Of a stretch of DNA of 64,000 bases, positions 1 to 64,000 are shown piece after piece. Location of the stretch: the IMG/VR virus record IMGVR_UViG_3300045988_003495; one strand, 5' to 3'. This DNA is from a virus. Taxonomy: Duplodnaviria > Heunggongvirae > Uroviricota > Caudoviricetes. The notes under the pieces were generated by a model. The model ran no database searches and had not been told where the DNA came from. It worked only from the letters and a program-made list of their open reading frames with translations. How positions within the stretch are numbered: position 1 is the stretch's first letter; each line of letters opens with the position of its first letter. The translations under genes and the position numbers were made by a program.

Positions 1-640
1 TACAGACCTTAACAAAATCTATCCAGTAGGTATTGTAACGTGGTTTAACAGTAACGTTAACCCTAATACAGCACTTCCTGGGCTAACTTGGACGTACCTG
101 AACAATGGTGTTGGCAGAACTGTCAGAATTGCAGCAGCAAACGGTTCAGATGTTGCTACAACCGGTGGTTCAGATTCTGTGACGTTAGCTGTTGGTAACT
201 TACCATCACATACCCATAGTTTCTCTGCTACCACTTCATCTTTTGATTATGGTACGAAGGGAACTAATAGTATTGGTGGACACACTCACTCTGTAAGTGG
301 TACAACAAGTGCTGCTGGTAACCACGCTCACCACTTAGGTCTACTATTGGTTAATGGTGGTGATGCTTTGTACGGTTATACAACCGTTGGTAACAGTCTC
401 CCTAGAACACTTGACTGGCTTGACAGAAGGGACAATAAATTCCCTAACACTAACACAACTGGTAACCATACACATACATGGTCTGGTACTACAAGCGGTG
501 CTGGTAACCATTCCCACTCTGTAGGTATCGGTGCTCACACTCATACAGTTAGTGGTAACACAGGTGGTACTGGTTCTGGTTCAGCATTTAGTGTTACTAA
601 CCAGTTCTATAAGTTAATGGCTTGGGTAAGAACTGCTTAA
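1..640 (+). CDS. tail fibre protein, C-terminal part (5' end lies outside the window)
   Basis: Reading frame open from window start; collar-like segment [10 protein letters not shown]...LPGLTW followed by five G-x-H-x-H repeats (GHTHS, GNHAHH, GNHTHT, GNHSHS, GAHTHT) typical of phage tail-fibre tips. Confidence 0.6.
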
Positions 641-647
641 TCCCTTG

Positions 648-676
648 TTGACTGATTGTTAAGATGGTGTTAATAT
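648..676 (+). promoter_or_regulatory. sigma70-type promoter (TTGACT-N17-TAATAT)
   Basis: -35 ttgact at 648-653, 17-nt spacer, -10 taatat at 671-676; upstream of 720..914. Confidence 0.5.
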
Positions 677-719
677 TCTTTATGGGTATTCTCACCATCT
701 TGGCTGATGAGGTGATTAA

Positions 720-914
720 ATGCCTACAATCCTAGCAATTCTTCTAAAAAATCTAGGTAGCTTCTTCTGGAAACTCATTTTATCCCTTCTAAGTGAATAC
801 ATGATTGAGAAAGTGTTCTTTAGGCTTGCAAGATACCTTGCGAGTAAAACAGACACACCTATTGATGATGAGTTCGTAGATAACTTAGAAAAAGCTTTTA
901 AGGGGGAGAAATAA
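720..914 (+). CDS. small membrane protein (hypothetical)
   Basis: ORF with hydrophobic N-terminus ILAILLKNLGSFFWKLILSLL. Confidence 0.35.
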   Translation: MPTILAILLKNLGSFFWKLILSLLSEYMIEKVFFRLARYLASKTDTPIDDEFVDNLEKAFKGEK

Positions 915-1286
915 ATGAAGTGGCTAGAGGAAGCTTTTAAAAATAATATTGGTGCAATTGTAGTTGGTATTTTTAGTGTTATTGGGATGTATACCACCAT
1001 GCAAGTCTCGGATGGTAAACAAGAAGTGTCTATCACAACAAAGTTACAACAGTTAGATAATTATTCCAAAAGTAACTATTCAGCTATTCGTGATTTACAG
1101 TCTGACATGAGATTGATTCAGCTAGGGATGGAGAACCAGAAAGTTCAGTTAGAGAATGTTAAGGGTGAAAACGCAAAACTTACCAAAACTCTTGATAAAT
1201 TCTCTGACAGTGTAAATAATCTGGCTCAATCAGTATCAGCCCTCCAAGCTATTACTGAGAAGAACACAAAGAATACTGAAAAATAA
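915..1286 (+). CDS. membrane-anchored coiled-coil protein (hypothetical)
   Basis: N-terminal TM segment IGAIVVGIFSVIGMY then heptad-rich Q/L/K region; start overlaps preceding stop. Confidence 0.4.
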   Translation: MKWLEEAFKNNIGAIVVGIFSVIGMYTTMQVSDGKQEVSITTKLQQLDNYSKSNYSAIRDLQSDMRLIQLGMENQKVQLENVKGENAKLTKTLDKFSDSVNNLAQSVSALQAITEKNTKNTEK

Positions 1287-1293
1287 AATTTTA

Positions 1294-1320
1294 AGGCTCC
1301 TTTTTACGGGAGCCTTTTTT
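1294..1320. terminator. bidirectional rho-independent terminator
   Basis: aggctcc / ggagcct stem with T-run, between convergent genes 915..1286 (+) and 1325..2224 (-). Confidence 0.6.
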
Positions 1321-1324
1321 GTTT

Positions 1325-2224
1325 CTACTTACCTACTGACAAAGGTGCTTCAATCTTTCCTGCATGTTGGTAGTTGTTAATGCCACCAATAAAATCACTT
1401 GCAGTAAGATGTTTTAAATCACTTAGGGTGTTAAGTTGCACACCAATCTCAAAAGTAGGTGCATGGAACTCTTTATTGTTCATCAGTTCATAAACCTGCT
1501 TCATATGGTTCTGATAAATCTGAGTATCACCAAAGACGCCTATCAAGTATCGTGGAGTGTATCCAGTCATCTTGCAAAGAACTTCCAGAATAAAACCATA
1601 GGATGCAATGTTAAACGGAAGTCCTAAAAAGGTGTCTACAGAACGTTGATACCATTGTAAATCTACTTCACCCTCGTTAGTGATATAAATCTGAAACAGA
1701 ACATGACAAGGTGCTAAAGCCATCGAGTTGGATGCAATATCTGCTGCATTCCAAGCATTAACAAGCATGTAACGGTCTGTGATATCACCTTTCATCTTCG
1801 TTACTAAGGTCTCTAACTGGTCTACAACACAACCATTATGGCCTTCAAAGTTTCTCCACTGAACCCCGTAGATTCTCCCACCTGCATCTTCTAACCAGTC
1901 TTGTTCAGAAGAATAGTTAGAGCTTAACCAACGTTTAAAATCATCTGACCAGATAGTCCAACGTTCCCCATCATTTTCACCCCAAGTACGGTAACGGAGT
2001 TCACCAAGTTTATTCTCACCATTCAGGAACCATAAAGCTTCCCCAATAACTTGCCGTGTAAACACCTGTTTAGATGTTAAGAGTGGGAAACCAGTTCTCA
2101 TATCAAAACGAAACTGTGGTGGAGCAAATGCAGAGATAACATCCCCAGTTCGTGTAGTACGCAGTTCACCAACGGATAAAACATGGTTCAGGATATTTTT
2201 GTAACTCAAATCAGCTTGTGACAT
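1325..2224 (-). CDS. thyA: thymidylate synthase
   Basis: 299 aa; catalytic-Cys motif ALAPCHVLFQIY and DLQWYQRSVDTFLGLPFNIASY characteristic of ThyA. Confidence 0.9.
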   Translation of the reverse strand: MSQADLSYKNILNHVLSVGELRTTRTGDVISAFAPPQFRFDMRTGFPLLTSKQVFTRQVIGEALWFLNGENKLGELRYRTWGENDGERWTIWSDDFKRWLSSNYSSEQDWLEDAGGRIYGVQWRNFEGHNGCVVDQLETLVTKMKGDITDRYMLVNAWNAADIASNSMALAPCHVLFQIYITNEGEVDLQWYQRSVDTFLGLPFNIASYGFILEVLCKMTGYTPRYLIGVFGDTQIYQNHMKQVYELMNNKEFHAPTFEIGVQLNTLSDLKHLTASDFIGGINNYQHAGKIEAPLSVGK

Positions 2225-2225
2225 A

Positions 2226-2771
2226 TCAAAAGTGTCCTTTTACTTGTGGAACATAAATCTCAAAGGTTGCTTTACCATCATCTGAGGGTCTTGACTGCAC
2301 CTTTGCAAATACACGGCTATCATACAGTTTATCGAAGAAGTTTTCAAAAGGTAAATACACAGTGGCCTCTTCAGTAACTTTATGGAAAACTGTATGGAAA
2401 ACTACACCAGCATACGGCAAAGCATTGACAAGAACACCTGCACCACCAATTACAAAGATATCTTCATCAATAGAGCTATCAAGATACTTCAAAAATGCTC
2501 CAAAGGACTCTTTACTAGCTTTAGCATACATTACATCATCTTTGTCAAAGTCTATACCCAAATATGGAACAGAGTTCGTTAAGACGAGGTTTGTACGTTC
2601 TGGTAATGGTTTACTACCCAGAGTCTTAAAAGTCTCATTACCCATCACTACTAAATTATCTTTAGTGAGCCTCTTGAACTCTTGCATATCCTGTTTATGT
2701 CGAGGCCACGGCATACCAGTTAGAGTACCAAACTCCCCATTTTCACCACTTGCAAAGATTAATTTAATCAT
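2226..2771 (-). CDS. dihydrofolate reductase
   Basis: 181 aa; N-terminal IKLIFASGENGEFGTLTGMPWP resembles DHFR NADPH/folate-binding region; adjacent to thyA as in T4-type phages. Confidence 0.8.
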   Translation of the reverse strand: MIKLIFASGENGEFGTLTGMPWPRHKQDMQEFKRLTKDNLVVMGNETFKTLGSKPLPERTNLVLTNSVPYLGIDFDKDDVMYAKASKESFGAFLKYLDSSIDEDIFVIGGAGVLVNALPYAGVVFHTVFHKVTEEATVYLPFENFFDKLYDSRVFAKVQSRPSDDGKATFEIYVPQVKGHF

Positions 2772-3028
2772 TTTGTAAATCCTCTCTTAATGAACCAGTT
2801 GATGACATTCTTCACAGCTTTATTACTATGGTAGATTAAGTGTGGTGTTGGTTGGTATGAACCATAAGCCCAGAAAGCAATGATTTCATTACACCCTGTG
2901 CATCGGGTACTTTCTTCAGCAATATGACCGTTGACTATTTCACTTACCTCACCTTGTAAGTCTGTACACCCACAATGTGGACAACGGATAGGTGTTCCAT
3001 CAGACTCATAGCAGTGTTCAATTTTCAT
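2768..3028 (-). CDS. zinc-ribbon protein (hypothetical)
   Basis: CPHCGC ... CTGC cysteine pairs. Confidence 0.4.
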   Translation of the reverse strand: MKIEHCYESDGTPIRCPHCGCTDLQGEVSEIVNGHIAEESTRCTGCNEIIAFWAYGSYQPTPHLIYHSNKAVKNVINWFIKRGFTK

Positions 3029-3544
3029 TTATTTAACCTCAAAAACTGGTTCAAGAACCAATATAAAATCTACACAGTCATCTTCTTCATCCAGAATACC
3101 ATCAAAGTTCTTAGGAACGAAGTCGAAGAGGCTCATAACAAAGCAGTCAGAAGTAACCCTGATAGTTCCTCCCATATTCTCTACAGTCAACACTGTACGA
3201 CTTTCTTTTACCTCTCTCAGAAGATTACTCACAAAGTCATCTAAGAAGTACTTCATCAGTGACTTAAAGCCTTTAGGGTAATCTGTACCAGAGTATGTTT
3301 CAATTTGAGGTACAAGCTTAACATTTATACTGGTCTTTGTTAAGAATGTGCTAGAGAACATGCTATCAGGTAACTTACAAACAGTCTTTCCAGTACCTTC
3401 ATGTTCAATCTCAACAAAACCAGCTTCGTCGCCACATGTAACTATTTTAAAAGATGCTTCATTCTCATACTGTGAAGCCATAAACTTTTTAAGCATCTCT
3501 TTAAGGAAATCTGCATGAGCATCTTGTAAGTAGATATCAATCAT
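3029..3544 (-). CDS. hypothetical protein
   Basis: 171-aa ORF in minus-strand operon, stop/start coupled to neighbours. Confidence 0.45.
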   Translation of the reverse strand: MIDIYLQDAHADFLKEMLKKFMASQYENEASFKIVTCGDEAGFVEIEHEGTGKTVCKLPDSMFSSTFLTKTSINVKLVPQIETYSGTDYPKGFKSLMKYFLDDFVSNLLREVKESRTVLTVENMGGTIRVTSDCFVMSLFDFVPKNFDGILDEEDDCVDFILVLEPVFEVK

Positions 3545-3557
3545 CGTTAATCACCTA

Positions 3558-3917
3558 TTATGGGAACAGACACTTAATGTCATCGTTTTTGAAAACGAAA
3601 CTTGTGTAGTTGTGACCATCAACATCTAGCCAAACAGCCTGAACATCTACACCATCAAGATTTTGGTAAAGCTCTTTGATGAAGTGGTCTTTTACAATCT
3701 GACTGCTAGTTGTTTCCAACTTAATGTTCGAGATTGCTGAACCAACAGCCATATAGCCCATGACACGTTTCTTCTCAGTATGCTTAATCTTACCATCTTT
3801 GTAAGCCATAATGAGATTGGAGAGAATCTTCACACCATAATACTTTTCAAGGTGAGTAGGGACACCATAAAAGCCTAATGCGAAGTTTTCAGAGTGGATA
3901 ATGTTTTCACGTTTCAT
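3558..3917 (-). CDS. hypothetical protein
   Basis: 119-aa ORF in minus-strand operon. Confidence 0.45.
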   Translation of the reverse strand: MKRENIIHSENFALGFYGVPTHLEKYYGVKILSNLIMAYKDGKIKHTEKKRVMGYMAVGSAISNIKLETTSSQIVKDHFIKELYQNLDGVDVQAVWLDVDGHNYTSFVFKNDDIKCLFP

Positions 3918-3918
3918 A

Positions 3919-4248
3919 TTAATCTGCCAACCTTAAATTAAAATTAACACCAAATTTTTCACATACTTCCAACATATACTCAAGGGAAACATTACCAGTG
4001 AGGTGGATTATGTTGGATACACGAGCTTGAGAGATGCCACAAATTTTAGCAACTTGCTCTTGAGAAAGACCTCTGGATTTAATCTCTCTCTTAAAACGAT
4101 GTGCAACGAAGTCTCTCATTTCGTCTACATCCATTGGACAAATATAACTCTCCATTTCAGCCTCTCTATCAGCCTCCCAATCATCTTGTGGAGCATAAGG
4201 GTCAAAAGCTTCATTCATCTTTCTTCTTCCGTTTGCGTGAAGTGTCAA
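3919..4248 (-). CDS. helix-turn-helix DNA-binding protein (XRE-like)
   Basis: C-terminal LSQEQVAKICGISQARVSNI resembles Cro/C1-type HTH. Confidence 0.5.
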   Translation of the reverse strand: MTLHANGRRKMNEAFDPYAPQDDWEADREAEMESYICPMDVDEMRDFVAHRFKREIKSRGLSQEQVAKICGISQARVSNIIHLTGNVSLEYMLEVCEKFGVNFNLRLAD

Positions 4249-4423
4249 TCAATGAATCTATGTTTGTAGCCCTAACCTTTTCACGTTCATCGTTAAGATA
4301 ATCATCAAGAGCCTTTTCAATCTGTGAATCATCTTGACAGATAACTGTAAAGACTGTAAAGCCGTCTGTATCGTCAATTATCTTACCATAACCGCTTCTG
4401 GGATGTAACTTTTTAAGAGCCAT
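4211..4423 (-). CDS. hypothetical protein
   Basis: 70-aa ORF, overlaps neighbours at both ends. Confidence 0.3.
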   Translation of the reverse strand: MALKKLHPRSGYGKIIDDTDGFTVFTVICQDDSQIEKALDDYLNDEREKVRATNIDSLIDTSRKRKKKDE

Positions 4424-4424
4424 A

Positions 4425-4808
4425 TCAAATACCTGTGCAGCTTCTGTTTTCTAAGAAATACTCAACACCGTACATAGCTTTTTGCATCAAATCTTCTTTA
4501 AACTGGATACGATGATTGAGCATCGCCTGTACATCAATATCATCATGGTGTTTCTCTTTAATATTTGCAGATTGCAGGAAATACTCTGCAAGAACGCGAT
4601 ATTGATAGTCAGTCACCTTATCAGTCATCTCTGTCAAAGACTCTTCAGAGATTGGTTTCAGTAGCTCACCATTAGCTAGAGCAACACCTTTTACAATCTG
4701 GCAAGTATCTTCTGGAACACCTGATAAGTCCACATTTGGAAGTTCTGTTGCATTGACTGGTAAATTCATTGCCATAACCATTGCAGCAGCTAATAAAATC
4801 TTTTTCAT
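4425..4808 (-). CDS. secreted/periplasmic protein (hypothetical)
   Basis: N-terminal signal peptide MKKILLAAAMVMAMNLPVNA; first gene after a minus-strand promoter. Confidence 0.5.
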   Translation of the reverse strand: MKKILLAAAMVMAMNLPVNATELPNVDLSGVPEDTCQIVKGVALANGELLKPISEESLTEMTDKVTDYQYRVLAEYFLQSANIKEKHHDDIDVQAMLNHRIQFKEDLMQKAMYGVEYFLENRSCTGI

Positions 4809-4841
4809 AATGACCTCAAAGTTATATTAAATTTTGTATTA

Positions 4842-4871
4842 CATTGAGTATAAAAATAAGCTATAACACCT
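4842..4871 (-). promoter_or_regulatory. sigma70-type promoter on minus strand
   Basis: minus-strand reading ttgacaag ... tatttt with about 17-18 nt spacing, upstream of 4425..4808. Confidence 0.35.
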
Positions 4872-4919
4872 GACTTGTCAACAGATTTTATAGCTTATTT
4901 GGCAGATTTTTTATAAGGC

Positions 4920-5290
4920 TACTGCCATCCTTCCATACCAAACCCTACAGCACCGGGCCAAACCCTACCGGACCGTGCCTAACCTGACCTTGCCGTACCT
5001 TACCAAACATCGCTTAAAAACCCTCTTAGAAGACGCTTAAGTGATGTAATCGAATTTTAATGTAGCTTCGATTAACTACCCATACCTCACCTTACTTAAC
5101 CGTACCGCACAGAACCACACCAAACCTAACACCACTTCTCATCACCTTATTAAAAACCCTGTTTAAAGACCTTTTAAAAAGATGAGTCTCATTTTAATGT
5201 AGATGAGACTAGCTACCCATACCCTACCAAACCTTGCCAAACCTTACCTCACCCAACTCCACCGAACCTTATTAAAAGACCCTCTTAAAG
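4920..5290. repeat. composite intergenic repeats with strongly G-depleted (CA-rich) plus strand
   Basis: units of TTAAAAACCCT...AAGAC, hairpin with conserved loop TTTTAATGTAG (stems aatcgaa/ttcgatt at ~5052-5078 and gagtctcat/atgagact at ~5183-5211), then CTACCCATACC plus CA-rich tract; inverted repeat catcgcttaa/ttaagtgatg at 5010-5048. Confidence 0.6.
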
Positions 5291-5291
5291 A

Positions 5292-5320
5292 CCTTTTAAA
5301 AAGGAGCCTCCGAAGAGGCT
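5292..5320 (-). terminator. rho-independent terminator for 5332..5772
   Basis: minus-strand agcctc-ttcg-gaggct hairpin followed by T-run. Confidence 0.6.
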
Positions 5321-5331
5321 ACCTAGTCAAC

Positions 5332-5772
5332 TTAGAAAGGTTTTCTACGTTGCTTGTTAATGTTAGCTTTCATAGCAGCTAAATGGTTTTGCTGTTCAAT
5401 CAGTCGTGAACGTTCTTGATGGCTAAGTGCCATAGTGTTCACATTCTCAATCGCTTGAGTGGCTTGCTTTAAAGCTCGACCAATCTTACCAGACATTTTA
5501 CGTTTTGCAATAGTTGCTTGATGCTTAGGTTCAACAACACGATAACCAACACCCATTGAAGCAACCAGATAAATCTTCTCTTCTTTAAGAAGCTTCTCAA
5601 TAAACTTCTCAAGTCGGTTTAGACGTGTAAGTGCATAAGCCTTCATTTCATCTTCGTACTTAACAATGTCACCTTGATAAGTTGGCTTCACAATACCTAA
5701 GAAGGTATCCATCTCAGAGTGTGATACAGTGTCGCCGTAACTAAACTTTGCTGCTAATGCTTTTGTATTCAT
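5332..5772 (-). CDS. hypothetical protein
   Basis: 146-aa ORF followed by its own terminator. Confidence 0.5.
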   Translation of the reverse strand: MNTKALAAKFSYGDTVSHSEMDTFLGIVKPTYQGDIVKYEDEMKAYALTRLNRLEKFIEKLLKEEKIYLVASMGVGYRVVEPKHQATIAKRKMSGKIGRALKQATQAIENVNTMALSHQERSRLIEQQNHLAAMKANINKQRRKPF

Positions 5773-5774
5773 AA

Positions 5775-6380
<606 letters not shown>

Positions 6381-6439
6381 TTAGTTGATTGTTAAGTTGT
6401 TTGTAAAGAACCCTCAACAGAAGACTCTTTAGAAACTTG

Positions 6440-6575
6440 GTAGATTTTTAACGTGGCTACTACCATCCACCCATACCTCACCTAACAACACCTAACAACA
6501 CAAAACTACACCCCACACCACCGCACCACACCAAACATCACTTAAAAAACCTCTTAGAAGACTCTTAAGTGATGC
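6440..6575. repeat. second copy of composite CA-rich element plus 10-bp perfect inverted repeat
   Basis: ctaccatccacccatacctcacc... G-depleted tract, then catcacttaa/ttaagtgatg hairpin at 6533-6571; same family as 4920-5290. Confidence 0.55.
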
Positions 6576-6639
6576 TGGTGAGTACCCGTTGGTTTATGCT
6601 GCTCAGTATACTCACCAAATTTTCTATGTCAACAACTTT

Positions 6640-7740
6640 TTATTCATAATCCCTAATAACGAGACCAACAGGGAACTGTAAAGACCCCTTACGAGTCATC
6701 TTCTGGAACTGAACCGTTAAAGGCTTCCCGATAAACTCTTCAGGATGTTCAGCAAGATACTGTTTTTTCTCATGAGTAGTCTTCCATGAGACATCTACAA
6801 AGACGTTAGGAAGAGTCTCTACAACGAACTTACCATGACCACGTTTATCAGTCTTTACACCAGTCACTTTAAACTCTTCAGTGTGCATCTTCTTGTGCTT
6901 AATCAAGAAGTATGAACGGTGACAACACTCATAGAAGGAGTCTTCAGAGATTGAACGGTACATTGCACCTTCAAACTTAGCTTCAACCCACTTATCATGA
7001 GCTTCATCAAACTCTTCCCAAGAATTTACACGGATAGTCTGTACAGGTACAACCCTGCAGGTATCTCCAAGCTCAACGAGAGGTGAACTATCAATAACTT
7101 CACGACGCTCAGGCCAAGATTTTGAATTGTCACAGATATCATACCAGTAGAATTTAAGAAGGTGACGGTCTGGATTGTCAGCATTCTTAATCATAGATAC
7201 AATATCTTCTAAGTCCCAACCATGAGCATAAATCTCACCATCAAAGTCTTCAACTTGTGGATGTAATTTAAGCAACAAAAGCAAATCTGGGATTAGTTCT
7301 GTTGGAACGTTGTAAACAGTATTCTCACGAGAATAAGCCGTAAAACTAACTGAATCAGCATCTCTTGAAATTCTACAACGGACACCATCAAGTTTTGGTT
7401 GAGCATCAGCAGGAAATTCCAAATACTTTGCATGACTAACCTTTGCAGCATCATGAGCAAGCTGTACACCTACCTTCTCAGTATTCTGTGCAGACTCTTT
7501 TGTGTAAGCATACCCTTTACGGTCAACTTGCTTTTTATACTTAGCAGCAACTTCAAAGAGAGCTTGCTGTTCAGCATTACGCTCATTCTTTTTACCGATG
7601 TTTTTCGGTTCTGCTGTATACTCTTCAAACATCATCTTGCCATTTTCTTTACCATAGGTTGTAACAACTTTGTCACCTACAGCAACACATGACCAAACGT
7701 TGAAGGAGCCATCTTTATTTTGTTTGTACAGAATTGTCAT
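6640..7740 (-). CDS. ATP-dependent DNA ligase
   Basis: 366 aa; adenylation motif I PKLDGVRCRI (KxDGxR) plus downstream EGAMYRS and FLIKHKK motifs; size matches T7-type ligases. Confidence 0.8.
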   Translation of the reverse strand: MTILYKQNKDGSFNVWSCVAVGDKVVTTYGKENGKMMFEEYTAEPKNIGKKNERNAEQQALFEVAAKYKKQVDRKGYAYTKESAQNTEKVGVQLAHDAAKVSHAKYLEFPADAQPKLDGVRCRISRDADSVSFTAYSRENTVYNVPTELIPDLLLLLKLHPQVEDFDGEIYAHGWDLEDIVSMIKNADNPDRHLLKFYWYDICDNSKSWPERREVIDSSPLVELGDTCRVVPVQTIRVNSWEEFDEAHDKWVEAKFEGAMYRSISEDSFYECCHRSYFLIKHKKMHTEEFKVTGVKTDKRGHGKFVVETLPNVFVDVSWKTTHEKKQYLAEHPEEFIGKPLTVQFQKMTRKGSLQFPVGLVIRDYE

Positions 7741-7943
7741 TTTCTCTTACCACCAATCTCTACGTCAATAACTTGAACATCACCAGCAACATCAAACTTA
7801 TGAATGATGCTCTCCACAGTGTAAGTCCAATCCTCAATGCGAACCAACTCACCTTCTCGTGGGACGATTGGGTTACGTTGAGCTACGGTTGTAGTGGAGT
7901 GAACAACATCATAACGATAGATATAGTTTACTAGGACTTCCAT
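7737..7943 (-). CDS. hypothetical protein
   Basis: 68-aa ORF. Confidence 0.4.
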   Translation of the reverse strand: MEVLVNYIYRYDVVHSTTTVAQRNPIVPREGELVRIEDWTYTVESIIHKFDVAGDVQVIDVEIGGKRK

Positions 7944-7952
7944 ACCTTTTCC

Positions 7953-8186
7953 TTAAAATGATAAGCCAACACTGATACGTTCACCCTTGAGGACTCCTGT
8001 ACGGTCTCTTGCAATCTTACCGTCAACAATAAGGATATGCGCAGACTTTAAAGATTCACTATTAAAACCTTTTACGAACTTACTAGGCATCACCACAATA
8101 AGCATCTCTTGAATCAACTCTGGAGTATAGCAATTGTCGTGAAGTTGTTGAATAACGTCTGCAAGTGTCATTTTTGATGTCTCCAA
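7953..8186 (-). CDS. hypothetical protein, paralog of 8374..8592
   Basis: shares motif DGKIARDRTGVLKGERI with GGKIAKDKTGYLKGERV of neighbour. Confidence 0.45.
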   Translation of the reverse strand: METSKMTLADVIQQLHDNCYTPELIQEMLIVVMPSKFVKGFNSESLKSAHILIVDGKIARDRTGVLKGERISVGLSF

Positions 8187-8377
8187 TACTCAATGTCAAT
8201 AAGTTCTTGTGCAATGCTTTTCAGATTACCTTTCAAGAAAACCTTCTCAGAACCTGAAAGAGATGAATTGTCAATTAACCTGTTCATTCTCTCAAACAAC
8301 TTCTGTTTACGGTTCTTGATAGTTTCCTTTGAAGCAGCTTTCATCATCGCTGCATGGGTTCTTCCACGGTGGCTCAT
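8168..8377 (-). CDS. hypothetical protein
   Basis: 69-aa basic ORF between the two paralogs. Confidence 0.35.
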   Translation of the reverse strand: MSHRGRTHAAMMKAASKETIKNRKQKLFERMNRLIDNSSLSGSEKVFLKGNLKSIAQELIDIEYWRHQK

Positions 8378-8592
8378 AGCAAATTCTCGATGTCTACACG
8401 TTCACCTTTTAAGTAGCCTGTCTTATCTTTTGCAATTTTGCCTCCAGCAATAAAGATATCTACTCTACGAAGAAATTCAGGACTTACCTTCAAATTTCTA
8501 GAACCACTGCAAAGAGCAATAAACATTCCTTCAATCTCTTTTTGAGAATAACCAGCACATTGCAACTGAACTTCAATCTCTGAAAGCGTCAT
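8374..8592 (-). CDS. hypothetical protein, paralog of 7953..8186
   Basis: conserved C-terminal K-D-K-T-G-Y-L-K-G-E-R motif. Confidence 0.45.
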   Translation of the reverse strand: MTLSEIEVQLQCAGYSQKEIEGMFIALCSGSRNLKVSPEFLRRVDIFIAGGKIAKDKTGYLKGERVDIENLL

Positions 8593-8643
8593 GTGACCTC
8601 CTATACAAGATATAGTATAAGGTACTCTTCCCTGAGCACCTTG

Positions 8644-9195
8644 TCAACTTAGTTTTGCAAACTCTCCGTGGAGTTTTATCGCAGCTTCACAGTAAGCTTT
8701 ATGGGCTTCTTCAGGTGTGTCAAACATACCAAGATGATAGTTTTTACCTTGTAAACGTATCATTGCTCGAAACCTTTTACTTATCTTCTGTACACCTTTT
8801 GGCAACCCAGATGGGGACTCTCTTGACCGATTGCAAGAGTTTTGTGAAGCTGTACAAACCCTTAAATTCAAGTACCTATTGTCCCAACCGTCCCCATTCT
8901 TATGGTCAACCTGTAAGGTTTTATCAGGTAGATATCCATCCATATACAAGATAACTAAACGATTTGCTTGGTAGCCCCTTCCATCAATCAGCAACTGAAC
9001 TGACTTGTGTCCATCAGTATTTGTTCTGTAGTTTCCAGCCCTCTTACCTCCAAATCTAGAGTTAAAGTTTGCATTACCTTCTCTAAACTTCCAAGTAAAG
9101 ACCCCTGTTTCGGGGTCGTAGTCCAATAGCTCCTTAAGACGAATTTCTGTAATCATTTCAACACCATCAATGTACTTCCAACCAGCTCTTACCAA
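8644..9195 (-). CDS. HNH homing endonuclease with AP2-type DNA-binding domain
   Basis: N-terminal YDPETGVFTWK, HNH core QVDHKNGDGWDNRYLNLRVCTASQN, C-terminal AP2-like GMFDTPEEAHKAY; paralogous to 18759..19250 and 32481..32972. Confidence 0.75.
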   Translation of the reverse strand: MVRAGWKYIDGVEMITEIRLKELLDYDPETGVFTWKFREGNANFNSRFGGKRAGNYRTNTDGHKSVQLLIDGRGYQANRLVILYMDGYLPDKTLQVDHKNGDGWDNRYLNLRVCTASQNSCNRSRESPSGLPKGVQKISKRFRAMIRLQGKNYHLGMFDTPEEAHKAYCEAAIKLHGEFAKLS

Positions 9196-11896
9196 CCTTA
9201 CCTGTGCCAGTTACAAGCGTCTCACTCTTCAAACCTAAATTCTTAGATGCCTGACCATACATCCAGTCAGTTATGGCTTTAACTTCTTGAGTCATACTTT
9301 CTGGACATTCCCAACTGTTTTCATCGTGGTATGCCAGCAAAAGCCTAGCACCAATTGCTGGTTTTCGTCCATTTAATTTTGTCAACCCTTCTTCACATGC
9401 TCTTCTACAAGCAAGGTTAATTGCCTCATTTTGAATCTGAGCCTCTGAACCCATCAAAAGATAGTTCAATAATTTGTGTGGAGATTTACACCACAACCAA
9501 GCTCCAGCAACCTTTACAAAACCCCCTTTAGAGATTGCAGCAGTCTTACCAAATACCTCTTCAAGTGCCTTTTTAGTTGCTTTGTAGTCAGCTTCCAAGT
9601 CATCTAACAGCTTCTTAATTTTAGGCAAACGGATAAAGTAAGTCTGTTTAGTCAGCGCACCCTCCTGAGTAGTTGCAGCCTTAATCGTCTTAGCAAACTT
9701 CTCATCACCTGCACCGAACAGCAGTGCATAGATACCATTCTTAGCTTTCTTACGACCTTTGCTAATCTCATGAAGAAGATTCTCATCCTGAGTAGCTCGA
9801 CAAGTCAAGATGTCCTGCTCATCGTTCAAGCTAAAGTAAATACTGTTCAGTGTATGTGCATCAGTCCCTGAATAGACAACGTACAGGTCATTCTCAGAGT
9901 CATAACGAAGGTACTTATCAATCTCTGGGTTGAGGTACTCATCAAAGTGTTTGCAGTAATAGCGTCCATCTTCTTGACGAATAAACTCAATCTCTTCTTT
10001 ACCTTGCGTTACCGCTTTGGTGAAGTCTTTGTCACCCATAAAGTTACAAAGGAGAACTAGCTGGGCTGAGTTCATGTCTACAGAGACAACGTTAGTACCT
10101 TCTTCACAAATCCACACTGCCCTCATTGGTTCCCCATAGACAGCAGCACCAGACGGTACGTTTACAATACCATATTGTGTCATACGACCAGTTGAAGTAC
10201 CAAACACCGTTGCACCAGCACTAAGGCGACCGTCAGGACGAATCTGGTTCAACCAACCTTTTTCATCATCCTTTGAGTTCTCAATAGTTCTGCGTCTGTG
10301 CATCAAAGTGTAGTATTTCGCAATCTTCTGTCCAAGCTCACCTTCAATCGTATCATAGGATGATTCGGTAAGTTTTGGTGAAGTACGGATTAAGCAAGGC
10401 TCAAGCAAATCTGTGTATTTCTTCACAGACCAGTTATGCTCAATGTACTGGACACCTTCATGCTCAACATAACTCAAACCACACCGCTCAACCATTTCCT
10501 GCCACTTAGGATGCTTTGTAATCATCTTTTTGTTGTCTTTGAAACGACAAACTTTGACAGGGCGACCATCTGAGTCTTTCTTGTAGTTCCAGTCATCTGG
10601 AATCCAACCAACTGATTTCAAGTAGTCTTTAACAACTGCTACCTGAGTCATACGAGAAACTTCAAACTCAATTGGTGTATACGGTGCATCAATCAAACCT
10701 GTGTAGCGACTTGACTCAAGTTCAAAGTGGTTAACAACGTGACTGTTATAGTACTTCACAGTTTTGACTGTTTTTACTGGCTTCCAGTCTTTGCATTTCT
10801 TACCAATCTTTGCATTCAACTCATTGCAAATTGCACGAGCATCCTTCATTGCTACAAAACCCTCCTTGTACTCTTCACCAGTTACAGAGTTGGTTGGTGT
10901 ATAGCAATTTCTCTTTTCAATGTTAAAAATCTTTGTAGTTGGCTTACCAAATGGTTTGATTTCGTATGTCTGCATCTCACCATTACGTACCTGCTGACGG
11001 TACTTTGTCTTAGGGTACTTGGTAATTCTCTTCAGTCCATCTGCATGACCAAATGTTTCAACATACTCATTCCAAGCTTTTGCAAACTCTTCTCCAGTCA
11101 CTTTACCTTTGGTCTTAATAGTTGGAGGTAGATGTGGTTCAACCTCTGAAGCAAGCTCATTAGTCAACTTGTCAAGTTCCTTTACATGGAACTCCATAAG
11201 CTCCTTATCAGCTTTCCAACCATTGATAGCTTGTTGACTCATCCAGAAAGATGTTTCTTTAGCTCGCATATAGGTTTCATAAGTATCTATGCCACACTTC
11301 TTAAGCTTGAGATACTCATTATCAAGTGCCCGTTTAGTTTTGGCGTTAATACGGATATCTTCTACAACACGAGTGAAGATTTCTGCATTCCACACACCCC
11401 AATGTTCAATCTCTGGTTTACGGACACCAACACGAGCACCCCATGCAGCCAAACCATGAGCACCTTTATAACCCTTTGGGGTTGGCCTATCCATCCACTG
11501 AACACGAGACTGGATAAGAGAATCCTGAAAGAAATTACTCCACGGCTTACATTTTGGATTATCAAAGTTCCATAAATCAGGCGCAATGTGATTGAAAACC
11601 CACCAGTCATAGCCGAGACCATTATGGATGCAAAGACGTTTTGCCTTTAACGCAAATTCAACACCTTCACGTAAGCCGCCCTTGATGTACTTAGTGTACT
11701 TGTGACCGAGGATAGGCTCATCTGTAAAGACCCATACAGGTGGCTCTTCATCGTCAGATTTATAGTCTGCAAAAGCCATTACGTGAACTTTAGTGAACTC
11801 AAGGAGTAAACCATCAGTTTCTGTATCACCAACCAAATGTAAGTTTTTAAAATCTACGTTTTCCATTTTTACTCCCTCTAAAATCATTAACCTCAT
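9167..11896 (-). CDS. DNA polymerase, family A, with N-terminal exonuclease region
   Basis: 909 aa; motif A VSVDMNSAQLVLL, motif B RKKAKNGIYALLFGAG, motif C LLAYHDENSWE all contiguous in one ORF. Confidence 0.9.
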   Translation of the reverse strand: MRLMILEGVKMENVDFKNLHLVGDTETDGLLLEFTKVHVMAFADYKSDDEEPPVWVFTDEPILGHKYTKYIKGGLREGVEFALKAKRLCIHNGLGYDWWVFNHIAPDLWNFDNPKCKPWSNFFQDSLIQSRVQWMDRPTPKGYKGAHGLAAWGARVGVRKPEIEHWGVWNAEIFTRVVEDIRINAKTKRALDNEYLKLKKCGIDTYETYMRAKETSFWMSQQAINGWKADKELMEFHVKELDKLTNELASEVEPHLPPTIKTKGKVTGEEFAKAWNEYVETFGHADGLKRITKYPKTKYRQQVRNGEMQTYEIKPFGKPTTKIFNIEKRNCYTPTNSVTGEEYKEGFVAMKDARAICNELNAKIGKKCKDWKPVKTVKTVKYYNSHVVNHFELESSRYTGLIDAPYTPIEFEVSRMTQVAVVKDYLKSVGWIPDDWNYKKDSDGRPVKVCRFKDNKKMITKHPKWQEMVERCGLSYVEHEGVQYIEHNWSVKKYTDLLEPCLIRTSPKLTESSYDTIEGELGQKIAKYYTLMHRRRTIENSKDDEKGWLNQIRPDGRLSAGATVFGTSTGRMTQYGIVNVPSGAAVYGEPMRAVWICEEGTNVVSVDMNSAQLVLLCNFMGDKDFTKAVTQGKEEIEFIRQEDGRYYCKHFDEYLNPEIDKYLRYDSENDLYVVYSGTDAHTLNSIYFSLNDEQDILTCRATQDENLLHEISKGRKKAKNGIYALLFGAGDEKFAKTIKAATTQEGALTKQTYFIRLPKIKKLLDDLEADYKATKKALEEVFGKTAAISKGGFVKVAGAWLWCKSPHKLLNYLLMGSEAQIQNEAINLACRRACEEGLTKLNGRKPAIGARLLLAYHDENSWECPESMTQEVKAITDWMYGQASKNLGLKSETLVTGTGKVGKSWLEVH

Positions 11897-12123
11897 ACAT
11901 TACTGCAAAAAATTATAAAAAGCAAGTTGACAATGCACTTGACAAGGTGTTAATCTTTGCGAAGTGGGTTTTTACTTAAAAGGTTACTTAACAGTTTAAC
12001 TATACAGATACTTTAAAACTCTTAAAAGATTATTTAATAGCTTTTAAAAAGCTTTAAAGTATAACGTATAGAATACGTTAAGATAAAAGATTAAAACTTA
12101 ATAGTTACTTAAAAGAGGCTTAC

Positions 12124-12546
12124 ATGCAGAAAATGTTTGTTCACCCAGACATAGCTGACTTTGTTAGAGCTTTGCAGAAGTTGGAAGAACTTGACATTGC
12201 TGCTCAGCGGGAATATGCTCACCATCACAGGAGAATGGTTGATATACAACATGAAATAGAGTTGTCTGAAAACTATGAAGATGACTTAAAATGCTCTGTA
12301 TTTGAGCATATGAAAGATGTTGCTACAGCGAGACGTAAAGCTAAAGACACAGTTGCTTTACTAGATTCTCTTAAAAAGAGGTTGCAAAGTGGTACAGACC
12401 TGTGTAATCTAGCGTCACTGATTAACGATGTTGAAACTTCTTGGGATAGGCACTATTATCCACGTTCTGAAAAGACACTTGACTTTTCTTCATCCGAAAA
12501 CTTAAAATGTTCTAGAAAGAAACTTAACCAACTGAGAGAGAAATAA
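12124..12546 (+). CDS. hypothetical protein
   Basis: 140-aa ORF, first gene of plus-strand block divergent from DNA polymerase. Confidence 0.5.
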   Translation: MQKMFVHPDIADFVRALQKLEELDIAAQREYAHHHRRMVDIQHEIELSENYEDDLKCSVFEHMKDVATARRKAKDTVALLDSLKKRLQSGTDLCNLASLINDVETSWDRHYYPRSEKTLDFSSSENLKCSRKKLNQLREK

Positions 12547-12547
12547 T

Positions 12548-13348
12548 ATGAATATCGATGTAGAAAAGATGCTTGAAGAGAAAGGTGTTGATGAAGCATT
12601 CTTAATCAATGCCGTAGAAAGCATGGCTATGATTCTTCGTGGTAATAACTACACAGAACAGTTTATGCCTGCAAGCTATAACTTGCCTGAAGACAAGTCT
12701 GATAACGGTGCTTTTGCAGAACAGGTTAATATGATGTTGACAGACACTACACTTGCTCTGGCATCTATTGCGGTTGGTGTTGATGCACTTGCTGAGTTCA
12801 TTTTTTATGAAATGCAAAAGAATGACTATATCAGGATGTCAGACGAAGATAAGGAACTGTTGCTGACTAAGGACACTGATTTCATTATTGATACACTTAT
12901 CTCATCAACGAGTGCTGTTATGGCTGTTCTTGAGAAGCGTATGGAAGAGAAACTTTCACGATATGAAAAACTTGATTGGGGCGTAGAAGAATTAAACCCA
13001 CGAATCAAAGAGATTATCCAGCAAACTAAAGAGTCTTTGGAAGAAGCTGTTGAAAATGACTCTGTAGCTGACATTGAACCACTTCAGGTGAAAGTTGCAC
13101 TGATGATTCCAGCTATCTCTACGATGATGAATATCGTTGCACTAATCCAACTGTCACAGATGATGGGTGTGAGTATTGAGTTCATTGAGGAAATGACTGG
13201 TGGCGTTAGTATGCAAGCAATCAATGATGTTTTGGTGAACATTGGTGCTTCAATCATTGAAGAGAAACTACGCATTAACTTCGGTGATGATTTTGTGAAG
13301 CAAATCTCAGCTATGGCTGAAAAAGAGTCTGCTGAGCAACTGCACTAA
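12548..13348 (+). CDS. hypothetical protein
   Basis: 266-aa ORF, start coupled to upstream stop. Confidence 0.5.
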   Translation: MNIDVEKMLEEKGVDEAFLINAVESMAMILRGNNYTEQFMPASYNLPEDKSDNGAFAEQVNMMLTDTTLALASIAVGVDALAEFIFYEMQKNDYIRMSDEDKELLLTKDTDFIIDTLISSTSAVMAVLEKRMEEKLSRYEKLDWGVEELNPRIKEIIQQTKESLEEAVENDSVADIEPLQVKVALMIPAISTMMNIVALIQLSQMMGVSIEFIEEMTGGVSMQAINDVLVNIGASIIEEKLRINFGDDFVKQISAMAEKESAEQLH

Positions 13349-13365
13349 GTCTTTATAAATCTTAC

Positions 13366-13390
13366 AAGCCTCCTTAGTTGGGGGCTTTTT
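13366..13390 (+). terminator. rho-independent terminator
   Basis: agcctcc / gggggct hairpin followed by ttttt. Confidence 0.5.
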
Positions 13391-13409
13391 AGTAATTAAG
13401 GGAGATAAA

Positions 13410-14153
13410 ATGAGTAATATTATCGCATTTACTGGAAAGGCACGTTCTGGAAAAGACACCTCATGTTCTATTGTGAAGAACATCTTAGAGGATGAGTATG
13501 GCTACAATGTTGCTGTAATGGCCTTTGCAGACAACCTTAAACTATCTGCATCAAAGATATTTGACTTGACTTGGAATGACCTGTACGGTGAAACTAAAGA
13601 GACTCCACAGGTTTTTGACTTATCATACTCTGAACTGATGTTTAAAGTTACGGAAGCTATGGAGTTCACCTTCAGAGATGAACGTTACCATATGGACTTC
13701 AAGCTTATGTCAGAGTTAACCGGACGATTAATCATGGAGCTTAAGAAGGTTGCTAAACCGACTCTATTGACACGTCTGGGGTTTAGTAAAAAGTATAAAT
13801 TCTCATCAAGACAAATTCAACAGGTTTGGGGTACTGAAGTTGTCCGTAAAGTAATGGGCGACAAGTTCTGGTCTAAAGACCTTGAAAAACGAATGGTAAA
13901 TTTCTTTGACGTTTGCTCACTTAGAAATCAAGAAGGTGTTGTCTTAATCAGTGATTTAAGATTTGACTCTGAAGCTGAATGGCTGAGTAGGTTTGCACAC
14001 CAAACTATTGAAGTAAAAAGAGACAATGTGGACAAAGTTTCATCACATGTTTCAGAAAATGGCATTTCTACAAAATATGAGCGTGACATTATCCATAATA
14101 ATGGTACTCTTGAAGACCTTGAGAGCAAGCTAAGAGCTATCCTGAAGATTTAA
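13410..14153 (+). CDS. deoxynucleoside monophosphate kinase
   Basis: P-loop FTGKARSGKDT near N-terminus, as in T4 gp1-type dNMP kinases. Confidence 0.6.
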   Translation: MSNIIAFTGKARSGKDTSCSIVKNILEDEYGYNVAVMAFADNLKLSASKIFDLTWNDLYGETKETPQVFDLSYSELMFKVTEAMEFTFRDERYHMDFKLMSELTGRLIMELKKVAKPTLLTRLGFSKKYKFSSRQIQQVWGTEVVRKVMGDKFWSKDLEKRMVNFFDVCSLRNQEGVVLISDLRFDSEAEWLSRFAHQTIEVKRDNVDKVSSHVSENGISTKYERDIIHNNGTLEDLESKLRAILKI

Positions 14154-14161
14154 AAGAGAGA

Positions 14162-14362
14162 ATGAAGATGAGAGTAAAAGACAATTTTAAAGTTATTGAC
14201 CACCGTTTAGTGGAACTCTCATCTCTTTCCAATGAGGTAATGATTGAACGTCTGAAGAGAGTTGAATCACGAAGGAAAGAGATTGCAGATGAAATTCATG
14301 AACTGGACAAGATTGAAAATGGATTGAAGGCAGAACTACAACGAAGAGGTGCTAATGTCTAA
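14162..14362 (+). CDS. hypothetical protein
   Basis: 66-aa coiled-coil ORF. Confidence 0.4.
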   Translation: MKMRVKDNFKVIDHRLVELSSLSNEVMIERLKRVESRRKEIADEIHELDKIENGLKAELQRRGANV

Positions 14363-16340
14363 AGGTCGTAAATTGAAAGAGGCTGGTCAGTTTATTGGTC
14401 ATTGTGCATGTCCACGTTGTGGTTCATCAGATGCTGGTTCAATCTATCATCATGACGATGATTCTTATTCGATGACTTGCTTTAGTTGTAACAAAGGTTT
14501 CCCAGAGTGGGATTTTGATAAAGGACAAATCGTGAGCACTTATTCTACTGGTTCAGACAATAAAAACCGTACTTTCCGTGGAATGGATTTAGACGATGTA
14601 AAAGAAAACCTAGAAGCAATGGACTTGAAAGATAGGAAGATTCCTGCAAAAGTTCTTGAGCGTTTAGGTATCAAGGTTGACATCGACAGTGATGGTGAAA
14701 TTGACGCACATTTCTACCCAACTTACAAACGTAATGAAGATGGCAAGCTAGAACATGTTGGCTACCGTGTTCGTCACCGTTATCCCGAAGACCATCCAAA
14801 AGAACATCTACGAGGTAAGCTAAAAGACTTCTCAGGTGGTGTTGGAGACATTAAAGGTGAACTGGCAATGTTCGGTTCATGGATTGCTCCAGAAGGTGGT
14901 AACCGTCTATTCATCTGGGAAGGTGAGATGGAATGTGCGACAGCAATCTATATGACTTCTCTTGCGATTAAGGACAAGTCTCGTCGTAAGAATTACTGTC
15001 ACGTATCTGTCCCATCAGGTGCAAACATTAAGTCTATCAAAGACAACTATCAGTACATCACATCATTTGATGAGATTTACTTGTGCTTTGATAATGATGA
15101 AGCAGGTGCTAAAGCCACTAAAGAGGCTGCTGGCATTCTCCCTATCGAGAAGGTTCGTTTATTCCAGTATCCAGAGGGTGTGAAAGACCTTAACGAGTGG
15201 TGGACAAAGTTCTATAAAGAGAAAGACACAGTTCTGGAAGGATTTAAGCAGCGTATCTACAACGCACCTCGTTACTGCCCTGCTGGTATCAAGAACTTTG
15301 CAGACGGTTTTGAGGCAATGAAGAATCGTGGTCAGATTCCATTGATTCCTTTCCCAGAATCTTTCGGGGATTTGAACAGACTGACCTATGGTGGTTACGG
15401 TTTAGGTGAGATTACAACTCTGGCAGCACCATCCTCAGTAGGTAAATCAGCTTACACCCGTGAAATGATTTACACTGCTTGGAAAGAAACTGATTATAAT
15501 ATTGGTGTAATCCCTGTAGAAGATACCTATGAAGAGTTGATGGAGATGCTCTGTGCAATCCACCTGAGCAAGCAGATTTCTGAGATTCCTTATGACGAAC
15601 GTGATTGGGATGAATTGAAGGAAGCACACGCAGAGCTATCTAAAGGTCGTCGTATCCACATCGTAGACCATCAAGGGGCAATTGACCAAGATAACTTGCT
15701 GGAGTTTGTTGACTATCTTGTTAATAGTTTAGACTGTAAGATTATTATTCTTGACCCTATTACGTTGGCTCTGTCACGTTCAGATACGGATGAAGAGGAA
15801 GTTTTGTCTGAGCTATTGCGTCGTTGCAAACGCTACCAGTATGCACAAGTGAACGTCTGTCACGTTCGTAAGAGTGCAGGTGGTCAGAAGGCTAACTCTG
15901 AAGGTGGGGATATCTCTGAAGAGGATATTAAAGGCTCTGGTGCGTATTTCCAGATTTCTATGAACAACATTCTGTTAATGCGTAACAAGGTTGACCCAGA
16001 CCCTGTTAAGAAAAACTTGACAAAAATCAAGCTAACTAAATGTCGTCGTCACGGTAAGTCAACGGGTATTGCTGGTCATACTTGGTACAATCCAGATACA
16101 GGACGCCTCATTAAAGCATCTGGTTGTGGAGTTGACATTGATGGTGCAGCAGAAAATATTCGCCAACAGTTTGGTATTGGTGAAGCTGAAGACCATTACG
16201 ATGATTCTTTGCCACATTATGAGGATGAAGTGTTTGACCGTGAGACTGGTGAAGTCTATACTGAAGAGCAGTGTCAAAGCTCAACGATTCCACCTGTATT
16301 AAGTGAGGATGCAGATGACTGCCCATTCGAAACTGAGTGA
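14349..16340 (+). CDS. DNA primase-helicase (T7 gp4-like)
   Basis: 663 aa; zinc-binding CACPRCGSS...CFSCNKGF, TOPRIM-like WEGEMECA...FDNDEAG, helicase Walker A AAPSSVGKSAYT, Walker B KIIILDPIT. Confidence 0.85.
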   Translation: MLMSKGRKLKEAGQFIGHCACPRCGSSDAGSIYHHDDDSYSMTCFSCNKGFPEWDFDKGQIVSTYSTGSDNKNRTFRGMDLDDVKENLEAMDLKDRKIPAKVLERLGIKVDIDSDGEIDAHFYPTYKRNEDGKLEHVGYRVRHRYPEDHPKEHLRGKLKDFSGGVGDIKGELAMFGSWIAPEGGNRLFIWEGEMECATAIYMTSLAIKDKSRRKNYCHVSVPSGANIKSIKDNYQYITSFDEIYLCFDNDEAGAKATKEAAGILPIEKVRLFQYPEGVKDLNEWWTKFYKEKDTVLEGFKQRIYNAPRYCPAGIKNFADGFEAMKNRGQIPLIPFPESFGDLNRLTYGGYGLGEITTLAAPSSVGKSAYTREMIYTAWKETDYNIGVIPVEDTYEELMEMLCAIHLSKQISEIPYDERDWDELKEAHAELSKGRRIHIVDHQGAIDQDNLLEFVDYLVNSLDCKIIILDPITLALSRSDTDEEEVLSELLRRCKRYQYAQVNVCHVRKSAGGQKANSEGGDISEEDIKGSGAYFQISMNNILLMRNKVDPDPVKKNLTKIKLTKCRRHGKSTGIAGHTWYNPDTGRLIKASGCGVDIDGAAENIRQQFGIGEAEDHYDDSLPHYEDEVFDRETGEVYTEEQCQSSTIPPVLSEDADDCPFETE

Positions 16341-16410
16341 TAGTTATAAAAGAGAGGGGTTCACACCCTTCTTTGAAGAAAAAAGTTTAAATAAATTTCA
16401 GGAAGAGTGT

Positions 16411-16439
16411 TTGACAAAGATTGATAGGTTCTATAGAAT
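16411..16439 (+). promoter_or_regulatory. sigma70-type promoter (TTGACA-N17-TAGAAT)
   Basis: -35 at 16411-16416, -10 at 16434-16439. Confidence 0.45.
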
Positions 16440-16592
16440 GCTCCTCATGAAATGCGATGGAGAAGTTGAGATAAAAGAAGACTTCCACCAGAACATGATT
16501 ACAGTCATCATTGCGCTGCCTCAGCATAATATTAGTTGGCTGTTTATAATTAAAGAAAATGTGTTTGAATATCAAGTATATCGGAGAATATC

Positions 16593-16742
16593 ATGAAACA
16601 CTCTAAAGCATTTGAAAAAGTTTTTGGGGATTCCTTAAAAGCCACTGCTGGAAAACCAGCAAAATACTATGAAGAAAAACGTGTAAGAACTGGAAAAACT
16701 GCACGTAAAGCAGCTTCTAAAGATAAGCACAACTTCCAGTAA
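16593..16742 (+). CDS. small basic protein (hypothetical, 49 aa)
   Basis: ATG preceded by cggagaa RBS; not in the 60-aa ORF track. Confidence 0.25.
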   Translation: MKHSKAFEKVFGDSLKATAGKPAKYYEEKRVRTGKTARKAASKDKHNFQ

Positions 16743-16749
16743 TTAGTAT

Positions 16750-16778
16750 TTGACAATAGAGTATCAACAAATTAGAAT
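16750..16778 (+). promoter_or_regulatory. sigma70-type promoter (TTGACA-N17-TAGAAT)
   Basis: -35 at 16750-16755, -10 at 16773-16778, upstream of SSB gene. Confidence 0.5.
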
Positions 16779-16814
16779 TGGTACTCTTCATAAATTGAGA
16801 TAGAGGTTTAAATA

Positions 16815-17672
16815 ATGTCTAAAGTTGTTAAAATGAAAGCTCCGGTAGAGAAGTACAACGGTACTGAACGTCAAACTCTGCGTTACCTGCTGAAAGATGT
16901 CTGGTTTTATTACCTGAACACTTCACCACGTCCGGGAAAAGGTAAGTCTATTGATAAGAAATTCCCAGGAAAAGATTGTAACTACAGCGTATCAATTCTG
17001 GCAGAAGACGGTAACAAACTGTTTAAAGAATTTACTAAGTCTAAGAAAAATCCAGAAGGCTGGGATAAAGTCACTACTGAAGCAGTTGATGCAGATGACT
17101 TCGAAGAGAAGTTTGGTTGTAAACCACCTTTTGAAGCAGACACTTACTACATCTTGAAAGTAAGTCGTGCAGCAGCTTATAAAGATGGTGCTGTATGGAC
17201 AGCTAAACAGTCATTCCCTGTAATGCTGATTGAAGAAGTAAATGGTAAGCGTGTAGCTGTTAAGCAGCCGATGAAGAAAATCAAAGCTCAAGCATCTGAT
17301 AAACATGAAGATGACAAGAACTATGACGTAATTCATCCGGATATCGCAGTTGGTAACGGTTCTTTTGGTAGTGTGATTCTTTCTACTCACTTCTACACTT
17401 TTGAGAACAATGTTCTGACAAAACCTATTCAGGAACAGTTTATCATTGATACTCTTGTACCTTACACTGGTGGTAACGGTGCTAATGGTGAACCTGAACT
17501 GGATGAAGATGAACTGGCTATGCTTGGTCTTGATGGTGTTGAAGATAACGGTGAAATCACTGAAGAAGACGCAACAGACCATAAATCTTCGAATACTTCT
17601 GATGATGGTGATGATGAAGATTTGCCAGACCCAGATGACGAAGAAGATGAAGACTTCGATACAGAAGATTAA
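16815..17672 (+). CDS. single-stranded DNA-binding protein (T7 gp2.5-like)
   Basis: 285 aa with long acidic C-terminal tail DDGDDEDLPDPDDEEDEDFDTED; position within replication module. Confidence 0.55.
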   Translation: MSKVVKMKAPVEKYNGTERQTLRYLLKDVWFYYLNTSPRPGKGKSIDKKFPGKDCNYSVSILAEDGNKLFKEFTKSKKNPEGWDKVTTEAVDADDFEEKFGCKPPFEADTYYILKVSRAAAYKDGAVWTAKQSFPVMLIEEVNGKRVAVKQPMKKIKAQASDKHEDDKNYDVIHPDIAVGNGSFGSVILSTHFYTFENNVLTKPIQEQFIIDTLVPYTGGNGANGEPELDEDELAMLGLDGVEDNGEITEEDATDHKSSNTSDDGDDEDLPDPDDEEDEDFDTED

Positions 17673-17690
17673 TCTCTAAAAGTTACTTTA

Positions 17691-17722
17691 AAGCCCTGTA
17701 CTCAGTATGGGGCTTTTTCATA
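17691..17722 (+). terminator. rho-independent terminator
   Basis: aagccc...gggctt hairpin followed by ttttt. Confidence 0.5.
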
Positions 17723-17734
17723 TGGAGAGCCATA

Positions 17735-18781
17735 ATGGAGAAGTACACATTAACAAAACTTCCCGATTCAGTTACACATGTTTTTATTGACTCTGACAGC
17801 ATTGCCTATAAAGGTGCTTGTGTAGTTGAGAAAGCAAAATATAAATACGTCAATAAACTCACAGCAGAAGAATCTGAACCATTTGACAATGCGAAAGATG
17901 CTGCAAGATGGTTAGCAGACCAGAGAATCCTTGTGGAAGAACTTGGCCTGACATTTGATGAAGATGAATGGGAAAGACAGACTTGGAAAGAAGCTAAGAG
18001 TGAAAAAGAAGCTATCATGGCGACTCAACAGGTGCTTCAGGAATGGCTTAAGATTGTTGGTAAAGAAAGAACTTGGGTAGGCTATTTAACAGAGAAAGGT
18101 GTGCATAAACATAAAGACATTAAAGGTCTTGAGCACCAATATCAAGGGAACCGTAAAGATGCTGTCACACCAACACACTTAGTCGCTTGTCGTGAATACC
18201 TTTTATCCAGACCAGAGTTCAAGCTGATTCTTGATGGATTTGAAGCTGACTCTATCGTAATTGCTAAAGCTGAAAAGATGGGTAAAAAGGCTGCCTTAAT
18301 GAGTATTGATAAAGACCTTCGACAAGCTGAAGGTACTTACTGCATTGATATGACCTATGAAAAATCACCTTTAATTTTTATTGCTGATAACAACGTTGGT
18401 GAAATTTGGGATTGCCCAATAAAATCAACACCAAAAGCTAAGAAGACAGTTGGGGTAGGTTTTAAATTTCTTTGTTATCAAGCTGTGGCTGGTGATAATG
18501 CAGATAACTATTTTGGTTTAAAGGGCGTTGGTAAGGTTGCTGTAATGAAAGCCCTTGAAGGTAAAACTACTTACAAAGAGTGTCTTGATGCAATTTATGA
18601 GCTTTATGCTAAGAAAGAGTCATACACTTATGTCTCGTGGGATGGTCAAACAATTACCAGAACACCTTTAGAGTTAATGCAGCAACACTTTTTCTTAGCT
18701 TATCAGGAAAGAAATAAGAAAGATGATTTTACTTTTGATAAGTATGGGTGGACACCAAATGTTAACTCAACAAACTCTTAA
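17735..18781 (+). CDS. 5'-3' exonuclease (T7 gp6-like)
   Basis: N-terminal VTHVFIDSDSIAYKGA resembles the acidic active-site start of T7 gene 6-type exonucleases; 348 aa. Confidence 0.65.
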   Translation: MEKYTLTKLPDSVTHVFIDSDSIAYKGACVVEKAKYKYVNKLTAEESEPFDNAKDAARWLADQRILVEELGLTFDEDEWERQTWKEAKSEKEAIMATQQVLQEWLKIVGKERTWVGYLTEKGVHKHKDIKGLEHQYQGNRKDAVTPTHLVACREYLLSRPEFKLILDGFEADSIVIAKAEKMGKKAALMSIDKDLRQAEGTYCIDMTYEKSPLIFIADNNVGEIWDCPIKSTPKAKKTVGVGFKFLCYQAVAGDNADNYFGLKGVGKVAVMKALEGKTTYKECLDAIYELYAKKESYTYVSWDGQTITRTPLELMQQHFFLAYQERNKKDDFTFDKYGWTPNVNSTNS

Positions 18782-19250
18782 AGAGTACCTACATTATGAC
18801 CCCGAAACAGGGGTCTTTACTTGGATTAAGAAATCTGCTAGACACACAAAAATTGGCTCTGTTGCAGGTACAAACTTAAGAGGGTACACCAGAATTTATT
18901 TGTTTGGTAAGGGCTATTATGCACATACCCTAGCCGTTCTGTATATGGATGGATACCTACCTGAGTGTGTTGACCATAAAAATCATGTAACACTAGACAA
19001 TCGCTGGGTAAATCTTAGGGCATGTACGTTATCAGAGAACCAATGTAATAGGTTGCTCAATAAGAACAATAAATCAGGTGTTAAAGGTGTGTACTACAAA
19101 AAACAGTATGGTAAGTGGTCTACACAGATAACTTTTAAGAAGAGGGTCTACTTCTTCGGCAACTATGACACTATTGATGAAGCAGCAGAGGTTGTAAATA
19201 GGGAACGTCAACGTTTACACAAAGAGTTTGCTAATAAAGGTGATGAATGA
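18759..19250 (+). CDS. HNH homing endonuclease with AP2-type domain
   Basis: YDPETGVFTWIKK, HNH core VDHKNHVTLDNRWVNLRACTLSEN, AP2-like FGNYDTIDEAAEV; start uncertain (ORF track begins 18723). Confidence 0.7.
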   Translation: MLTQQTLKEYLHYDPETGVFTWIKKSARHTKIGSVAGTNLRGYTRIYLFGKGYYAHTLAVLYMDGYLPECVDHKNHVTLDNRWVNLRACTLSENQCNRLLNKNNKSGVKGVYYKKQYGKWSTQITFKKRVYFFGNYDTIDEAAEVVNRERQRLHKEFANKGDE

Positions 19251-19747
19251 GAAAAATAAAAGGTTTTGGCAATTGCCCTGAATATGGACATTGGGTTTCA
19301 CTATGTGGTGAAGTTGACCCAGCAAAGCACTTTGGTTTTGTCTACCTAGTGTACTGCAAAAAGACTGGACAGTACTATTTGGGTAAGAAACAGCTTAACA
19401 GTGTGACAAAAAGAAAAGTTGCTGGGAAGACTCGGAAGAAGGTAGTCACTAAGGAGAGTGATTGGATGACTTACGAGACTTCTTCTGAGTATATTAAAAA
19501 AGATATTGAGAGCTTTGGAAAAGAATTTTTTGACTTTTACATCATTCAGACCTACTACACAAAAGGTGGCCTAGTCTATGGTGAAGCAAACCTTCAACAT
19601 AAATTCGATGTAATGACAAAAAGGATTGACTCGAAGCTCAGACTCTTCTACAATGCCAATATTGCAGCAATTAAGTTTATTACTAAAGAAACTTATGAAG
19701 ATGCTGAAAAAAGAATCCATAAGGTAATGAAAGCAAATTGTGCTTGA
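19247..19747 (+). CDS. GIY-YIG family nuclease
   Basis: FGFVYLVYCKKTGQYYLGKK matches the GIY...YIG spacing. Confidence 0.5.
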   Translation: MRKIKGFGNCPEYGHWVSLCGEVDPAKHFGFVYLVYCKKTGQYYLGKKQLNSVTKRKVAGKTRKKVVTKESDWMTYETSSEYIKKDIESFGKEFFDFYIIQTYYTKGGLVYGEANLQHKFDVMTKRIDSKLRLFYNANIAAIKFITKETYEDAEKRIHKVMKANCA

Positions 19748-19768
19748 TAACTATTGAGAGAGAATAAA

Positions 19769-20017
19769 ATGTTTAACAAAAGTAAAGCTGTGAGTCATGT
19801 AGCAAAAGTTGACAGCAAGATTGAAGAACTTGAGCGCATCCTTGCAAATGCTAGAGAGTCAATAATCAAAGAAGTTGAAGCTGTTGAATCTCAAATGCAG
19901 CACCTAATGCTTAAACGTCAAGAGCTACGTGAGCATCTAGAATATATTGAAACACGAGAGCTAAAAGTTAACAGATATTTTAAGGAGTCCGAATGTTTAA
20001 CTCAAGAGAATCAGTAA
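19769..20017 (+). CDS. hypothetical coiled-coil protein
   Basis: ATG at 19769 preceded by gagagaa RBS. Confidence 0.4.
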   Translation: MFNKSKAVSHVAKVDSKIEELERILANARESIIKEVEAVESQMQHLMLKRQELREHLEYIETRELKVNRYFKESECLTQENQ

Positions 20018-20748
20018 AAAACTGGAACCTTCGTTGTGGAAACACTCAAAAGCAACCTTACAGTAATGAGTATTGGGAATCTTTAAAATCTCAATCTCTG
20101 TGTATGCTTGAAGAAGCAAAAGAGCTTGTAAAAGCAATTGAAGAGAAAGACCCCATTGAGACACTGGATGCTCAGGCAGATTTACAATATGTTCTTGACG
20201 GTTTGATTTACCTGTCACAACATGACCATAACGGTGCTATGGAAGCTGTTTGCCATAATAATGACCTGAAGTACACAGATGACTATGAAGAAGCTTTAAA
20301 ACGTCTTGCAGACATTGAAAAGCGTACTGGTCAAGAGTGTGTTATCAGAATGTCAGTAGTTGATGGTAAAGAGTGGTATGCGATTGTCCGTGCAGCCGAT
20401 GGGAAGATTATGAAGCAATCAAATCTCCCTAAAGTACAGCTTGGTGAATACATTGTAGAACTTGAAAGCCAAGAACTTTTTGTGGTAGTATCTGAGACAT
20501 GCGTTATCTGCAAAGGTATTGTAGGTAGCTTAAAGGATTTGGGTGTAGATGGTTTTGTAGAAGTTAATCCAATTACCTCTAAAGCAGATAAAGATTTCTG
20601 TAAAGAGAATGGACTATGGATTGCAGATATTATCTACTATGATGGTGAGCAGTTCCATGTAACCTCATACCCGAAACTGAATTATGATGCTAATAACCTG
20701 AAGTGTTGGTTAAAAGGGGTTGGTTATAATGGATTCACAGAACATTAA
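19993..20748 (+). CDS. MazG-like nucleotide pyrophosphohydrolase domain protein
   Basis: N-terminal helical segment EEAKELVKAIEEKDPIETLDAQADLQYVLDGLIYL resembles the all-alpha NTP-PPase fold; C-terminal domain unknown. Confidence 0.4.
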   Translation: MFNSRESVKNWNLRCGNTQKQPYSNEYWESLKSQSLCMLEEAKELVKAIEEKDPIETLDAQADLQYVLDGLIYLSQHDHNGAMEAVCHNNDLKYTDDYEEALKRLADIEKRTGQECVIRMSVVDGKEWYAIVRAADGKIMKQSNLPKVQLGEYIVELESQELFVVVSETCVICKGIVGSLKDLGVDGFVEVNPITSKADKDFCKENGLWIADIIYYDGEQFHVTSYPKLNYDANNLKCWLKGVGYNGFTEH

Positions 20749-21052
20749 TAAAGAGGGTGTGGCTCAGAAGAGCCACTTCTCAAACTACAATATTTCTATG
20801 ACGGTGTTTATGAATGACCCGTTACTAGAAAAGTATGGTGAGACTCCAGATACACTTCTGGACAATGAACAAGTTTTAAAAGCAGTCCTGTACAAATATG
20901 GGATTGATATTGAGAAAGAATATTCTTTTGAAATCTGCCAACACAGGAATACTTTCGGTAAAGTTGTGATGGCTCCGCTCTTTATGGGTGTAGAAAGGAC
21001 TGACTACGGTTGGTTATATCTAAAAAGAAACTTGGAGAAATACCGTGTCTAA
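20720..21052 (+). CDS. hypothetical protein
   Basis: 110-aa ORF. Confidence 0.4.
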   Translation: MVIMDSQNINKEGVAQKSHFSNYNISMTVFMNDPLLEKYGETPDTLLDNEQVLKAVLYKYGIDIEKEYSFEICQHRNTFGKVVMAPLFMGVERTDYGWLYLKRNLEKYRV

Positions 21053-21383
21053 AGCAAAAAAGCTATCTTATGATGACATTATCTCAGGTGCTAAGTTAGG
21101 TGTTGACAGCATCGGACAAGACGTTAAGCACGGAGACACAGTTATGTACTGTGATGACCGAAGAGGGAGAAGTGCAATCTTGTTTGGAAGAATTGTTTGC
21201 AAGATGCGAGGTAATTACGTTGTTGCAGACATGGATGTGAACGTTACACAAAAACTTGAAACAATTATGGATGATAATACATCATCATGGTTCTCCCTGA
21301 ACTGTATGCACACTTCTTCAGTCACAAAAGTAAGTGATAAGTTTTACGATATGTGGCAGAATGAGCAAATTTTCAAGATTTAA
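21045..21383 (+). CDS. hypothetical protein
   Basis: 112-aa ORF followed by terminator. Confidence 0.4.
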   Translation: MSKAKKLSYDDIISGAKLGVDSIGQDVKHGDTVMYCDDRRGRSAILFGRIVCKMRGNYVVADMDVNVTQKLETIMDDNTSSWFSLNCMHTSSVTKVSDKFYDMWQNEQIFKI

Positions 21384-21387
21384 ACTA

Positions 21388-21412
21388 GGGAGCCTCTTCG
21401 GAGGCTCTTTTC
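21388..21412 (+). terminator. rho-independent terminator
   Basis: gagcctc-ttcg-gaggctc followed by tttt. Confidence 0.6.
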
Positions 21413-21429
21413 ATCTGTAGGATTCAAAA

Positions 21430-23664
21430 ATGATTAAGACAATTAAAAAATCAAACGGTACAGTAGTAAGCTTTGACCCAGAAAGATTGAATAAATGGGC
21501 ATCATGGGCAGATAAGCGTGGAATTATCTGGTCAGAAGTCACTATGGAAGCTATGAAACGTGTCTATGAAGGTTGTACCACAAAAGAGATGCACCAAGCC
21601 ATGATTGATGTTTGTGTTGATAAACAAAATCAAGAGTACTCAGATATGGCTGGACGACTGCTTTTGGGTATTATCTACAAAGAAGCATTTGGAGGCTTTA
21701 CTAAGGTTCCTACGCTGGTTACCTTCGTTAAAAATATGGAGAGAGCAGGACTTTGGGAGAAGATGGACTACTCACAGGAAGAGCTTGAATACCTGCAAGG
21801 TTACATTGTGCACTCAAAAGATATCTCTTACGGTTATGCAGTCTTGAAACAGTTCAGAGACAAGTATGGTATCCGTGATATTAAAACGGGAAGACTTTTT
21901 GAGTCACCACAATTTATGTTCATGGGTATGGCTATGAAAGCCTTTGAGAAGCAACCAAAGCACCGTAGACTGCAAGATGTTATCAAGCTGTACACTTACC
22001 TATCTGACCTGAAGATTAACGCTCCTACGCCCTATTTAAACGGGTTAAGAGCAACTAAATCAGGTTATGCGTCATGCTGTTTGATTAAGGCAAATGATAC
22101 TGCTGAGTCTCTTGGTATTGCTGCAAAGGTTGCTTATGATATGACCACAAAGCAAGCTGGTATTGGTATGCTGATGGAGACACGTACTATTGGTGATGGT
22201 ATCCGTCAAAATACGATTGAGCACATGGGTAAACTACCTTATTACAAGCTTGTACGTTCATCTGTAGAGGCAAACAAACAGAAGAGTCGTGGCGGTTCAG
22301 CTAATAACTTCTACACTGCTCTAGACCCGCAGATTGAAGATTTACTGCGTTTGAAGCACCCTACAACGGTTCCTTCTAAACGTATTAATGAGATGGACTA
22401 TTCATTCGGCACAAACGATTATTTCTGGCAGTGTGTTCAGTATGATACAGATTGGTTGCTATTCTCTTACAAAGATGCACCAAAACTCTATGACATGTTC
22501 TACACAGCATCTGCTGATGAGTTTGCTATGGCAGTTGGTCATGCAGTACATTCAGGTGTTAAGCACAGACGGGTAAAGGCTCGTGAAATTGCTAAGCTGT
22601 TTATTCAACAGCGTTATGCTACAGGTCGTGTGTATCCATTCTTCACTAACAATGCAAACACACATACACCATTTAAAGAACCATTGAAGATGTCAAATCT
22701 TTGTATGGAAATTGTATTGCCAGTGTATGGTTTTGAGAAAGAGACAGACCTTTACAGAGATGATGCTGTGAAAGAGGATGGTGAGGTGGCTCTTTGCTTC
22801 CTAGCTAGTTTGGTTGCAGGGAGAATTTCAGAAGATGAATACGCTGACGTTGCTTATTATGCTCTTGCAATGGTTGACTCCGTTATTGACCTTATGGATT
22901 ATCCGTATCCGTCGATGCGTAACCACGTTCAGAAGCGTCGTTCTGTTGGGATTGGCCTTACAAATGTGGCTCATTACCTTGCGAAGAACTACGTGAACTA
23001 CTCTTCACGAGCAGGCAAAACGAAACTTCATGAACTGGCAGAGATGCACTCTTACTATCTGCATGAAGCCTCTCTGAGACTTGCTAAAGAACGTGGCGTG
23101 CCAGAGTACATGAAGTTCACTAAGTATCCTGAAGGCTGGGTTCCTCCAAAGACAGCTAACAAGAAGATTGATGAAAAGCATGATGCAAAACTACGATATG
23201 ATTGGGATGACTTAGCACAACGTATCAAAGAAAATGGTGGAATCCGAAACTCTGTATTAGAAGCTTACATGCCTAATGAGAGTTCTTCACTGGCAACCAA
23301 TACGACAAATGGCTTGTATCCAATTCGTGACTTTATTTTAACTAAAAAGTCTGCAACTGGTAACGTACTGTTTATTGTTCCAGATTATGAAGAGTTGAAG
23401 TATGTATATGAAATTGCTTGGGGTATTGACACCTTTGACCTGATTGATTGTTATGCAATTGTTCAAAAGTTCACTGGTCAAGCTATCTCTTCAGATTTCT
23501 ATGTTGACTACGCAAAATCTAAGAAGGTATCATTGGCTCAAGCTTTGAAGTACATGATTTATGCCAACTCGGTAGGTATGAAAACCATGTACTACCTTAA
23601 CAGTCGCATTGGTGTAGGTAAATCTGCACTGCAAGATGCTTATTGCGAGGGTTGTGGTGTTTAG
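21430..23664 (+). CDS. nrdA: ribonucleoside-diphosphate reductase large subunit (class Ia)
   Basis: 744 aa; N-terminal ATP-cone-like IKKSNGTVVSFDPERL; active-site region SNLCMEIVLP. Confidence 0.9.
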   Translation: MIKTIKKSNGTVVSFDPERLNKWASWADKRGIIWSEVTMEAMKRVYEGCTTKEMHQAMIDVCVDKQNQEYSDMAGRLLLGIIYKEAFGGFTKVPTLVTFVKNMERAGLWEKMDYSQEELEYLQGYIVHSKDISYGYAVLKQFRDKYGIRDIKTGRLFESPQFMFMGMAMKAFEKQPKHRRLQDVIKLYTYLSDLKINAPTPYLNGLRATKSGYASCCLIKANDTAESLGIAAKVAYDMTTKQAGIGMLMETRTIGDGIRQNTIEHMGKLPYYKLVRSSVEANKQKSRGGSANNFYTALDPQIEDLLRLKHPTTVPSKRINEMDYSFGTNDYFWQCVQYDTDWLLFSYKDAPKLYDMFYTASADEFAMAVGHAVHSGVKHRRVKAREIAKLFIQQRYATGRVYPFFTNNANTHTPFKEPLKMSNLCMEIVLPVYGFEKETDLYRDDAVKEDGEVALCFLASLVAGRISEDEYADVAYYALAMVDSVIDLMDYPYPSMRNHVQKRRSVGIGLTNVAHYLAKNYVNYSSRAGKTKLHELAEMHSYYLHEASLRLAKERGVPEYMKFTKYPEGWVPPKTANKKIDEKHDAKLRYDWDDLAQRIKENGGIRNSVLEAYMPNESSSLATNTTNGLYPIRDFILTKKSATGNVLFIVPDYEELKYVYEIAWGIDTFDLIDCYAIVQKFTGQAISSDFYVDYAKSKKVSLAQALKYMIYANSVGMKTMYYLNSRIGVGKSALQDAYCEGCGV

Positions 23665-23719
23665 TTTTAACAATTATGAGGGTCGTAAAAGACCCTCTAA
23701 AAATAACTTTGGAGAGACC

Positions 23720-23977
23720 ATGAAAGATTTAATAGAAAAACATGAGCGACCAATATACTTGCTCTACAAACCCCGCAAAACATTGTACTATGTGAGCAGC
23801 ACAGGTATCATGATAAAGCAGAATGATGACTTATGGGTCACTGGAGCCTCTTATATCTCTACAGCAGATGGTAAAATTTACGCAAGACCTTATGAGATGT
23901 TTAACAAAGAAAATTGGGAAGTTTTAGACAGAAAACAAGCCTTAGAAATGATAAAGAAAGGAGAAATCACGCTATGA
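23720..23977 (+). CDS. hypothetical protein
   Basis: ATG with ggagaga RBS between nrdA and nrdB. Confidence 0.35.
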   Translation: MKDLIEKHERPIYLLYKPRKTLYYVSSTGIMIKQNDDLWVTGASYISTADGKIYARPYEMFNKENWEVLDRKQALEMIKKGEITL

Positions 23978-25047
23978 TTAACCAGCACCCAATCTTTTTA
24001 GGTGGTGAGAGAAAAACTTTTGACTCACTTAATAAACACTACCCAAAAATCTTTGAACTTTATAAACAACAAAAAGCACAAGACTGGTCAGAAGATGAGT
24101 TCCCTTTTGAACAATCACGTCTTGATTTTGAGAGTGTCCCAGCATCAATGTCAGGTGTAATGCTTGAGATTCTTAAGTGGCAGTGGGAAGCAGATACTCA
24201 AGTTGCTAAGAGCTTGGCATTTGCCTTTGCACCATTTATCTCTGATGACATCTATGCAACTGCAATTATGAAGCAGTCTGAGATTGAAAACCTACATGCC
24301 CTTACTTACTCAGAGATTGTAAGGCAATGTATTAAAAACCCTGAAACAATCTTAGATGAGATTAACCAGAATGTTGCTGTGCAAGACCGATTAAAAACTG
24401 TGAATCGTGTTCTTGAAGAATTACTGGATGAAGGTATAAACTATCGTCTGAGTTATGTGCGTGATTCACTTCTGGACAAAGACCCTTTACACTTCCATAA
24501 AGTGATTCTGAAAGGGCTGTTTGCAGTGACTGCACTTGAAGGTATATCTTTTATGGCATCCTTTGCATGTACTTTTGCACTTGATGCTCAAGATAAATTT
24601 CAGGGTATTGCTCAAGCTGTGCAGAAGATTATGCTTGATGAAATCCTTCACACTAAAATTGATATTGAAGTTTTAAAAGAAACTTTAAGAGATGATGAGT
24701 GGCAGAAAGCTTTTCAACAAATTCTTCCAGAGATTAAAGTAATCTTAGATGAAGTAGTTGAAAGTGAAGAGAAATGGTCGTATTATATCTTCTCCGAAGG
24801 ACGTGCTGTAGTTGGCTTAAATACAAAGCTTCTTCATGAGTGGGTTTACTATAATGCTGCCCCACTGTATGATATGTTTGGCATTCCCAGAGATTTTGTA
24901 GCTCCTAAAGAACCACCTTTGAAGTATATGATTAAGAAGATGGAAATTGATAAAGAGCAGAATGCTAATCAGGAGCAACAGAACGGTGCGTACCTATTGA
25001 ATACTGTTGTAGATGATTTGAATAGTGGATTTTTAGAGGTTCCTTAA
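23974..25047 (+). CDS. nrdB: ribonucleoside-diphosphate reductase small subunit
   Basis: about 357 aa from ATG at 23974 (RBS aaaggag); helical ferritin-like protein directly after nrdA. Confidence 0.8.
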   Translation: MINQHPIFLGGERKTFDSLNKHYPKIFELYKQQKAQDWSEDEFPFEQSRLDFESVPASMSGVMLEILKWQWEADTQVAKSLAFAFAPFISDDIYATAIMKQSEIENLHALTYSEIVRQCIKNPETILDEINQNVAVQDRLKTVNRVLEELLDEGINYRLSYVRDSLLDKDPLHFHKVILKGLFAVTALEGISFMASFACTFALDAQDKFQGIAQAVQKIMLDEILHTKIDIEVLKETLRDDEWQKAFQQILPEIKVILDEVVESEEKWSYYIFSEGRAVVGLNTKLLHEWVYYNAAPLYDMFGIPRDFVAPKEPPLKYMIKKMEIDKEQNANQEQQNGAYLLNTVVDDLNSGFLEVP

Positions 25048-25289
25048 TGACTTATGTAATTTACTCCAAAACTGGATGCCCTCAGTGCGAGACTGCAAAG
25101 AATTTTGCAAAAGCTCGTGGTATTGACCATGTTGTGAGAATGTTAGGGCAGGACTATGAACTATCAGACCTGATTGATATTGCACAGATGCCAGTTCGTC
25201 AGATGCCATTCATCATGAAAACTGATGGGCAAAACCTAAAACCTGTTGGTACGCTACAGAATTTTATGGCAGAGGTGAATAATGCTTAA
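25047..25289 (+). CDS. glutaredoxin/NrdH-like redoxin
   Basis: 80 aa with CPQC active site near N-terminus. Confidence 0.7.
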   Translation: MTYVIYSKTGCPQCETAKNFAKARGIDHVVRMLGQDYELSDLIDIAQMPVRQMPFIMKTDGQNLKPVGTLQNFMAEVNNA

Positions 25290-25488
25290 ACGCATTTGGG
25301 AAGGTTTGGTTGTTGATGCACCAGCTATTGTGATTGGTATGCTTATCGTTAACCTATTTACTGACTTTGAACAAGGTTCATTGTTTGGAGCCATGTTACT
25401 ATGGGTTATCTTCGAAATATTAGAGATACAGTTAGGTATCACTGAAAAACTAAGAGAACTCTTTGCAAAGTTTTCTAAAAAGATTTAA
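25282..25488 (+). CDS. small membrane protein (hypothetical)
   Basis: two hydrophobic segments. Confidence 0.35.
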   Translation: MLKRIWEGLVVDAPAIVIGMLIVNLFTDFEQGSLFGAMLLWVIFEILEIQLGITEKLRELFAKFSKKI

Positions 25489-25495
25489 AATGAAA

Positions 25496-25517
25496 GGGTC
25501 TCTTCGGAGACCTTTTT
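25496..25517 (+). terminator. rho-independent terminator
   Basis: gggtctc-ttcg-gagacc followed by ttttt. Confidence 0.6.
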
Positions 25518-25536
25518 AGCATGTAAAGGGGCAATA

Positions 25537-27681
25537 ATGAACAAAGTACAGATTATTAAAAAGAATGGCTCACTTGAAGAACCTGATATCAAAAAAGTTT
25601 TAGCAGCAGTCACAAAGTCAGCTAACAGAGTTGGTTATAAAGAGCTTCCACCAGATGTTACTCAAGCTCTTGAGTCAGCATTTATGAGGATTCTGGTAAA
25701 GTCCACTAAGCAGAATAATTTGCTAATTTCGGTAAATGATATTCACAGTATTGTTGAGGGTGCTTTGGCAGAAGTCAATCACGAGATTTATGAGTCTTAC
25801 TCAACATACAGAAATTACCGTAAAGAGGTTGCTCAAAATTGGGATGAACTCTACCAGAAGACTAAGGATACCCTCTTCTTAGGTGACCGTGAAAATGCTA
25901 ACTTTGACAGCAGTTTAATTTCTACGAAAGGTTCAATTATCCGTGGTTACCTGACTAAAGAAATCTTTAAACAGTATCATCTAACACCAGAGGAACTTGA
26001 AGCCATTGAGAAAGGCTTTATCTATATCCACGATTTGAGAGACCTGATTTTTGGTGGTATTAACTGTTGCCTGTTTGACATTGGTAAAGTACTAAAAGGT
26101 GGCTTTGAAATGTCCGGCATTGAGTACTGTGAACCTAAATCTGTACTGTCAGCGTTGCAGGTTATTGGTGACGTAGTACTTTCAGCAACTGCACAGCAAT
26201 TTGGTGGTTTTACTTTAGCAGAGATTGATAAGGTACTTGTACCGTATGCTAAGAAGTCTCTACGCTATCATGCTGAGAAAGCATCATCTTATGGTATTCC
26301 TAAAGAGCATTACCACAATTATGTAATGGAGCAGTTACAAATTGAACTGACTCAAGGTTTTCAGTCACTTGAGATGAAACTAAATACCGTACCTTGTAGC
26401 CGTGGTGATTTTGCATTCACAACTTTAACATTTGGTTTACTTGACTCAGATATGTCTAATGAGGATAATCGACTACAATACATGATTGCAAGTACTCTCC
26501 TAGATGTTCGTATGAATGGACAAGGTAAGAGCAAAAAACCTGTTGTATTCCCTAAACTGGTTTATATTTATGACCAGAAGAGACATGATGAAAATATCTG
26601 TCAAGGTCACCTGTACAGTAAAGCCATCGAGTGTTGCTCTAAAGCAATGTACCCAGATTTCTTAAGTGTGTCTGGTCATGGTGCTGTAGCAGAGGCTTTT
26701 GAGCGTTCTGGTAAGGTAATTTCACCGATGGGTTGCAGAGCCTTCTTATCTCCATATTTTAATGAGGATGGGAAAGAGTTTTACGTTGGTCGTGCTAACA
26801 TTGGTGCTGTATCTTTGAACTTACCTATGATTTATCAGTACGCCAAAGAGAATGGTTTAGATTTCTGGAAAGAGCTTGATAAGTACCTAGAGATGATTCG
26901 CAGCTTCCACAAGAAACGCTACGAAATGATTGCTAATATGCCAGCAAGTTCTAACCCTCTCGCATTCACACAGGGTGGTCTGTACAAAGGGAATAAGAAA
27001 CCTACTGATAAGGTTGGCTGGGATATCGTGAAGTCCTTCACAGCTTCTTTTGGGGTTACTGCGCTTGATGAATTATCTGTTCTTGCTGAAGGTAAACGAC
27101 TTCATGAAGTTGGAAGTTGTAGTTTTGCATACGATGTTCTGGAATACATCAACATGAAAACTGAAGAGTTTAAAAATGAAGATGGTTTCTTATATGCAGT
27201 CTATGGCACTCCAGCAGAATCACTTTGTGGAACTCAGCTAAAACAGTTCAGAGATATGTTTGGAGTTATCAAAGGTGTTTCTGATAAGGAATACTTTACA
27301 AACAGCTTCCATATGAATGTTGCAGCAGACATCACACCATTTGAGAAGCAGGACTTAGAAGAACCTTTCTTCCATATCTGTAGAGGTGGCAGAATCCAGT
27401 ATGTAAGGGTAGCTAATCCAGAAAACTTACCAGCACTTAAAAGCTGTATTACCAGAGGGATGTTGAAGGGTTTTTATCAGGGGCTTAACTTTGACTTAGC
27501 AATCTGTGAACATTGTGGTAACAGACCAAAGGCTGATGTTGAAGAATGTGAGGTTTGCCATTCACACGACATCTCTGTGATTAACAGGGTGTGCGGGTAC
27601 TTGTCATTCACAAAAATTAAAGGTCAGTCTCGAATGAATGACGCTAAGATGGCAGAAATCAAGGATAGGGTTTCTATGTAG
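25537..27681 (+). CDS. nrdD: anaerobic ribonucleoside-triphosphate reductase
   Basis: 714 aa; C-terminal zinc ribbon CEHCGN...CEVCHSHD and glycyl-radical motif RVCGYLS. Confidence 0.9.
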   Translation: MNKVQIIKKNGSLEEPDIKKVLAAVTKSANRVGYKELPPDVTQALESAFMRILVKSTKQNNLLISVNDIHSIVEGALAEVNHEIYESYSTYRNYRKEVAQNWDELYQKTKDTLFLGDRENANFDSSLISTKGSIIRGYLTKEIFKQYHLTPEELEAIEKGFIYIHDLRDLIFGGINCCLFDIGKVLKGGFEMSGIEYCEPKSVLSALQVIGDVVLSATAQQFGGFTLAEIDKVLVPYAKKSLRYHAEKASSYGIPKEHYHNYVMEQLQIELTQGFQSLEMKLNTVPCSRGDFAFTTLTFGLLDSDMSNEDNRLQYMIASTLLDVRMNGQGKSKKPVVFPKLVYIYDQKRHDENICQGHLYSKAIECCSKAMYPDFLSVSGHGAVAEAFERSGKVISPMGCRAFLSPYFNEDGKEFYVGRANIGAVSLNLPMIYQYAKENGLDFWKELDKYLEMIRSFHKKRYEMIANMPASSNPLAFTQGGLYKGNKKPTDKVGWDIVKSFTASFGVTALDELSVLAEGKRLHEVGSCSFAYDVLEYINMKTEEFKNEDGFLYAVYGTPAESLCGTQLKQFRDMFGVIKGVSDKEYFTNSFHMNVAADITPFEKQDLEEPFFHICRGGRIQYVRVANPENLPALKSCITRGMLKGFYQGLNFDLAICEHCGNRPKADVEECEVCHSHDISVINRVCGYLSFTKIKGQSRMNDAKMAEIKDRVSM

Positions 27682-27688
27682 CATACAA

Positions 27689-28246
27689 ATGAATTACGAA
27701 CTGATATATAATGCAATTATTAAGAAGGCACATTCTGAAAGGGGTGTGCCTCTTACATACTACAAATGTCAAGGTAAGGGTTATGAAAGACACCATATCA
27801 TACCAGTATGTCTAGGTGGCGATAAAATTAGTGGAGATAATATTGCTTTACTTACACCTAGAGAGCATTATATAGCTCATAAATTACTGGTTAAGATGTA
27901 TCCAAACAATCATAAGTTATGGTTTGCATGGAACAGGTTAGCTCATGATGGCCTAGATAGGAAAATATCATCCAGAGACTATGAAAAGGTAAGGGCTTTG
28001 AACTCGAAAGCTCTATCTATTGTGAATAAAGGTAGGGTTTTCACTGAAGAACATCGAAGACGATTAGGAGAATCTCAAATAGGCAATACAAAATCAAAAG
28101 GTTGTAAAAGGTCTATAGAAACAAGGAAGAAGATGTCAGAAGCCGGAAAAAAGCCAAAGAAAAAGAAAACTTGCCCTCATTGTGGTATGACTGGTGGTGC
28201 TGGTAACATGACTCGATACCATTTTGACAATTGTAAGGAAAAATAA
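27689..28246 (+). CDS. HNH endonuclease
   Basis: HHIIPVCLGGDKISGDNIALLTPREHYIAHKL HNH core; C-terminal CPHCG...C zinc finger; lies between nrdD and nrdG. Confidence 0.65.
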   Translation: MNYELIYNAIIKKAHSERGVPLTYYKCQGKGYERHHIIPVCLGGDKISGDNIALLTPREHYIAHKLLVKMYPNNHKLWFAWNRLAHDGLDRKISSRDYEKVRALNSKALSIVNKGRVFTEEHRRRLGESQIGNTKSKGCKRSIETRKKMSEAGKKPKKKKTCPHCGMTGGAGNMTRYHFDNCKEK

Positions 28247-28319
28247 CCTTATGTAAAAACTTGACAAGGTGGTGTGGGTCTTGATAGGCTTACATCACCT
28301 TTTTATTTGGAGTTACATT

Positions 28320-28655
28320 ATGGACTTGTGGCTTTATGTAGCAGTTTGTGGGATTGTATGTCTGATAATCTTATTTATTCTTGGAATAATGCGATTTAGA
28401 GACATCATACAGTCAGATTTTTTGCCTGAGTTTGCCATGATAGTTGGAGTTATTACACTTTGTGTCTTGGCGGTGTTCTATTCATACAAAACTGTGATAT
28501 GGATGAAGTCAAACAATTGTGTAAAAACTCATCAACATCGTGAGGTTACTTATTTTGTGAGTGTACTTAGTGGGAACACCACTGTACTTGTCCCACAAAC
28601 TTCTGTAGAGTATATTTACACATGTGATAATGGTAAAACTGTATGGTGGAATTAA
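28320..28655 (+). CDS. membrane protein (hypothetical)
   Basis: two TM segments after ATG at 28320 (RBS ggag). Confidence 0.4.
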   Translation: MDLWLYVAVCGIVCLIILFILGIMRFRDIIQSDFLPEFAMIVGVITLCVLAVFYSYKTVIWMKSNNCVKTHQHREVTYFVSVLSGNTTVLVPQTSVEYIYTCDNGKTVWWN

Positions 28656-28657
28656 CA

Positions 28658-28858
28658 ATGGCAACACTCTTAAAGGTATTGACACCCACACTACACATAG
28701 TAATTTTCTTCTTTGGGGTTAGTGTTATGGTATGGGGTTTTTCTGACCCACAATGGGGTTTCTCATATCATGGTCAGATGGATTTATGGTCATGCTTCAA
28801 ACCATTTTTAGGTTTAGCTATAGCATTCAGTGCATTACCAACTAAGGTGAAATTATGA
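28658..28858 (+). CDS. small membrane protein (hypothetical)
   Basis: hydrophobic segment HIVIFFFGVSVMVWGF. Confidence 0.35.
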   Translation: MATLLKVLTPTLHIVIFFFGVSVMVWGFSDPQWGFSYHGQMDLWSCFKPFLGLAIAFSALPTKVKL

Positions 28859-29250
28859 TTAAGTTAAATCAAAAACAGTTAGAGTGGATTAAAGACTATG
28901 CCTCAGAGTGTGGCTCTTGTGAAAAGAATCACGTAAGGTACTCAACATTCCATACAGCCTTTACATTATATCTCAGCGAAAACGTTCTAGCTGATTCTGT
29001 AGAAGATGGTGTGTCATTACCTAATGAGTTACTTGATAAATTAGCTGTAGTTACTGGAACTTGGTCTGAAGAAGATGGTCATGAGTTATCTGATGATGTT
29101 GTCTTCTACAGTCTTGAAAACATTATGAATCCAGAGTATATTGCACTAATGACCTGTGCACAAGACTGTGTAATCTTGCAGGATTTCATCAAGAAACACT
29201 GCGAAGAGTTTATTACTAAACAGGTTCCTTGTCAGGTGGTGTTTGAATGA
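28855..29250 (+). CDS. hypothetical protein
   Basis: 131-aa ORF. Confidence 0.45.
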   Translation: MIKLNQKQLEWIKDYASECGSCEKNHVRYSTFHTAFTLYLSENVLADSVEDGVSLPNELLDKLAVVTGTWSEEDGHELSDDVVFYSLENIMNPEYIALMTCAQDCVILQDFIKKHCEEFITKQVPCQVVFE

Positions 29251-29546
29251 GTAAAACAATTCGAAGAAAAGGTTTAAAGAACGTTCATGGACTCTACGAG
29301 TGGAGAAATGAGGTACGTAACAGAGAAAATGCTTCAGATGTCTACTTCCATTCTGATATGATGTCCAGAAAAGGTGGCTCTTACGACTTCACAAGCCAGC
29401 CTTGTAGAGAGATTAAGAAGGCCACTAAACGTCTTACAAGAACACAAATAAGGCAGCTTTCTAAGACATCCTTCTTAGATGAAGATTTTGATATTGATAG
29501 CAAGTCTCCAAAGAAAGCCGCTAAGAACACTTATATGTATTGGTGA
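29247..29546 (+). CDS. hypothetical protein
   Basis: 99-aa ORF. Confidence 0.4.
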   Translation: MSKTIRRKGLKNVHGLYEWRNEVRNRENASDVYFHSDMMSRKGGSYDFTSQPCREIKKATKRLTRTQIRQLSKTSFLDEDFDIDSKSPKKAAKNTYMYW

Positions 29547-29555
29547 GGTAACTAG

Positions 29556-30011
29556 ATGAATTACATGGAGATTCGACCATTTGATACAGCTAATGGTGAA
29601 GGGGTTCGTGTAAGCCTCTTCGTAGCTGGCTGCAAACATCACTGTGAAGGCTGCTTTAACAGGGAGTCTTGGAAGTTTAATGCTGGTAAAGTATTTACTT
29701 ATGCAAACCTTTACGGAATCATTCAGCTAATGAATGATAACGCTATCAGTGGGCTGTCAATACTTGGTGGGGAGCCTCTGGATGATAGAAATATTCAAGA
29801 GGTCACCAACATATGCAAGCGTATTAAAACTGTTTATCCAGAAAAGTCTATCTGGCTCTGGACAGGTTTTCAGTTACACGAAAAAATTCACCTAGATGTG
29901 ATGAAATATGTTGACGTGGTGATTGATGGTAAGTATGATTCATCTAAACCAACAGTTAAACCATATCGTGGTTCTGATAACCAAAACCTCTGGAGAAAAG
30001 AGTATGGGTGA
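29556..30011 (+). CDS. nrdG: anaerobic ribonucleotide reductase activating protein (radical SAM)
   Basis: 151 aa; N-terminal FDTANGEGVRVSLFVAGCKHHCEGCFN radical-SAM cysteine cluster. Confidence 0.8.
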   Translation: MNYMEIRPFDTANGEGVRVSLFVAGCKHHCEGCFNRESWKFNAGKVFTYANLYGIIQLMNDNAISGLSILGGEPLDDRNIQEVTNICKRIKTVYPEKSIWLWTGFQLHEKIHLDVMKYVDVVIDGKYDSSKPTVKPYRGSDNQNLWRKEYG

Positions 30012-30165
30012 CAAGGTGATTGTCAGTGGAGAGCCGAGTAAATCTCGTCGTAAAATAGGTTATCGGTAAAGGACACTTTACAATGTTCTACAGAACAAAC
30101 TTAACCGTTTGTGTCACTGAAAAAGAACTTAAAACATTTTGTGAAAAGATTGAGAGAGATATGAA

Positions 30166-30414
30166 ATGGGACTCTGGAATAGTTTTAAATCAAAAGTAAA
30201 AGCAGCACTAGCTTCATTAGGTATGCTCACTGGTGTTGATGTGACTCACCTTATGCAGAACTTCAAGATGGACGAGAAGCTGGCTAATGAGATTATGAAA
30301 AGTATCTATGTAGGCCGTGGAAAAGGTGGTAAAAAACAAGCACATCGACCAACTGGTGCAGCAGCAATTAAACGTGCAGCTAAGAAAGCTCGTAACCGTA
30401 AACGCAATAAGTAA
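30166..30414 (+). CDS. hypothetical basic protein
   Basis: Lys/Arg-rich C-terminus. Confidence 0.4.
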   Translation: MGLWNSFKSKVKAALASLGMLTGVDVTHLMQNFKMDEKLANEIMKSIYVGRGKGGKKQAHRPTGAAAIKRAAKKARNRKRNK

Positions 30415-30425
30415 GGATAACCAAA

Positions 30426-30737
30426 ATGGAAAAGATTTATAACACCCGTAAAATTCAGATTTCTATTCTGTGTCAGTTTATGGCTGATAAACACAATTCA
30501 CATTATTGTGGCACAGGTTTCCTTACTCTTGGTGGCGGTTACATTAGCTTCAAAGAGGCTGTAAAGATGTACAATGAGCACCCTGAAGATGATAAAGAGC
30601 TTAAGCAGCTTAAACTTTCTTATGATAAGAAACGTAAGAAAATAATCTGCTTGAACAACCTTATCAAGCCAACTGAAAAGGTCTATGATGCAATTGGTGA
30701 AGAAGGTTTCTTCAAAGTATTGAAATTAGTTCAGTAA
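30426..30737 (+). CDS. hypothetical protein
   Basis: 103-aa ORF. Confidence 0.4.
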   Translation: MEKIYNTRKIQISILCQFMADKHNSHYCGTGFLTLGGGYISFKEAVKMYNEHPEDDKELKQLKLSYDKKRKKIICLNNLIKPTEKVYDAIGEEGFFKVLKLVQ

Positions 30738-30788
30738 GAGTCTATGATTAGGGAACTGTAAAGGTTCCCTTTTTATTTTGGAGATAAA

Positions 30789-31304
30789 ATGTATCTGTCA
30801 AACCTGAAACGTTCGGCTGCAATGTCAGTGTTAAGACTCAGCTTTGAGGAACGTCAAGAGTTCATTGACTCCCACCAATACGACCCCTCAAACTCCAATC
30901 ACATGATTCTCTGGAATCGTGAGAGTACTCGTGAAAGAGTATTATTCCGATATTACCCATACTACACCATAGACAACCTGTATGAATGTTTTGTTGTGAA
31001 GAACACCATTACAGTACTTAATAAACTTTGCAGATACACAGGTAGTCAATCCTTCACATTAGGTCACCACAAGCCTGTTACAAAAGGTGGTGAACATCAC
31101 TGCGCAAACTGGTTTATCCAAACTAAAGCTGATAACCAGAAGCAAGAAGATAGCCTTCTAAGCACTCCTAAGATGACCTATGAAGAGCAAGAGAGATATA
31201 TCAAAAATAATATGCCAGATGTGCTTGACAACAACTATACAGATTTGGCAATATCTCTCCTGTTGAAGTTTGAGACAGTTTATAGGGCAACTTACAATGG
31301 CTAA
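30789..31304 (+). CDS. hypothetical protein
   Basis: 171-aa ORF. Confidence 0.45.
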   Translation: MYLSNLKRSAAMSVLRLSFEERQEFIDSHQYDPSNSNHMILWNRESTRERVLFRYYPYYTIDNLYECFVVKNTITVLNKLCRYTGSQSFTLGHHKPVTKGGEHHCANWFIQTKADNQKQEDSLLSTPKMTYEEQERYIKNNMPDVLDNNYTDLAISLLLKFETVYRATYNG

Positions 31305-31575
31305 AGAGAAGTGGGAGATTCTACCATTAGTGAGTGAAGGTGGTAACGGCTGTGAGATGTACATGATACGTGGTCATGTCCCAGAACCAATTGCACTTGA
31401 GATGGTAAACAATTTTACAGATGGCTCTTACAAAGATTTAGGAGAGCCAACTATAAAGCATCAATGGGTCAAACCTGTACCAGACAGCACAGGTAACTGT
31501 AGTGTACTTTATCACGTTGTAGACCCTGCAAAATGCAAATCTGCAATGGCAGTAACAAACATAACCTTTGATTGA
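31297..31575 (+). CDS. hypothetical protein
   Basis: ATG at 31297 within ORF 31270..31575. Confidence 0.4.
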   Translation: MAKEKWEILPLVSEGGNGCEMYMIRGHVPEPIALEMVNNFTDGSYKDLGEPTIKHQWVKPVPDSTGNCSVLYHVVDPAKCKSAMAVTNITFD

Positions 31576-31590
31576 TAGAGAGAGAAAACT

Positions 31591-32472
31591 ATGAAAACAT
31601 CTATCCGTGTTACAGTTCATTCACCAACTAAAGGGACTCATGAAGAAGAGTTTAACATCATCCAATTTCCTTCTGGTGAGATTGGTGGACACTTTTCGCC
31701 AGAGTTTGTTGATTTCACTGCTTATGCAGCATCATCCATCAACAATGTGATTATGATTGTAAAAGGTTATGACAAGGACACATTGTTTGCTGTGGCACTT
31801 GCTAAAGAAGCAATTGATGATTTAATTCCTCATGATTATGCTTTAAAGACTGTCATCTTTTACTACTTACCAAATGCACGATATGACCGTCACATGTTTA
31901 AAGGCGACGCAGCAGCTTTAAAGGTTTTTGCTAAACAGGTAAATGCAATGGGATTTGGTGCAGTCTGTGCAGTTGACCCTCACAGTTACGTTCCAGATAA
32001 CCTGTTTAACTGCTTCCAGAGTATTCCTCAAAAGGAGATTGCAGTCCACTATGCAAATGACCCACTGGTTGATTACTTAGTAGCCCCAGATGCAGGTGCT
32101 GCTAAGAAGGTTGCAGAGACCGCTAAAGAGGCGGATAAACCATATATCACAATGTCTAAGGTGCGTAACCTTAAGACTGGTGAAATTACTGGTATGCGAA
32201 TCCTTGATGATGTTGATTTGACAGATAAAACCGTCATGATTCTGGATGATATCTGTGATGGTGGTCGAACCTTCATAGAAGCAGCTAGACATCTTCGTGA
32301 AGCAGGTGCAAAACGTGTGGAACTCTATGTAACACATGGTATCTTCTCTAAAGATGTTGAAAACCTTCTTGACAATGGCATTGACCACATCTACACTACA
32401 AACTCTTTAGGGGAAGCTAAAGACCGTGGCTTAACACATTATGGTCAAGTTACTGTAGCAAATTTGGATTAG
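31591..32472 (+). CDS. ribose-phosphate pyrophosphokinase-like enzyme (Prs-like; candidate ADPR-PP synthetase of NARP1)
   Basis: 293 aa; PRPP-binding-type motif VMILDDICDGGRTFIEAARHLREAGA; partnered with NAMPT-like gene. Confidence 0.65.
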   Translation: MKTSIRVTVHSPTKGTHEEEFNIIQFPSGEIGGHFSPEFVDFTAYAASSINNVIMIVKGYDKDTLFAVALAKEAIDDLIPHDYALKTVIFYYLPNARYDRHMFKGDAAALKVFAKQVNAMGFGAVCAVDPHSYVPDNLFNCFQSIPQKEIAVHYANDPLVDYLVAPDAGAAKKVAETAKEADKPYITMSKVRNLKTGEITGMRILDDVDLTDKTVMILDDICDGGRTFIEAARHLREAGAKRVELYVTHGIFSKDVENLLDNGIDHIYTTNSLGEAKDRGLTHYGQVTVANLD

Positions 32473-32480
32473 GTATTAAA

Positions 32481-32972
32481 ATGGATAAGGGTTACTTCGA
32501 AAAATACCTAATATACGAACCGGAGACAGGTTTACTAATTTGGAAAGTAACCCTTTGCAATACCGCTATTGCTGGTAATGTTGCTGGCACAAGGTCTAAG
32601 AAGGGTTATATCCAAGTCCAGATAAATAAGAAGAGGTACTATGCACATAATATTGCATGGATTATGTCTGGAGGTGAGATACCAAGTGGATATGAGATAG
32701 ACCACATAGACCTTGATAAATCTAATAATAAGTTGGAGAATTTAAGACTTAGCACAAAGTCACAAAATCAGAGGAATAGGGGTATATACAAGAATAATAA
32801 AACTGGTGTGAAGGGTGTAAGTTTTTGTAAACAAACAGGTCTTTACAAAGCAAGAGTCATGCTTTACCATAAAGAATACTTTTGTGGAAGATTTAAAACG
32901 GTAGAAGAAGCAAAAGAAGCTGTAATTAAAAAGCGAATAGAACTTCATGGTGAGTTTGCAAGACATAACTAA
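32481..32972 (+). CDS. HNH homing endonuclease with AP2-type domain
   Basis: YEPETGLLIWK, HNH core IDHIDLDKSNNKLENLRLSTKSQN, AP2-like GRFKTVEEAKEAV; inserted between the two NAD-salvage genes. Confidence 0.7.
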   Translation: MDKGYFEKYLIYEPETGLLIWKVTLCNTAIAGNVAGTRSKKGYIQVQINKKRYYAHNIAWIMSGGEIPSGYEIDHIDLDKSNNKLENLRLSTKSQNQRNRGIYKNNKTGVKGVSFCKQTGLYKARVMLYHKEYFCGRFKTVEEAKEAVIKKRIELHGEFARHN

Positions 32973-32990
32973 GAGAGAGAGAGATAAAAT

Positions 32991-34772
32991 ATGAGTAAGT
33001 CACTTTACGCAGTACCAGCAGGTCTTAATGCAGATGCTTACAAGGCATCACATATATATCAGTATCCAGATGCTACGCAATATCTTATGTTGAACCTGAC
33101 ACCACGTAGCGACAAATGGTTTAACAGTCCATTAGCAATTGATGGTGTAGTCGCTTTTGGTATTCAACGTTTCGTTAAAGATTACTTGATAGACCACTGG
33201 AACGCCACTTTCTTTGAACGTGATAAAAAAGAAGCCATTGATGAAATCTTAGAAGTCATGAATGGTGTTCTGGGTAAAGATGCTATCGGTCGAGAGCATT
33301 GGGAAGCACTTCACGACTTAGGTTATCTACCAGTTGAAGTATACGCTGTAGAAGAAGGCACAGTTGTCCCTATGCGTGTCCCAATGATTGTCTTCCAGAA
33401 CACTGTTTCAGGTTTCCATTGGGTAGCAGGTTATCTGGAAGATGCTTTCTCTGCTGAGATTTGGAAGGCTTGCACTATTGCAACTATTGCATTGCATTAC
33501 AAACGCATCTGTAAGAAGTGGGCTGACCTTACTTGTGACAACGACTTGCATCTGCCCTATCAGTGCCATGACTTTGCTATGCGTGGTATGTCAGGCTTTA
33601 CTGATGACGCATTTAATGCTGTAGGTCACTTAACCAGCTTTAAAGGAACTGACAGCTTCCCTGCTGTATACACGGCTAAACGCATCTATGGGCAGTCTTA
33701 CCCAATCTCTGATATTGGTAGTTCTGTACCAGCCACTGAACACTCTGTAATGTGTGCAAACATTGCTTGGGAAGGTGGTAATGAATTGATTGAAGATGAA
33801 AGACGCTTTAAAGGTGAGTTACAAACCTTCCGTCGTTTTTTAACAGAAACTTACCCAACTGGTATTGCAAGTATTGTTTCAGATACTTATAACTTCTGGA
33901 GAACTGTGTCAGAAATCTTACCAGCACTCCGTAAAGAAATTATGGAACGTGATGGCAAACTGGTAATTCGCCCTGACTCTGGAGACCCTGTACATATTGT
34001 CACAGGTTATAAAGCAATCCACTTAGAATGTGCTAAGAAGGCTTATTATGAGCACCTTAGTAAGCTGGAAGCCAGCGACACAATGTTGAATGCTGTTCTG
34101 AATATGAAGCTTGAAAACATCAGCTATGGTATTGCTGGATGGCTACTGTCAGAAGGCTACGAAATGGTTGTTGACAGAGAAGACTTTGAAGTTGCTGATA
34201 CAGTGATGTTGAAGAACGCTTATATGGTTGGTTCTGCAAACGTTGTAACACGCCCTGTAGCAGAGATTGATGGGGCTATTAAGACCCTGTATAACATCTT
34301 CGGAGGGACTATCAACTCCAAAGGCTTTAAGGTACTGGATGAGCATATCGGGCTTATCTATGGCGACTCTATCACGCTGGAACGTGCAAACGAAATCCTG
34401 AAGCGTCTGTATGAAATGGGTTTTGCAAGCTCTAACGTAGTGTTTGGTGTAGGCTCTTACACTTACCAGTACATGACTCGTGACACCTTTGCATTTGCTG
34501 TCAAAGCAACTCTTGCAAGCATTGGTGGTAAAGAGATTATGCTTGCAAAAGACCCTAAAACAGATAGTGGTGTTAAGAAATCTGCCTTTGGTGGTGTAGC
34601 ACCTATGTGGGATGGTGATAAGCTGAAAGCTGTAGATGGCTATGGATTCCAGAGCTTTGCAGATGCACTTGAACATCCAGCTTGTGCTCTACGCTTAGTC
34701 TTTAGTGATTCTGAGCAGTATGGTTACACATCTCTTGGTGATATTCGAAATAATATTGACAAGCAGCTTTAA
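32991..34772 (+). CDS. nicotinamide phosphoribosyltransferase-like enzyme (NAMPT-like; candidate nicotinamide ADPR transferase of NARP1)
   Basis: 593 aa; overall NAMPT/NadV-like size and motifs; adjacent to Prs-like gene. Confidence 0.7.
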   Translation: MSKSLYAVPAGLNADAYKASHIYQYPDATQYLMLNLTPRSDKWFNSPLAIDGVVAFGIQRFVKDYLIDHWNATFFERDKKEAIDEILEVMNGVLGKDAIGREHWEALHDLGYLPVEVYAVEEGTVVPMRVPMIVFQNTVSGFHWVAGYLEDAFSAEIWKACTIATIALHYKRICKKWADLTCDNDLHLPYQCHDFAMRGMSGFTDDAFNAVGHLTSFKGTDSFPAVYTAKRIYGQSYPISDIGSSVPATEHSVMCANIAWEGGNELIEDERRFKGELQTFRRFLTETYPTGIASIVSDTYNFWRTVSEILPALRKEIMERDGKLVIRPDSGDPVHIVTGYKAIHLECAKKAYYEHLSKLEASDTMLNAVLNMKLENISYGIAGWLLSEGYEMVVDREDFEVADTVMLKNAYMVGSANVVTRPVAEIDGAIKTLYNIFGGTINSKGFKVLDEHIGLIYGDSITLERANEILKRLYEMGFASSNVVFGVGSYTYQYMTRDTFAFAVKATLASIGGKEIMLAKDPKTDSGVKKSAFGGVAPMWDGDKLKAVDGYGFQSFADALEHPACALRLVFSDSEQYGYTSLGDIRNNIDKQL

Positions 34773-34785
34773 AAGTATATGATAA

Positions 34786-34808
34786 GAGGCTCCTACGGGA
34801 GCCTTTTT
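34786..34808 (+). terminator. rho-independent terminator
   Basis: ggctcc-tacg-ggagcc followed by ttttt. Confidence 0.6.
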
Positions 34809-34825
34809 AATTTCTGGAGAAGACT

Positions 34826-35161
34826 ATGAAAATCAAAGAAATGAACATCAACATTGTCTTAGAAGAACGTTGGGAGAACATCAAGAAGTCTGAAGATGGT
34901 CATAAGTTCCTCAACAAAATTTTAGTAGCAGCTAAAGAAGAACTGACTGGAAAGGTTGCAGCAGCAATCACAATAAAGGTTTGTGTAAAAGGTCTTCCAC
35001 AACATCACCAGTTTGCTCTTGACGAGTTTAAAGAAAGCTTCTACAATCCAAACAAACAGATGCTTGAAAGTAACTTTGCAGTATCTACAAGCATCGTTCA
35101 TGACAGAAGCTTTATCCTTTACAAAAACATGAGAGGTGAGTCATGCAAGCATATTGGATAG
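34826..35161 (+). CDS. hypothetical protein
   Basis: 111-aa ORF. Confidence 0.4.
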   Translation: MKIKEMNINIVLEERWENIKKSEDGHKFLNKILVAAKEELTGKVAAAITIKVCVKGLPQHHQFALDEFKESFYNPNKQMLESNFAVSTSIVHDRSFILYKNMRGESCKHIG

Positions 35162-35319
35162 AAATTTTACTGTCACTTGGTAGTGTAGCAATATTTGTTT
35201 GCCTTCTTTGTAAGTACTTTGCAGAACACAAAAAGTGTGACTACTGTAGCGGAGAAGGGTATACAAGAGCAGGTTGTTGCCCTATGTGTGGTGGTTCTGG
35301 TAAAATGTTTAATAAGTAA
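35143..35319 (+). CDS. small membrane zinc-ribbon protein (hypothetical, 58 aa)
   Basis: TM segment ILLSLGSVAIFVCLL then CDYCSGEG...CCPMCGG; below ORF-track cutoff. Confidence 0.25.
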   Translation: MQAYWIEILLSLGSVAIFVCLLCKYFAEHKKCDYCSGEGYTRAGCCPMCGGSGKMFNK

Positions 35320-35347
35320 TTTAACAGTAAACTGAGAGGAAAGTATT

Positions 35348-37714
35348 ATGCGCATGGTAAACGACCACGCAGAAGTGATTAAAAGTTCAACTTCTTTAGA
35401 GACGTCTCAAGCACAGATTACAATGACACCTGAGATGTTCAGCCTTTTGAGTTCTGGTGTATATACCTTTAAAGAAAGGGCAGTGATTCGTGAACTGTCA
35501 TGTAACGCAGTAGATGCTCAGAAAGAAGCTGGAAAAGAGAACATCCCATTCCATGTGCATTTACCTACTCGTTTTGAGCCTTACTTCGAAGTTCGTGATT
35601 TTGGAACTGGATTGACTCATGATAAAGTTATGAGTTTGTACCTAAACTATGGAGCTTCTACGAAGAATGACTCTAATGACTACATTGGTGCAATGGGTAT
35701 CGGCTCAAAGTCACCATTTGCAATTGCTCAGTCATTCACAGTATCTAGTTATGTTGACGGTGTTGTTAATAAGTACTCTGTTTATCTTGAGAATGGTATC
35801 CCTCAAGTAACTAAGCTGACAACTAACCAAACAAAAGAACCTAATGGTTTAGCTGTACGTGTGGCAGTTGCTGACCACCGTATCTCAAAGTTCTTTGAAG
35901 AAGCTGGGAATGTGTACTCATACTTCACTGTAAAACCAGAAAGTAATATTGAGTACGACGATGTATTAGCAGATATGAACGTAATTGCCCGTGAAGAAGG
36001 TGTTTATGATGCCATGATTCATAAGCACAGCTGGCGTTCTAGTGATAACAGGACAGAGTTTAATGTGGTGATGGGTAACATTGCCTATCCAGTGAACATG
36101 GAAGCGTTACTTGGTGATGATTTCTTCAAAGTCTTGCCAGAGTTTTTCCGTAGGAGCGTAGACCTTGTAAACATCTACATGCCTATTGGTTCAGTTGCTA
36201 TTGCAGCTTCTCGTGAAGCATTGCAGATGAATGACACGACAAAAAATGTTATCATTGAGGCTACTAAAAAGATAACTGAAGCCATTACAAAGGATGTTAT
36301 CAAGAAAGTTAATAGCCAACCTACACTCATGGATGCTGCACAGGCTTATGCTGAGTTACGTTTGAACTCACGAGAGATGTTTAATGCTGTGTGTCCAAAG
36401 CTAGAGTGGGGTGGCGTTAAGCTTGATTCTCTGGAAGAAGAATTGCTAAACATTCGTCGTGGAATTATCTACGCAGAAGACGGCTCAGTCATTTACGAAC
36501 GTGACGGTAAAGGTAATATTAAGGTTGATAGGAACGGGAACAATATCCCTAAAGTAGATTATCTTTATGACCCAGTTGCTTATGTCAAGTTTAACTCTTT
36601 AGAGAGTAAGATTCGTGCAACAGCACTATCCTACACTCAAGAGGCGAGCATGTTCAACATCTTTGGTGCAATGCGCAAAAGCCAGATTGGACAGTTTTTG
36701 TTCGTGATTAATGACCGTCGAAATAAAAATGGCACTGAGAAGACTGTTGGGCGTAACCAAATCTTGCGTGGTGCATGTCGAGACTATGCAAGTGAGTCTA
36801 GTCTGTTTCACAGATACAATGGTATTGTCTTTGTATTCTCGACTGAAAAAGAGTTAGATGACTTAATCAATCTGCACAAACTTGATAAAAGTTTGTTAAA
36901 GATTGTGAAAATGTCTGATAAGGAGCACCATTACCAGCGTAAAGAAGCTGTAAGAGGTGTTGTAAAACTCTGGAAAGCTGTCCCAGAAGAAGGTGTAGCT
37001 TCCTATAAAGAGGTTTCAGAAGACTTTGATACAATTGAAGAGCCTCAGCTTTACATTAAGGCAGTTGGTGACACAGTTGATGGCGAATGTTTTTGCTCAT
37101 CTCCAGAAGATGTAGCCAAGTCAGTTGCTAATGTTACAGGGAAGACAGTCTATGTTTTCCGAAAAGCAAATTGGAAAAAGATACCAGAAGACTGGATTGA
37201 AGTAGATGAGAAACTCTTGAACGATAGCTTAACTGATGTTCATTGGATTAATCATAACAGGTATATGACACGTATCTATATGAATGGTGTCCTTGACCTT
37301 ACAAGCAGTTGGATTATTGCCAGAAACTTTACGTTCAATAACAGGAAGATTTCTCGTGGCTATTGCTATTCACTGGATACAAACAAAACTATCTTCCTAG
37401 AAGGTAATGAAGAGGCTGTAGAGGCAATGTTTGGTAAAATCCAGTATGTTGCTGCACCATTTGCATACACTTACACTATTAGTGTGTTGAAAACTTTGAA
37501 AGATTGTCTTGACAACGATACAAAGCTTTACAAGAAAATTAAGAAAGCTGGTGACCGTATGGTTATTAAGGTGACAAACTACCTTTCAAAAAGAAAACAA
37601 GAAAACTTCTTGCTTTCCCATTTAGATTGGAATAAAGTGTCACCCATCGAAGTGAGTAAGTTCTTAGGTTTTGATGTGAAGTGTGTTCCAGAAGGGACTA
37701 CAATTTACGATTAA
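35348..37714 (+). CDS. rIIA: rIIA-like protein with GHKL-type ATPase domain
   Basis: 788 aa; N-box ELSCNAVDA, G1 box VRDFGTGLT, G2 box GAMGIGSKS; followed by rIIB-like gene. Confidence 0.6.
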   Translation: MRMVNDHAEVIKSSTSLETSQAQITMTPEMFSLLSSGVYTFKERAVIRELSCNAVDAQKEAGKENIPFHVHLPTRFEPYFEVRDFGTGLTHDKVMSLYLNYGASTKNDSNDYIGAMGIGSKSPFAIAQSFTVSSYVDGVVNKYSVYLENGIPQVTKLTTNQTKEPNGLAVRVAVADHRISKFFEEAGNVYSYFTVKPESNIEYDDVLADMNVIAREEGVYDAMIHKHSWRSSDNRTEFNVVMGNIAYPVNMEALLGDDFFKVLPEFFRRSVDLVNIYMPIGSVAIAASREALQMNDTTKNVIIEATKKITEAITKDVIKKVNSQPTLMDAAQAYAELRLNSREMFNAVCPKLEWGGVKLDSLEEELLNIRRGIIYAEDGSVIYERDGKGNIKVDRNGNNIPKVDYLYDPVAYVKFNSLESKIRATALSYTQEASMFNIFGAMRKSQIGQFLFVINDRRNKNGTEKTVGRNQILRGACRDYASESSLFHRYNGIVFVFSTEKELDDLINLHKLDKSLLKIVKMSDKEHHYQRKEAVRGVVKLWKAVPEEGVASYKEVSEDFDTIEEPQLYIKAVGDTVDGECFCSSPEDVAKSVANVTGKTVYVFRKANWKKIPEDWIEVDEKLLNDSLTDVHWINHNRYMTRIYMNGVLDLTSSWIIARNFTFNNRKISRGYCYSLDTNKTIFLEGNEEAVEAMFGKIQYVAAPFAYTYTISVLKTLKDCLDNDTKLYKKIKKAGDRMVIKVTNYLSKRKQENFLLSHLDWNKVSPIEVSKFLGFDVKCVPEGTTIYD

Positions 37715-37719
37715 AACGT

Positions 37720-37749
37720 TTGACAAGGGGCTTTGAAGCCCCTTAGAAT
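37720..37749 (+). promoter_or_regulatory. sigma70-type promoter with hairpin in the spacer
   Basis: -35 ttgaca at 37720-37725, spacer is the hairpin ggggct-ttga-agcccc, -10 tagaat. Confidence 0.45.
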
Positions 37750-37793
37750 ATCCTCACAAAATGATTTATTAACTAACAAGAGAGAGTAATAAG

Positions 37794-38903
37794 ATGACTA
37801 CTAAAACTAAAGCACAGATTGACGCAGAAATTTACAAACTGGTTAAAGAAGGTAAGCTGACTAAAACAGCTATTGCACAGAAATTTAATACTTCAACCCG
37901 TTCAGTCGGTCGTGCTGTAGAGCGTCATGAAGCAACATTAAAAGGGAATAAGAAGGTAACTTCTACACCAGCTACGAAGACTTTGAAGCAAGTTGCTAAG
38001 ACCTTTAAAAAGAAAGCTGACAAACCAGTTGAAAAGGTTGTTAAAGATTCTGTACAGAAAGCTCCAGTAAATAAACTGCACGAAGCTATGCAGAAAGATG
38101 ACAAGATTGAGTACATGATTACTGGTGACTCTGTAATTATGACTTACGGTTCAGAATCTGAAATTGTTGAGTCTACTCATCCGAACTATCAAGAGATTGT
38201 AGTTCATGTTGTGAAAGGTGAGTTCAAGAAAGCCTTTGAACTGATGAACATTCGTAAGTCTATCGAAAACTTCACGCAGGGAGCTATCACAATCAAAGGT
38301 GATAAGCTATTCTACGGTGCTGTTGAGATGCGTTCTACTCTGGTTGACCGTATACTTCACATGATGAAGACTGGTGATAAAGGTTTTGAACGACTTGTAA
38401 TGTTCTTCGAAAAACTGATGGAAAACCCATCTAAAGATTCTGTAGAACAACTTTGGGGATTCATATCTCACCTTGATGTTGAAATTGATGAAGAAGGCTA
38501 CATCATTGGTTGGAAGAAAGTCTCTACTCGTGAAGGCAAGCTGGTTGACTCCCGCACCTGCAAAGTACCTAATGATTTGGGTAACATTGTAGAAATGCCA
38601 CGTTGGATGGTTGATAATAACCGTAACGTGACTTGCTCTCAAGGTCTTCACGTTGGTGCTTGGGATTATGTTCGTTACTTCTCAGGTGATACAATTCTGA
38701 AGGTTCGTGTCCATCCACGAGACGTTGTATCCGTACCAACTGATTACAACGATATGAAGATGCGCTCGTCTCGTTATGAAGTTGCAGCAATCGTTGATAA
38801 TCAACGTAAAGTACTGAAAGCATGGGATGGCAAGACTGAAGCTTTGCATGTCATCGTTGGCACTGCTGGTGAACTTATCTCTCAGCGTAAACGTGAAATC
38901 TAA
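37794..38903 (+). CDS. rIIB: rIIB-like protein
   Basis: 369 aa; C-terminal segments LFYGAVEMRSTLVDRIL and RVHPRDVVSVPTDYNDMKMR match my recollection of T4 rIIB. Confidence 0.6.
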   Translation: MTTKTKAQIDAEIYKLVKEGKLTKTAIAQKFNTSTRSVGRAVERHEATLKGNKKVTSTPATKTLKQVAKTFKKKADKPVEKVVKDSVQKAPVNKLHEAMQKDDKIEYMITGDSVIMTYGSESEIVESTHPNYQEIVVHVVKGEFKKAFELMNIRKSIENFTQGAITIKGDKLFYGAVEMRSTLVDRILHMMKTGDKGFERLVMFFEKLMENPSKDSVEQLWGFISHLDVEIDEEGYIIGWKKVSTREGKLVDSRTCKVPNDLGNIVEMPRWMVDNNRNVTCSQGLHVGAWDYVRYFSGDTILKVRVHPRDVVSVPTDYNDMKMRSSRYEVAAIVDNQRKVLKAWDGKTEALHVIVGTAGELISQRKREI

Positions 38904-38918
38904 TAAGTAATTTCTTAA

Positions 38919-38944
38919 AAGGCTGCTTCGGCGGCCTTTTTTAT
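38919..38944 (+). terminator. rho-independent terminator
   Basis: ggctgc-ttcg-gcggcc followed by T-run. Confidence 0.6.
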
Positions 38945-39003
38945 TTGTATTTTGTGCAGAGTGCTGTATAATTGTTGTCACGATAAACTAAACAGGAGAA
39001 CCA

Positions 39004-39552
39004 ATGAAGAAATTGATTCTAGGTTTGTGCTTAATGTTTACAGCACACTTATCTTATGCAGTTGACTGCCCAGAGCTATCAATTAGCCAAAAAGTAAACA
39101 TGTTAAAAGCTTACCAGTATGGTGAGAACAACATGGGTAAAGGTTGGGGTATCACTCTAGCTGCTATAGCCTTACAAGAGTCAGAGTTAGGTCTGAAGGT
39201 AGAGAATAAAAAGACACATGATTATGGTATTTTCCAGAATCACTTGAAGACTGTTGTAAAGCGTAACAAAATTAGTCCTAATGTGGCTAAAAAGAAACTC
39301 TTAAAAGACTTTAACTATGCTGCGAAGGAAACTCACAAAGAGCTTGAGTTTTGGACAAAGGTGCATGGTCAGCCAAAGTCAAAGAAGACTTTACAAAAAG
39401 TTTTAGCATCATATAATGCTGGGTATTCGTACAAAATCCCTAAAGCTAAGAAATATTCTCAAGATGTCTATAACAACATGAAAGTCATTGCTCAATGTGA
39501 ATTTGCAACAAACATTTCTAAGGTAAACCATGAAAAAATTAAAAAAGTCTGA
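39004..39552 (+). CDS. secreted lytic transglycosylase (SLT domain)
   Basis: signal peptide MKKLILGLCLMFTAHLSYA; SLT-like motifs AIALQESELG, YGIFQ, AYNAG. Confidence 0.55.
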   Translation: MKKLILGLCLMFTAHLSYAVDCPELSISQKVNMLKAYQYGENNMGKGWGITLAAIALQESELGLKVENKKTHDYGIFQNHLKTVVKRNKISPNVAKKKLLKDFNYAAKETHKELEFWTKVHGQPKSKKTLQKVLASYNAGYSYKIPKAKKYSQDVYNNMKVIAQCEFATNISKVNHEKIKKV

Positions 39553-40225
39553 TGAAGTACTGTGTCATGCTTACGACTTACATCCTCATGAGTTAGGTCT
39601 TGATTCCTGTGTATGGACTCCAGAACAGTGTAGGGATTTTGAAGACACTGCAAGAGAAGTTGTATGTTCACTCGAAGAGTTCCACACATCAGAGCCAATT
39701 GTGAATGTTGTAGATAAAGAGACTGGACAAACTATAGGTGTAAGTCGTGATAGCTTAGTCATAGTCAATAAAGACCTTGTAGAAAAAGGTAACCTCATCT
39801 TAGCAGATATTGATGGTGTTCTTACAAATTTTAATCACGAAGATTGCTCAACGGAATTGACTGATGGGTCATTCTCACAGTACACTAATCTTCTTGACTC
39901 TGTAAGAGCAAAACCAACGTATGTCTTTAGTATTATTGATGCAATTGCTAATCATGCTGCCATTGGACTCTTGACAGCGAGAGGTGAATCTCAGAGAATA
40001 CCTACTGAGATGTTTTTAAGGCACAACATAGAGCATGACTACATGCTTTTTATGCGTGGTTTTGGAACTAACTCTATAAGTGCAGAAAGTTTGAAAGTGA
40101 GGATGATTCAGTCTTGCATCCTGCCTTACTTTAATATAGTATGTTTTATAGAAGACACAGAGAAGAATGTGCAGAAGGTGAACAGAATCCTTCCACACAT
40201 TAAAACCATGTTAGTTAAACATTGA
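39530..40225 (+). CDS. HAD-superfamily hydrolase domain protein
   Basis: motif I LILADIDGVLTNF (DxDG). Confidence 0.45.
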   Translation: MKKLKKSDEVLCHAYDLHPHELGLDSCVWTPEQCRDFEDTAREVVCSLEEFHTSEPIVNVVDKETGQTIGVSRDSLVIVNKDLVEKGNLILADIDGVLTNFNHEDCSTELTDGSFSQYTNLLDSVRAKPTYVFSIIDAIANHAAIGLLTARGESQRIPTEMFLRHNIEHDYMLFMRGFGTNSISAESLKVRMIQSCILPYFNIVCFIEDTEKNVQKVNRILPHIKTMLVKH

Positions 40226-40235
40226 GAGAAAACTT

Positions 40236-40700
40236 ATGAACAATATCATTACGGTAGCACTGGACGATACGGTAAACAAATCTGCAATAGTTCGTAAAAT
40301 GATTCAAGGTAACTTTGAAGGTAAAATTTTTCGTGCTGTTAATGTAAAAGCTGATGGCAGCATTCGTGAATATCGTGCATTATTGAATGTTAAAAAACAC
40401 GTAAAAGGTGCTGGTTCAACTACTGCACACAAAGAAAACCTGATGACTATCTATGATATGGGCAAGGCTTCAGAGTTAGGTGCTGAAGGTATCGTTAAAG
40501 AAGGTGCTCCGTATCGCTCTTTCAATCTGGAAACTACTCTTATGCTTTCCTTTACAAGTGGTTCTAAAACAATCACTTATCTCTTTACTGATGCTGCAAC
40601 GGTATCTGCTATTAAGGATAGCACTGTCAAAGCTGGCGTAGTTGCTGCTGCAAAAGCTTCTTCGATGGCTGCGAATATCCTTGCTAAAGTCCTCGGTTAA
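40236..40700 (+). CDS. hypothetical protein
   Basis: 154-aa ORF followed by terminator. Confidence 0.45.
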   Translation: MNNIITVALDDTVNKSAIVRKMIQGNFEGKIFRAVNVKADGSIREYRALLNVKKHVKGAGSTTAHKENLMTIYDMGKASELGAEGIVKEGAPYRSFNLETTLMLSFTSGSKTITYLFTDAATVSAIKDSTVKAGVVAAAKASSMAANILAKVLG

Positions 40701-40712
40701 GGTTAAGATACA

Positions 40713-40735
40713 GGCTCCTTCGGGAGCCTTTTTCA
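40713..40735 (+). terminator. rho-independent terminator
   Basis: aggctcc-ttcg-ggagcct followed by ttttt. Confidence 0.6.
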
Positions 40736-40752
40736 TTTTAGGAGATTGTTAA

Positions 40753-41100
40753 ATGACATTTAAAGAGTTCTGTCAAGCTACTTTCATAATTGTTTTCTTA
40801 GTTGGTGCAGGTGTCTGGGGAGGATACTCTTACAGAGACTATCAAGTTGCTGAAACTGAGCTAAATAATGAGAAACTAATAAGTGTTGCTAAAGATGCTT
40901 ATCAGGAAGGTTTAGCCACACTCAGCACCAATTACAAAAATGATTTGAAAGATGTGCTTGCTAAGAATAAGCATACAAAAGAGGTACTAACATATGAAAA
41001 AACTAAGCCAGAGTTTTATAATGTTTGTGTTACTGATAATTATGTCAGGGTGTTCAACGAACAAAGTGAACAGTACATTCAAAAACTCCCAAGTAAGTGA
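40753..41100 (+). CDS. candidate i-spanin
   Basis: N-terminal TM anchor FIIVFLVGAGVWGG then helical periplasmic part; o-spanin-like gene overlaps its 3' end in another frame. Confidence 0.45.
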   Translation: MTFKEFCQATFIIVFLVGAGVWGGYSYRDYQVAETELNNEKLISVAKDAYQEGLATLSTNYKNDLKDVLAKNKHTKEVLTYEKTKPEFYNVCVTDNYVRVFNEQSEQYIQKLPSK

Positions 41101-41263
41101 GAGTGACAAGTACACCCAAGAAGAATCACGGTATATCATCAAAGGCAACACAGGCAGCGATGTAGCAGCAGCCCTTGAGTTCTATCGTGACGGCTTTTAC
41201 CAGTGCACAATCAAAGCTAACAACCTTATTGACATGATTTTATTAGGGAATAAGCAGCAATGA
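40994..41263 (+). CDS. candidate o-spanin (outer-membrane lipoprotein)
   Basis: lipoprotein signal with lipobox IIMSGC; starts inside 40753..41100 in a different frame. Confidence 0.5.
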   Translation: MKKLSQSFIMFVLLIIMSGCSTNKVNSTFKNSQVSESDKYTQEESRYIIKGNTGSDVAAALEFYRDGFYQCTIKANNLIDMILLGNKQQ

Positions 41264-41529
41264 CAGAGAATCAAGATACTTTTTACGTAGAAGGGTACTT
41301 ACTGTTACCACGACCAAAAGAGACTTATATGCGAATTGATTTCTCACCAACCATTATGGATAATGTGATGTGCCATATCTTTATGCAAGGTGTCACAGCA
41401 CAGCTTAAACATGTTGGTAAAGAGTGCAAAATAAAGGTTGACACTCATCCAGAAATCAAAGAGAATCACTACACATGGTTCTTACCAGATTCTAAAGAAA
41501 TCTTAGCAGTTCTAAAAACGAGGAAGTAA
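41260..41529 (+). CDS. hypothetical protein
   Basis: 89-aa ORF. Confidence 0.4.
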   Translation: MTENQDTFYVEGYLLLPRPKETYMRIDFSPTIMDNVMCHIFMQGVTAQLKHVGKECKIKVDTHPEIKENHYTWFLPDSKEILAVLKTRK

Positions 41530-41531
41530 CT

Positions 41532-41855
41532 ATGCAGATTAATGGAAGAGAATTTGTAGCCGTTTACTACGAGAAGGATAAAGAGGTTGGTGTAGCACAA
41601 GTAACCTACGGCAACGGTAAGTGGTTATATGGAACAATAGCAGTAGTAGGGACAAGGAGTGATACAAAAACCTTTAAAGATTGTGTTGACCTTCTTGAAG
41701 AATCCATCCAGAATCATTGGTGTCTGATATGGATGACTGACAACGAAGTGATGGAGCGTTTCAAAAAGATTGATATCAACATTGACAGTATTGAGCATGT
41801 TGATTTATATGAACTGACCGAAAAGGTAAACTATGAAAGCTATAGAGGTAATTGA
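41532..41855 (+). CDS. hypothetical protein
   Basis: 107-aa ORF. Confidence 0.4.
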   Translation: MQINGREFVAVYYEKDKEVGVAQVTYGNGKWLYGTIAVVGTRSDTKTFKDCVDLLEESIQNHWCLIWMTDNEVMERFKKIDINIDSIEHVDLYELTEKVNYESYRGN

Positions 41856-42060
41856 CAAAGATACTGGAGAAGTCACGTCAGCATGTGTTTTCGTGAGTCA
41901 CGACACAGTGATACCATTTTACAGCCTCGACAGTTTTAGTTTTACAGGGACAACTCCAGAGGAATACTTTGAAGACCTCACCTTTGCCAGAATTTCCATA
42001 AACACATTCTATAAATGCTTCTATGATGAAGGTAAAGAATTACGAGAAACTGAACTATAA
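41833..42060 (+). CDS. hypothetical protein
   Basis: 75-aa ORF. Confidence 0.35.
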   Translation: MKAIEVIDKDTGEVTSACVFVSHDTVIPFYSLDSFSFTGTTPEEYFEDLTFARISINTFYKCFYDEGKELRETEL

Positions 42061-42072
42061 GGTATATATTAT

Positions 42073-42273
42073 ATGGCTGACTTCTGCAAAGACTGTTCTA
42101 TCGAAATGTTCGGACGTGATACAGGTGACTTAAAAGGTCTCGTCACTGAAGATGACTTTAAAGCTGGTTATGCGATTCCAGTAATCTGTGAAGGCTGTGG
42201 GTGTATCTGGGTAGACCACGAAGGGCAACGTGTAAAGCCTTCAGAAGATAAAGAATCTTGGGAGAGATGTTAA
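42073..42273 (+). CDS. zinc-ribbon protein (hypothetical)
   Basis: CKDC ... CEGCGC. Confidence 0.4.
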   Translation: MADFCKDCSIEMFGRDTGDLKGLVTEDDFKAGYAIPVICEGCGCIWVDHEGQRVKPSEDKESWERC

Positions 42274-43059
42274 ATGGGTATTGTAAAAATCATCAAAGGT
42301 GATATCTTTGACGCCTTTGATAAAGGTAAGTTTGACATCATTGGTCATGGTTGTAACTGTATGAATTTAATGGGTGCAGGTATTGCAGCAACTATTTCTA
42401 AGCGTTATCCAAAAGTGTATGATACTGACACAGAAGTTTACCTGTTTGCAGGTGGCATTCGTCACAAACCCTGTGAAAATTTACTAGGTAATTTCTCTGT
42501 AGCACGTTTAAAACAAGGCCGTATAGCTAACCTTTACACCCAACTTCATACTGGTAAAGATGCCCGATACAGTGCTTTAGAGTCATCCTTGAAACAGCTT
42601 AACAGATACTGTGAAGTTAACCAGTTGAAGAAAGTTGGTCTACCTATGATTGGTGCAGGTATCGGTGGACTTGACCCTCAAGCTGTCACAGTTATCATTA
42701 ATCAGGTGATGAAGAGTGTAGATGTTTATCTGTATGTCTATGAAGCAAAAATGTATAATGAGTTACACTCAGGTTGGAAAAACTACTGTGAACCAGAATA
42801 CTTTGCAGGTGTAGTTGTGTTCACAGATAACGCAGTTACCCTCTTCAGACGAAGAAAAGGTAAGATACATCAAAGTAACCCTCCGGTTGAAAAGATGTCT
42901 CTAAGTAACGCTCTAGTTACCCACCTGTCGAAGAGCAATCACAGAATTGCAGTAACATTTGGCAGTGATGCAGATGCTTATATCTATGCAAGAACTGATG
43001 AGGATATTGAGTTAATCCTCTCTTCACCAGAACTTACCTTCTTAGACGCAAAGAACTAA
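42274..43059 (+). CDS. macro-domain protein (ADP-ribose binding/processing)
   Basis: N-terminal GDIFDAF...DIIGHGCNCMNLMGAGIAATI resembles the macro-domain glycine-rich ADP-ribose pocket. Confidence 0.5.
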   Translation: MGIVKIIKGDIFDAFDKGKFDIIGHGCNCMNLMGAGIAATISKRYPKVYDTDTEVYLFAGGIRHKPCENLLGNFSVARLKQGRIANLYTQLHTGKDARYSALESSLKQLNRYCEVNQLKKVGLPMIGAGIGGLDPQAVTVIINQVMKSVDVYLYVYEAKMYNELHSGWKNYCEPEYFAGVVVFTDNAVTLFRRRKGKIHQSNPPVEKMSLSNALVTHLSKSNHRIAVTFGSDADAYIYARTDEDIELILSSPELTFLDAKN

Positions 43060-43107
43060 GAAACTTCGTAGTATATTCACAATAGACTAAGCCTTTCTTA
43101 TCTGGTA

Positions 43108-43326
43108 AATTTTTCAGGTAAGGAGGGCTTTTTCATTTCAGATTTGTGCAGGTAGAGTTCTGTAGAGAAATCTATAGAGAAAATTTTGAACTCCAAAGAG
43201 AAAATTCATTTTCAAACTGTGCAGGTAATCTCCAAAGGGTTTTTTCATTTTCAAAACGTGCAGAGAAAAATCAGGTCGGGCAAGAAAAATCATTTTAGAA
43301 TTGTGCAGGTAGGTGGGGGTAGGTGG
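43108..43326. repeat. array of four to five direct repeats CATTTTCA-RAWY-TGTGCAGGTA plus tandem ggtaggtggg
   Basis: copies near 43131, 43205, 43245, 43288; ggtaggtggg x2 at 43307-43326. Confidence 0.6.
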
Positions 43327-43488
43327 GACTGTCGCCATTTCTCACAAGGCTACCACATCTGAAAATAAAAGTCAACAGAAAAATTTGTAGCGGATTGAAA
43401 AATAATTCTTGATTGTAGTTCTGTTTTGTGGTAGTCGCGCGCACCCGTTTCATTACAATTTTTGCAAAAAATATTTTTAAAAATTTTC

Positions 43489-43517
43489 TTGACTCTTTGA
43501 ACTGGGTTATCTAATAT
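43489..43517 (+). promoter_or_regulatory. sigma70-type promoter (TTGACT-N17-TAATAT)
   Basis: -35 at 43489-43494, -10 at 43512-43517; upstream of first gene of the small-gene array. Confidence 0.55.
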
Positions 43518-43569
43518 TTGCATCAGACGGGGCGACAAGCTCAACAACCTTAAACTAGGAGATTCAAAA

Positions 43570-43953
43570 ATGGCATATCGTGCACCTAAATTCATCAACA
43601 AAGACAACTTTCGCAACGCACTGGAGAAGTCACTTGATGAAAATTTTAAAGGTAACATTATCGTTGTTCACGCATTCAATTTTAAGTATGATGTAAACGG
43701 GAATAGAATCAACCATTACACGGCAACCATGTTAGATGGTACACTTTCAAGTGAAAAAGCCGTACTAAATGCACTGGCAGGACGTGGAAAGGTATTAGTA
43801 AGATGTGATAAGAGACGTTATCAGGGCGGTGCATATGGTTATGATGATGCTGTTTACCATCTTGAAAATATGGGCTATCAAGTAGAAAAAGCTGGAGCAT
43901 CACAAATCATCGGCAGTGATGGTTATGTAACTATCTTCAAAATTAACAAATAA
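43570..43953 (+). CDS. hypothetical early protein
   Basis: 127 aa; RBS taggag; ends in the conserved KINK* that starts the repeat cassette. Confidence 0.45.
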   Translation: MAYRAPKFINKDNFRNALEKSLDENFKGNIIVVHAFNFKYDVNGNRINHYTATMLDGTLSSEKAVLNALAGRGKVLVRCDKRRYQGGAYGYDDAVYHLENMGYQVEKAGASQIIGSDGYVTIFKINK

Positions 43954-44039
43954 AGTACTTTACAAGGGGCTTATAGTTCGATAAAGTAAGCCCCAGATAA
44001 AGAGCTTTACTACTCAATCCTAAATTGGAGAACTTAAAA
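43954..44039 (+). repeat. intergenic cassette type I (hairpin ggggctta...taagcccc plus conserved leader and RBS)
   Basis: hairpin 43966-43994; near-identical copies at 46196-46280 and 47330-47414. Confidence 0.6.
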
Positions 44040-44333
44040 ATGGCTATTATCAAAAACGTTGTAATTACTGCAAAGACTCGTGATGACGCTCGCGTTATGG
44101 CTAAAAAGTTATGCGGTAAAGTGGTTGACAACGGAAAACAATCTGCTGTAAGGTGGGGCGTGAAGGTTGATAAACAGTTGAAGTTAAAAAATTCACCGAT
44201 AAACCTTTTTACATGTGTAAACACTATCGGGAAGACAAATGTATACACGAAAAAGGCATACATTAGACGCGTAGCATTAACATCCCCCATTCGTACAATG
44301 AGAAGTTATGCAAAGCTGAAAATTAACAAATAA
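44040..44333 (+). CDS. hypothetical early protein
   Basis: ATG at 44040 after ttggagaac RBS; also ends KINK*. Confidence 0.4.
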   Translation: MAIIKNVVITAKTRDDARVMAKKLCGKVVDNGKQSAVRWGVKVDKQLKLKNSPINLFTCVNTIGKTNVYTKKAYIRRVALTSPIRTMRSYAKLKINK

Positions 44334-44418
44334 AGTACTTTACAGGGGGCTTAAAAGTTGATATCTTAAGCCCCAGATAAAGAGCTTTACTACTCAATCC
44401 TAAATTGGAGATTCAAAA
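44334..44418 (+). repeat. intergenic cassette type I variant
   Basis: hairpin ggggcttaa...ttaagcccc at 44346-44374; stem sequence altered but pairing kept. Confidence 0.55.
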
Positions 44419-44931
44419 ATGAAAACTGTAGACGCTACCTTTGAAGTTGTAAAAGAAAAATTCACTATTATTTATGAAGCTGTCAATTGCTTTGAAGCAA
44501 GCCATAATCTTGATAATTGGAAGTTTACAGATGACCATCAAGGCGGCGTGACTGTTAAAAATCCTAACTGTCAGCGTAATGAATTTAAATATGCAATCCC
44601 TTTACATTACAGCCTTAAACAGCTTTCAAGTGACTATGCAAAACAAGGCCGTGAGAATCCATCGAAAGAGGCTTACACGAGCTTACAGAAAGAACTAGAA
44701 AGAGATTTAGAGGCTTCAGAGTATAACCTTGCCGCGAAAGTTGTGGATGCAAACGGTAGCACGGTTTTAGAAAGTTTTTATCTTGGTTATGCTTTCGATT
44801 GGTGCTATCGTGACGGCGATGATTTAGAGGATAGACTAAAAGAAGAGGTGAACAACGCAGACGCAGAATCTGAAGTATTAGAACGTTTGGAATCGTTGAA
44901 AGACTCAGTGATGAATATCTTTAAGAACTAA
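44419..44931 (+). CDS. hypothetical early protein
   Basis: 170-aa ORF. Confidence 0.45.
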   Translation: MKTVDATFEVVKEKFTIIYEAVNCFEASHNLDNWKFTDDHQGGVTVKNPNCQRNEFKYAIPLHYSLKQLSSDYAKQGRENPSKEAYTSLQKELERDLEASEYNLAAKVVDANGSTVLESFYLGYAFDWCYRDGDDLEDRLKEEVNNADAESEVLERLESLKDSVMNIFKN

Positions 44932-45023
44932 ATAGATTCCTTTACACGGGGTTATCAAGCTGGTAGGATAGCCCCAGATAAAGAGATTTATCAAATAAAG
45001 CCCTTAAACTAGGAGATTCTAAA
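44932..45023 (+). repeat. intergenic cassette type I variant
   Basis: hairpin ggggttatc...gatagcccc at 44948-44974 then conserved leader and RBS. Confidence 0.5.
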
Positions 45024-45320
45024 ATGAAATTATCAAATAAAGTCCGTGAAAATTTAAGCAAGTTACTTAATAAAATTGATTTCATTGAAACATCAAGGAA
45101 TAGTCATGATGTTATGGAATGGTTACACGGAAAAATCAAAGGCCGTCGTGTAGTGATTTGCTTATGGAACAGTTGCAGGGAGTATAAAAAACCTGTATTG
45201 CAAGTCAATATTTATGATGATACTTTTAAAAGTCCTGTAAAATCTAAAAGCGATTTATTAGAATCCTATGAGATAACTGTAAATGGCAAAGTATCACGTA
45301 AAGAGGAAACACCATGTTAA
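45024..45320 (+). CDS. hypothetical early protein
   Basis: 98-aa ORF. Confidence 0.4.
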   Translation: MKLSNKVRENLSKLLNKIDFIETSRNSHDVMEWLHGKIKGRRVVICLWNSCREYKKPVLQVNIYDDTFKSPVKSKSDLLESYEITVNGKVSRKEETPC

Positions 45321-45646
45321 TGACTGGTATCACTGCAATCATTGCCATTTTCGCTCTATATAAGGCATATAAAGCCTATAATCTAGCAAATAAGGCAACC
45401 ACCCAGCAGGTTAGCAATAGCCTTGTAGAAAGATTTCTAGGGCGTTTAAGTGATGAGCAAATAAAGCGGCTAGAGATGAGCTTCAGATATAAAGCGAAAA
45501 CCTATCAGATAAGTGACATCTTCAAAGATAATTTTCAGTTAGTTGATGATTATAATTCTCTGATAAATGCTTTAAATGTCAGTGACTTAAAAGACTACTA
45601 CGCTGTAATTGTTCAAGAATTGAGCAAACGAAAACAAAACTGTTGA
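45314..45646 (+). CDS. hypothetical early protein
   Basis: 110-aa ORF with N-terminal TM-like segment. Confidence 0.4.
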   Translation: MLMTGITAIIAIFALYKAYKAYNLANKATTQQVSNSLVERFLGRLSDEQIKRLEMSFRYKAKTYQISDIFKDNFQLVDDYNSLINALNVSDLKDYYAVIVQELSKRKQNC

Positions 45647-45736
45647 CACTGGTTTTTAGATAGATTAAATTACACATCAACGGGGAGGGAATGACCTTCC
45701 CCACTAAATAAAGCCCTTAAACTAGGAGATTCAAAA
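45643..45736 (+). promoter_or_regulatory. cassette type II: promoter TTGACA-N17-TAAATT plus leader hairpin ggggagggaatgaccttcccc plus RBS
   Basis: -35 at 45643-45648; hairpin 45682-45702; copies at 46696-46787 and 48258-48349, diverged copy 48724-48913. Confidence 0.55.
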
Positions 45737-45895
45737 ATGTTTTGTGCAGGTGATAAAGTTGTCTGGAATGATATAGATGACGGTTTATGTACGAAAGTTG
45801 TTGTTATCTTAGAAATTGATTATATCACTGGTGTTGCAACTGTAGCAGATAATGATATAATCTTTGATGTCTTAATTAGTGAACTGTCAAAATAA
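45737..45895 (+). CDS. hypothetical small protein (52 aa)
   Basis: ATG after conserved taggagattcaaaa RBS; below ORF-track cutoff. Confidence 0.3.
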   Translation: MFCAGDKVVWNDIDDGLCTKVVVILEIDYITGVATVADNDIIFDVLISELSK

Positions 45896-45921
45896 AATCC
45901 TTAAACTAGGAGATTCTGAAA

Positions 45922-46194
45922 ATGTATACTACTAACAACGGTCGCACTTTAAACGTAACCCTGCGTCACTATGTGAATGGTGTGATGCACTTTGATGATT
46001 TACAAGCTGAGCAACACATCTTAAATTGGCAAGTTGCAGGACTCCAAAAAACTGCTACAGGATACGGGAAAAAGATTCCAACCAGTTGGAAAGTATACTA
46101 CAAAGGACGTTTGCGCAGAATTTATCAAGACGTGCAAAGCAATAGCGCATCGAGTTACATTATAGTAAAAGGCAAAAAACTGCATTTAATGTAA
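45922..46194 (+). CDS. hypothetical early protein
   Basis: 90-aa ORF with conserved RBS. Confidence 0.4.
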   Translation: MYTTNNGRTLNVTLRHYVNGVMHFDDLQAEQHILNWQVAGLQKTATGYGKKIPTSWKVYYKGRLRRIYQDVQSNSASSYIIVKGKKLHLM

Positions 46195-46195
46195 A

Positions 46196-46280
46196 GCACT
46201 TTACAAGGGGCTTATAGTTCGATAAAGTAAGCCCCAGATAAAGAGCTTTACTACTCAATCCTAAATTGGAGAACTTAAAA
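46196..46280 (+). repeat. intergenic cassette type I (near-identical to 43954-44039)
   Basis: hairpin 46207-46235. Confidence 0.6.
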
Positions 46281-46685
46281 ATGGCTATTAATAACCGTGA
46301 ATTATCAATTTTAAAAGCACGTTTGACCGTTAACCGGATTAATGTTATCACGTCATCAGCACCAGATGAAACACTGCAAAACATTATTGGGAAGATTCAA
46401 AGTGTTATCTTAGACGTTGAAAGCGTAAAAAACTCATTGACTGACGTTGCAGCAGGTATCACGCTAGACGGTGCACAACATGAAATGGCCGACATGTTAG
46501 GCAAATCTAAGGTAATGAATAAAGAGTTAGATTTGAAAATGTTCCGATTTGCTGTTAAAGTGTGGTTATCTGTCGAGTATGATGCTAACTTTGCAATCGC
46601 TGACTTTTTTGCCACTTGGTTGCAGCGTAATTTGGCAAATCACGATTTCCGTAATATCTGCGATGCAATTTATGCAGAACTATAA
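46281..46685 (+). CDS. hypothetical early protein
   Basis: ATG at 46281; 134 aa. Confidence 0.4.
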   Translation: MAINNRELSILKARLTVNRINVITSSAPDETLQNIIGKIQSVILDVESVKNSLTDVAAGITLDGAQHEMADMLGKSKVMNKELDLKMFRFAVKVWLSVEYDANFAIADFFATWLQRNLANHDFRNICDAIYAEL

Positions 46686-46695
46686 AAAATTTTTG

Positions 46696-46787
46696 TTGAC
46701 ACTGATTTTTAGATAGGCTAAATTACACATCAACGGGGAGGGAATGACCTTCCCCACTAAATAAAGTCCTAAACTGGAGATTCAAAA
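46696..46787 (+). promoter_or_regulatory. cassette type II copy (promoter plus leader hairpin plus RBS)
   Basis: -35 at 46696-46701, -10 taaatt, hairpin ggggagggaatgaccttcccc. Confidence 0.55.
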
Positions 46788-46991
46788 ATGGCTATTATTA
46801 ATGGTTTAACCATTGAAACTACACACATCAAAGATATCAAAGTTGGTGATATAGTCCTTTCCCACGGCGTAGAAAAAACTGTCACTGCAAAGGATATCAA
46901 AGAGGATTCTTTCATGGGTAGGACTCTCTTCGGTGATTCTTATTGCTTAGGCTATCTTGCAGTTTTAAAAGTTGTCAAAAATAACAAATAA
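46788..46991 (+). CDS. hypothetical early protein
   Basis: 67-aa ORF. Confidence 0.4.
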   Translation: MAIINGLTIETTHIKDIKVGDIVLSHGVEKTVTAKDIKEDSFMGRTLFGDSYCLGYLAVLKVVKNNK

Positions 46992-47078
46992 AGTACTTTA
47001 CAAGGGGCTTAAAAGTTGATAACTTAAGCCCCAGATAAAGAACTTTACCACTAAATCCTAAACTGGAGATTCTAAAAA
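46992..47078 (+). repeat. intergenic cassette type I variant
   Basis: hairpin ggggcttaa...ttaagcccc at 47004-47032. Confidence 0.55.
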
Positions 47079-47327
47079 ATGATGAACTACTTTAACATTC
47101 CCGATACCTGTAGATTATTGACACAAGAAGAAAATTTGGGTAAACCTTTCATTTACCACATGCCAGATAACACGGCAAAAACTTATAGTTACAATGTTAA
47201 CCGTTTCACCGCATACGCTGCAAAGAACGGCTATAGGTTGGTTACTCAAAAAGTAATGCTGGTTACAACTGCTGGCGAGATTCCTACAGTTGCAGTCAAA
47301 CTAGTTTTCTCAAAGAAAGTTAAATAA
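47079..47327 (+). CDS. hypothetical early protein
   Basis: 82-aa ORF. Confidence 0.4.
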   Translation: MMNYFNIPDTCRLLTQEENLGKPFIYHMPDNTAKTYSYNVNRFTAYAAKNGYRLVTQKVMLVTTAGEIPTVAVKLVFSKKVK

Positions 47328-47329
47328 AG

Positions 47330-47414
47330 CACTTTACAAGGGGCTTATAGTTCGATAAAGTAAGCCCCAGATAAAGAGCTTTACCACTCAATCCTTAAAC
47401 TAGGAGATTCAAAA
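47330..47414 (+). repeat. intergenic cassette type I copy
   Basis: hairpin 47340-47368. Confidence 0.6.
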
Positions 47415-47957
47415 ATGAAATGTTATCACGGAACTACTCAAGAAAATTTCCTCAACCTGATTAATAACGGTGATAAACCATCAGGCGCATGGAATTGTTC
47501 GGATATGGACGGCAATTTTTACGTGTATCCAGAAAATAAAATCTATGGCGACGATGATGAAGAGATAACATCGGAGGGCATTCAGCAAGCTCTAGGGAAC
47601 GCCACTATTACGGCGGCCTTCCAGATGAAAACCCAAAATATTGTTATCTTAGAACTCGATATTCCAGATGATGAGCTAAATGATGATTATTCTTGTGATA
47701 ATATGTCGAGTGTAGCAAGTTTTACAGAGTACTTTGATGTAAACTGGATTAAAAAGGTCTATACAACAGAGTTTAACGCTATGTATTCGCCTTTTTGTCT
47801 TCCTTCACTGGATAACCCAAATATGAACTATCTTGATGAGACATTAGAACTACTTGCTAAAAGTGTTCAACAGTCGGACAGTATTCAGGTTTTTTGTGAC
47901 ATCATAGATACACTGACAGGAAACATTGCAGAAGAGGATTTAAAGAGCTTTTTCTAA
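47415..47957 (+). CDS. hypothetical acidic protein
   Basis: 180 aa, rich in Asp/Glu clusters (GDDDEEITSEG, DIPDDELNDDYSCDN). Confidence 0.45.
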   Translation: MKCYHGTTQENFLNLINNGDKPSGAWNCSDMDGNFYVYPENKIYGDDDEEITSEGIQQALGNATITAAFQMKTQNIVILELDIPDDELNDDYSCDNMSSVASFTEYFDVNWIKKVYTTEFNAMYSPFCLPSLDNPNMNYLDETLELLAKSVQQSDSIQVFCDIIDTLTGNIAEEDLKSFF

Positions 47958-47988
47958 AAACCTATGCAATCACCTTATAGACACTAAT

Positions 47989-48010
47989 CAGCCCCTTGTA
48001 GGGGCTTTTA
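47989..48010 (+). terminator. rho-independent terminator
   Basis: agcccc-ttgta-ggggct followed by ttt. Confidence 0.55.
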
Positions 48011-48023
48011 GAGGGCTTAAATC

Positions 48024-48257
48024 ATGCTTACAACCGTTTACCTCATCCTTTCTATTTGTAACGGTCATTCATGCGATTTTAAAGGGCTTGAAGAGTTTAC
48101 AGGAAGTAAAGAAAATGCTATTCAAGTTTGCCAGATAGCAAGGAAAGACTATCCCGCTAGTGATGATATACAATGTTACTTTAAGACAGAAGATGACGAC
48201 GGAATCTATTTCGACAGTGTTGACGGTAAATATGAAATTATCATTGAAAAAGACTAG
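48024..48257 (+). CDS. hypothetical early protein
   Basis: 77-aa ORF. Confidence 0.4.
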   Translation: MLTTVYLILSICNGHSCDFKGLEEFTGSKENAIQVCQIARKDYPASDDIQCYFKTEDDDGIYFDSVDGKYEIIIEKD

Positions 48258-48349
48258 ACAAGCCCGATAAAAGTCTGTAAATTGTCAATCAACGGGGAGG
48301 GAATGACCTTCCCCACTAAGTAAAGTCCTTAAACTAGGAGATTCTAAAA
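48258..48349 (+). repeat. cassette type II copy (leader hairpin ggggagggaatgaccttcccc plus RBS)
   Basis: hairpin 48294-48314. Confidence 0.5.
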
Positions 48350-48691
48350 ATGGCTTATGTAACCGTAATTACCGATAAAGCTGGCGCATCTTGGTCAACT
48401 CAGGTTAGTGATAAGATGTCACCTATGCAGTGCCTAAAATACTTTGAACAGTGGAACAAAGGCGAGGACACAAGCCCCTTTCAAGTGATGCAGATTATCC
48501 ATGTAGATAACGAAGGGAATAAAACGGTTTTAAATAGTGAGTACTACGCAAGCCGTTTTGAAACGAGAAGTAAAACAATGAAGCTTTTACGTGAATCCGG
48601 TTATGCCCATATCGCCGCGTTAATCTGGGATGACCTGCTAAAAAACCAACGTATCAGCTATGTAAAACCTGAAAAAATATTCATCAGTTAA
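48350..48691 (+). CDS. hypothetical early protein
   Basis: 113-aa ORF. Confidence 0.4.
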   Translation: MAYVTVITDKAGASWSTQVSDKMSPMQCLKYFEQWNKGEDTSPFQVMQIIHVDNEGNKTVLNSEYYASRFETRSKTMKLLRESGYAHIAALIWDDLLKNQRISYVKPEKIFIS

Positions 48692-48913
48692 TCAATAACT
48701 TACAAAAAACTTTTAAAAAAGTGTTGACAATACCCCTTGACATTGGTAACTTTGTTCGAGGGGGTTTATCTAAAAGGGATTCACTTAAAAGATTCTTTAT
48801 AGATAAGCTCAAAAAATTACTTGCAATCAACTATCAAAACAAGTAAATTACTAATCAACGGGAAGGCAATAACCTCCCCACTAAATAAAACCCTTAAACT
48901 AGGAGATTCAAAA

Positions 48914-49162
48914 ATGGCAACTATCCGCGCTACTGTCAATGCCTATGGCTGTTATACTCTGGACGTTAAATTCGATATTGGTGGAACTGATGAGTGTTTT
49001 TCATTAGTGAAGACAGTTATCAAACAAGTTATTCCAGATTATAACCCTACTGATGACTTCTGGAAAGATGCTGTAAAAGAGGCATTAAACGACGAGCATC
49101 ACTATCATTACTGGGGTGACTTGATTGTTTCCCTGTACTACAATAAACAAGGTTACAACTAA
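48914..49162 (+). CDS. hypothetical early protein
   Basis: ATG at 48914 after conserved RBS; last gene of the array. Confidence 0.4.
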   Translation: MATIRATVNAYGCYTLDVKFDIGGTDECFSLVKTVIKQVIPDYNPTDDFWKDAVKEALNDEHHYHYWGDLIVSLYYNKQGYN

Positions 49163-49199
49163 TCGACGCAGCGGGGCTAAATAGCCCCAGATACCTCAA

Positions 49200-49228
49200 C
49201 AGCCCCTATTTAAAGGGGCTTTTTTACG
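49200..49228 (+). terminator. rho-independent terminator ending the small-gene array
   Basis: agcccct-attta-aggggct followed by tttttt; preceded by a second hairpin ggggcta-aa-tagcccc. Confidence 0.65.
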
Positions 49229-49570
49229 TCTATTGAATCCTTATACAATCCCTTTCCTTTCCTTTCCAGAATCTTACTAGACCTTAAAAGCAATAACTCT
49301 ATAGTCTACTCTATAACCTCTTATCAAATCAACTTAAATATAAGCCCATAACCCGAAAGGGAAGGGCAACCGTTTAAACGCTCTATAAAGCTCTATAACA
49401 GCCTTATCAACCTAACTTAAGGGATTGCATTAACTCACCCTTAAAAGCCCTTTATAAAGCTTCTCAGAGACTTAAAAGAATCTTATAAGGGTGTAAGCTT
49501 TATCGTCTCGTTAGTTATCTTGTGAATATCTAAAAAGGGCTTGTTAGTGTCTTAAAAGTATGTTATAGGG

Positions 49571-49636
49571 GCTATAAAGTTACGTAAAAGAGGCTATAAA
49601 GTTACGTAAAAGAGGCTATAAAGTTACGTAAATACT
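49571..49636. repeat. 22-bp tandem direct repeat, three copies
   Basis: gctataaagttacgtaaaagag x2 then gctataaagttacgtaaatact. Confidence 0.85.
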
Positions 49637-49689
49637 AGCCCCCTTAACATTCTCTTAACAATTTCTTAACAATCCCTACATAGTTATGC

Positions 49690-50230
49690 TTTTAAGGCAC
49701 TTGTTAGCAACTTGTTAGCCCCTTGTTAAATCTCTGTTAAGACCACGTAAAAGCCTTGTAAGAGTCTTTGACATAGCCTTAAAAGCTCCTGTAAAGCCCT
49801 ATAAAGAGCTATCTGTACAGTTGGGGTGTAACTACTAGGAAGAGACTTAAAAGGGGCTATACAGAGCTATAGAGAGCTTTTAAGAGGTATGTTTAAGGAA
49901 TCACTAAGAAAGGAAAGGGAACGATAAGAAAAGAGATAGTGACCATGTTAATAGCTTGTTAAAAAGATTAAACACTTGTTAGAGACTTGTTAATTATCTT
50001 AACAAAATAACTCTTAAAAATTAACTTGTTAGCTCTTGTTAGTCATCTGTTAAGAGACTATAAAGACCATGTATCGACTGTTAAGAACTTGTTACAACCT
50101 TGTTAGTTCTGTTAAGAGTCTGTTAAGACCTCTGAAGAGATGTTAAGAAGGTGTAAGGACTGTTAAGAGATTGTTAAGGATATTTTAAAATTTTGCAAAG
50201 TACTTGTAAGGGAGCTGTTAAGGGCTACCA
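49690..50230. repeat. dense iteron array of short motif YTGTTARG with about 10-11 bp periodicity
   Basis: more than 20 copies, e.g. cttgttag, ctgttaag, cttgttaa between 49690-49745 and 49935-50225; no ORF of 60 aa or more on either strand. Confidence 0.8.
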
Positions 50231-50369
50231 AGCAGATATACACCCTAATCAGATATTTTTCAGTTCCTTCAAAGACCCTAAAAAATGACTTGACAGTCTT
50301 ATTTTATAAAAATTTTAAAATTCTGAATAATTACCTAGACAGTCTTTTAAAAATACAGGTAGAAACAGG

Positions 50370-50700
50370 CTTATAAGATACCTTGTTAATACCGTGTTAG
50401 ACCTTGTGAGATAAGGTCTGTAAAGATATTCCTGTTAAGTTTGTTAAAACAGTCTATATAGAGGCTTAGTAACACCTAGTGAACACCTATAGAGAGTGTC
50501 ATAGCTTACATAGAGATTAAGAGGTGTATAGGAGCTTCTAAGAGTGTGTAGAGAGATGGTTAAGATGATTGTATAGGTTGTTTAGAAGGCTTGTTAGAAG
50601 AGTGTTTAGATGGCTATTTAGAAGGGCTATACAGAGGGCTATTAAGACCACTAGATAGTTACTAAGATACTATATAGTACTATATAACTATATAGAGAGT
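50370..50700. repeat. second iteron block (GTTAG/TTTAGAAGG motifs) ending in AT-rich tatatag repeats
   Basis: cttgttaataccgtgttag..., gtttagaagg/cttgttagaag/gtgtttagatgg/ctatttagaagg, then tactatatagtactatataactatatag. Confidence 0.6.
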
Positions 50701-50828
50701 AAGATTAAGAAGATTGTTAAGAAGGATAGATATTTTATTCACATATGATGGTGACCCAGAGGTTGGGACAACCGATAAAATTTTATAAAAATTAAAAAGC
50801 CCCCAATTAAGGAGGCTCTTAAGATATT

Positions 50829-51452
50829 TTAAATCAGTGTTTCCAGAACTGTTTTCAATGATGACTTAGTTGTCTGGTAAAAATGAGTGAACCCATTATT
50901 GTTATCGAATATCTGCATCATGATATCATCTCCCTTGATTGGGTACACTCGGATATCATAGTGAAACCCATTAAAGACAGCAGAACCATTACAGAACACA
51001 CTAAAGTCAGCCACTGAGATATACTCTTCATGTCCTGTGATTTTTATACAAACACCTTTACTCGGTCTCTTAGGGTTGATATCTTCCATCACAGACATAC
51101 TCTGTCCACCAAGAGATATCATAGTGACCACTTTACGGTTCTTCTGTTTAAAGTACATCTTAACTTTCTGCAAAGTGTCTTCATAGAACGGATAAGACTT
51201 CTCTACAAATATTCCTTCAAGTGGCTCTTTACCATTTTCAACTTCTCTGGTATGTCGTACTGCAAAGATAATTTGTTGGAACCAGTCAAGATTTTCTTCG
51301 GAGAGTGCTTCTCGAACATCACTCCAGTCAAGGACTAGGTAGTTACCTTCAACATCTTTTAAGTTATCTTTTTCCATATCTATCACACCATTATCGTAAA
51401 ACTTGATATTCTGGTACTGCGAATTTATTACTATTGTTCTTGATGAGGTCAT
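50829..51452 (-). CDS. hypothetical protein
   Basis: 207-aa ORF, last gene of minus-strand block converging on the iteron region. Confidence 0.45.
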   Translation of the reverse strand: MTSSRTIVINSQYQNIKFYDNGVIDMEKDNLKDVEGNYLVLDWSDVREALSEENLDWFQQIIFAVRHTREVENGKEPLEGIFVEKSYPFYEDTLQKVKMYFKQKNRKVVTMISLGGQSMSVMEDINPKRPSKGVCIKITGHEEYISVADFSVFCNGSAVFNGFHYDIRVYPIKGDDIMMQIFDNNNGFTHFYQTTKSSLKTVLETLI

Positions 51453-51855
51453 CTTCTGAAACTAAAAATGTAATCCCACATAAGTGTCTGTAACGACTAT
51501 CATACTCGAATATCTTAAACAGATATTTACCATCATGATAAACCTGTTGCACTTCACCTTCTGCAACAATCTCGCCTGTAATAAAATTTTTTAGTTTATA
51601 CACATTACCAACTTTAGGTACTGTTTTCATCTCAGGCTCTTTTAGTGCTACACCTATTTTTGCATCACCGAGTAAATGAGAACTCTCAAAAGCTACGTGT
51701 TTCATATAAGCTTCTGAACATTCCCAAATAAAACAATGTACAAGAATCTTAGCAGCATGTCTTGAACAGTTCAACTTATCACAGATTTCTGTGTACATCT
51801 CATCTTTAGTCGAGTTGTCAAGCATTGCTCTTTGTACTATCTCTTTAACCTTCAT
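51391..51855 (-). CDS. hypothetical protein
   Basis: 154-aa ORF; 3' end overlaps next gene so true extent uncertain. Confidence 0.4.
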   Translation of the reverse strand: MKVKEIVQRAMLDNSTKDEMYTEICDKLNCSRHAAKILVHCFIWECSEAYMKHVAFESSHLLGDAKIGVALKEPEMKTVPKVGNVYKLKNFITGEIVAEGEVQQVYHDGKYLFKIFEYDSRYRHLCGITFLVSEDDLIKNNSNKFAVPEYQVLR

Positions 51856-52273
51856 AAGCTCTCCGAATAACCCTATTAAGCATCTCTAAAGTCAGCTTTC
51901 CAGATTCTAAATGCGGCATAACAAGCTTTAAAGCTTTTTCAACATCATGCACAACATCTATTATACCTTCTTCATAGGCTTCTACAAGGATATCTTTTAC
52001 GTTTTGTTGGTTATCTTTTTGTGGTATTGCTAGACGCATATTAAACTCATTTGCTTGAGGGTGGTCACTACCACGCCAGTAACCATCTTTGTTAAAGCTG
52101 ATGTAGTCACCGTGGTAAAAGTGTACACCATTAGCTTTAAACTTCTCCAGCACAAGGCATTGAATTGGGTATTCAGTATTCCACTCCCTGACTCCTATAA
52201 CCTTCACTGTTGCGATGTACTCCTGTGTTTTTGCATCTATGATGTCAAGTTCTTGACCAGCAATGATTTGCAT
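51845..52273 (-). CDS. hypothetical protein
   Basis: 142-aa ORF. Confidence 0.45.
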   Translation of the reverse strand: MQIIAGQELDIIDAKTQEYIATVKVIGVREWNTEYPIQCLVLEKFKANGVHFYHGDYISFNKDGYWRGSDHPQANEFNMRLAIPQKDNQQNVKDILVEAYEEGIIDVVHDVEKALKLVMPHLESGKLTLEMLNRVIRRAYEG

Positions 52274-52326
52274 ATTCGCTACCTTCTAAGTTTCTACAAA
52301 GGGGCTATCAAGTAACCCCTAAGTTA

Positions 52327-52563
52327 TTACTCAGACTTTTCAGTCTTCTTATCGGATTTCTTACTAGTCTTCTTCTCAGCCTTCTGCTCAGCCTTCTGCT
52401 CAGGTTCCTTCTCAGAAGTTGCCTTGATAACCATATCAAGAAGCTCTGATAAGTCACTCTTCAGCAAAGTAACAGGCTGCTCGTTGTAGAAGTTTTTGTC
52501 AAGATAAACTTTGAACTCTTCTATAGAAGGAAATCCAAAAATTGGTACAGGTGTCTTAATCAT
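52327..52563 (-). CDS. hypothetical protein with Lys/Glu-rich tail
   Basis: 78-aa ORF. Confidence 0.4.
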   Translation of the reverse strand: MIKTPVPIFGFPSIEEFKVYLDKNFYNEQPVTLLKSDLSELLDMVIKATSEKEPEQKAEQKAEKKTSKKSDKKTEKSE

Positions 52564-52639
52564 TACTTAGTCTCTCCATAGGCATCTTTTAAGATTGCCT
52601 TGTTAATCATTTCAGCGATTGCAAAACGAACACATACAG

Positions 52640-53173
52640 CTATAATTGTAGGTTGCATTCTTTACTTACCTCTTCAAGTTTAACCTCAGAGTCCTTAAGT
52701 CGTTTCTTATGAACCCTGAACCTCATTAGTGAGATGATGATACCAGCTAAAGGAACAGCATACAAGTACCAAACATCATGTACCTTTGCAGTAATCTGTG
52801 TAATGGTCAAGTCTTGAGCTATACAACTGATTGCTGAGACTGCCAGTAACATTGCTAAGAAGAACGCCAGTACCATAACAATACTTAGGCAGCCTCTGGC
52901 ATGGTGTTCATGCTTAATACACTTGTTCTTTTCGTCAACAACCCTGTTGTAGTCGTTTGTAAAGTCTCTGTAGAAAGCTTTCAAGTATTCTTGAGTGTAG
53001 CCTTCAAAGCAACCTGTACCGTACCAATAATCACCGCCAAAATGTGCTATGATACCGGTATCTCCATTCGGTTTGGTTACTCTAAGAGAAGTATGATGAC
53101 CAGTCTTCTGGTAATCTATTTTGTATCTTTCTTCGTAAATCATTTTCCAACCCCTCTCAATCGTTTGTTCCAC
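52640..53173 (-). CDS. membrane protein (hypothetical)
   Basis: C-terminal TM segments LSIVMVLAFFLAMLLAV and LYAVPLAGIIISLM. Confidence 0.45.
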   Translation of the reverse strand: MEQTIERGWKMIYEERYKIDYQKTGHHTSLRVTKPNGDTGIIAHFGGDYWYGTGCFEGYTQEYLKAFYRDFTNDYNRVVDEKNKCIKHEHHARGCLSIVMVLAFFLAMLLAVSAISCIAQDLTITQITAKVHDVWYLYAVPLAGIIISLMRFRVHKKRLKDSEVKLEEVSKECNLQL

Positions 53174-53358
53174 TCAAGGTCAACAAGTCTTTGCAGGACT
53201 TTCCCTCTAGGTGTTACACCTTTTAAATCTGCATCGTAGCAACGGTAAAAGTCACCTTCAGCGTGTTTACCATAACATTTTCTGATATTCTGGCTCCTAC
53301 GATACTGCTCTAACAGGGATAGTTTGTAGTAATCTTCAACTGTAGTTAACTTTTTCAT
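53140..53358 (-). CDS. hypothetical protein
   Basis: 72-aa ORF. Confidence 0.35.
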   Translation of the reverse strand: MKKLTTVEDYYKLSLLEQYRRSQNIRKCYGKHAEGDFYRCYDADLKGVTPRGKVLQRLVDLEWNKRLRGVGK

Positions 53359-53900
53359 TCTTTCACCATAGCATTTCTGAACTGGCGTTGTGTTTCTCTT
53401 GTAATTTCGTTTGGAGTAAACCCTGCTTTTAGCATATCTCTGAAAAGAACTTCTAAATGGTTCCTCTCAATGATGTAAATAGCATTCTGAGTAGCTGTTT
53501 TACGCTCCTTCAGGTCACTACTAAGCTCTTCGCACTTGCTGGTAAGTTCTGTGTCAACTTTCTTATAGACTGGCATAACATGTGCGTAGCAACCTTTATT
53601 AGTCTCCATGAAAAATTTAAAAGATTCTTCAGAGTCCTTTAGAGCAATCCCTATAAAGTTTTTGTAAGCACCTGTGAAAGATAAGGAATCAATCTCAGCA
53701 GTTGAGTATACAGTCCCTGCACACAGTCTTGCAGAAATACTGAATGTGTGGTTTGGTGTTGTGTCAAAGTCTAAGTTCTTCAGCGGTCGGAAATAAACTG
53801 TACCATTGTGCGAGATGTGTGTTACAACAGCCTCAACACTCTTTGAAGGATTCTGTTTAACATACAAAATAATTTTATCGTGTTCTTTCACTTTAGCCAT
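53355..53900 (-). CDS. hypothetical protein
   Basis: 181-aa ORF. Confidence 0.45.
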   Translation of the reverse strand: MAKVKEHDKIILYVKQNPSKSVEAVVTHISHNGTVYFRPLKNLDFDTTPNHTFSISARLCAGTVYSTAEIDSLSFTGAYKNFIGIALKDSEESFKFFMETNKGCYAHVMPVYKKVDTELTSKCEELSSDLKERKTATQNAIYIIERNHLEVLFRDMLKAGFTPNEITRETQRQFRNAMVKE

Positions 53901-53972
53901 ATCTATTCTCCAGAAACTAAAAAGGGAACTACCTCTCGATAGCTCCCATCATAGTCAATATTGTATACTCGG

Positions 53973-54554
53973 TCAAGAGTATTTTTTAGGCAGCAATGCA
54001 CTACGCTTGTTACTCTCTTCACTCAATAGTGCAATGAAGTCATCACTTTTACCTTTCCACGGGCTGAATGAAGGGATATGTTCACGGATAGCCTCGATAA
54101 CCGTCTTAAGTGCCGTGTTCTTCATCCACCAATCAGAATCTGCTGATGCCACCACGTAGTATCCACCGTCATCAGTTAAAATTGGCTCTGAAATACATGG
54201 TGAAATCAAAGTGGTGATAATTGAACCATTGTTCATGTAGTATGTGCGTTTCATAACCTTTTCAAGAAGCTTGTGAAGGTCGCCAAACAATGTTACAAGT
54301 TCTTTGTGGTCAATATCTTTTTCGAGGTTTGCTCGATACTTCAATAGTGCAGCATCAACCTCTCTGTCATTGAACTTGAAATATTGAACCTCTTCAACAA
54401 GGCAAACACTGATATTGTTGACATTCATAGTCAACTTGCAAACTTTTACAGGAGAGTTGATATTTGGTTGAAAAAGTGCAATACAACCTTCAATATTTCC
54501 AAAATGTTGTACCAGTGTTACTTGTGGAGTGATATTCTGTTGCTCTTCGGACAT
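53973..54554 (-). CDS. hypothetical protein
   Basis: 193-aa ORF. Confidence 0.45.
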   Translation of the reverse strand: MSEEQQNITPQVTLVQHFGNIEGCIALFQPNINSPVKVCKLTMNVNNISVCLVEEVQYFKFNDREVDAALLKYRANLEKDIDHKELVTLFGDLHKLLEKVMKRTYYMNNGSIITTLISPCISEPILTDDGGYYVVASADSDWWMKNTALKTVIEAIREHIPSFSPWKGKSDDFIALLSEESNKRSALLPKKYS

Positions 54555-54898
54555 TACAGTTTCCTCATTAAATACTTTTTAAGTTGTGTGTTAGGTTTCT
54601 CAAAAACTTCTATAGAAGATATCTTGACAGATTCACCACGCATACCAGTATGTTTGAATATGTAGTACTCTAACATACCTATGTACTTTGCTGGTAAGTC
54701 ATGCTTGACATACACCGTCACAGAATCTTCAAACTCAACGACCTTTGTACCATCTTTGTAGTTAAACTCTTTAGGATGGTTGTAGTTGTCTATGTCGTAC
54801 ATTAAAAAGAGTCTTTTACGTTGTAAGTCAAGCTTATTTGTTAAAGACTCTTTGATATCTGAGAAGTTTTTGTAAACTGTGACATGGAGCTTACTCAT
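54554..54898 (-). CDS. hypothetical protein
   Basis: 114-aa ORF. Confidence 0.4.
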   Translation of the reverse strand: MSKLHVTVYKNFSDIKESLTNKLDLQRKRLFLMYDIDNYNHPKEFNYKDGTKVVEFEDSVTVYVKHDLPAKYIGMLEYYIFKHTGMRGESVKISSIEVFEKPNTQLKKYLMRKL

Positions 54899-55184
54899 CG
54901 TTAAACTCTCTGACGAAGAAATAGTTGACTTTGTTATTACCTACCATAAGGTCAAAGCAGGTATTCTCAAAAGGTTTGTTGTAGGCATCATAAGAAGTAT
55001 ATGAGTCAGCTACTTGTTTAGTATTGAGCTTTTTACTTGATGGGTTTAAGAGGCCACCATACAGCTTCTTGATAGCCTCTTCTACAACAGACCAGATAAT
55101 TTCGTCAGTAATTTCTTCGTACAGGTCAAGTTCACGCTCTAGTGAGAAGTCACAAATAGGGAAAACAACCTGTACTTTACTCAT
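54891..55184 (-). CDS. hypothetical protein
   Basis: 97-aa ORF. Confidence 0.4.
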   Translation of the reverse strand: MSKVQVVFPICDFSLERELDLYEEITDEIIWSVVEEAIKKLYGGLLNPSSKKLNTKQVADSYTSYDAYNKPFENTCFDLMVGNNKVNYFFVREFNDE

Positions 55185-55582
55185 TAACGAATCACCTGTG
55201 AGACTTGAATTGCTTCAGTTACTGACAAGTCACCTACTTTCTCTTCTTTGATAAAAGTGAAGGTGAGTTCAACAGGCTCTTGCTCTTCTTGCTCAACTGG
55301 AATGCCATTAAGCTCATCGCGGATTGATTGAGTTGTCCAGTCTTCTCCACCATCTGGATAATGGATGGCGTAACGAGGAAACTCCATATCATACCAGCCA
55401 AATACAGGACAACCATCTTCATCATCTCGCATTCTGCGAAGGGTGCTACCTGAGCCTGTAAAGCGAAGACTAATATTCCCATTACACTCAAAAATCACTG
55501 CGTCGGCAAGTCCAGCATCTTCTCGACCATCATGACCAAATGTGTCCACCTTTACTTGGATATCTCTAACATCTTTATTCAT
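55184..55582 (-). CDS. hypothetical protein
   Basis: 132-aa ORF. Confidence 0.4.
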   Translation of the reverse strand: MNKDVRDIQVKVDTFGHDGREDAGLADAVIFECNGNISLRFTGSGSTLRRMRDDEDGCPVFGWYDMEFPRYAIHYPDGGEDWTTQSIRDELNGIPVEQEEQEPVELTFTFIKEEKVGDLSVTEAIQVSQVIR

Positions 55583-55973
55583 AAAAACCTCTCTCTGCTT
55601 GTTCGATTTTCGCTTTTAGAACTTCACACCGTTCAATGTGATATCTGGCTTCATGCTCATGTGTCGCCAAAGTTCTTTCAAGAATGGTTTTATAGTAACC
55701 TGCAAGCTGCTCTCTTGTCAATGGGTTCTCTGAAATAATATCGAGACCACTTTCACCTAGAGTATTAAACTGCCCATGTTCATTTACATGATAAGTTTCA
55801 AACTTGAATAAACCGTTATTAGCAGCCTCAATAGGTGAGAGTTCAACCAACTCAACAGTGAACATTGTATGCACCCTATCACCAACTGTAACAATGTTAC
55901 TTCCAATGATGCGTACAAGCGAACCATTACGAGTGTACTTAAAAGTCCCAAAGTCACTAGCCCAAAGCTTCAT
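55575..55973 (-). CDS. hypothetical protein
   Basis: 132-aa ORF. Confidence 0.4.
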   Translation of the reverse strand: MKLWASDFGTFKYTRNGSLVRIIGSNIVTVGDRVHTMFTVELVELSPIEAANNGLFKFETYHVNEHGQFNTLGESGLDIISENPLTREQLAGYYKTILERTLATHEHEARYHIERCEVLKAKIEQAERGFYE

Positions 55974-55991
55974 AGTTTTTCTCCTTAGAAA

Positions 55992-56014
55992 ATAAAAAGG
56001 CTCCCGAAGGAGCC
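55992..56014 (-). terminator. rho-independent terminator after endolysin gene
   Basis: ggctcc-cgaa-ggagcc hairpin with T-run on minus strand. Confidence 0.55.
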
Positions 56015-56024
56015 TATGAAGATA

Positions 56025-56489
56025 TTACTTTGGGTATACACTGTCAAGATAAATGTCAGCTTCCATTCTACGTCTGTTTTTCAGGCCGTTTGAAGTGACC
56101 TTCTTACCTTTGACTGTAACCTTGTTCCACCACTGCATAGCTTCTGCACAACCGACCTTATTACCAGCATTGTGGCGCTTGATAAATGTGGAATCCTGCA
56201 TAGCTGTGATACCGATGTTGTATGTTTCACTTACAAGTGCATCAAACTCGTTCTGAGAAGTTGGAACCTTGATGGCTTTATTCACTGCTGCAACGAATTT
56301 TTCAACATCTGCAAGAAGATACTGTTCAGCTTGTTCAGCAGTAATTTTCATACCCATCTTAACAGGTTTTCCGTCAATACGGATTGTTCCATAACCGATT
56401 GTTGGGATTCCGGCAGAGTCTTCGTAAGCCTCTAACTTCAGACCTTCAAAGAACTTAATAGCCTCTAAACCTTTTCTTGAGAGTTGCAT
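56025..56489 (-). CDS. endolysin (T4 lysozyme-like, GH24)
   Basis: N-terminal LEAIKFFEGLKLEAYEDSAGIPTIGYGT matches the catalytic Glu/Asp/Thr region of phage lysozymes. Confidence 0.75.
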   Translation of the reverse strand: MQLSRKGLEAIKFFEGLKLEAYEDSAGIPTIGYGTIRIDGKPVKMGMKITAEQAEQYLLADVEKFVAAVNKAIKVPTSQNEFDALVSETYNIGITAMQDSTFIKRHNAGNKVGCAEAMQWWNKVTVKGKKVTSNGLKNRRRMEADIYLDSVYPK

Positions 56490-57121
56490 TATGCCTCCCC
56501 TGCTGGATTAACTGTAACTGTTGCTGCGTTAGATGTTACAGAACCACCTGCACCAGTAACTACACAAGTGTATCTTCCTGCATCAGCAGTGGTTGCACCT
56601 TCTTTGGTGTAAGTTGCAGTAGTTGCATCGAGGATATCTTCCTCACCTTTCTTCCACTGGTAACCTGTTGCACCTGTTGCCACAACATTCAGTGTTAATG
56701 TCTCACCTTCAGTGATTTCTTGATTGGTTGGCTGCTGAGTGATTGATGGTGGCTTGATAGCATCCTTCAACTTAGCATTCAACATTGAGAATGGTTTAAC
56801 TCTTGCCAGCCATTCACAATAAACTGTATCAACATCTTTACCATTGATAATTGCATATTGTAAGTCCATGAAGAAGTCAGAAGTTCTCATTTGAGCACCA
56901 ACGCTGTAAAGCAACTCATCACTAAATGGAACTTTGTAGTCTGGTTTGTAGTCAAACTTCTCAACTTCTGCGATATCAGCTTCAGGCCAATACGAACTAT
57001 AGGTGAGTGGTAAAATAGCCTCTTGATATGTTCTAAAATCATATCTCTTACCAGCCTTTACATTTGCAATGAAGCCCTTCACAAACTCTTTGAAGTCTGG
57101 GTAAGTCTTTGCTTTAATCAT
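56489..57121 (-). CDS. hypothetical protein with C-terminal Ig-like domain
   Basis: C-terminal TLTLNVVATGATGYQWKK...GRYTCVVTGAGGSVTSNAATVTV resembles an Ig-like fold; N-terminal domain paralogous to 57118..57489. Confidence 0.45.
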   Translation of the reverse strand: MIKAKTYPDFKEFVKGFIANVKAGKRYDFRTYQEAILPLTYSSYWPEADIAEVEKFDYKPDYKVPFSDELLYSVGAQMRTSDFFMDLQYAIINGKDVDTVYCEWLARVKPFSMLNAKLKDAIKPPSITQQPTNQEITEGETLTLNVVATGATGYQWKKGEEDILDATTATYTKEGATTADAGRYTCVVTGAGGSVTSNAATVTVNPAGEA

Positions 57122-57489
57122 TTCTTTTTAGCCTCTAAATGTGCGTTTAGTCTAAAATAACCTTTGTGATGCGGAGATACATCACCAACAACAATACCTT
57201 TAACCTTATAACCTTTACCAATTACATACTGGATATCCATAAGGAATCTTCCAAGACCAACAATATGGAACATCGGATATAATAGATTCTCAGAGTCTGG
57301 AATATTGATTTCAGGTTTGTAGGTGCGTTGTTCGCTTGTTGGTGTAATATCTTCTTCAGGCCATTTACTGAGTCTCCATGTCAAAGGTGTTGGGATAACA
57401 TCATTAAGGTTGTACCTTTCACCATTTTGCACGGAATTGATATAGGATTGTAGGAAGCAATAAAAGTCTTTTGCACTCTTAGCTTTCAT
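57118..57489 (-). CDS. hypothetical protein, paralog of N-terminal domain of 56489..57121
   Basis: shared pattern KAK..DF..F...I..V..G.RY and FLMDIQY/FFMDLQY. Confidence 0.4.
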   Translation of the reverse strand: MKAKSAKDFYCFLQSYINSVQNGERYNLNDVIPTPLTWRLSKWPEEDITPTSEQRTYKPEINIPDSENLLYPMFHIVGLGRFLMDIQYVIGKGYKVKGIVVGDVSPHHKGYFRLNAHLEAKKK

Positions 57490-57536
57490 TAAATATCCTT
57501 ATAAATAGTTAAAGGGGCATCAGCCCCTATTCACAC

Positions 57537-58130
57537 TTAAGCTTTGGTCTTAAGTAGGTTCTTAAGTTTTTTAAGATTCATACTCTCATCAAACTTAAAA
57601 CCAAATCCATTGACATAATCAATGAACTCGGATTTCTTACTGAGTGACAATGCGTAACTCATATCAAAGTTCTTACTTGTTTCTGCGTCTGGACTAGAGT
57701 TCACATCAAATGAAATTTCTGTAGGCTCTTGTTTACTTTTTCTCATATTATCAACCAACAAACATGTATAGTTTGCTGGATAGAAATTTACACTACCATC
57801 AACGTAGCTGTATTTATTATTATTATGGATAAGGTTGGAAAATACCTTAAGGAATGTTTCTGAGTCGTGGCAAACAAGTTTGAATTGGCTGCTCTCTCCA
57901 AGTGCAACTAATGAGTACGGACTTTCACTATCGAAGTCATAGTTTGGATTCGATGTCGTCACTGTTACACGCATCAAGTTATTAGCAATAGTCTTCTGTT
58001 TAAAAGAATTTTGAACATAGTGAAGACCTCTCTCACACTGATTGACTAGCTCTTTAAGTAGGTCATTTGCATATGGTGAATTAATTGATACAGAGCCATC
58101 ACTATTGTAATTAAAACTTACTGTTAACAT
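57537..58130 (-). CDS. hypothetical protein
   Basis: 197-aa ORF. Confidence 0.45.
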   Translation of the reverse strand: MLTVSFNYNSDGSVSINSPYANDLLKELVNQCERGLHYVQNSFKQKTIANNLMRVTVTTSNPNYDFDSESPYSLVALGESSQFKLVCHDSETFLKVFSNLIHNNNKYSYVDGSVNFYPANYTCLLVDNMRKSKQEPTEISFDVNSSPDAETSKNFDMSYALSLSKKSEFIDYVNGFGFKFDESMNLKKLKNLLKTKA

Positions 58131-58357
58131 TTTTCAGTTCTCCTGCGATTTATAATTTTGCTGCAATAGAGAAACGAAGTAAACTCACTGGAAGAAACCA
58201 TTAAGTGTTGTTCACTAGATTGAGCCATTGCCCTGAAATACATTCCAGTCAAAGCATCATAGTGACTATTCTTTCCAATTGAGGTTATATAGCCATGACT
58301 CTTTGCAGTTTGATATAAATCTATAATATCTGCGATTTCTAATTGGGAACTACACAT
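58124..58357 (-). CDS. hypothetical protein
   Basis: 77-aa ORF. Confidence 0.35.
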   Translation of the reverse strand: MCSSQLEIADIIDLYQTAKSHGYITSIGKNSHYDALTGMYFRAMAQSSEQHLMVSSSEFTSFLYCSKIINRRRTEKC

Positions 58358-58521
58358 AGATAATCCTCTTGTCTTCTGTAATTTTGAAAGAACAGGTACA
58401 GACCAATTTCAGAGGATGAATAGTAGATTAACTCTACCCTTTTTGATTCCTTACAGTGATTGGTATTCTTACCTTTCTTCGGTTTATTTGATTTTCTCAT
58501 TAAGTCTCCTTTGTAGAACAA
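58339..58521 (-). CDS. hypothetical protein
   Basis: 60-aa basic ORF, first gene of minus-strand block. Confidence 0.3.
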   Translation of the reverse strand: MFYKGDLMRKSNKPKKGKNTNHCKESKRVELIYYSSSEIGLYLFFQNYRRQEDYLCVVPN

Positions 58522-58749
58522 GGCAGACCTACAGCTTTAAGTAAGATGGTACAGTAATCCATACAACAAGTCAAGAACTATTGCAAGTTAAAAAAGTTGT
58601 TGACAAAGTACTTGACAAGGTGTAGGCTTATAAATACTTAGAAGATAACTTAAAAGGTTCCTCTAAAAAGGCTATTTAAACAGATATCTTTCTGGATATC
58701 TATCTTTTATCTTAAAAGCCTTTTAAGAGGTCTTATAAGAGGCATACCA

Positions 58750-59121
58750 ATGAAAAACAGAACAAACAAAGGCCAGTTTAAAAAAGGCCAGTCTGGAAAC
58801 CCATCTGGAAGACCAAAAGGCTCTCGTAACAAAAGCTCACTCGTAAAAGCTCAACTGACCATTGATAATTCTGCTGAGTTCGCTGCAAAGCTGTTTGAGG
58901 CGATTGTTACAAGGGACGCGGCTAAGCTTGCAGAGTTCGGTTTAAACACAGATGACGTAACCATCAAGAGCATGATTGAGGTCGGTAAAACTATCTTTAC
59001 TCACTCAGCAGGTGAGATGAAAGCACTTGCAGCAGACACTAAGAAGACTCCTGATAATGGTGGTCAACAACAGACAGATAACAAACCAACGTTCTCTGCT
59101 GTAGCGACTCTCAAAAAATAA
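58750..59121 (+). CDS. hypothetical protein with N-terminal GQSGNPSGRPKG motif
   Basis: 123-aa ORF. Confidence 0.45.
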   Translation: MKNRTNKGQFKKGQSGNPSGRPKGSRNKSSLVKAQLTIDNSAEFAAKLFEAIVTRDAAKLAEFGLNTDDVTIKSMIEVGKTIFTHSAGEMKALAADTKKTPDNGGQQQTDNKPTFSAVATLKK

Positions 59122-59202
59122 TTTTAAAAGATGTTGACAGACTCTACAGAGTTGCTCTAAAGTCTGTCACATCAAACAACAAATGAGAGAAGAGAGTAAA
59201 AT

Positions 59203-60618
59203 ATGAGCGAATTATTTAAACATGCGCACCTTCATGCAGGTCGAACTGAAAATGGTGCTGTAAACCATACTTCATCAATGTCTGCTCTTGTAGACTTTTA
59301 CAAAGCTGCTGGTTCAAGCCGTAGCAATGTAGAAATCTTACCAGACCTGTTCTACAAAGCTTTGCGTGAGGATGTTGATGTTGCAGTCCGTATTTTACTG
59401 CATATGCGAGATGTACGAGAAGGTATGGGTGAGCGTAAAGCCTTCAGAACTGTTTTGCTTCAAGCAATTGAAGACAAAGTTTTAGAGCCTACACAGGTTC
59501 TTCGCATTATGGATAAGATTGCAGAGCTTGGTCGCTTTGATGACTTCAAAATCTTTGTAGGTACTCGTTTCGAGACAGATGCCTTCAAACATTTAGAAGC
59601 AGCATTACTAGACCCTGCAACAGCAGGTTTAGCAGCTAAGTGGTTACCACGAGTCAAACCACGTCATAAGCAGTTTGTAAAACGTTTCTGCAAGTTTGCC
59701 AACTTGAGTGAGAAAGAGTACCGCACACTGTTGTCTGCACTATCTGATACAGTTGAGCAAAAAATCTCTGCTAATGAGTTTGGTAAGATTGACTACAGCA
59801 AGATTCCTTCACTTGCTGCTGCACGTTACCAAAAACTGTTTAACCGTAAGGATGGAGAACGCTACAAAGCTTACATTGAGTCTTTATCAAAGGGCGAGGC
59901 TAAGATTAATGCTGGTGCTGTTTACCCATACGATGTGATTAAATCTGTCAAGCATGGTAATGCAGATGTTGCCAATGAGCAGTGGAAAGCACTACCAAAC
60001 TGGATGGCAGAAGGTGAGAACATCTTGTGTATGACTGATGTTTCAGGCTCAATGTCTTGGGTGAATCTTGGTTCAATCACTGCCCTTGATATTGGTGTAT
60101 CACTTGCCTTGTATGTAGCAGAACGTAATACAGGTTGCTTTAAGGATGAGTTAATGGTTTATTCAACAAACCCTTACTTCATCGAACTGAGTGGTGATTT
60201 ACGAAACCGCCATCGTCAGGTGATGCGACATGTTGAATATGGCTCAACTAACCTACAAGCAGCTTTTGACCGCATTCTTGAGGTAGGTAAGAGAAACAAC
60301 TTGACTCAGAAAGATATGCCAAGTAAGCTTATCATCTTCTCCGATATGGAGTTCAATCAGGTTGATGGAGCTAACGGTCGTACAAACTTTGAAGCAATTC
60401 AGAGTAAGTACAAAAAAGCTGGATACGAGATGCCACAACTGGTATTCTGGTACTTAGCAAACCGTAATGGTACTTGCGAAGTGTCTGTTAAGGATAACGG
60501 TGTAGCGATGGTATCTGGTTTCTCTCCAGCCACTTTAAAAGCTCTGATTGGTGGTGAGAAGTTTGACCCAATCAGCGTAATGCTCAAAGCAGTAATGATT
60601 GACCGTTATATCTGGTAA
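59203..60618 (+). CDS. vWA-domain protein with helical N-terminal domain; candidate Ro60-like (TROVE/DUF2828-type) RNA-binding protein
   Basis: 471 aa; MIDAS-type motif ILCMTDVSGSMSW (DxSxS) with downstream Thr and Asp; helical N-terminal half; sits directly upstream of Y-RNA-like elements in the tRNA cluster. Confidence 0.5.
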   Translation: MSELFKHAHLHAGRTENGAVNHTSSMSALVDFYKAAGSSRSNVEILPDLFYKALREDVDVAVRILLHMRDVREGMGERKAFRTVLLQAIEDKVLEPTQVLRIMDKIAELGRFDDFKIFVGTRFETDAFKHLEAALLDPATAGLAAKWLPRVKPRHKQFVKRFCKFANLSEKEYRTLLSALSDTVEQKISANEFGKIDYSKIPSLAAARYQKLFNRKDGERYKAYIESLSKGEAKINAGAVYPYDVIKSVKHGNADVANEQWKALPNWMAEGENILCMTDVSGSMSWVNLGSITALDIGVSLALYVAERNTGCFKDELMVYSTNPYFIELSGDLRNRHRQVMRHVEYGSTNLQAAFDRILEVGKRNNLTQKDMPSKLIIFSDMEFNQVDGANGRTNFEAIQSKYKKAGYEMPQLVFWYLANRNGTCEVSVKDNGVAMVSGFSPATLKALIGGEKFDPISVMLKAVMIDRYIW

Positions 60619-60636
60619 AAAGTTTTAAAAAGGGTA

Positions 60637-60665
60637 TTGACAATGTGTTTGATACCCTTTAATAT
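60637..60665 (+). promoter_or_regulatory. strong sigma70-type promoter (TTGACA-N17-TAATAT) driving the tRNA cluster
   Basis: -35 at 60637-60642, -10 at 60660-65; inverted repeat gggtat/ataccc flanks the -35 and spacer. Confidence 0.55.
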
Positions 60666-60783
60666 GTTCTACATAGAAACGAAACGAGAGCTTTTCTAAG
60701 ATACTGAAAAATATTTTAAAAAAGTTCTTGACAACCACTAAAAAATAATGTTAAAGTGGTTACATAGAGTTTGAAAAGTTTAT

Positions 60784-60860
60784 CTCTGTTTAGCTCAGCT
60801 TGGTAGAGCGTTCCGTTTGGGGCGGTAAGGCCGGAGGTTCAATTCCTCCAACAGAGACCA
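60784..60860 (+). tRNA. tRNA-Pro (anticodon TGG)
   Basis: acceptor ctctgtt/aacagag, D-stem gctc/gagc, T-arm ggagg-ttcaatt-cctcc, encoded CCA. Confidence 0.7.
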
Positions 60861-60867
60861 AATTAAT

Positions 60868-60945
60868 GTTCCAGTAGACAAAATGGTATAGTCACCACTC
60901 TTTCAAAGTGGATATTTGAGGGTTCAAATCCCTTCTGGAACGCCA
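60868..60945 (+). tRNA. tRNA-Glu (anticodon TTC)
   Basis: acceptor gttccag/ctggaac, anticodon stem ccact/agtgg with loop ctttcaa, T-loop ttcaaat, CCA. Confidence 0.7.
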
Positions 60946-60950
60946 GTTTT

Positions 60951-61027
60951 GACAGAAGACCAATTACAGCAAACTTAATCTTATTCATCTGAAGGTAAAT
61001 CGGACAAAGAAGAGATTTGGTCTGGTC
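60951..61027 (+). ncRNA. Y-RNA-like structured element A
   Basis: 5' motif gaCAGAAGACCaattACAGCAAac pairs with 3' motif tTTGGTCTGGt (agaccaa/ttggtct) enclosing about 55 nt. Confidence 0.45.
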
Positions 61028-61036
61028 ATTAAGAAT

Positions 61037-61113
61037 TGCGGGTATAGAGAAAGGGCGTCTCACATGTCTCATTAGCATGGTATCGGCAGGTTCGACTCCT
61101 GCACCCGCCTCCA
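61037..61113 (+). tRNA. tRNA with CAT anticodon (Met or Ile2 type)
   Basis: anticodon stem catgt/gcatg, loop ctcatta, D-stem gaga/tctc, T-arm gcagg-ttcgact-cctgc, CCA; 5' end ambiguous by 1 nt (possible 1:72 mismatch). Confidence 0.6.
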
Positions 61114-61116
61114 AAT

Positions 61117-61180
61117 TTACAGAAGACCGTATGCAGCAACAAACTACTTTTTGCGGATAAAAGAAAAAACACGGTCTGGC
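61117..61180 (+). ncRNA. Y-RNA-like structured element B
   Basis: 5' tACAGAAGACCGTatgCAGCAAcaaac pairs with 3' aacACGGTCTGGc. Confidence 0.45.
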
Positions 61181-61190
61181 AATGTATTAA

Positions 61191-61267
61191 GGTTAGGAAG
61201 CACATAAGGTATGTGCGGTCGCCTGTTAAGCGAATGGCACAGGGTTCGAATCCCTGACTAACCGCCA
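61191..61267 (+). tRNA. tRNA-Asn (anticodon GTT)
   Basis: acceptor ggttagg/actaacc, D-stem gcac/gtgc, anticodon loop ctgttaa, T-arm caggg-ttcgaat-ccctg, CCA. Confidence 0.7.
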
Positions 61268-61276
61268 AATTTAAAT

Positions 61277-61364
61277 GTGTCGTTATCCCGTAGATGGTAG
61301 CGGTGGGGACTGTAAATCCCTTGTCATTGAGACTCGGTAGGTTCGACTCCTACACGGCACACCA
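61277..61364 (+). tRNA. tRNA-Tyr (anticodon GTA), long variable arm
   Basis: acceptor gtgtcgt/acggcac, anticodon stem gggga/tccct, loop ctgtaaa, 15-nt variable arm, T-arm gtagg-ttcgact-cctac, CCA. Confidence 0.7.
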
Positions 61365-61386
61365 ACACTTAGCGAGATACTTAGTT

Positions 61387-61788
61387 ATGAGAGATGAAGT
61401 ATACAAATCACAACTTGGTATGAGTTTGGGAACTGCACAAAACAGACTAGTAAAAGATTTGCTATTCGATTTTATATGTAAGACAAATCAAAATAGATGT
61501 TTTCAGTGCGGAAAAGAAATGACTAGGGATGATTTCTCTATCGAGCATAAGACTCCGTGGAGACACAAAGATAATGCAAAAGAACTTTTCTTTTCACTAG
61601 ATAACATTTCTTATAGCCACCTGCGTTGCAACATGAAAGCAGCCAGACCAGCACAGATTTATGATAGAAAGCCTAAGCCAATTAAACACGGCACTGCACA
61701 CAGCTACTCTAAAGGTTGCAGATGTGATGAGTGTAGGCTGGCTAAGAATGCTGAGGGTAGGAAGCACTATAACCCCAGAAAGGCGTAG
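61387..61788 (+). CDS. HNH endonuclease inside the tRNA cluster
   Basis: CFQCGKEMTRDDFSIEHKTPW ... CRCDEC; ORF-track start 61294 overlaps tRNA-Tyr, so ATG at 61387 preferred. Confidence 0.55.
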   Translation: MRDEVYKSQLGMSLGTAQNRLVKDLLFDFICKTNQNRCFQCGKEMTRDDFSIEHKTPWRHKDNAKELFFSLDNISYSHLRCNMKAARPAQIYDRKPKPIKHGTAHSYSKGCRCDECRLAKNAEGRKHYNPRKA

Positions 61789-61820
61789 GAAGAAGTATTT
61801 AAGAAATGGCACATAGTTTT

Positions 61821-61896
61821 GGGGTATTAGTTTAGACGGTGAAAATACGGGATTATCTCTCCTGAGCCGCGAGTTCGATTCTCACATACCTCGCCA
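61821..61896 (+). tRNA. tRNA of undetermined identity (anticodon loop ttatctc, nominal anticodon ATC)
   Basis: good acceptor ggggtat/atacctc, D-stem gttt/aaat, T-arm gcgag-ttcgatt-ctcac, CCA; anticodon loop has pyrimidine at position 37 and A at 34. Confidence 0.5.
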
Positions 61897-61954
61897 ATTT
61901 TGAGAGGGCTATTTAGCCCCTCCCTTAAAGAGTTCTTACGAGTATCCTTTAAAG

Positions 61955-62034
61955 GAGCAGAAGACCAAATACAGCAAGTTACTTAAAATTTCAAGCCAAT
62001 TCAATTTTGAAAAATTTAAAACTTGGTCTGGCTC
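61955..62034 (+). ncRNA. Y-RNA-like structured element C
   Basis: 5' gCAGAAGACCaaatACAGCAAg pairs with 3' aaCTTGGTCTGGc. Confidence 0.45.
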
Positions 62035-62042
62035 AACAAATT

Positions 62043-62177
62043 TACAGAAGACCGTTTACAGCAAAACTTAAACAATCTATTTCTCGGTAAAGAAAAGGCG
62101 AAGGTTCGATTCCTTCACTCGGCAGATGTCGAGTTGGTGTAATGGTAGCACTTAAGATGATAAACAACGGTCTGGTA
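62043..62177 (+). ncRNA. Y-RNA-like element D with embedded circularly permuted tRNA-like module (YrlA-like)
   Basis: terminal helix agaccgtt (62047-54) with aacggtct (62165-72); inside: T-arm gaagg-ttcgatt-ccttc (62100-62116), acceptor-like helix actcggc-agat-gtcgagt closed by 4-nt loop (62117-62134), D-arm gtgt-aatggta-gcac (62137-62151); no anticodon arm. Confidence 0.55.
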
Positions 62178-62278
62178 ATTATCTTTGCAGTAGCTTATGT
62201 GGCTAATTATGTCGTCCCATGAGTGCCGATGAATTTCCTTAGCATGATTCTAGATTAGCTTAGTAGGAAATGACTCTA

Positions 62279-62299
62279 CAGACCCTTTAGCAAGGTCTG
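62279..62299 (+). ncRNA. minimal hairpin sharing the CAGACC...GCAA...GGTCTG motif
   Basis: cagacc-ctttagcaa-ggtctg. Confidence 0.3.
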
Positions 62300-62326
62300 C
62301 GTAGGTTACTGCAAAGGCAATTTAAT

Positions 62327-62402
62327 GGAAGTGTAGCAGAATGGTGATGCGGCAGACTTTTAATCTGACAGGCGATGGGTTCGAATCCCTCCACTTCTAC
62401 CA
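62327..62402 (+). tRNA. tRNA-Lys (anticodon TTT), tentative
   Basis: acceptor ggaagtg/cacttct, anticodon stem caga/tctg, loop cttttaa, T-loop ttcgaat, CCA; T-stem and D-stem weak. Confidence 0.55.
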
Positions 62403-62406
62403 AAAT

Positions 62407-62483
62407 GGTTCAGTCGCAGATAAGGTAATGCAGGGGTCTCATAAGCCCTATGAATGTGGGTTCGATTCCCATCTGAACCTCCA
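62407..62483 (+). tRNA. tRNA with CAT anticodon (Met/Ile2/initiator type)
   Basis: acceptor ggttcag/ctgaacc, anticodon stem ggggt/gccct, loop ctcataa, T-arm gtggg-ttcgatt-cccat, CCA. Confidence 0.65.
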
Positions 62484-62485
62484 AT

Positions 62486-62560
62486 TGTGGGTTAGCATAA
62501 ATGGTAATGCAAACGGCTGATAACCGTTAGAAGAGGGTTCGATACCCTCACCTACAACCA
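62486..62560 (+). tRNA. tRNA-Ile (anticodon GAT)
   Basis: acceptor tgtgggt/acctaca, D-stem gcat/atgc, anticodon stem aacgg/ccgtt, loop ctgataa, T-arm gaggg-ttcgata-ccctc, CCA. Confidence 0.8.
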
Positions 62561-62575
62561 ATTTCAATAAAGTTG

Positions 62576-62604
62576 TTGACATTGATACGTGACTACTTTA
62601 TAGT
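62576..62604 (+). promoter_or_regulatory. internal sigma70-type promoter (TTGACA-N17-TATAGT)
   Basis: -35 at 62576-62581, -10 at 62599-62604. Confidence 0.55.
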
Positions 62605-62808
62605 AACCTTAGTTTTCGTTGCGTAGCGTCTATTTTGCAAATTTAAAATAAATGCAAACGACAATGTTTTTCTGGCAGTAGCTTGATAGGCTAAACACCA
62701 GTGAGGTCTTCCAATCCCTCATCAAAGAATTTGGCGTACTAGCCCACGGTATGATTAATAAGGTGGGCATCTTTAAGGGCTTTCTAAGAGAGTCTTTAAA
62801 GATAATTA

Positions 62809-62890
62809 CGGGGCGTATCTCAGCTGTCTTCTAAACAGCCGTTAACCGAGTAAGTGGAGTATGCGGGTTCGAGTCCTGCCGCCTCGACCA
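62809..62890 (+). tRNA. tRNA-like gene, possibly tRNA-Arg (anticodon TCT), atypical
   Basis: canonical anticodon arm gctgt-cttctaa-acagc, T-arm gcggg-ttcgagt-cctgc, acceptor cggggcg/cgcctcg, CCA; only 7 nt where D-arm should be, and about 23 nt between anticodon arm and T-arm. Confidence 0.35.
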
Positions 62891-63033
62891 ATTTAGTTAG
62901 CAGATTACTTAGACGACCTAAGCGGGTCTTCCTGTAGGGAGGTGGTCTGTATCTCATGTTTTCCAGAACATGTAAATAATCTGAGAAGGGGCTTTACAGT
63001 GTTGCGAAAATACGGTAAGCTTCGAATTATAGT

Positions 63034-63116
63034 GTGGGACGATGTTAAGACTCTAAGGCATGAGCAACGGCCTCCAAAACCGTTTCAAAGGGGTTCAACT
63101 CCTCCGTCCCATGCCA
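63034..63116 (+). tRNA. tRNA-like gene, possibly tRNA-Trp (anticodon CCA), atypical length
   Basis: acceptor gtgggac/gtcccat, anticodon stem aacgg/ccgtt with loop containing cca, T-loop ttcaact, CCA; D-region 6 nt too long. Confidence 0.35.
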
Positions 63117-63129
63117 AAGTCTTATTAGG

Positions 63130-63217
63130 GGTAGGTAGCGGCTAATGGCAGCCAAACAGTCTTGAAAACTGTTGCCACTGTAGAGATACGGTGAGGGTTC
63201 GACTCCTTTACTTACCG
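63130..63217 (+). tRNA. tRNA-Ser (anticodon TGA), class II, CCA not encoded
   Basis: acceptor ggtaggt/acttacc, anticodon stem acagt/actgt, loop cttgaaa, 20-nt variable arm, T-arm gaggg-ttcgact-ccttt. Confidence 0.6.
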
Positions 63218-63375
63218 CCTAATAAGATTTAAAGCCAAGCTTCATTCGGATGTTGCTTTGGTATCCCTCGTGTATTGTCGTACACGCACAGTAAAGCACC
63301 TAGTAGGTGTCACGGAGAAGAGATAATATCAAGCTCTCCAAAGGTTCTAGTCACCGGATTAAACAAGACTATGCA

Positions 63376-63396
63376 AAGACCAAATTAGGTCTTTTT
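63376..63396 (+). terminator. hairpin plus T-run inside the tRNA cluster
   Basis: aagacc-aaatta-ggtctt followed by ttt. Confidence 0.4.
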
Positions 63397-63475
63397 AGAG
63401 GGCTTCTAAGGTTATTACAGCTTGTTGTGGAACCTTGTTGCTTAGGTTCTTAGAAGTTCTCTAAAAAGATTTAAT

Positions 63476-63553
63476 GGGAGATTGACGGTAATTGGTAAAC
63501 CTACCATCCTTAGAAGTTGGTGTTTGAGGGTTCGAATCCCTTGTCTCCTACCA
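63476..63553 (+). tRNA. tRNA-like gene, anticodon arm ambiguous (possibly TAG)
   Basis: acceptor gggagat/gtctcct, T-arm gaggg-ttcgaat-ccctt, CCA; D and anticodon arms pair poorly. Confidence 0.35.
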
Positions 63554-63560
63554 AATTAAT

Positions 63561-63636
63561 GCAGGTGTAGCAAAATGGTTATGCGGCTGACTCTTAATCA
63601 GTAAGACGATGGGTTCAATTCCCTCCACCTGTACCA
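63561..63636 (+). tRNA. tRNA-Lys-like paralog (anticodon CTT), tentative
   Basis: acceptor gcaggtg/cacctgt, anticodon stem gctga/tcagt, loop ctcttaa, T-loop ttcaatt, CCA; close paralog of 62327..62402. Confidence 0.5.
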
Positions 63637-63642
63637 AACATT

Positions 63643-63718
63643 GGGGATGTAGTTTACATGGTTAAAACATAAGTTTTGCAAACTTAAGTACAGGGTTCAA
63701 TTCCCTGCTTCTCCACCA
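63643..63718 (+). tRNA. tRNA-Ala (anticodon TGC)
   Basis: G3:U70 pair in acceptor (ggggatg/cttctcc), D-stem gttt/aaac, anticodon stem taagt/actta, loop tttgcaa, T-arm caggg-ttcaatt-ccctg, CCA. Confidence 0.8.
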
Positions 63719-63724
63719 ATTAGT

Positions 63725-63799
63725 GCATCCATAGTTTAAACGGGAAAATTACAGTCTTCCAAACTGAGGTTGAGGGTTCGATTCCCTCTGGATGCTCCA
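63725..63799 (+). tRNA. tRNA-Gly (anticodon TCC)
   Basis: acceptor gcatcca/tggatgc, anticodon loop cttccaa, T-arm gaggg-ttcgatt-ccctc, CCA. Confidence 0.75.
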
Positions 63800-63806
63800 A
63801 ATTAAT

Positions 63807-63882
63807 GCTCCTATCGTATAATTGGCTATTACGGTTGCCTTGTAAGCAACTTATCAGGGTTCGAATCCTTGTGGGAGCACCA
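63807..63882 (+). tRNA. tRNA-Thr (anticodon TGT)
   Basis: acceptor gctccta/tgggagc, anticodon stem gttgc/gcaac, loop cttgtaa, T-arm caggg-ttcgaat-ccttg, CCA. Confidence 0.8.
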
Positions 63883-64000
63883 ATTCAGAGGCCAAGTGAA
63901 AGACCGCTGGTGTCAACTGAAGACCGTAACAAATTCCACGGAGTTGAGTTAGCGGCACAACTTCAGACCTCTTTCATACTCGCTTAGTTTATATGGTAAA

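Follow-up and report, generated by a model that had tools for sequence, protein, structure and literature searches.

The array locus and its flanking genes

We analyzed a 64,000-nucleotide stretch of viral DNA (IMG/VR record IMGVR_UViG_3300045988_003495; hereafter, the window), the source genome of which is a Felixounavirus of the Felix O1 type (Ounavirinae) with a G+C content of 39%. Between the macro-domain 'phosphatase' gene and the first small early gene lies an intergenic gap of 510 bp (43060-43569) that houses an array of direct repeats (Table 1). The 800 bp around this array matched 289 phage records, nearly all of them from Felix O1-like myoviruses (Ounavirinae), and the record closest to the array locus was that of Felixounavirus LF110P4 (97%). 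The gene to the right of the gap opens a run of small genes, each of which has its own promoter. We found no conserved ORF in the gap, in agreement with an earlier note made from the nucleotide letters alone, which had seen no convincing ORF in the region of about 500 bp between the macro-domain gene and the first promoter. The genes neighboring the array contain no DNA-binding Pfam domain, and the downstream genes encode small proteins without known function, with no toxin gene following the array in the Pfam and PHROG analyses.

Table 1. Coordinates of the features in and around the intergenic gap of the window.
Feature	Position	Strand	Remarks
Macro-domain 'phosphatase' gene	42274-43059	+	Left of the gap; equivalent to Felix01p025
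Rho-independent terminator of the macro-domain gene (Felix O1 t13)	43089-43138	+	Hairpin, T tail
Repeat unit 1	43116-43154	+	AGGTAAGGAGGGCTTTTTCATTTCAGATTTGTGCAGGTA; 21.8 bits
Long spacer	43155-43188	+	Contains a degenerate remnant of a further unit (GAAATCTATAGAGAAAATT)
Repeat unit 2	43189-43227	+	AACTCCAAAGAGAAAATTCATTTTCAAACTGTGCAGGTA; 25.0 bits
Repeat unit 3	43228-43266	+	ATCTCCAAAGGGTTTTTTCATTTTCAAAACGTGCAGAGA; 23.3 bits
Repeat unit 4	43273-43311	+	AGGTCGGGCAAGAAAAATCATTTTAGAATTGTGCAGGTA; 22.5 bits
G-run patch, GGTAGGTGGG twice	43308-43327	+	Directly after the array
Conserved block	43409-43444	+	Possible weak promoter TTGATT-17 nt-TAGTCG, then CGCGCGCAC island (sequence, alignment)
AT-rich tract	43448-43487		Most AT-rich 40-mer of the 64-kb window, 90% A+T
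Sigma-70-type promoter of gene 43570-43953	43489-43517	+	TTGACT-17 nt-TAATAT (promoter scan)
First small early gene	43570-43953	+	Right of the gap

The stem of the upstream terminator (43089-43130) consists of 17 pairs with an 8-nt loop and is followed by a T-rich tail, and this hairpin was kept in the centroid RNA fold. The terminator is annotated likewise in Felix O1 (t13), Barry and AYO145A, and the Felix O1 genome paper lists t13 with a dG of -21.8 kcal/mol. Unit 1 of the array shares sequence with the 3' arm and the T tail. This 3' arm is invariant, whereas the 5' arm of Mooglevirus and Suspvirus differs by compensatory changes. Given that the invariant arm is the one shared with unit 1 and that the other arm compensates, the DNA is under a constraint that goes beyond the formation of the hairpin.

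Copies of the repeat and anatomy of the unit

The core of the repeat, TCATTTYNRAWHYGTGCAG, occurs four times without mismatches, at 43133, 43206, 43245 and 43290, always on the plus strand and with a core-to-core spacing of 73/39/45. The copies were found both by a repeat finder and by a degenerate pattern, and the two agreed. In shuffles of the 64-kb window, 0.16 matches to the core are expected by chance with two mismatches allowed. The earlier note had described four to five repeats near 43131, 43205, 43245 and 43288 (spacing 74/40/43). Four exist, at slightly corrected coordinates, but the supposed fifth copy (AAATTTTTCAGGTAAGG, 43107-43123) was rejected, being the loop and 3' arm of the terminator. 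The tandem GGTAGGTGGG pair reported after the repeats is present, whereas the description of the repeat as a 20-mer had to be revised, the unit being about 39 bp long.

We derived a 39-nt profile from 49 units of 12 lineages, the window's own units included. With this profile the four units of the window scored 21.8-25.0 bits (E <= 2e-5), and the next best site in the window and the remaining 21 kb of a close relative (about 86 kb) scored 7 bits. A genome-wide motif search, as suggested in the earlier note, led to this one locus, and no further copy was detected elsewhere in the window or in the 21 kb of the relative. A loose-pattern scan of IMG/VR yielded, among the matches listed, mostly chance single hits. 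We also considered a general phage promoter or operator motif and rejected it, since the motif occurs at one locus only.

When anchored on GTGC, the 49 units aligned gap-free in a 39-nt register, with peaks of information content at positions 3-8 (RG.C..G), 18-22 (TCATT) and 31-35 (GTGCA). In other words, the first block is followed 15 nt on by TCATT and another 13 nt on by GTGCA. TCATT and GTGCA are invariant inside the units and the N positions vary; the first block has lineage variants (GGCAC, GTCAC, GTCGG, CTCCA and GGGAA). The segments between the blocks are A/T-rich, and some of them switch between A5 and T5 among copies. The units are asymmetric, and no inverted repeats or dyad symmetry were found within them. 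Units of one array are 60-90% alike, and the spacers between them are variable: across lineages the unit-to-unit spacing ranges from 35 to 91 bp, so that the intervening spacer measures from about 0 to about 50 bp, and a long first gap of 73-91 bp is common to several lineages. The spacings of 35-55 bp are not multiples of the helical turn and drift by 2-4 bp among lineages. In the alignment of the repeat family, the position of the long spacer of the window is occupied by an intact unit in Erwinia phages (Kolesnikvirus). Their spacing of 37/37/39 corresponds to the 73 split in two, suggesting that the long gap of the window holds a decayed unit.

Downstream context and its variants

In every lineage the array, which lacks a promoter of its own, stands in the same setting: an intrinsic terminator precedes it by at most about 100 bp, and it is followed in turn by a G-run or C-run patch, an island of the CGCGCAC type, an AT-rich tract and sigma-70 promoters that read onward. 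Equivalents of the G-run patch occur in Felix O1, Mooglevirus, Kolesnikvirus, Pectobacterium phage Wc4 and the uncultured relative L185. The window, Wc4 and L185 have a G-rich version of this patch; the version of Felix O1, Mooglevirus, Suspvirus and Kolesnikvirus is C-rich. A relaxed G-tract pattern had only three matches in the 64 kb. The CGCGCAC-type island also follows the arrays of Wc4 and L185. The candidate promoter in the block before this island was not reported by the promoter scan. The AT-rich tract lies 135 bp from the array, before the first strong early promoter, for which it could equally be an UP element.

The segment that follows the array (43308-43360) is polymorphic. The window and a few relatives carry the two GGTAGGTGGG copies and then unrelated sequence, and Felix O1 (positions 1750-1830 or so of its locus, L009) and most genera carry a C-run tract of 45-60 nt (CCCCTCTCCCCCTCTTACTCCCCCTCCCCCC). 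Read on the minus strand, this tract would make a strong G-quadruplex motif, which is unusual at 39% G+C. The natural variant LF110P2 keeps all four units but has a deletion that fuses the C-run tract with the 5'-UTR of the second small gene, and with it the first gene, both promoters and the AT-rich tract are gone. As LF110P2 could nevertheless be isolated as a phage, this right half of the module is dispensable.

Gene cassettes turn over at a shared 5'-UTR (CTTAAACTAGGAGATTCAAAAATG, 43546-43572; loci L002, L178 and L180), where most relatives have an extra 207-bp gene like Felix01p030 that is missing from the window. At 43959-43995, and in other intergenic cassettes among the small genes, the promoter-like TTTACA-17 nt-TAAAGT lies inside a terminator-like hairpin (GGGGCTTA...TAAGCCCC), so that, judging from this arrangement, each cassette could serve both to terminate one transcript and to initiate another. 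These cassettes appear in the Felix O1 genome paper as 57-bp direct repeats.

Distribution among phages

Arrays of 3-6 copies in constant orientation, which is always that of the flanking genes, were found in 12 lineages of the Ounavirinae, including phages of Erwinia and Pectobacterium and uncultured relatives. We also scanned 45 IMG/VR loci with genes for proteins related to the macro-domain protein. The motif was present in all 29 Ounavirinae loci (plus strand, directly after the macro-domain gene, 3-4 copies) and absent from the 16 unrelated macro-domain loci; analogous arrays were likewise sought beside the macro-domain genes of these unrelated phages (L159-L174), and none was seen. In GenBank there were 289 matches to the array against 309 to the macro-domain gene, so that nearly every Ounavirinae record has the array at the corresponding site. 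The two counts are equal for records named as Escherichia, Shigella, Citrobacter, 'Felixounavirus' and 'Enterobacteria' phages, and among the Salmonella phage records 78 have the array and 80 the macro-domain gene.

The spacing is 73/39/45 in Felixounavirus and 75/41/45 in most Mooglevirus and Suspvirus loci; a finno-type allele has 75/45, and 73/39/43 was also seen. In the Erwinia phages, the repeat zone is the sole part of the gap that blastn detects. Six distant lineages, reached via protein search, carry 4-6 copies: Wc4 and the uncultured L182, L185, L189, L190 and L191. Their macro-domain proteins are 32-45% identical, and in three of the six the array lies 2-2.7 kb further downstream, past a few small genes. 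In L182, L185 and L190, small genes flank the array on both sides.

Selection and coding potential

We compared the four 18-nt cores with the third codon positions of the adjacent macro-domain gene. Against Mooglevirus and Suspvirus, the cores are identical at 62 of 72 positions (86%), whereas the third codon positions are 56-57% identical; against Kolesnikvirus, the values are 49 of 72 (68%) and 45%. These comparisons indicate that the array is under purifying selection across the Ounavirinae.

The earlier note had named two minus-strand ORFs (43138-43338 and 43350-43658) whose translation would make the repeats coding. The first, of 66 aa, is open in the window, similar ORFs are annotated in Mordin (gp014) and Sl26, and PHROG gave a weak match to phrog_15689 (E = 3e-4). 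However, this match has no significant aligned stretch, and the frame is not kept: the ORF is split or frame-shifted in L147, L151, L153 and the Erwinia phages. The repeat spacing changes among lineages by non-multiples of three and therefore argues that the array is not coding. The second ORF spans the junction with an extra gene cassette of about 290 bp in most relatives. Since no frame is conserved and no real family match was found in PHROG or Pfam, we rejected coding on either strand. GenBank records contain several small ORFs in the array or the gap (Sl26 CDS0100-0102, Mordin gp014 and UAB_Phi87 ORFs 48-50), which are very probably artefacts, judging from frames that are unconserved across lineages.

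RNA structure, promoters and host sites

Across the array region, only the terminator folds stably. No conserved RNA fold of the array was detected (RNAalifold, -10.7 kcal/mol, with an unfavorable covariation term of +0.55), the minus-strand fold was no better than those of shuffles (z = +0.9), and a candidate GCAC/GUGC stem present in some lineages is not kept in others. The Rfam search returned nothing at E < 0.1, and ToxI was not among the hits. No sigma-70 or sigma-54 promoters were found inside the units. We also searched for the consensus patterns of the host factors DnaA, IHF, CRP, Fis and ArcA; they do not account for the motif, and there is no DnaA-box cluster at the array. Mimicry of host or plasmid DNA was rejected, as a blastn search of 5,426 E. 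coli genomes gave no match and plasmids gave chance hits only.

Genome end and other regions of the window

In Felix O1-like phages the genome ends are short direct repeats; for UAB_Phi87, a terminal repeat of 608 bp has been determined experimentally (PMC4837284). The homologue of this repeat in the window lies at 49646-50231 (86% identity), which places the array 6.3 kb inside the right terminal repeat. We therefore rejected a genome terminus or packaging site as an explanation of the array, given that the terminal repeat maps elsewhere and its motif (YTGTTAAG) differs. The region of the terminal repeat (49646-50231, flanks 49400-50500) contains about two dozen YTGTTAAG/CTTGTTA motifs, many of them at an exact 11-bp spacing, with inverted copies at the left boundary, and the genes on either side are transcribed toward it. 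The TGTTA direct repeats at 11-bp phase resemble ArcA boxes.

Further along the window, the position equivalent to that of a gene of Sl26 (L176, 14628-16043) is at about 59-60.7 kb, just upstream of a tRNA cluster (60784-63882). Relatives annotate this gene, next to tRNA genes, as encoding a 471-aa 'RNA-binding protein' or vWFA protein. The PhageMaP paper compares gp130 of Bas63 with Ro60. Should gp130 be this gene, the combination of a Ro60-like protein with an adjacent tRNA cluster would hint at a Y-RNA-like partner nearby.

Possible function of the array

The position of the array after a strong terminator, and its lack of a promoter, make it likely that the element works as DNA and has to be kept clear of transcription. 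The unique locus, the co-orientation, the rigid units with flexible spacing, the selection and the insulation together point to putative protein docking once per unit, and a rigid unit combined with variable spacers is what would be expected if a single rigid surface of the protein contacted each unit. We propose that the array may be a conserved cis-acting protein-binding DNA element composed of asymmetric, iteron-like putative sites of about 39 bp, and we give this proposal an even chance. The earlier note had read the repeats as operator or iteron sites for a phage regulator. That reading stands in part, in that the repeats are non-coding, unique, co-oriented, under selection and built of rigid units, but the unit is not 20 bp long and the array is not a general operator of the small-gene array, because the motif is absent from the other promoters there.

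On this proposal, each unit would offer three contact patches (RG.C..G, TCATT and GTGCA) at fixed distances, with A/T tracts between them, and would be occupied by one protomer of a putative DNA-binding protein, most likely encoded by the phage, in the same orientation on every unit. The protomers might jointly form a nucleoprotein complex on 190 bp of DNA, which the strong upstream terminator would shield from incoming transcription. Such a complex would sit at the head of the early small-gene block, beside the G/C patch, the AT-rich 40-mer and the first early promoters. A protein loading platform built of repeats of similar length is known from the F plasmid, where sopC consists of tandem 43-bp repeats bound by SopB, each nearly identical and containing an inverted repeat. 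Both systems are tandem direct repeats of about 40 bp; however, the units of the array are asymmetric and less alike, and no ParA- or ParB-type gene is annotated in the virulent Felix O1-type phage.

With the neighboring AT-rich tract and promoters, the module most resembles an origin or replication-control region, and a replication origin or replication-control site is the role that we tentatively prefer, although we rate it as less likely than not. Like the iteron origins of lambda (ori), P1 (oriR) and iteron plasmids, the array consists of several co-oriented direct repeats (four in the window and 3-6 in the 12 lineages) at a single non-coding conserved locus, and the AT-rich tract nearby is a candidate unwinding element. 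However, classical iterons are 17-22 bp long with a spacing of about 22 bp, whereas the units of the array are about twice as long, at 39 bp, and unphased, with a spacing of 35-91 bp. In addition, no initiator gene was found among the few proteins scanned with Pfam, there were no DnaA or IHF sites, and the AT-rich tract, 135 bp away, is dispensable in LF110P2. The length by itself has a precedent in initiator-binding sites of about 39 bp, the 39-mer regulatory sites of V. cholerae chromosome II (PMC3401445).

The replication machinery also speaks against an origin role. The primase-helicase is T7 gp4-like, with Toprim and DnaB_C domains (Pfam), and no Rep- or O-type initiator was found among the few proteins that were scanned with Pfam (3.5-6.4, 12-19 and 41.5-46 kb). 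Origins of the T7 type need promoters, not iterons. The GC skew shows no change across the array site. Taken together, the T7-like replisome, the lack of an initiator among the scanned proteins, the unphased spacing, the flat GC skew and the LF110P2 deletion count against the origin role. On a 100-bp scale, the A+T content of the window is highest (82%) at about 12000-12110. Here the minus-strand DNA polymerase genes and the primase-helicase operon on the plus strand diverge, and the cumulative GC skew reaches its minimum. Judged by these features, this region near 12.0 kb is an alternative candidate for an origin or for early divergent promoters.

Control or insulation of the first early promoters is a close second role, although we regard it as unlikely. 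Here, the array would be an operator or insulator through which a phage regulator represses or activates the first early promoters P1 and P2 (100-200 bp downstream), or a roadblock between the long upstream operon and the early block; this version, too, we consider unlikely. The array always lies directly upstream of sigma-70 promoters of the same direction, the terminator and the array would insulate twice, and the phage encodes at least one HTH_3 regulator. This is a 109-aa protein (3919-4248, minus strand) with a Cro/C1-type HTH_3 domain (E = 6e-10), the only DNA-binding domain among the Pfam-scanned proteins (3.5-6.4, 12-19 and 41.5-46 kb). However, Cro/C1-type HTH proteins usually bind short dyad-symmetric operators that, in the case of Cro and CI, overlap the promoter, whereas the units lack the dyad symmetry that a dimer of this type usually needs and lie 100-350 bp upstream of the promoters. 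Moreover, the many other promoters of the small-gene array lack the motif, and LF110P2 retains the array though its would-be target promoters are deleted.

We also considered that the array acts as RNA, within a read-through transcript or an unmapped one. It might, for example, sequester a host RNA-binding protein or RNase as a decoy, or yield a repeat RNA that, like a type III antitoxin, is directed against abortive-infection toxins. Type III antitoxin arrays (ToxI, AntiQ and the 'pseudo-ToxI' of phages) are tandem same-sense repeats of about 35-47 nt, ToxI having 5.5 repeats of 36 nt, and they occur in phages of enterobacteria, including those of Pectobacterium and Erwinia. The units of about 35-49 nt in 3-6 tandem same-sense copies resemble them, but solely in unit length and copy number; the units are neither identical (60-90% alike) nor contiguous, with variable spacers, and there is no upstream promoter, downstream terminator or toxin gene. 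The resemblance of GTGCAGNTAG to the ToxI sequence is at chance level (about 0.4 matches expected by our own estimate). RT-PCR in the Felix O1 paper detected a transcript of 'ORF14', which by its numbering (ORF13-ORF15) possibly lies in the gap; 'ORF14' is absent from the current record. Against an RNA-level role, the array lies behind the strong terminator t13 without a promoter of its own and has no conserved fold, no Rfam family and no similarity to E. coli genomes or plasmids. We therefore find an RNA-level role improbable.

A further possibility is a pause signal for DNA entry, such as the iss of T5, with the array as the inner border of a terminal, first-entering early segment of about 7 kb (8%). 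The distance from the array to the genome end is about 6.9 kb, or about 8% of the virion DNA of about 86.7 kb, and the genes of the segment are all small, have sigma-70 promoters of their own and are read toward the end; the block is of similar size in Mordin (7.4 kb) and phiEa21-4 (7.0 kb). The T5 iss, located at 7.9% of its genome, is also conserved, untranslated, rich in repeats and cis-acting, and it too bounds a terminal block of small early genes on the inner side. However, it lies inside a 10-kb terminal repeat and contains inverted repeats, palindromes and eight DnaA boxes, whereas the array lies outside the 608-bp terminal repeat and has direct repeats only. In addition, the block has no large A1-like gene, small genes occur on both sides of the array in L182, L185 and L190, and we found no report of two-step transfer in the literature on Felix O1-like phages (Ounavirinae). 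We thus regard a pause signal as very improbable; it would mean, with as little likelihood, that the array halts or paces genome entry after a terminal segment of small host-takeover genes and that Felix O1-type phages infect in two steps with a signal unrelated in sequence to that of T5. Equally far-fetched is that the array has no function of its own, being decayed tandem duplications of the terminator tail, which unit 1 overlaps, or that it encodes a small minus-strand repeat protein (LHxLKMxF, ORF 43138-43338), since conservation exceeds the neutral expectation and the array persists where macro-domain proteins are only 32-45% identical.

Significance for the Ounavirinae

The array is a real, strongly conserved and previously unannotated cis-element of the Ounavirinae. 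In the literature we found no description of the array, of an origin in the Ounavirinae or of transcriptome maps, and the PhageMaP study of Bas63 gives no report on the intergenic region of the array. The Felix O1 genome paper of 2010 lists only repeats of at least 24 bp and states that the control of temporal transcription is unknown.

Felix O1 and its relatives are classic diagnostic phages that are now used in therapy and biocontrol. The array accounts for several spurious small ORFs in public records, and it gives a precise target of 190 bp that is conserved above third codon positions and unique in the genome. Thus, we suggest that it can serve as a marker sequence for the whole subfamily and that genome engineers should leave the site intact.

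Follow-up and report, generated by a model that had tools for sequence, protein, structure and literature searches.

Proposed promoter, hairpin and ribosome-binding-site cassettes in a probable hyperplastic early-gene array of a Felixounavirus genome

The locus at 43570-49162 raises the question of why a run of small phage genes should be separated by nearly identical, structured intergenic sequences, and what these sequences do. Our analysis covered the window (the whole stretch of 64,000 nucleotides), which is a Felixounavirus genome (Felix O1-like myovirus). The locus corresponds to Felix O1 genes 14-23 and is bounded by the Felix O1 terminators t13 and t23. Repeats in Felix O1-type arrays were already listed in 2010, without interpretation. 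The initial annotation had assumed a phage with a T7-like replisome; genes for a family A polymerase and a Toprim-DnaB fusion were indeed found, but the phage itself is a Felixounavirus myovirus. We consider it probable that the small ORFans of this locus lie behind portable promoter/hairpin/RBS cassettes that are also recombination sites.

Genes and cassettes of the array

The array contains 14 ORFs, all on the plus strand, which agrees with the first count of about 14 small genes. Gene presence was counted over 21 arrays; hairpins and -10 hexamers were compared across 24 Ounavirinae genomes.

43570..43953, +, W1: 127 aa; phrog_4495; in 16 of 21 arrays
44040..44333, +, W2: 97 aa; phrog_5089
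44419..44931, +, W3: 170 aa; missing or replaced (by x9, x12) in 8 of 21 arrays
45024-45320, +, W4: 98 aa; 7-nt overlap with W5, cassette-free
45314-45646, +, W5: 110 aa; 7-nt overlap with W4
45737..45895, +, W6: 52 aa; no family; in only 3 of 21 arrays
45922..46194, +, W7: 90 aa
46281..46685, +, W8: 134 aa
46788..46991, +, W9: 67 aa
47079..47327, +, W10: 82 aa; in 4 of 21 arrays
47415..47957, +, W11: 180 aa; predicted ADP-ribosyltransferase fold; homolog of Bas63 gp107
48024..48257, +, W12: 77 aa
48350..48691, +, W13: 113 aa
48914..49162, +, W14: 82 aa; two allelic forms in the relatives, at about 68% and 99.6% identity

Of the 13 proteins other than W11, none had a Pfam match; 12 matched PHROG families of unknown function, and W6 had no PHROG match. 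W11 models as an ADP-ribosyltransferase, and this predicted fold fits, for W11 alone, the suggestion that the small proteins are host-takeover or anti-defence factors. The described sharing of codons was seen: W2, W8 and W9 begin with MAI, W1 and W2 end in KINK and W9 ends in KNNK. The claim that each gene has its own cassette stands for most of them, but not for the overlapping W4/W5, for W6/W7 with an RBS module only, or for W11/W12 with a terminator-like hairpin. W6 lies between two directly repeated copies of the RBS module (45706-45739 and 45890-45923).

Two types of cassette share this RBS module (CCTTAAACTAGGAGATTC; seven exact copies, all in the array, 0.05 expected) at their end. In type I the module follows a bipartite hairpin of 22 bp around a sigma70-like promoter, TTTACA-N17-TAnnnT. 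The hairpin has a lower stem of 12-13 bp, which includes the stop codon of the upstream gene, and a 9-bp upper stem, with a 3x3 internal loop between the two. The motif AGCCCCAGATAAAGAGCTTTAC had six matches (at most 2 mismatches), all in the array and with 0 expected by chance. A 99-nt family has copies at 43951, 44331, 46192, 46989 and 47325 (79-99% identity) and a diverged copy at 44932. Type I had been described as a hairpin ggggctta-N13-taagcccc with an RBS: the repeat family, the hairpin and the RBS are there, but the hairpin is far longer and the promoter had been overlooked.

43951..44039, +, type I cassette 1: hairpin 43951-44009; promoter TTTACA-N17-TAAAGT 43959-43987; RBS UGGAGA
44331..44418, +, type I cassette 2: hairpin 44331-44389; promoter TTTACA-N17-TATCTT 44339-44367
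44932..45023, +, type I cassette 3: hairpin 44932-44991, stems compensated; promoter TTTACA-N17-TAGGAT 44941-44969
46191..46280, +, type I cassette 4: hairpin 46191-46251; promoter 46200-46228; 99% identity to cassette 1
46989..47078, +, type I cassette 5: hairpin 46989-47047; TTTACA at 46997; weak -10 TAACTT
47325..47414, +, type I cassette 6: hairpin 47325-47383; promoter 47333-47361

Cassette 3 is a diverged 'group 3' form that is always preceded by W3. Type II cassettes consist of TTGnnn-N17-TAAATT, 10 nt, a GC hairpin of 7-8 bp and the RBS module. The core of the hairpin was matched three times (at most 1 mismatch; expected number 0), and a fourth, diverged copy lies at 48819-48898. These cassettes were recovered as first described, with the promoter TTGACA-N17-TAAATT, except that the copy at 48255 has TAGACA as its -35.

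45643..45736, +, type II cassette 1: promoter TTGACA-N17-TAAATT 45643-45671; hairpin GGGGAGGG/CCTTCCCC 45682-45702; RBS module
46696..46787, +, type II cassette 2: promoter 46696-46724; hairpin 46735-46755
48255..48349, +, type II cassette 3: promoter TAGACA-N17-TAAATT 48255-48283; hairpin 48294-48314
48692..48913, +, long W13/W14 spacer: two tandem promoter-like sites (TTGACA-N17-TAACTT 48724-48752; TTGCAA-N17-TAAATT 48821-48849); degenerate type II hairpin 48860-48879
43489..43517, +, array-leading promoter: sigma70-like TTGACT-N17-TAATAT, then RBS module 43548-43565
47990..48010, +, terminator-like hairpin between W11 and W12: AGCCCCTTGTAGGGGCT then UUUU; not a cassette
49173..49226, +, array end: mini-hairpin GGGGCTAAATAGCCCC then AGATA; intrinsic terminator AGCCCCTATTTAAAGGGGCT then T6 (Felix O1 t23)

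In most relatives a type II hairpin follows the array-leading promoter. The W13/W14 spacer is the junction where the relatives' genes x1 and x4 are missing from the window, the W11/W12 hairpin is annotated as a terminator in wV8, and the mini-hairpin at the array end is a type I relic without promoter. Database searches placed type I at 1362 places in 289 phage records and type II at 1409 places in 248. Selfish intergenic repeats that spread by themselves (REP- or MITE-like elements, or homing-nuclease targets) and have no role in expression would likewise produce numerous near-identical copies in each genome, concerted evolution between positions and spread across the subfamily. We regard such an origin as extremely improbable: the copies all have the same orientation, run exactly from stop codon to next start and bear the Shine-Dalgarno sequence of the downstream gene. 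Moreover, they are confined to the one array, as judged over the whole 64-kb window and the upstream stretches of 20 related loci (about 2.7-9 kb each), and protein family searches found no transposase or homing endonuclease gene in it.

Predicted promoter signals and RNA hairpins

Both types appear to carry sigma70-type promoters, whose activity we infer from sequence conservation. All 74 unique type I copies have TTTACA as their -35, with a spacer of 17 nt, while at the -10 T1, A2 and T6 are kept (1.86, 1.86 and 1.72 bits) and positions 3-5 are free (0.39-0.50 bits). This -10 register, at which 11 distinct TAnnnT hexamers occurred among 13 read (with more in copies from Mooglevirus, Suspvirus and Kolesnikvirus), tracks the -35 and not the 3' arm of the hairpin. 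For type II there were 131 pattern matches, of which about 115 are real cassettes; TAAATT was present in 102 matches, and nearly all have TTGnnn or TAGACA exactly 17 nt 5' of the -10. The A+T content 5' of the -35 is 64-82% versus 61% in the window. Type I -10 hexamers are weak, with 4/6 matches (3/6 for TAACTT of the 46997 copy). Promoter-like matches in the region are in modest excess (32 versus 20.9 +/- 4.4 in shuffles), and strong matches (at least 10/12) are not enriched in the array over the rest of the window.

Hairpin folding gave -23 to -29 kcal/mol (z -2.4 to -5.4), and all of more than 20 type II variants fold. In a set of 66 unique stems drawn from four genera, pairing holds in 90% of cells, compared with 35-54% in slid controls. 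The stem covariation score was 0.190 versus 0.076 in shuffles, none of 500 reaching 0.190, although cassette copies are related by descent and conversion and such shuffle statistics therefore overstate independence. Compensatory pairs across genera (GC/UA, UA/AU, CG/UG/UA, GC/UA/GU) and the compensated stems of the 44932 copy bear out the observation that variant stems keep pairing. Since the stems covary and tolerate G.U pairs on the sense strand, selection acts on the RNA. The hairpins would serve in RNA processing, possibly by RNase III, or in stabilisation.

Type I cassettes could be pure RNase III sites, with one or few upstream promoters, a long early RNA cut between cistrons and promoter hexamers that are coincidental, on the model of the T7 early region with its RNase III-processed polycistronic transcript. 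Besides the RNA-level selection, the hairpin of about 22 bp (two helical turns) with its conserved 3x3 loop and conserved A.A or G.A mismatch, placed between cistrons and free of a U-tract, favours cleavage. This structure has the epitopes given for E. coli RNase III substrates, in which internal loops confine the cut to a single strand and a protective 3' hairpin is left behind (PMC1540722). The type I loop, however, keeps T-A at fixed positions and a T four nt later, exactly 17 nt from the invariant TTTACA, and does so through all 11 TAnnnT hexamers and even where the stem register has shifted. RNase III is not known to require any particular loop sequence. In type I copies of Erwinia phages the lower stem is lost but the -35/hairpin/-10 design is retained, and no Rfam family matches the element. 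Processing alone is thus an unlikely reading; but a cassette could be both a promoter and an RNase III site, and processing forms part of the explanation that we prefer.

The lower-stem arms TAAAGTACTTTA and TAAAGAGCTTTA could instead be operators at which a dimeric, phage- or host-encoded protein represses early promoters, the long hairpin being a by-product of two palindrome copies. TAAAGTACTTTA is a perfect 12-bp palindrome over the -35, a second, near-palindromic copy lies just 3' of the predicted start, and both are highly conserved. In the copies after W3 and in LNA1, however, the arms are non-palindromic and yet mutually complementary, through G-C to U-A double changes and G.U pairs, which fits a sense-strand RNA hairpin and not two independent operators. 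With no candidate regulator identified, we hold operators to be very improbable.

Ordinary terminators or attenuators, with the repeats as regulatory punctuation and recombination incidental, are a further reading. Several type II hairpins of ASO1A were annotated by their depositors as rho-independent terminators, the GC-rich type II stems reach -10 to -15 kcal/mol, and a comparable stem-loop of T4-type PeSL cassettes acted like a terminator, cutting downstream lacZ as much as a strong one (PMC2839356). The 3' flanks of our hairpins, however, are AGAUAAAG and ACUAAAUAAAG; no cassette has a U-tract there, so these are not canonical or simple terminators. A terminator scan of the plus strand found only the real terminators t13 and t23. 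Furthermore, each type II promoter precedes its hairpin, and an efficient terminator at that place would silence the gene that follows. Together with the recombination record below, this makes the terminator reading quite improbable.

Gain, loss and replacement of genes

Among relatives the conserved flanks are 4171-9000 bp apart. Gene order is collinear and never permuted, and presence or absence varies for W1, W2, W3, W6, W10, x1, x4 and others. All deletion junctions examined consist of one cassette of matching type (I-I, II-II or RBS-RBS). Internal BLAST HSP ends fell inside cassette intervals, which make up 24.5% of the region, in 152 of 162 cases; the binomial test on these breakpoints likewise overstates independence, and HSP ends tend to be intergenic wherever neighbouring genes differ in presence. 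The near-identical relative LF110P4 shares W1, W11, W12 and W14 at 99.6-99.8% identity but lacks the nine genes W2-W10; at the junction stands a chimeric type I cassette, which has the left SNP of the W1 cassette and the right half of the W11 cassette. Identity to ASO1A alternates from gene to gene between 91.6% and 100%, and cassette variants are spread non-orthologously over array positions. Some divergence switches lie where there is no cassette, such as one close to the W4/W5 overlap.

As the clustering of breakpoints and the chimeric junction show, the array changes mainly by recombination at its cassettes, which speaks against the terminator reading. Cassette-linked gain and loss, and not fixed gene content, is what the relatives display. 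The proposed T4-like shuffling by mobile cassettes holds in this sense, but there is no reordering: gain, loss and allele replacement are all that it comprises.

Proposed working and relation to T4-type phages

We propose that each small ORFan has in front of it a co-oriented, portable regulatory cassette (about 90 nt), made up of a host sigma70-type promoter (in type II TTG(ACA/CAA/ACG/ATT)-N17-TAAATT), a GC-rich hairpin without U-tract and a strong Shine-Dalgarno module. With such promoters host RNA polymerase could start at almost every gene. The type I hairpin, spanning two helical turns with its conserved 3x3 internal loop, physically encloses the promoter and would thus form only in read-through RNA of the upstream gene; an RNase III-type cut in the loop may yield a 5' end nearly that of initiation at the embedded promoter. 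The type II hairpin starts 10 nt past the -10, so that the transcript made from its promoter would be predicted to begin some 3 nt before it. The hairpins would punctuate overlapping, polycistronic early RNAs, capping the 3' end of the upstream message and, in type II, also forming a 5' hairpin. In Felix O1, RT-PCR gives the early assignment crude support: genes 16, 20, 21 and 22 peak at 5 min, but 14, 17, 19 and 23 at 25 min.

As near-identical direct repeats of about 90 bp, the cassettes are, as the comparison of relatives shows, homologous-recombination sites for deletion, insertion and replacement of single genes or blocks, between and within co-infecting relatives, and each gene retains its own expression signals. 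A promoter/stem-loop system, PeSL, has previously been described from T4-type phages, and the Felixounavirus cassettes are much alike. The Felixounavirus array is a hyperplastic early-gene array with a PeSL-like system outside the T4 lineage.

Setting of the small-gene array

Megablast with the region 43300-49300 and the gene upstream of it (42274-43059) returned over 200 Felix O1-like myoviruses (Ounavirinae, Felixounavirus), with identities of 90-99%. The initial annotation had described a T7-like replisome, and a family A polymerase and a Toprim-DnaB fusion are indeed present, but the phage itself is not T7-like. The array is a real and well delimited feature. Fourteen ORFs of 52-180 aa (W1-W14), all on the plus strand, occupy 43570-49162 as the counterpart of Felix O1 genes 14-23 and are bounded by the Felix O1 terminators t13 (43089-43130 in the window) and t23 (49201-49220). 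Thirteen of the encoded proteins fall into PHROG families of unknown function, W6 being unmatched, and none of the 14 matched Pfam. Homologs of W4, W5 and W9 are named tail sheath, tail tube or prohead scaffold in several GenBank records, including those of related loci L009 (9607-10229) and L016 (12180-12808 and 13769-13966); these structural names look like propagated annotation errors, since the proteins are ORFans of 65-112 aa. The following features flank the array or mark its end:

42274-43059, plus strand: macro-domain protein of 261 aa directly upstream of the array, nearest to OARD1/TARG1-type ADP-ribose hydrolases
43133-43312: direct repeat of 23-34 nt in three copies, TCATTT(C/T)AGAnTTGTGCAGGTAG, between t13 and the first array promoter
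49173-49193: mini-version of the upper type I hairpin that lacks the promoter (GGGGCTAAATAGCCCC, then AGATA), just before the true terminator at the array end
49240-50828: ORF-less stretch of 1.6 kb where plus and minus strand transcription converge

Together with W11, which has a predicted ADP-ribosyltransferase fold, the macro-domain protein suggests a possible writer/eraser pair for ADP-ribosylation. The GenBank note for Meda mentions a possible RNase III inhibitor, and a reading of the upstream gene as a YmdB-type RNase III regulator was considered; it is weak, since OARD1/TARG1 are the nearest proteins of solved structure and the match to a chain named RNase III inhibitor reaches only E = 3e-5. 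Small ORFs annotated on either strand of 43133-43312 in some records look spurious. The ORF-less stretch downstream of the array is dense in iteron-like tandem repeats (a 22-nt unit repeated three times at 49570-49632 and 10-11-nt units CTTAACAATCT, ACTTGTTAGCA and CTGTTAAGAGA) that form inverted arrays separated by about 400-500 bp. Felix O1 relatives have a stretch of similar length with no annotated genes, and the region may serve as an origin or a protein-binding platform.

Structure and possible function of the two cassettes

The repeated cassettes between the small genes, as noticed in the initial annotation, were borne out and proved to be confined to the array. The type I core AGCCCCAGATAAAGAGCTTTAC is present in six copies (0 expected), the type II hairpin core in three copies plus one diverged copy, and the RBS module CCTTAAACTAGGAGATTC in seven exact copies (0.05 expected); every match to type I, type II or the RBS module lies within the array and none elsewhere in the 64 kb. 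Cassettes were likewise not found upstream of the array in 20 related loci (about 2.7-9 kb each). RBS modules common to the cassettes, UAGGAGAUUC and UUGGAGAAC, stand 6-8 nt ahead of each ATG.

Each type I copy folds as one long bipartite hairpin of -23 to -29 kcal/mol (z-scores of -2.4 to -5.4 against shuffled sequences). The lower stem of 12-13 bp starts from the upstream stop codon and pairs UAAAGUACUUUA with UAAAGAGCUUUA, including one A.A mismatch and one U.G pair; next come a 3x3 internal loop with CAA opposite AGA, 9 bp of upper stem (GGGGCUUAU/GUAAGCCCC) and a loop of 10-11 nt. In a MAFFT alignment of type I copies 90.1% of cells paired, compared to 32-54% with slid partners, and covariation was 0.103 versus 0.068 in shuffles, with 0 of 500 shuffles reaching the observed value. 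This alignment placed the one-base gap of the W3-type copies in the 3' arm and thereby mis-registered three upper-stem pairs. A recount on stem-anchored constructs (24 genomes, four genera, 66 unique sequences) gave 90.2% paired cells versus 35-54% in slid controls and a covariation of 0.190 versus 0.076 in shuffles (0 of 500) and at most 0.023 in slid controls; since the sequences are related by descent, the figures of both alignments are supportive and should not be read as probabilities. Double-sided changes were seen at upper pairs 3 (GC 62, UA 4), 5 (CG 43, UG 22, UA 1), 7 (UA 53, AU 13), 8 (AU 51, UA 11) and also 9, and at lower pair 6-49 (GC 47, UA 10, GU 3).

Both lower arms of the common type I form are near-palindromic, so that a pair of DNA operators was considered as a reading. 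This was rejected: the W3-type copies and LNA1 have lost the palindromes, and their arms still pair with each other through G-C to U-A changes and G.U pairs. Because the arms stay complementary after the palindromes are lost, the pattern argues for a hairpin in the sense-strand RNA. A selfish-repeat reading of the cassettes was also considered and rejected.

The same type I sequence carries sigma70-like promoter hexamers. An independent consensus scan flagged TTTACA-N17-TAAAGT, TATCTT or TAGGAT at five of the six type I copies. The -35 element occupies the top of the lower stem and the internal loop, the spacer corresponds to the 5' arm and loop, and the -10 element spans the boundary between loop and 3' arm, the GGGG...CCCC stems thus filling the spacer and overlapping the -10. 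Among 98 copies (74 unique) from 21 Felixounavirus arrays, anchored on the -35, TTTACA is invariant in the unique copies, and -10 positions 1, 2 and 6 hold 1.86, 1.86 and 1.72 bits, compared to 0.39-0.50 bits at positions 3-5 and 0.9-1.3 bits at adjoining loop positions. Thirteen different hexamers occur at the -10 register, namely 11 of the form TAnnnT, one TAAAGC and one TACCAT that lies one base off (18-nt spacer). In the copies following W3 the stem register has moved by one base relative to the 3' arm, and the hexamer is still found 17 nt from the -35. The same spacing is seen in Mooglevirus, Suspvirus and Kolesnikvirus copies (TAGTAT, TAATCT, TACCAT, GATTAT). To our knowledge there is no reason for an RNA hairpin loop to keep three key -10 positions at a fixed distance from the -35, and their conservation is good, though indirect, evidence that the embedded promoter is functional. 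Promoter density gives no support here, as strong sigma70 matches (at least 10 of 12 positions) were not enriched in the array in a window-wide count. The 22 nt upstream of the -35 contain 64-82% A+T compared to a window mean of 61%, a modest rise in a stretch that is partly coding.

Two designs in Erwinia phages, from a distant genus, retain the layout of -35, hairpin and -10 with quite different sequences. In phiEa21-4 (locus L021, at about 6652-6720, 9139-9216, 9544-9615, 11137-11200 and 11441-11508) the first design has TTGCAA or TTTACA, N17 and GATTAT wrapped round GGGGTTAT..ATAACCCC, and the second is TTGACA-N18-TAAAAT, whose -10 falls in the loop of GAGGGG..CCCCTC. It seems to be the architecture rather than the sequence that is conserved across these promoter-in-hairpin designs.

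Type II cassettes are built in a different order, with TTGACA (or TAGACA, TTGCAA), 17 nt, TAAATT, a conserved stretch of 10 nt (ACACATCAAC), a hairpin of 7-8 bp (GGGGAGGG-AAUGA-CCUUCCCC), ACUAAAUAAAG and the RBS module. Of 131 pattern matches, of which about 115 represent real cassettes, 102 carry TAAATT, and nearly all have TTGnnn or TAGACA 17 nt upstream of the -10. More than 20 hairpin variants were found, all of which fold (-6 to -15 kcal/mol). The predicted start lies 7-8 nt past the -10 and leaves about 3 unpaired nt ahead of the hairpin, which would therefore cap the 5' end of the cassette's own transcript. In E. coli mRNAs such as ompA, a 5'-terminal stem-loop guards against RNase E-dependent decay. 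Two features associated with the type II copies or their neighborhood are listed here:

45692-45712, 46745-46765 and 48304-48324: mini-ORF of the type II hairpin, probably not functional, as its AUG is absent from many variants in relatives
48692-48913 (also 8441-8637 in related locus L022 and 12870-13070 in L023): long spacer after W13 with two tandem promoter-like sites

The mini-ORF, six codons within the commonest hairpin (ATGACCTTCCCCACTAAATAA; AUG ACC UUC CCC ACU AAA UAA, right after GGAGGG), was dropped as a candidate. The spacer after W13, which three genera share, has a CCCC...GGGG inverted repeat around its first promoter-like site; a 41-codon GTG ORF in the same spacer (48721-48846) is probably no gene.

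A GC hairpin followed by a U-tract was the criterion for an intrinsic terminator, and none of the cassette hairpins is followed by a U-tract, their 3' flanks being AGAUAAAG or ACUAAAUAAAG; they are therefore not canonical intrinsic terminators. A terminator scan of the plus strand returned only t13 and t23. Of 23 related loci, 16 have the promoter-less mini-hairpin GGGGCTAAATAGCCCC at the array end in exactly the same form, suggesting a role of the hairpin that does not depend on the promoter. Rfam searches of 42000-51000 at permissive E-values gave only sub-threshold chance matches to miRNAs and leaders.

Substrates of E. coli RNase III span about two helical turns, and an internal loop can limit cleavage to one strand, leaving a protective 3' hairpin (PMC1540722). 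The type I double helix is of about this length (12-13 bp and 9 bp stacked over the 3x3 loop) and has the conserved CAA/AGA internal loop together with an A.A or G.A mismatch. Processing by RNase III is thus a tentative reading, to which we give roughly a third of our credence; alternatively, the same stable stem might act as a non-specific block to 3'-exonucleases or as an attenuator. The predicted transcript of the type I promoter starts roughly at the internal-loop AGA and includes only the 3' half of the hairpin, so that the full hairpin would form only in read-through RNA from the upstream gene. Under RNase III processing, a cut in the AGA loop would fall 1-3 nt from the predicted start of the embedded promoter, and processing and initiation would give the same mRNA 5' end.

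Gain, loss and replacement of genes at cassettes

The initial annotation proposed that such cassettes shuffle early genes. Across related phages the link of gene gain and loss to cassettes held up. The flanking genes are more than 90% identical in all phages compared, and the distance between them varies from 4171 to 9000 bp. Presence or absence of array genes is frequent among 21 Felixounavirus arrays, in which protein clustering gave a collinear pan-order (x, genes of relatives that are absent from the window; vertical strokes, alternatives at one position): x2 x5 x3 W1 W2 W3|x9|x12 W4 W5 W6 W7 W8 W9 W10 W11 W12 x6 x8 W13 x1 x4 W14. No change of order was found among the 21 arrays, so that the shuffling in the original proposal stands as gain, loss and replacement at cassettes and not as reordering.

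All deletion junctions examined consist of one cassette of the same type as those flanking the missing block in other genomes. With the cassette written between the genes that it joins, type I junctions are W1[I]W11, x3[I]W11, W2[I]W4, W1[I]W4 and W7[I]W11, and type II junctions are W5[II]W9 and W8[II]W13, as well as W5[II]W7, which arose via a duplicated RBS module. When the window was compared with 20 relatives, 152 of 162 internal HSP ends fell in cassette intervals, which account for 24.5% of the region, the events not being independent. A further case is LF110P4. It matches the window at 99.6-99.8% identity in W1, W11, W12 and W14 and is without W2-W10 (3.4 kb, nine genes). Its junction is chimeric, combining the left SNP of the window's W1 cassette with the right half of the W11 cassette, and the crossover falls within the identical core of the type I cassette.

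Identity to ASO1A, otherwise the closest phage, shifts gene by gene over 13 values between 91.6 and 100% (99.3, 95.9, 91.6, 99.4, 99.4, 93.4, 99.8, 100, 100, 100, 95.3, 96.2 and 99.6%). Loop variants occur at scattered positions in different genomes, which indicates conversion among cassettes. One divergence switch, near the W4/W5 overlap, lies by a gene boundary without a cassette; cassettes are therefore preferred and not exclusive points of exchange.

A more far-reaching reading, which we consider unlikely as a whole, would give type I a dual code. The same 60 nt would be a promoter in DNA and an RNase III-type processing hairpin in read-through RNA, and identical mature 5' ends would make the expression of each cassette gene independent of its upstream context. 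The whole of the Ounavirinae would then exchange genes via cassettes in an integron-like manner with no integrase, and a structure-specific nuclease that acts on the hairpins might stimulate the exchange; the host-takeover genes traded in this way would include W11.

Significance and relation to known systems

Felix O1-like phages are widely used in typing, biocontrol and therapy of Salmonella and E. coli, and hundreds of genomes are available. Their most variable region is still annotated as hypothetical, with stray 'terminator', 'promoter' and 'tail sheath' labels; the build from two cassettes explains its variation in gene content. It also shows that modular exchange through cassettes, hitherto known from T4-like phages, has arisen with a different architecture in a myovirus lineage unrelated to them. 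The model gives exact predictions, open to test, of where transcripts start and where RNA is processed, and the cassettes offer natural insertion points and portable expression signals for phage engineering. The array genes, which include the ADP-ribosyltransferase-fold protein near the macro-domain gene, form an accessory pool in which to seek host-takeover or counter-defence functions.

Type I was matched at 1362 places in 289 phage records, among them those of Mooglevirus, Suspvirus and the Erwinia Kolesnikvirus, and type II at 1409 places in 248 records, none of them from Erwinia phages. Both repeats were already listed in the Felix O1 genome paper (Whichard et al. 2010, PMC3185647), the 57-bp repeat CTTTACATGGGGCTTAAAAGTCTGTAAAGTAAGCCCCAGATAAAGAGCTTTACCACT being type I and the 39-bp repeat TTGACACTGGTTTTTAGATAGATTAAATTACACATCAAC the type II promoter. 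That paper lists the repeats and proposes no promoter, hairpin, processing or recombination role for them; its promoter list is without the type I and type II promoters, and it states the transcription organisation to be unknown. The wV8 GenBank record annotates the same repeats as DR_1-DR_9, and the wV8 genome paper does not mention repeats or promoters. Among the papers searched for the repeat string, the Felix O1 paper was the only one on phages, the other three that contain it being unrelated to phages, and searches on Felixounavirus transcriptomics or an interpretation of the repeats gave nothing relevant.

Several known systems share parts of this architecture. Two leads are the intergenic repeats of halovirus HF2 (PMC8707807) and a preprint on bacterial promoter-terminator coupling (10.64898/2026.08.19.745784); they share with the array promoter-bearing repeats between genes and a physical overlap of start signals with the termination or processing signals of neighbouring genes, in other organisms and sequence families. 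The early RNase III sites of T7 (R0.3-R1.3; model R1.1, PMC1540722) resemble type I as irregular hairpins about two turns long that contain an internal loop, lie between early cistrons transcribed by the host polymerase and lack a U-tract, and in both cases the upstream message is expected to retain a hairpin that protects its 3' end. They differ in having no promoters, and type I shares no sequence similarity with them and has no Rfam model.

The closest likeness is to the PeSLs, the promoter-early stem-loop cassettes defined in the T4-type phages RB49/phi1, T4/PST and KVP40/nt-1 (Arbiol et al. 2010, PMC2839356; Comeau et al. 2014, PMC4122927). Both are conserved intergenic units of about 100 bp in ORFan-rich hyperplastic regions. 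PeSLs have an A+T-rich upstream stretch, a sigma70-like promoter with a polyG/polyC stem-loop within or beside it and, at the 3' end, a Shine-Dalgarno sequence with the start codon, and cassettes are likewise points of indels and replacements. In the Felixounavirus array we found candidate sigma70-like hexamers in a repeated intergenic motif, a stable GC stem, a 3' Shine-Dalgarno sequence with start codon, a single hyperplastic array of Pfam-less proteins (4.2-9 kb among relatives) and breakpoints at cassettes. The carrier is not T4-like, and in DNA searches both cassettes matched only Ounavirinae-type records. Promoter activity, terminator or attenuator activity and excision as minicircles have been demonstrated by experiment for PeSLs. 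Unlike PeSLs, the Felixounavirus cassettes belong to an Ounavirinae host lineage, have unrelated sequences and come in two co-existing families, without a U-tract and with gain, loss and replacement as the only events seen and no reordering. The 22-bp bipartite stem of type I spans the whole promoter and takes in the upstream stop codon, and in type II the stem follows the -10 and is part of its own transcript, a placement not described for PeSLs. The likeness to T4-type hyperplastic cassettes put forward in the initial annotation is thus supported in refined form: because lineage, sequences, number of families and stem placement differ, the Felixounavirus array is, as judged by this comparison, PeSL-like in function and architecture and not a PeSL system by descent.

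Follow-up and report, generated by a model that had tools for sequence, protein, structure and literature searches.

The gene-free stretch of 1.6 kb at positions 49163-50828 of the analyzed DNA, a sequence of 64 kb (hereafter, the window), is most probably a concatemer junction, i.e., the site of both ends of the linear chromosome in a Felix O1-like phage; taken as a whole, this packaging and terminus reading is one that we hold with good confidence. Sequence comparison identifies the central 592 bp (49638-50229) as homologous to the direct terminal repeat (DTR) that has been mapped in close relatives. The terminus feature is essentially known, having already been mapped in these relatives, with no new kind of element involved. 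Its internal anatomy, which comprises phased TGTTAAG iterons, inverted boundary modules and an invariant 13-mer, is absent from the Felixounavirus papers and records that were examined, and a full-text literature search found no description of TGTTAAG arrays in Felix O1-like repeats. A preliminary description of this region had offered it as a candidate replication origin or a packaging or partition site, and had noted that arrays of short repeats occur at phage genome termini. The homology to a mapped DTR bears out the packaging and terminus proposal; nothing was found in favor of a partition site, and the phage is strictly lytic.

Identity and conservation of the region

The source phage of the window is a Felixounavirus (a Felix O1-like myovirus). 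Matches to the region were found in 257 phage records, nearly all from Felixounavirus or other Ounavirinae, and 202 of these cover at least 80% of its length. The gene-free region is better conserved than both neighboring genes, retaining 80-82% identity to Mooglevirus while the two flanking genes retain only 64-71%. In the Erwinia phage Roscha1, the TGTTAA arrays are kept (26 copies vs 3.8 expected) while the rest of its DNA no longer aligns. The genome termini fall in mid-window because the assembly was opened away from the physical ends. The region, the repeat and its edges are listed below.

49163-50828, no strand: whole non-coding, putative concatemer-junction region, between convergent gene blocks (no conserved ORF, no Rfam family)
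49638-50229, no strand: DTR equivalent of 592 bp, assigned by homology to relatives; single copy in the concatemer, at both ends in virion DNA
49636-49649, no strand: left DTR boundary module TAGCCCCCTTAACA, the inverted counterpart of right-boundary TGTTAAGGGCTA
50216-50242, no strand: right DTR boundary block, with TGTTAAGGGCTACC and AAGCAGATATACA on the two sides of the boundary; an invariant block at the mapped boundary and candidate terminase recognition and cleavage site

Probable terminal repeat and its boundaries

The ends of the source phage were placed via relatives that are 88-95% identical to it in the repeat. The homologous segment is an exact 592-bp repeat at both record ends of ECP2307 and is exactly repeated, at 613 bp, at both record ends of SPJ41; in each case, the ends map to 49638 and 50229. 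GE_vB_7A carries a 583-bp segment at both record ends (copies 99.5% identical) that maps to 49644 and 50227, the 618-bp feature annotated as 'DTR' in the UAB_69 record maps to window positions 49636-50231, and the Roscha1 record starts at the equivalent of 49639. Altogether, the left boundary lies at 49636-49644 in five independent records and the right boundary at 50227-50231 in four; the boundaries are fixed and non-permuted, and those from all relatives coincide within 0-6 nt on the window. The segment is present in one copy within the window, as is expected of a collapsed assembly or if a second copy lies outside the window.

Published work on related phages provides further information on these ends. 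A 608-bp DTR was shown in UAB_Phi87 by Bal31 digestion and run-off sequencing, and the TerL of this phage falls in a Felix O1-like DTR cluster (Bardina et al., PMC4837284). PhageTerm analyses gave a DTR of 613 bp in Ro111lw (PMC6454146) and short DTRs in Kolesnikvirus. In the original genome paper on Felix O1, short terminal repeats were deduced from PFGE without being located, and a paper on Georgian Salmonella phages mentions DTRs for T5-like phages only (PMC7764154). Two repeat_region features in phage nataliec were also examined as DTR marks and were rejected, as they do not mark DTR boundaries.

The two boundary blocks are the most conserved elements of the region. The right boundary, between 50229 and 50230, is the middle of a 27-nt block that is the longest invariant one in the region (11 phages, two genera). 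The 13-mer AAGCAGATATACA, which is unique within the window, directly abuts the DTR in ECP2307, SPJ41 and GE_vB_7A, and exactly one copy was present in all 15 loci where it was found, which belong to Felixounavirus, Mooglevirus, Suspvirus and Kolesnikvirus. The left module TAGCCCCCTTAACA also occurs once in the window. Relative to the GGG(GG)CTA module, the cuts at the two edges lack mirror symmetry (an offset of approximately 4 nt), with record ends possibly off by 1-6 nt. Homology to the mapped relatives shows where the predicted boundaries lie, and it shows strong purifying selection on the boundary blocks and the iteron cores.

Iteron arrays and helical phase

Four groups of iterons were identified in the repeat and its right flank, as follows.

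49644-49672, minus strand: three inverted iterons (CTTAACA) with 11-bp spacing, just inside the left boundary
49702-49740, plus strand: four direct iterons, CTTGTTAG / CTTGTTAA / CTGTTAAG, with 11-bp spacing
49946-50221, plus strand: main array, in helical phase, of fifteen direct TGTTAR iterons, with a single inverted copy at 49999
50384-50447: four further iterons in the right flank

The four-copy and fifteen-copy groups correspond to the two blocks recognized in the preliminary description, which had missed the inverted group and the right-flank group. The TGTTAR core occurs 30 times in the region (26 on the plus strand and 4 on the minus strand), with 23 copies inside the DTR and 7 outside, at densities of 15.6 (plus) and 2.4 (minus) per kb vs 0.80 and 0.85 per kb outside the region. 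The best 600-bp interval in the region held 22 copies, compared to 4 elsewhere in the window. The earlier count of more than 20 copies of YTGTTARG is therefore true of the core and not of the strict 8-mer, which has 13 matches in the region. For the whole window, there are 30 matches to this 8-mer vs 14.6 +/- 3.6 expected, a number reached in none of 100 shuffles.

Nearest-neighbor spacings of TGTTAR were 9, 10, 11, 20, 22, 31 and 44. Fourier analysis gave peaks at 11.0 bp in the left flank, 11.25 bp in the DTR and 11.75 bp in the right flank; those of the left flank and DTR exceeded all 200 of 200 control segments of the same length, in a comparison that covered the 10-11.25 bp band and has the right-flank peak outside it. 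Long-range phase of the plus-strand copies was best at 10.2-10.3 bp (R = 0.83, p about 0.001-0.0015). These results support the earlier proposal that the iterons, spaced by about 10-11 bp, lie on one face of the helix.

Within the DTR, iteron-core positions are 97.2% conserved vs 82.6% for non-core positions (Mann-Whitney p = 1e-14). Indels among relatives measure 11, 22, 44, 55, 110 and 121 nt, i.e., multiples of 11 bp, and phage Si3 has two additional 11-bp units at the equivalent of the inverted-iteron block (49644-49672).

Flanks and terminators

The sequences on both sides of the repeat are also rich in repeats and are closed by terminators, with the following layout.

49201-49220, plus strand: intrinsic terminator at the end of the plus-strand gene block (terminator scan; annotated at the homologous place in ASO1A)
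49229-49637, no strand: left flank, unique sequence adjoining the right physical end, with 11-bp periodic composition and CTTAAAAG / CTCTATAA motifs (Fourier, motif map)
49570-49632, plus strand: three exact 22-bp tandem units, GGCTATAAAGTTACGTAAAAGA, each with the palindrome TTACGTAA (TRF)
50230-50794, no strand: right flank, unique sequence adjoining the left physical end, with iterons, the TTTAGAAGGCTA array and TACTATATAG repeats
50293-50332, no strand: most AT-rich tract of the region, 12% GC, with the 18-nt invariant block TATTTTATAAAAATTTTA
50581-50647: TTTAGAAGG array, i.e., the TTTAGAAGGCTA array, period 12, 5.5 copies
50668-50696: TATATAG tract (TACTATATAG repeats), 17% GC
50795-50820, minus strand: intrinsic terminator at the end of the minus-strand gene block (terminator scan; annotated in ASO1A and wV8)

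The left terminator, the TTTAGAAGG-type repeats, the AT-rich TATATAG tract and the end of minus-strand genes on the right (gene end at 50829, with the terminator-like hairpin at 50820-50795) had all been pointed out before and were found again, yet the most AT-rich spot is the tract at 50293-50332. The tandem array in the left flank (TRF period 22, 2.9 copies, 100% match) ends 6 nt before the DTR boundary, and TTACGTAA(A) occurs in the window only at 49580, 49602 and 49624. None of the 11 aligned phages has more than two substitutions in the unit nearest the boundary. The TTTAGAAGG array shows 12-13-nt indels among relatives. The left flank has a local GC skew of -0.24 to -0.30, and the right flank an opposite one of up to +0.44. 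Sigma-70-like promoters were not enriched in a scan (10 vs 7.4 +/- 2.6 in shuffles).

Proposed function and alternative explanations

The region is best read as a T7-like site at which DNA is packaged and termini are generated, a reading that is likely in our judgement and in which the short, evenly spaced repeats are most likely candidate protein-binding sites for the cutting and packaging of DNA. The 592-bp DTR, short, exact and non-permuted, would occur as a single copy in each unit of the replicating concatemer and, after duplication, at both packaged ends. The approximately 25 helically phased TGTTAAG iterons in the repeat would be bound by a DNA-binding protein of the phage, for which the recognition subunit of the terminase or one of its partners is the most plausible candidate. 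This protein would cover one face of the DNA and bring the terminase nuclease to both boundary modules. An outward-pointing iteron and then GGG(GG)CTA would make up each boundary, and the same complex could nick opposite strands at the two edges. The repeat would be duplicated by strand-displacement synthesis during packaging, as proposed for T7, and the repeat-rich flanks probably hold auxiliary packaging or end-processing signals. No terminase gene was found among the large ORFs of the window (Pfam, no TerL) or in 57.5-64 kb.

The conservation of the cores and the helical phasing argue for a binding protein without saying which, and this protein could be one unrelated to packaging, acting to cap the entering ends sequence-specifically against RecBCD, to control injection, or, as a host nucleoid protein, to silence or bend the junction. 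This explanation is unlikely. In its favor, the arrays, as they lie inside the repeat, would be present at both ends of the injected DNA. T5 has a repeat-rich injection-stop region, but two-step injection of the T5 type is not known in the Felix O1 group. Nothing points to any such protein, and the most conserved elements are the boundary blocks, which fits cleavage and recognition better than capping. Capping finds some encouragement in the felixounavirus Bas63, which lacks a RecBCD inhibitor (PhageMaP preprint).

A combined function is also conceivable, although we regard it as a rather doubtful extension. A dedicated nucleoprotein structure, a 'terminus organiser' conserved in Ounavirinae, could be built on the approximately 25 phased TGTTAAG sites together with the two iteron-GGGCTA modules that face outward. 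A phage protein would polymerise along the entire repeat, set both nick sites (and in this way measure the repeat) and cap the injected ends; the structure might double as a secondary origin. If true, a group of phages that reportedly has no RecBCD inhibitor would possess a telomere-like device.

The origin proposed in the preliminary description would be of the iteron type, with an initiator that binds the phased repeats and melts the neighboring AT-rich tract, either alone or alongside a terminus function. Direct repeats in phase and an AT-rich tract are indeed both present, and the 12%-GC tract with the invariant 18-mer at 50293-50332 is the sole element that could serve as a candidate unwinding element. 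T7 has secondary replication origins close to its genome ends, so termini and origins can adjoin. However, the cumulative GC skew, which had been suggested as a check, reaches its maximum at the region and its minimum at about 12 kb of the window; a divergent gene switch accompanies the minimum at about 12-13 kb, between DNA polymerase A and primase-helicase, whereas genes converge on the terminator-bounded junction considered here. DnaA boxes occur at chance level in the window (92 vs 91.7 expected), with three at or within one mismatch in the region, and the flanking genes carry no initiator signature, having matched no Pfam family and, in PHROGs, only families of unknown function. The cores of 6-8 bp are also short compared to the 17-22-bp iterons of plasmid and lambda-type origins, and they coincide with the mapped terminal repeat, with the AT-rich tract approximately 60 bp outside it. 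An origin is for these reasons improbable here; part of the flanks may have a replication role.

Neutral replication slippage in a dispensable spacer between gene blocks could also leave repeats as by-products, and copy number does differ among relatives by whole 11- or 22-bp units, which is a slippage signature. This explanation is strongly disfavoured and very improbable, given that the region is better conserved than its flanking genes, that cores are 97% and spacers 83% conserved, that Erwinia phages retain the motif although the DNA around it has ceased to align, and that orientation and helical phase are maintained.

The last explanation is that small proteins or a non-coding RNA encoded by the region account for its conservation. 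Small ORFs are annotated across it in UAB_Phi87, UAB_69, Michonne and ESh21, and the single-strand fold of the repeat is better than that of shuffles (z = -4.6 and -5.1 for the two strands). This excess in folding is the same for both strands and is due to the inverted iterons, and thus reflects an inverted repeat at the DNA level and not an RNA. The only ORFs inside 49163-50828 are one of 31 aa and one of 37 aa, in agreement with the ORF-free character noted earlier; no ORF of at least 30 aa is common to all 11 aligned relatives, and wV8 has none. An Rfam scan of the region (E-value up to 1) found no family, and its sole sub-threshold match, Phe_leader (26 bits vs a gathering score of 55), was rejected as the minus-strand terminator hairpin at 50795-50820. 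With stop-codon frequencies of 7-11%, at or above the coding control in all six frames, and with terminators on both sides shielding the region from transcription, a coding or RNA function has a negligible chance of being the explanation.

Significance

Recognition of the junction shows annotators where the genome truly starts and ends, since the termini appear in mid-contig and the GenBank records of several relatives have spurious small ORFs annotated over them. Outside T7 and T3, the recognition, cutting and duplication of short exact terminal repeats are poorly understood. In this respect, the junction of the Felix O1 group is unusually legible, with two invariant boundary blocks, a 13-mer conserved in four genera and arrays under selection for cores, orientation and phase, which makes binding and packaging experiments easy to design. 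The Felix O1 group is also widely used in the biocontrol of Salmonella and E. coli.

Comparison with known systems

The DTR of T7 and T3 is duplicated during packaging from one copy per concatemer unit (PMC10438801), as is proposed here. In both systems, the non-coding junction contains a DTR that is short and exact, and a 7-bp motif recurs at fixed spacing, a dozen times or more, within it and beside it; in T7, this is CCTAAAG at 13-bp spacing, with about 12 copies at 175-340 beside the repeat and 3 inside. In contrast, the T7 repeat measures 160 bp, whereas the arrays here lie mainly inside a repeat four-fold longer and are spaced by 10-11 bp. Here, the genes on both sides are transcribed toward the junction, while T7 has early promoters and phiOL/phiOR there. 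The junction considered here has no phage RNA polymerase pausing mechanism. The likeness is one of architecture only, without sequence homology, and the role of the T7 arrays is itself not established.

In the cosB R-sites of lambda, the pacL/pacR boxes of SPP1 and the pac hexamers of P1, a cleavage site has several short repeats in phase beside it, which are regarded as organising a nucleoprotein complex of the small terminase. Those systems have 3-7 sites and produce cohesive ends or headful series, whereas here the sites number approximately 25-30, the two predicted cleavage positions are separated by about 590 bp and the terminal repeats are exact. Iteron origins (lambda ori, P1 oriR, pSC101, R6K) share helically phased direct repeats near an AT-rich tract; the region differs from them in its much shorter cores, its lack of an adjacent initiator gene, the skew maximum, the convergent terminators and the coincidence with mapped genome ends.

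In SPO1-like and Twort-like myoviruses, long terminal repeats are bracketed by short inverted repeats that are proposed signals for site-specific nicking. The inverted pair TGTTAAGGG(GG)CTA, which points outward at each edge of the repeat, resembles this arrangement, but the repeats of those phages span several kb and contain genes, while the one described here is of 0.6 kb, non-coding and filled with iterons. The closest counterpart is the DTR of Felixounavirus and other Ounavirinae (608 bp in UAB_Phi87, 618 bp in UAB_69, 613 bp in Ro111lw, and the 'short terminal repeats' of Felix O1), which is homologous, with 88-95% identity in the repeat. It occupies the same intergenic place between the same flanking genes, its boundaries agree within 0-6 nt, and it shows no substantive difference from the repeat in the window.

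Identification of the terminal repeat

Database searches matched the gene-free region (49163-50828) to 257 phage records, 202 of which align over 80% or more of its length, with identities of 80-93%. The phages belong to Felixounavirus or are related to it, and infect Escherichia, Salmonella, Shigella and Citrobacter. The window encodes a DNA ligase, DNA polymerase A, a primase-helicase, ribonucleotide reductases and NAMPT, a gene content consistent with a Felix O1-like myovirus. A Felix O1-like junction (89% identity) also lies inside GU169904.1 (135846-136504), a 147-kb record named 'Staphylococcus phage SA1' that is probably chimeric or mislabelled.

In Salmonella phage UAB_69 (OL656108), for which short direct terminal repeats (DTRs) have been stated (PMC11350853), the homologous gene-free stretch contains a 618-bp repeat_region labelled 'DTR' that aligns with window positions 49636-50231. 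In three more records, deposited by different laboratories, a copy of the homologous segment sits at either end:

ECP2307: 592 bp at both record ends, 100% identical; ends equivalent to 49638 and 50229
SPJ41: 613 bp at both record ends, 100% identical; ends equivalent to 49638 and 50229
GE_vB_7A: 583 bp at both record ends, 99.5% identical; ends equivalent to 49644 and 50227

For Erwinia phage Roscha1 (Kolesnikvirus), the first base of the record corresponds to 49639. Direct terminal repeats of 608 bp were mapped in UAB_Phi87 by Bal31 digestion and run-off sequencing, and its terminase was assigned to the Felix O1-like DTR cluster (Bardina et al., PMC4837284). A 613-bp DTR was reported by PhageTerm for the Felix O1-like phage Ro111lw (PMC6454146), Korean Kolesnikviruses were classed as short-DTR phages (PMC11984208), and short terminal repeats of Felix O1 were inferred from PFGE by Whichard et al. 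(PMC3185647).

The suggestion in the preliminary description that the region is a packaging site or genome terminus is thus borne out by its match to the DTR mapped in UAB_69 and UAB_Phi87 and to the both-end repeats of relatives. By homology, these comparisons establish the region as a concatemer junction containing the terminal repeat. The locus belongs to the short exact DTR class and is specifically the DTR already mapped for Felixounavirus. The termini lie within the window because Felix O1-like records are conventionally opened at rIIA (PMC3185647), and genes 'converge' on the junction because each block is transcribed towards one of the two physical ends.

Anatomy of the junction

The region occurs once in the window and, as first described, is free of substantial ORFs (only 31 and 37 aa inside) and lies between convergent gene blocks, with an intrinsic-terminator-like hairpin at each border.

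Features of the region and its borders in concatemer order; iterons are short repeats with the core TGTTAR
ends 49162, plus: gene bordering the region on the left
49201-49220, plus: intrinsic-terminator-like hairpin, left side
49229-49637: left flank, adjoining the right physical end; C-rich on the plus strand, 11-bp periodic, with motifs CTTAAAAG and CTCTATAA
49570-49632: three exact 22-bp units GGCTATAAAGTTACGTAAAAGA, closing the left flank
49636-49649: left boundary module TAGCCCCCTTAACA
49644-49672: three inverted iterons, the first inside the repeat
49702-49740: four direct iterons
between these four and the main array: 200-bp stretch with other motif families
49946-50221: main array of fifteen direct iterons
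within TGTTAAGGGCTACC/AAGCAGATATACA: right boundary
50193-50288, plus: small-ORF site homologous to hypothetical proteins annotated in relatives
50230-50794: right flank, G-rich, with four more iterons, a TTTAGAAGGCTA array and TATATAG repeats
50293-50332: most AT-rich tract of the region (12% GC), in the right flank
50820-50795, minus: intrinsic-terminator-like hairpin, right side
ends 50829, minus: gene bordering the region on the right

A 33-nt copy of the minus-block terminator hairpin (50793-50825), 91% identical and inverted, was observed at 13359-13391, near a divergent region at about 13.4 kb.

At both edges of the repeat, on opposite strands, an iteron is followed by GGG(GG)CTA directed outwards, so that an imperfect inverted pair brackets the repeat. 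Segments 49644-49680 and 50152-50188 are 81% complementary, and for this reason either single strand of the repeat forms a far more stable fold than shuffled sequences do (z = -4.6 and -5.1). Directly outside the left boundary, the perfect palindrome TTACGTAA occurs in three copies at exact 22-bp spacing (49580-49631) and nowhere else in the 64 kb, a pattern suggesting a site for a dimeric protein other than the iteron binder. A limited search of literature and records found no description of the phased iterons, inverted boundary modules, subfamily-wide 13-mer AAGCAGATATACA or TTACGTAA repeats, which is no proof of novelty.

Iteron number and phasing

The more than 20 copies initially reported for YTGTTARG hold for the core TGTTAR (30 in the region, 26 on the plus and 4 on the minus strand) but not for the 8-mer as written, with 13 copies. 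Core density reaches 15.6 (plus) and 2.4 (minus) per kb, compared with values of 0.80 and 0.85 for the remaining 62 kb; the densest 600-bp interval holds 22 copies, compared with at most four anywhere else. Across the window, the 8-mer occurs 30 times versus 14.6 +/- 3.6 in shuffles, exceeding 100 of 100. Unbiased k-mer enrichment recovered CTTGTTA (13 copies, 0.15 expected) and TGTTAAG (11, 0.33 expected), with CTATAAAG and CTTAAAAG as second motif families. Two features noted previously were likewise found, the TTTAGAAGG array at 50581-50647 and a TATATAG tract at 50668-50696.

Adjacent cores lie 9-11 bp apart or at multiples thereof, in agreement with the spacing of about 10-11 bp first proposed. 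Fourier peaks fell at 11.0 bp in the left flank, 11.25 bp in the central part and 11.75 bp in the right flank; the first two were higher than in 200 of 200 control segments, compared over a 10-11.25 bp band outside which the right-flank peak lies. The fifteen main-array copies keep a best phase of 10.3 bp over 270 bp (R = 0.83, p ~0.0015), which places them roughly on one helix face, as had been claimed.

Conservation of the boundaries and iterons

When the region was aligned across 11 phages representing two genera, the longest invariant block (50216-50242, 27 nt) proved to have the mapped right boundary at its centre. The 13-mer AAGCAGATATACA immediately adjoins the repeat in ECP2307, SPJ41 and GE_vB_7A, is unique within the window, and is single-copy in each of the 15 loci where it was found, including Suspvirus mistaenkt and Roscha1. 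Iteron-core positions in the repeat are 97.2% conserved versus 82.6% for the remaining positions (p = 1e-14), although the repeats partly anchor their own alignment. Indels in or near the repeat are overwhelmingly of 11, 22, 44, 55, 110 or 121 nt (12-13 nt in the 12-bp array), indicating that whole units are gained or lost with phase preserved. Identity to Mooglevirus is 80-82% in the region versus 64-71% in the two flanking genes. Altogether, these data and the iteron arrays kept in Roscha1 (described below) demonstrate, at the level of sequence comparison, that boundaries and iterons are under selection.

Alternative readings

The AT-rich right flank might conceivably contain a secondary origin. 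Iterons binding an end-protection or injection-control protein are also possible, but nothing specific supports such a role. The replication origin initially proposed for the region is not supported: cumulative GC skew peaks there, DnaA boxes are no more frequent than by chance, and no function is known for either flanking gene. The skew minimum (about 12-13 kb) coincides with a divergent gene switch at 11897-14349, a better origin candidate than the flagged region, between:

9167-11896, minus: DNA polymerase A
14349-16340, plus: primase-helicase

A second skew turning point lies near 58 kb, before a plus-strand block whose first gene encodes a 471-aa protein carrying the domains DUF2828 and DUF7788 (59203-60618, plus).

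Neutral slippage as the source of the repeats is contradicted by the conservation data. Small ORFs or an ncRNA are likewise contradicted, as ORFs in the terminal repeat are not conserved among relatives and the region matches no Rfam family. Small hypothetical proteins are annotated across the repeat or its boundary in UAB_69, UAB_Phi87, Michonne, ESh21 and HMD-P8; these ORFs, lacking conservation, are most likely over-annotation.

Proposed mechanism and comparison with known systems

At the concatemer junction, the phased iterons would be bound on one DNA face by a phage-encoded DNA-binding protein, for which the recognition subunit of the terminase, or a partner of it, is the most plausible candidate; a search of the window's large ORFs and of 57.5-64 kb turned up no terminase gene. 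The complex could direct the nuclease to both outward-facing modules at the boundaries, opposite strands would be nicked about 590 bp apart, and strand-displacement synthesis would duplicate the repeat with each genome packaged.

The distant Roscha1, with only about 120 nt still alignable to the region, retains both the TGTTAAG iterons and AAGCAGATATACA as a boundary element, which implies a DTR of about 438 bp. Its 2-kb left-end locus contains 26 copies of TGTTAA (3.8 expected), 22 of them in the 873-nt non-coding part (1-873), and the layout is that seen in the window: copies at the left edge are inverted, and the arrays nearer the right edge are direct. Its flank next to the right end (right-end locus, 1431-2000) carries a different phased motif, TCTTCTAAG, in about 15 copies.

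Duplication of the repeat by strand displacement during packaging is the scheme proposed for T7-type phages, whose concatemer units each contain a single copy (PMC10438801). In the T7 sequence, we confirmed 12 copies of the heptamer CCTAAAG, spaced 13 bp apart and situated immediately inward of the left end; three copies lie inside the 160-bp repeat. By analogy, this heptamer array is a parallel, in architecture, to the iteron arrays described here.
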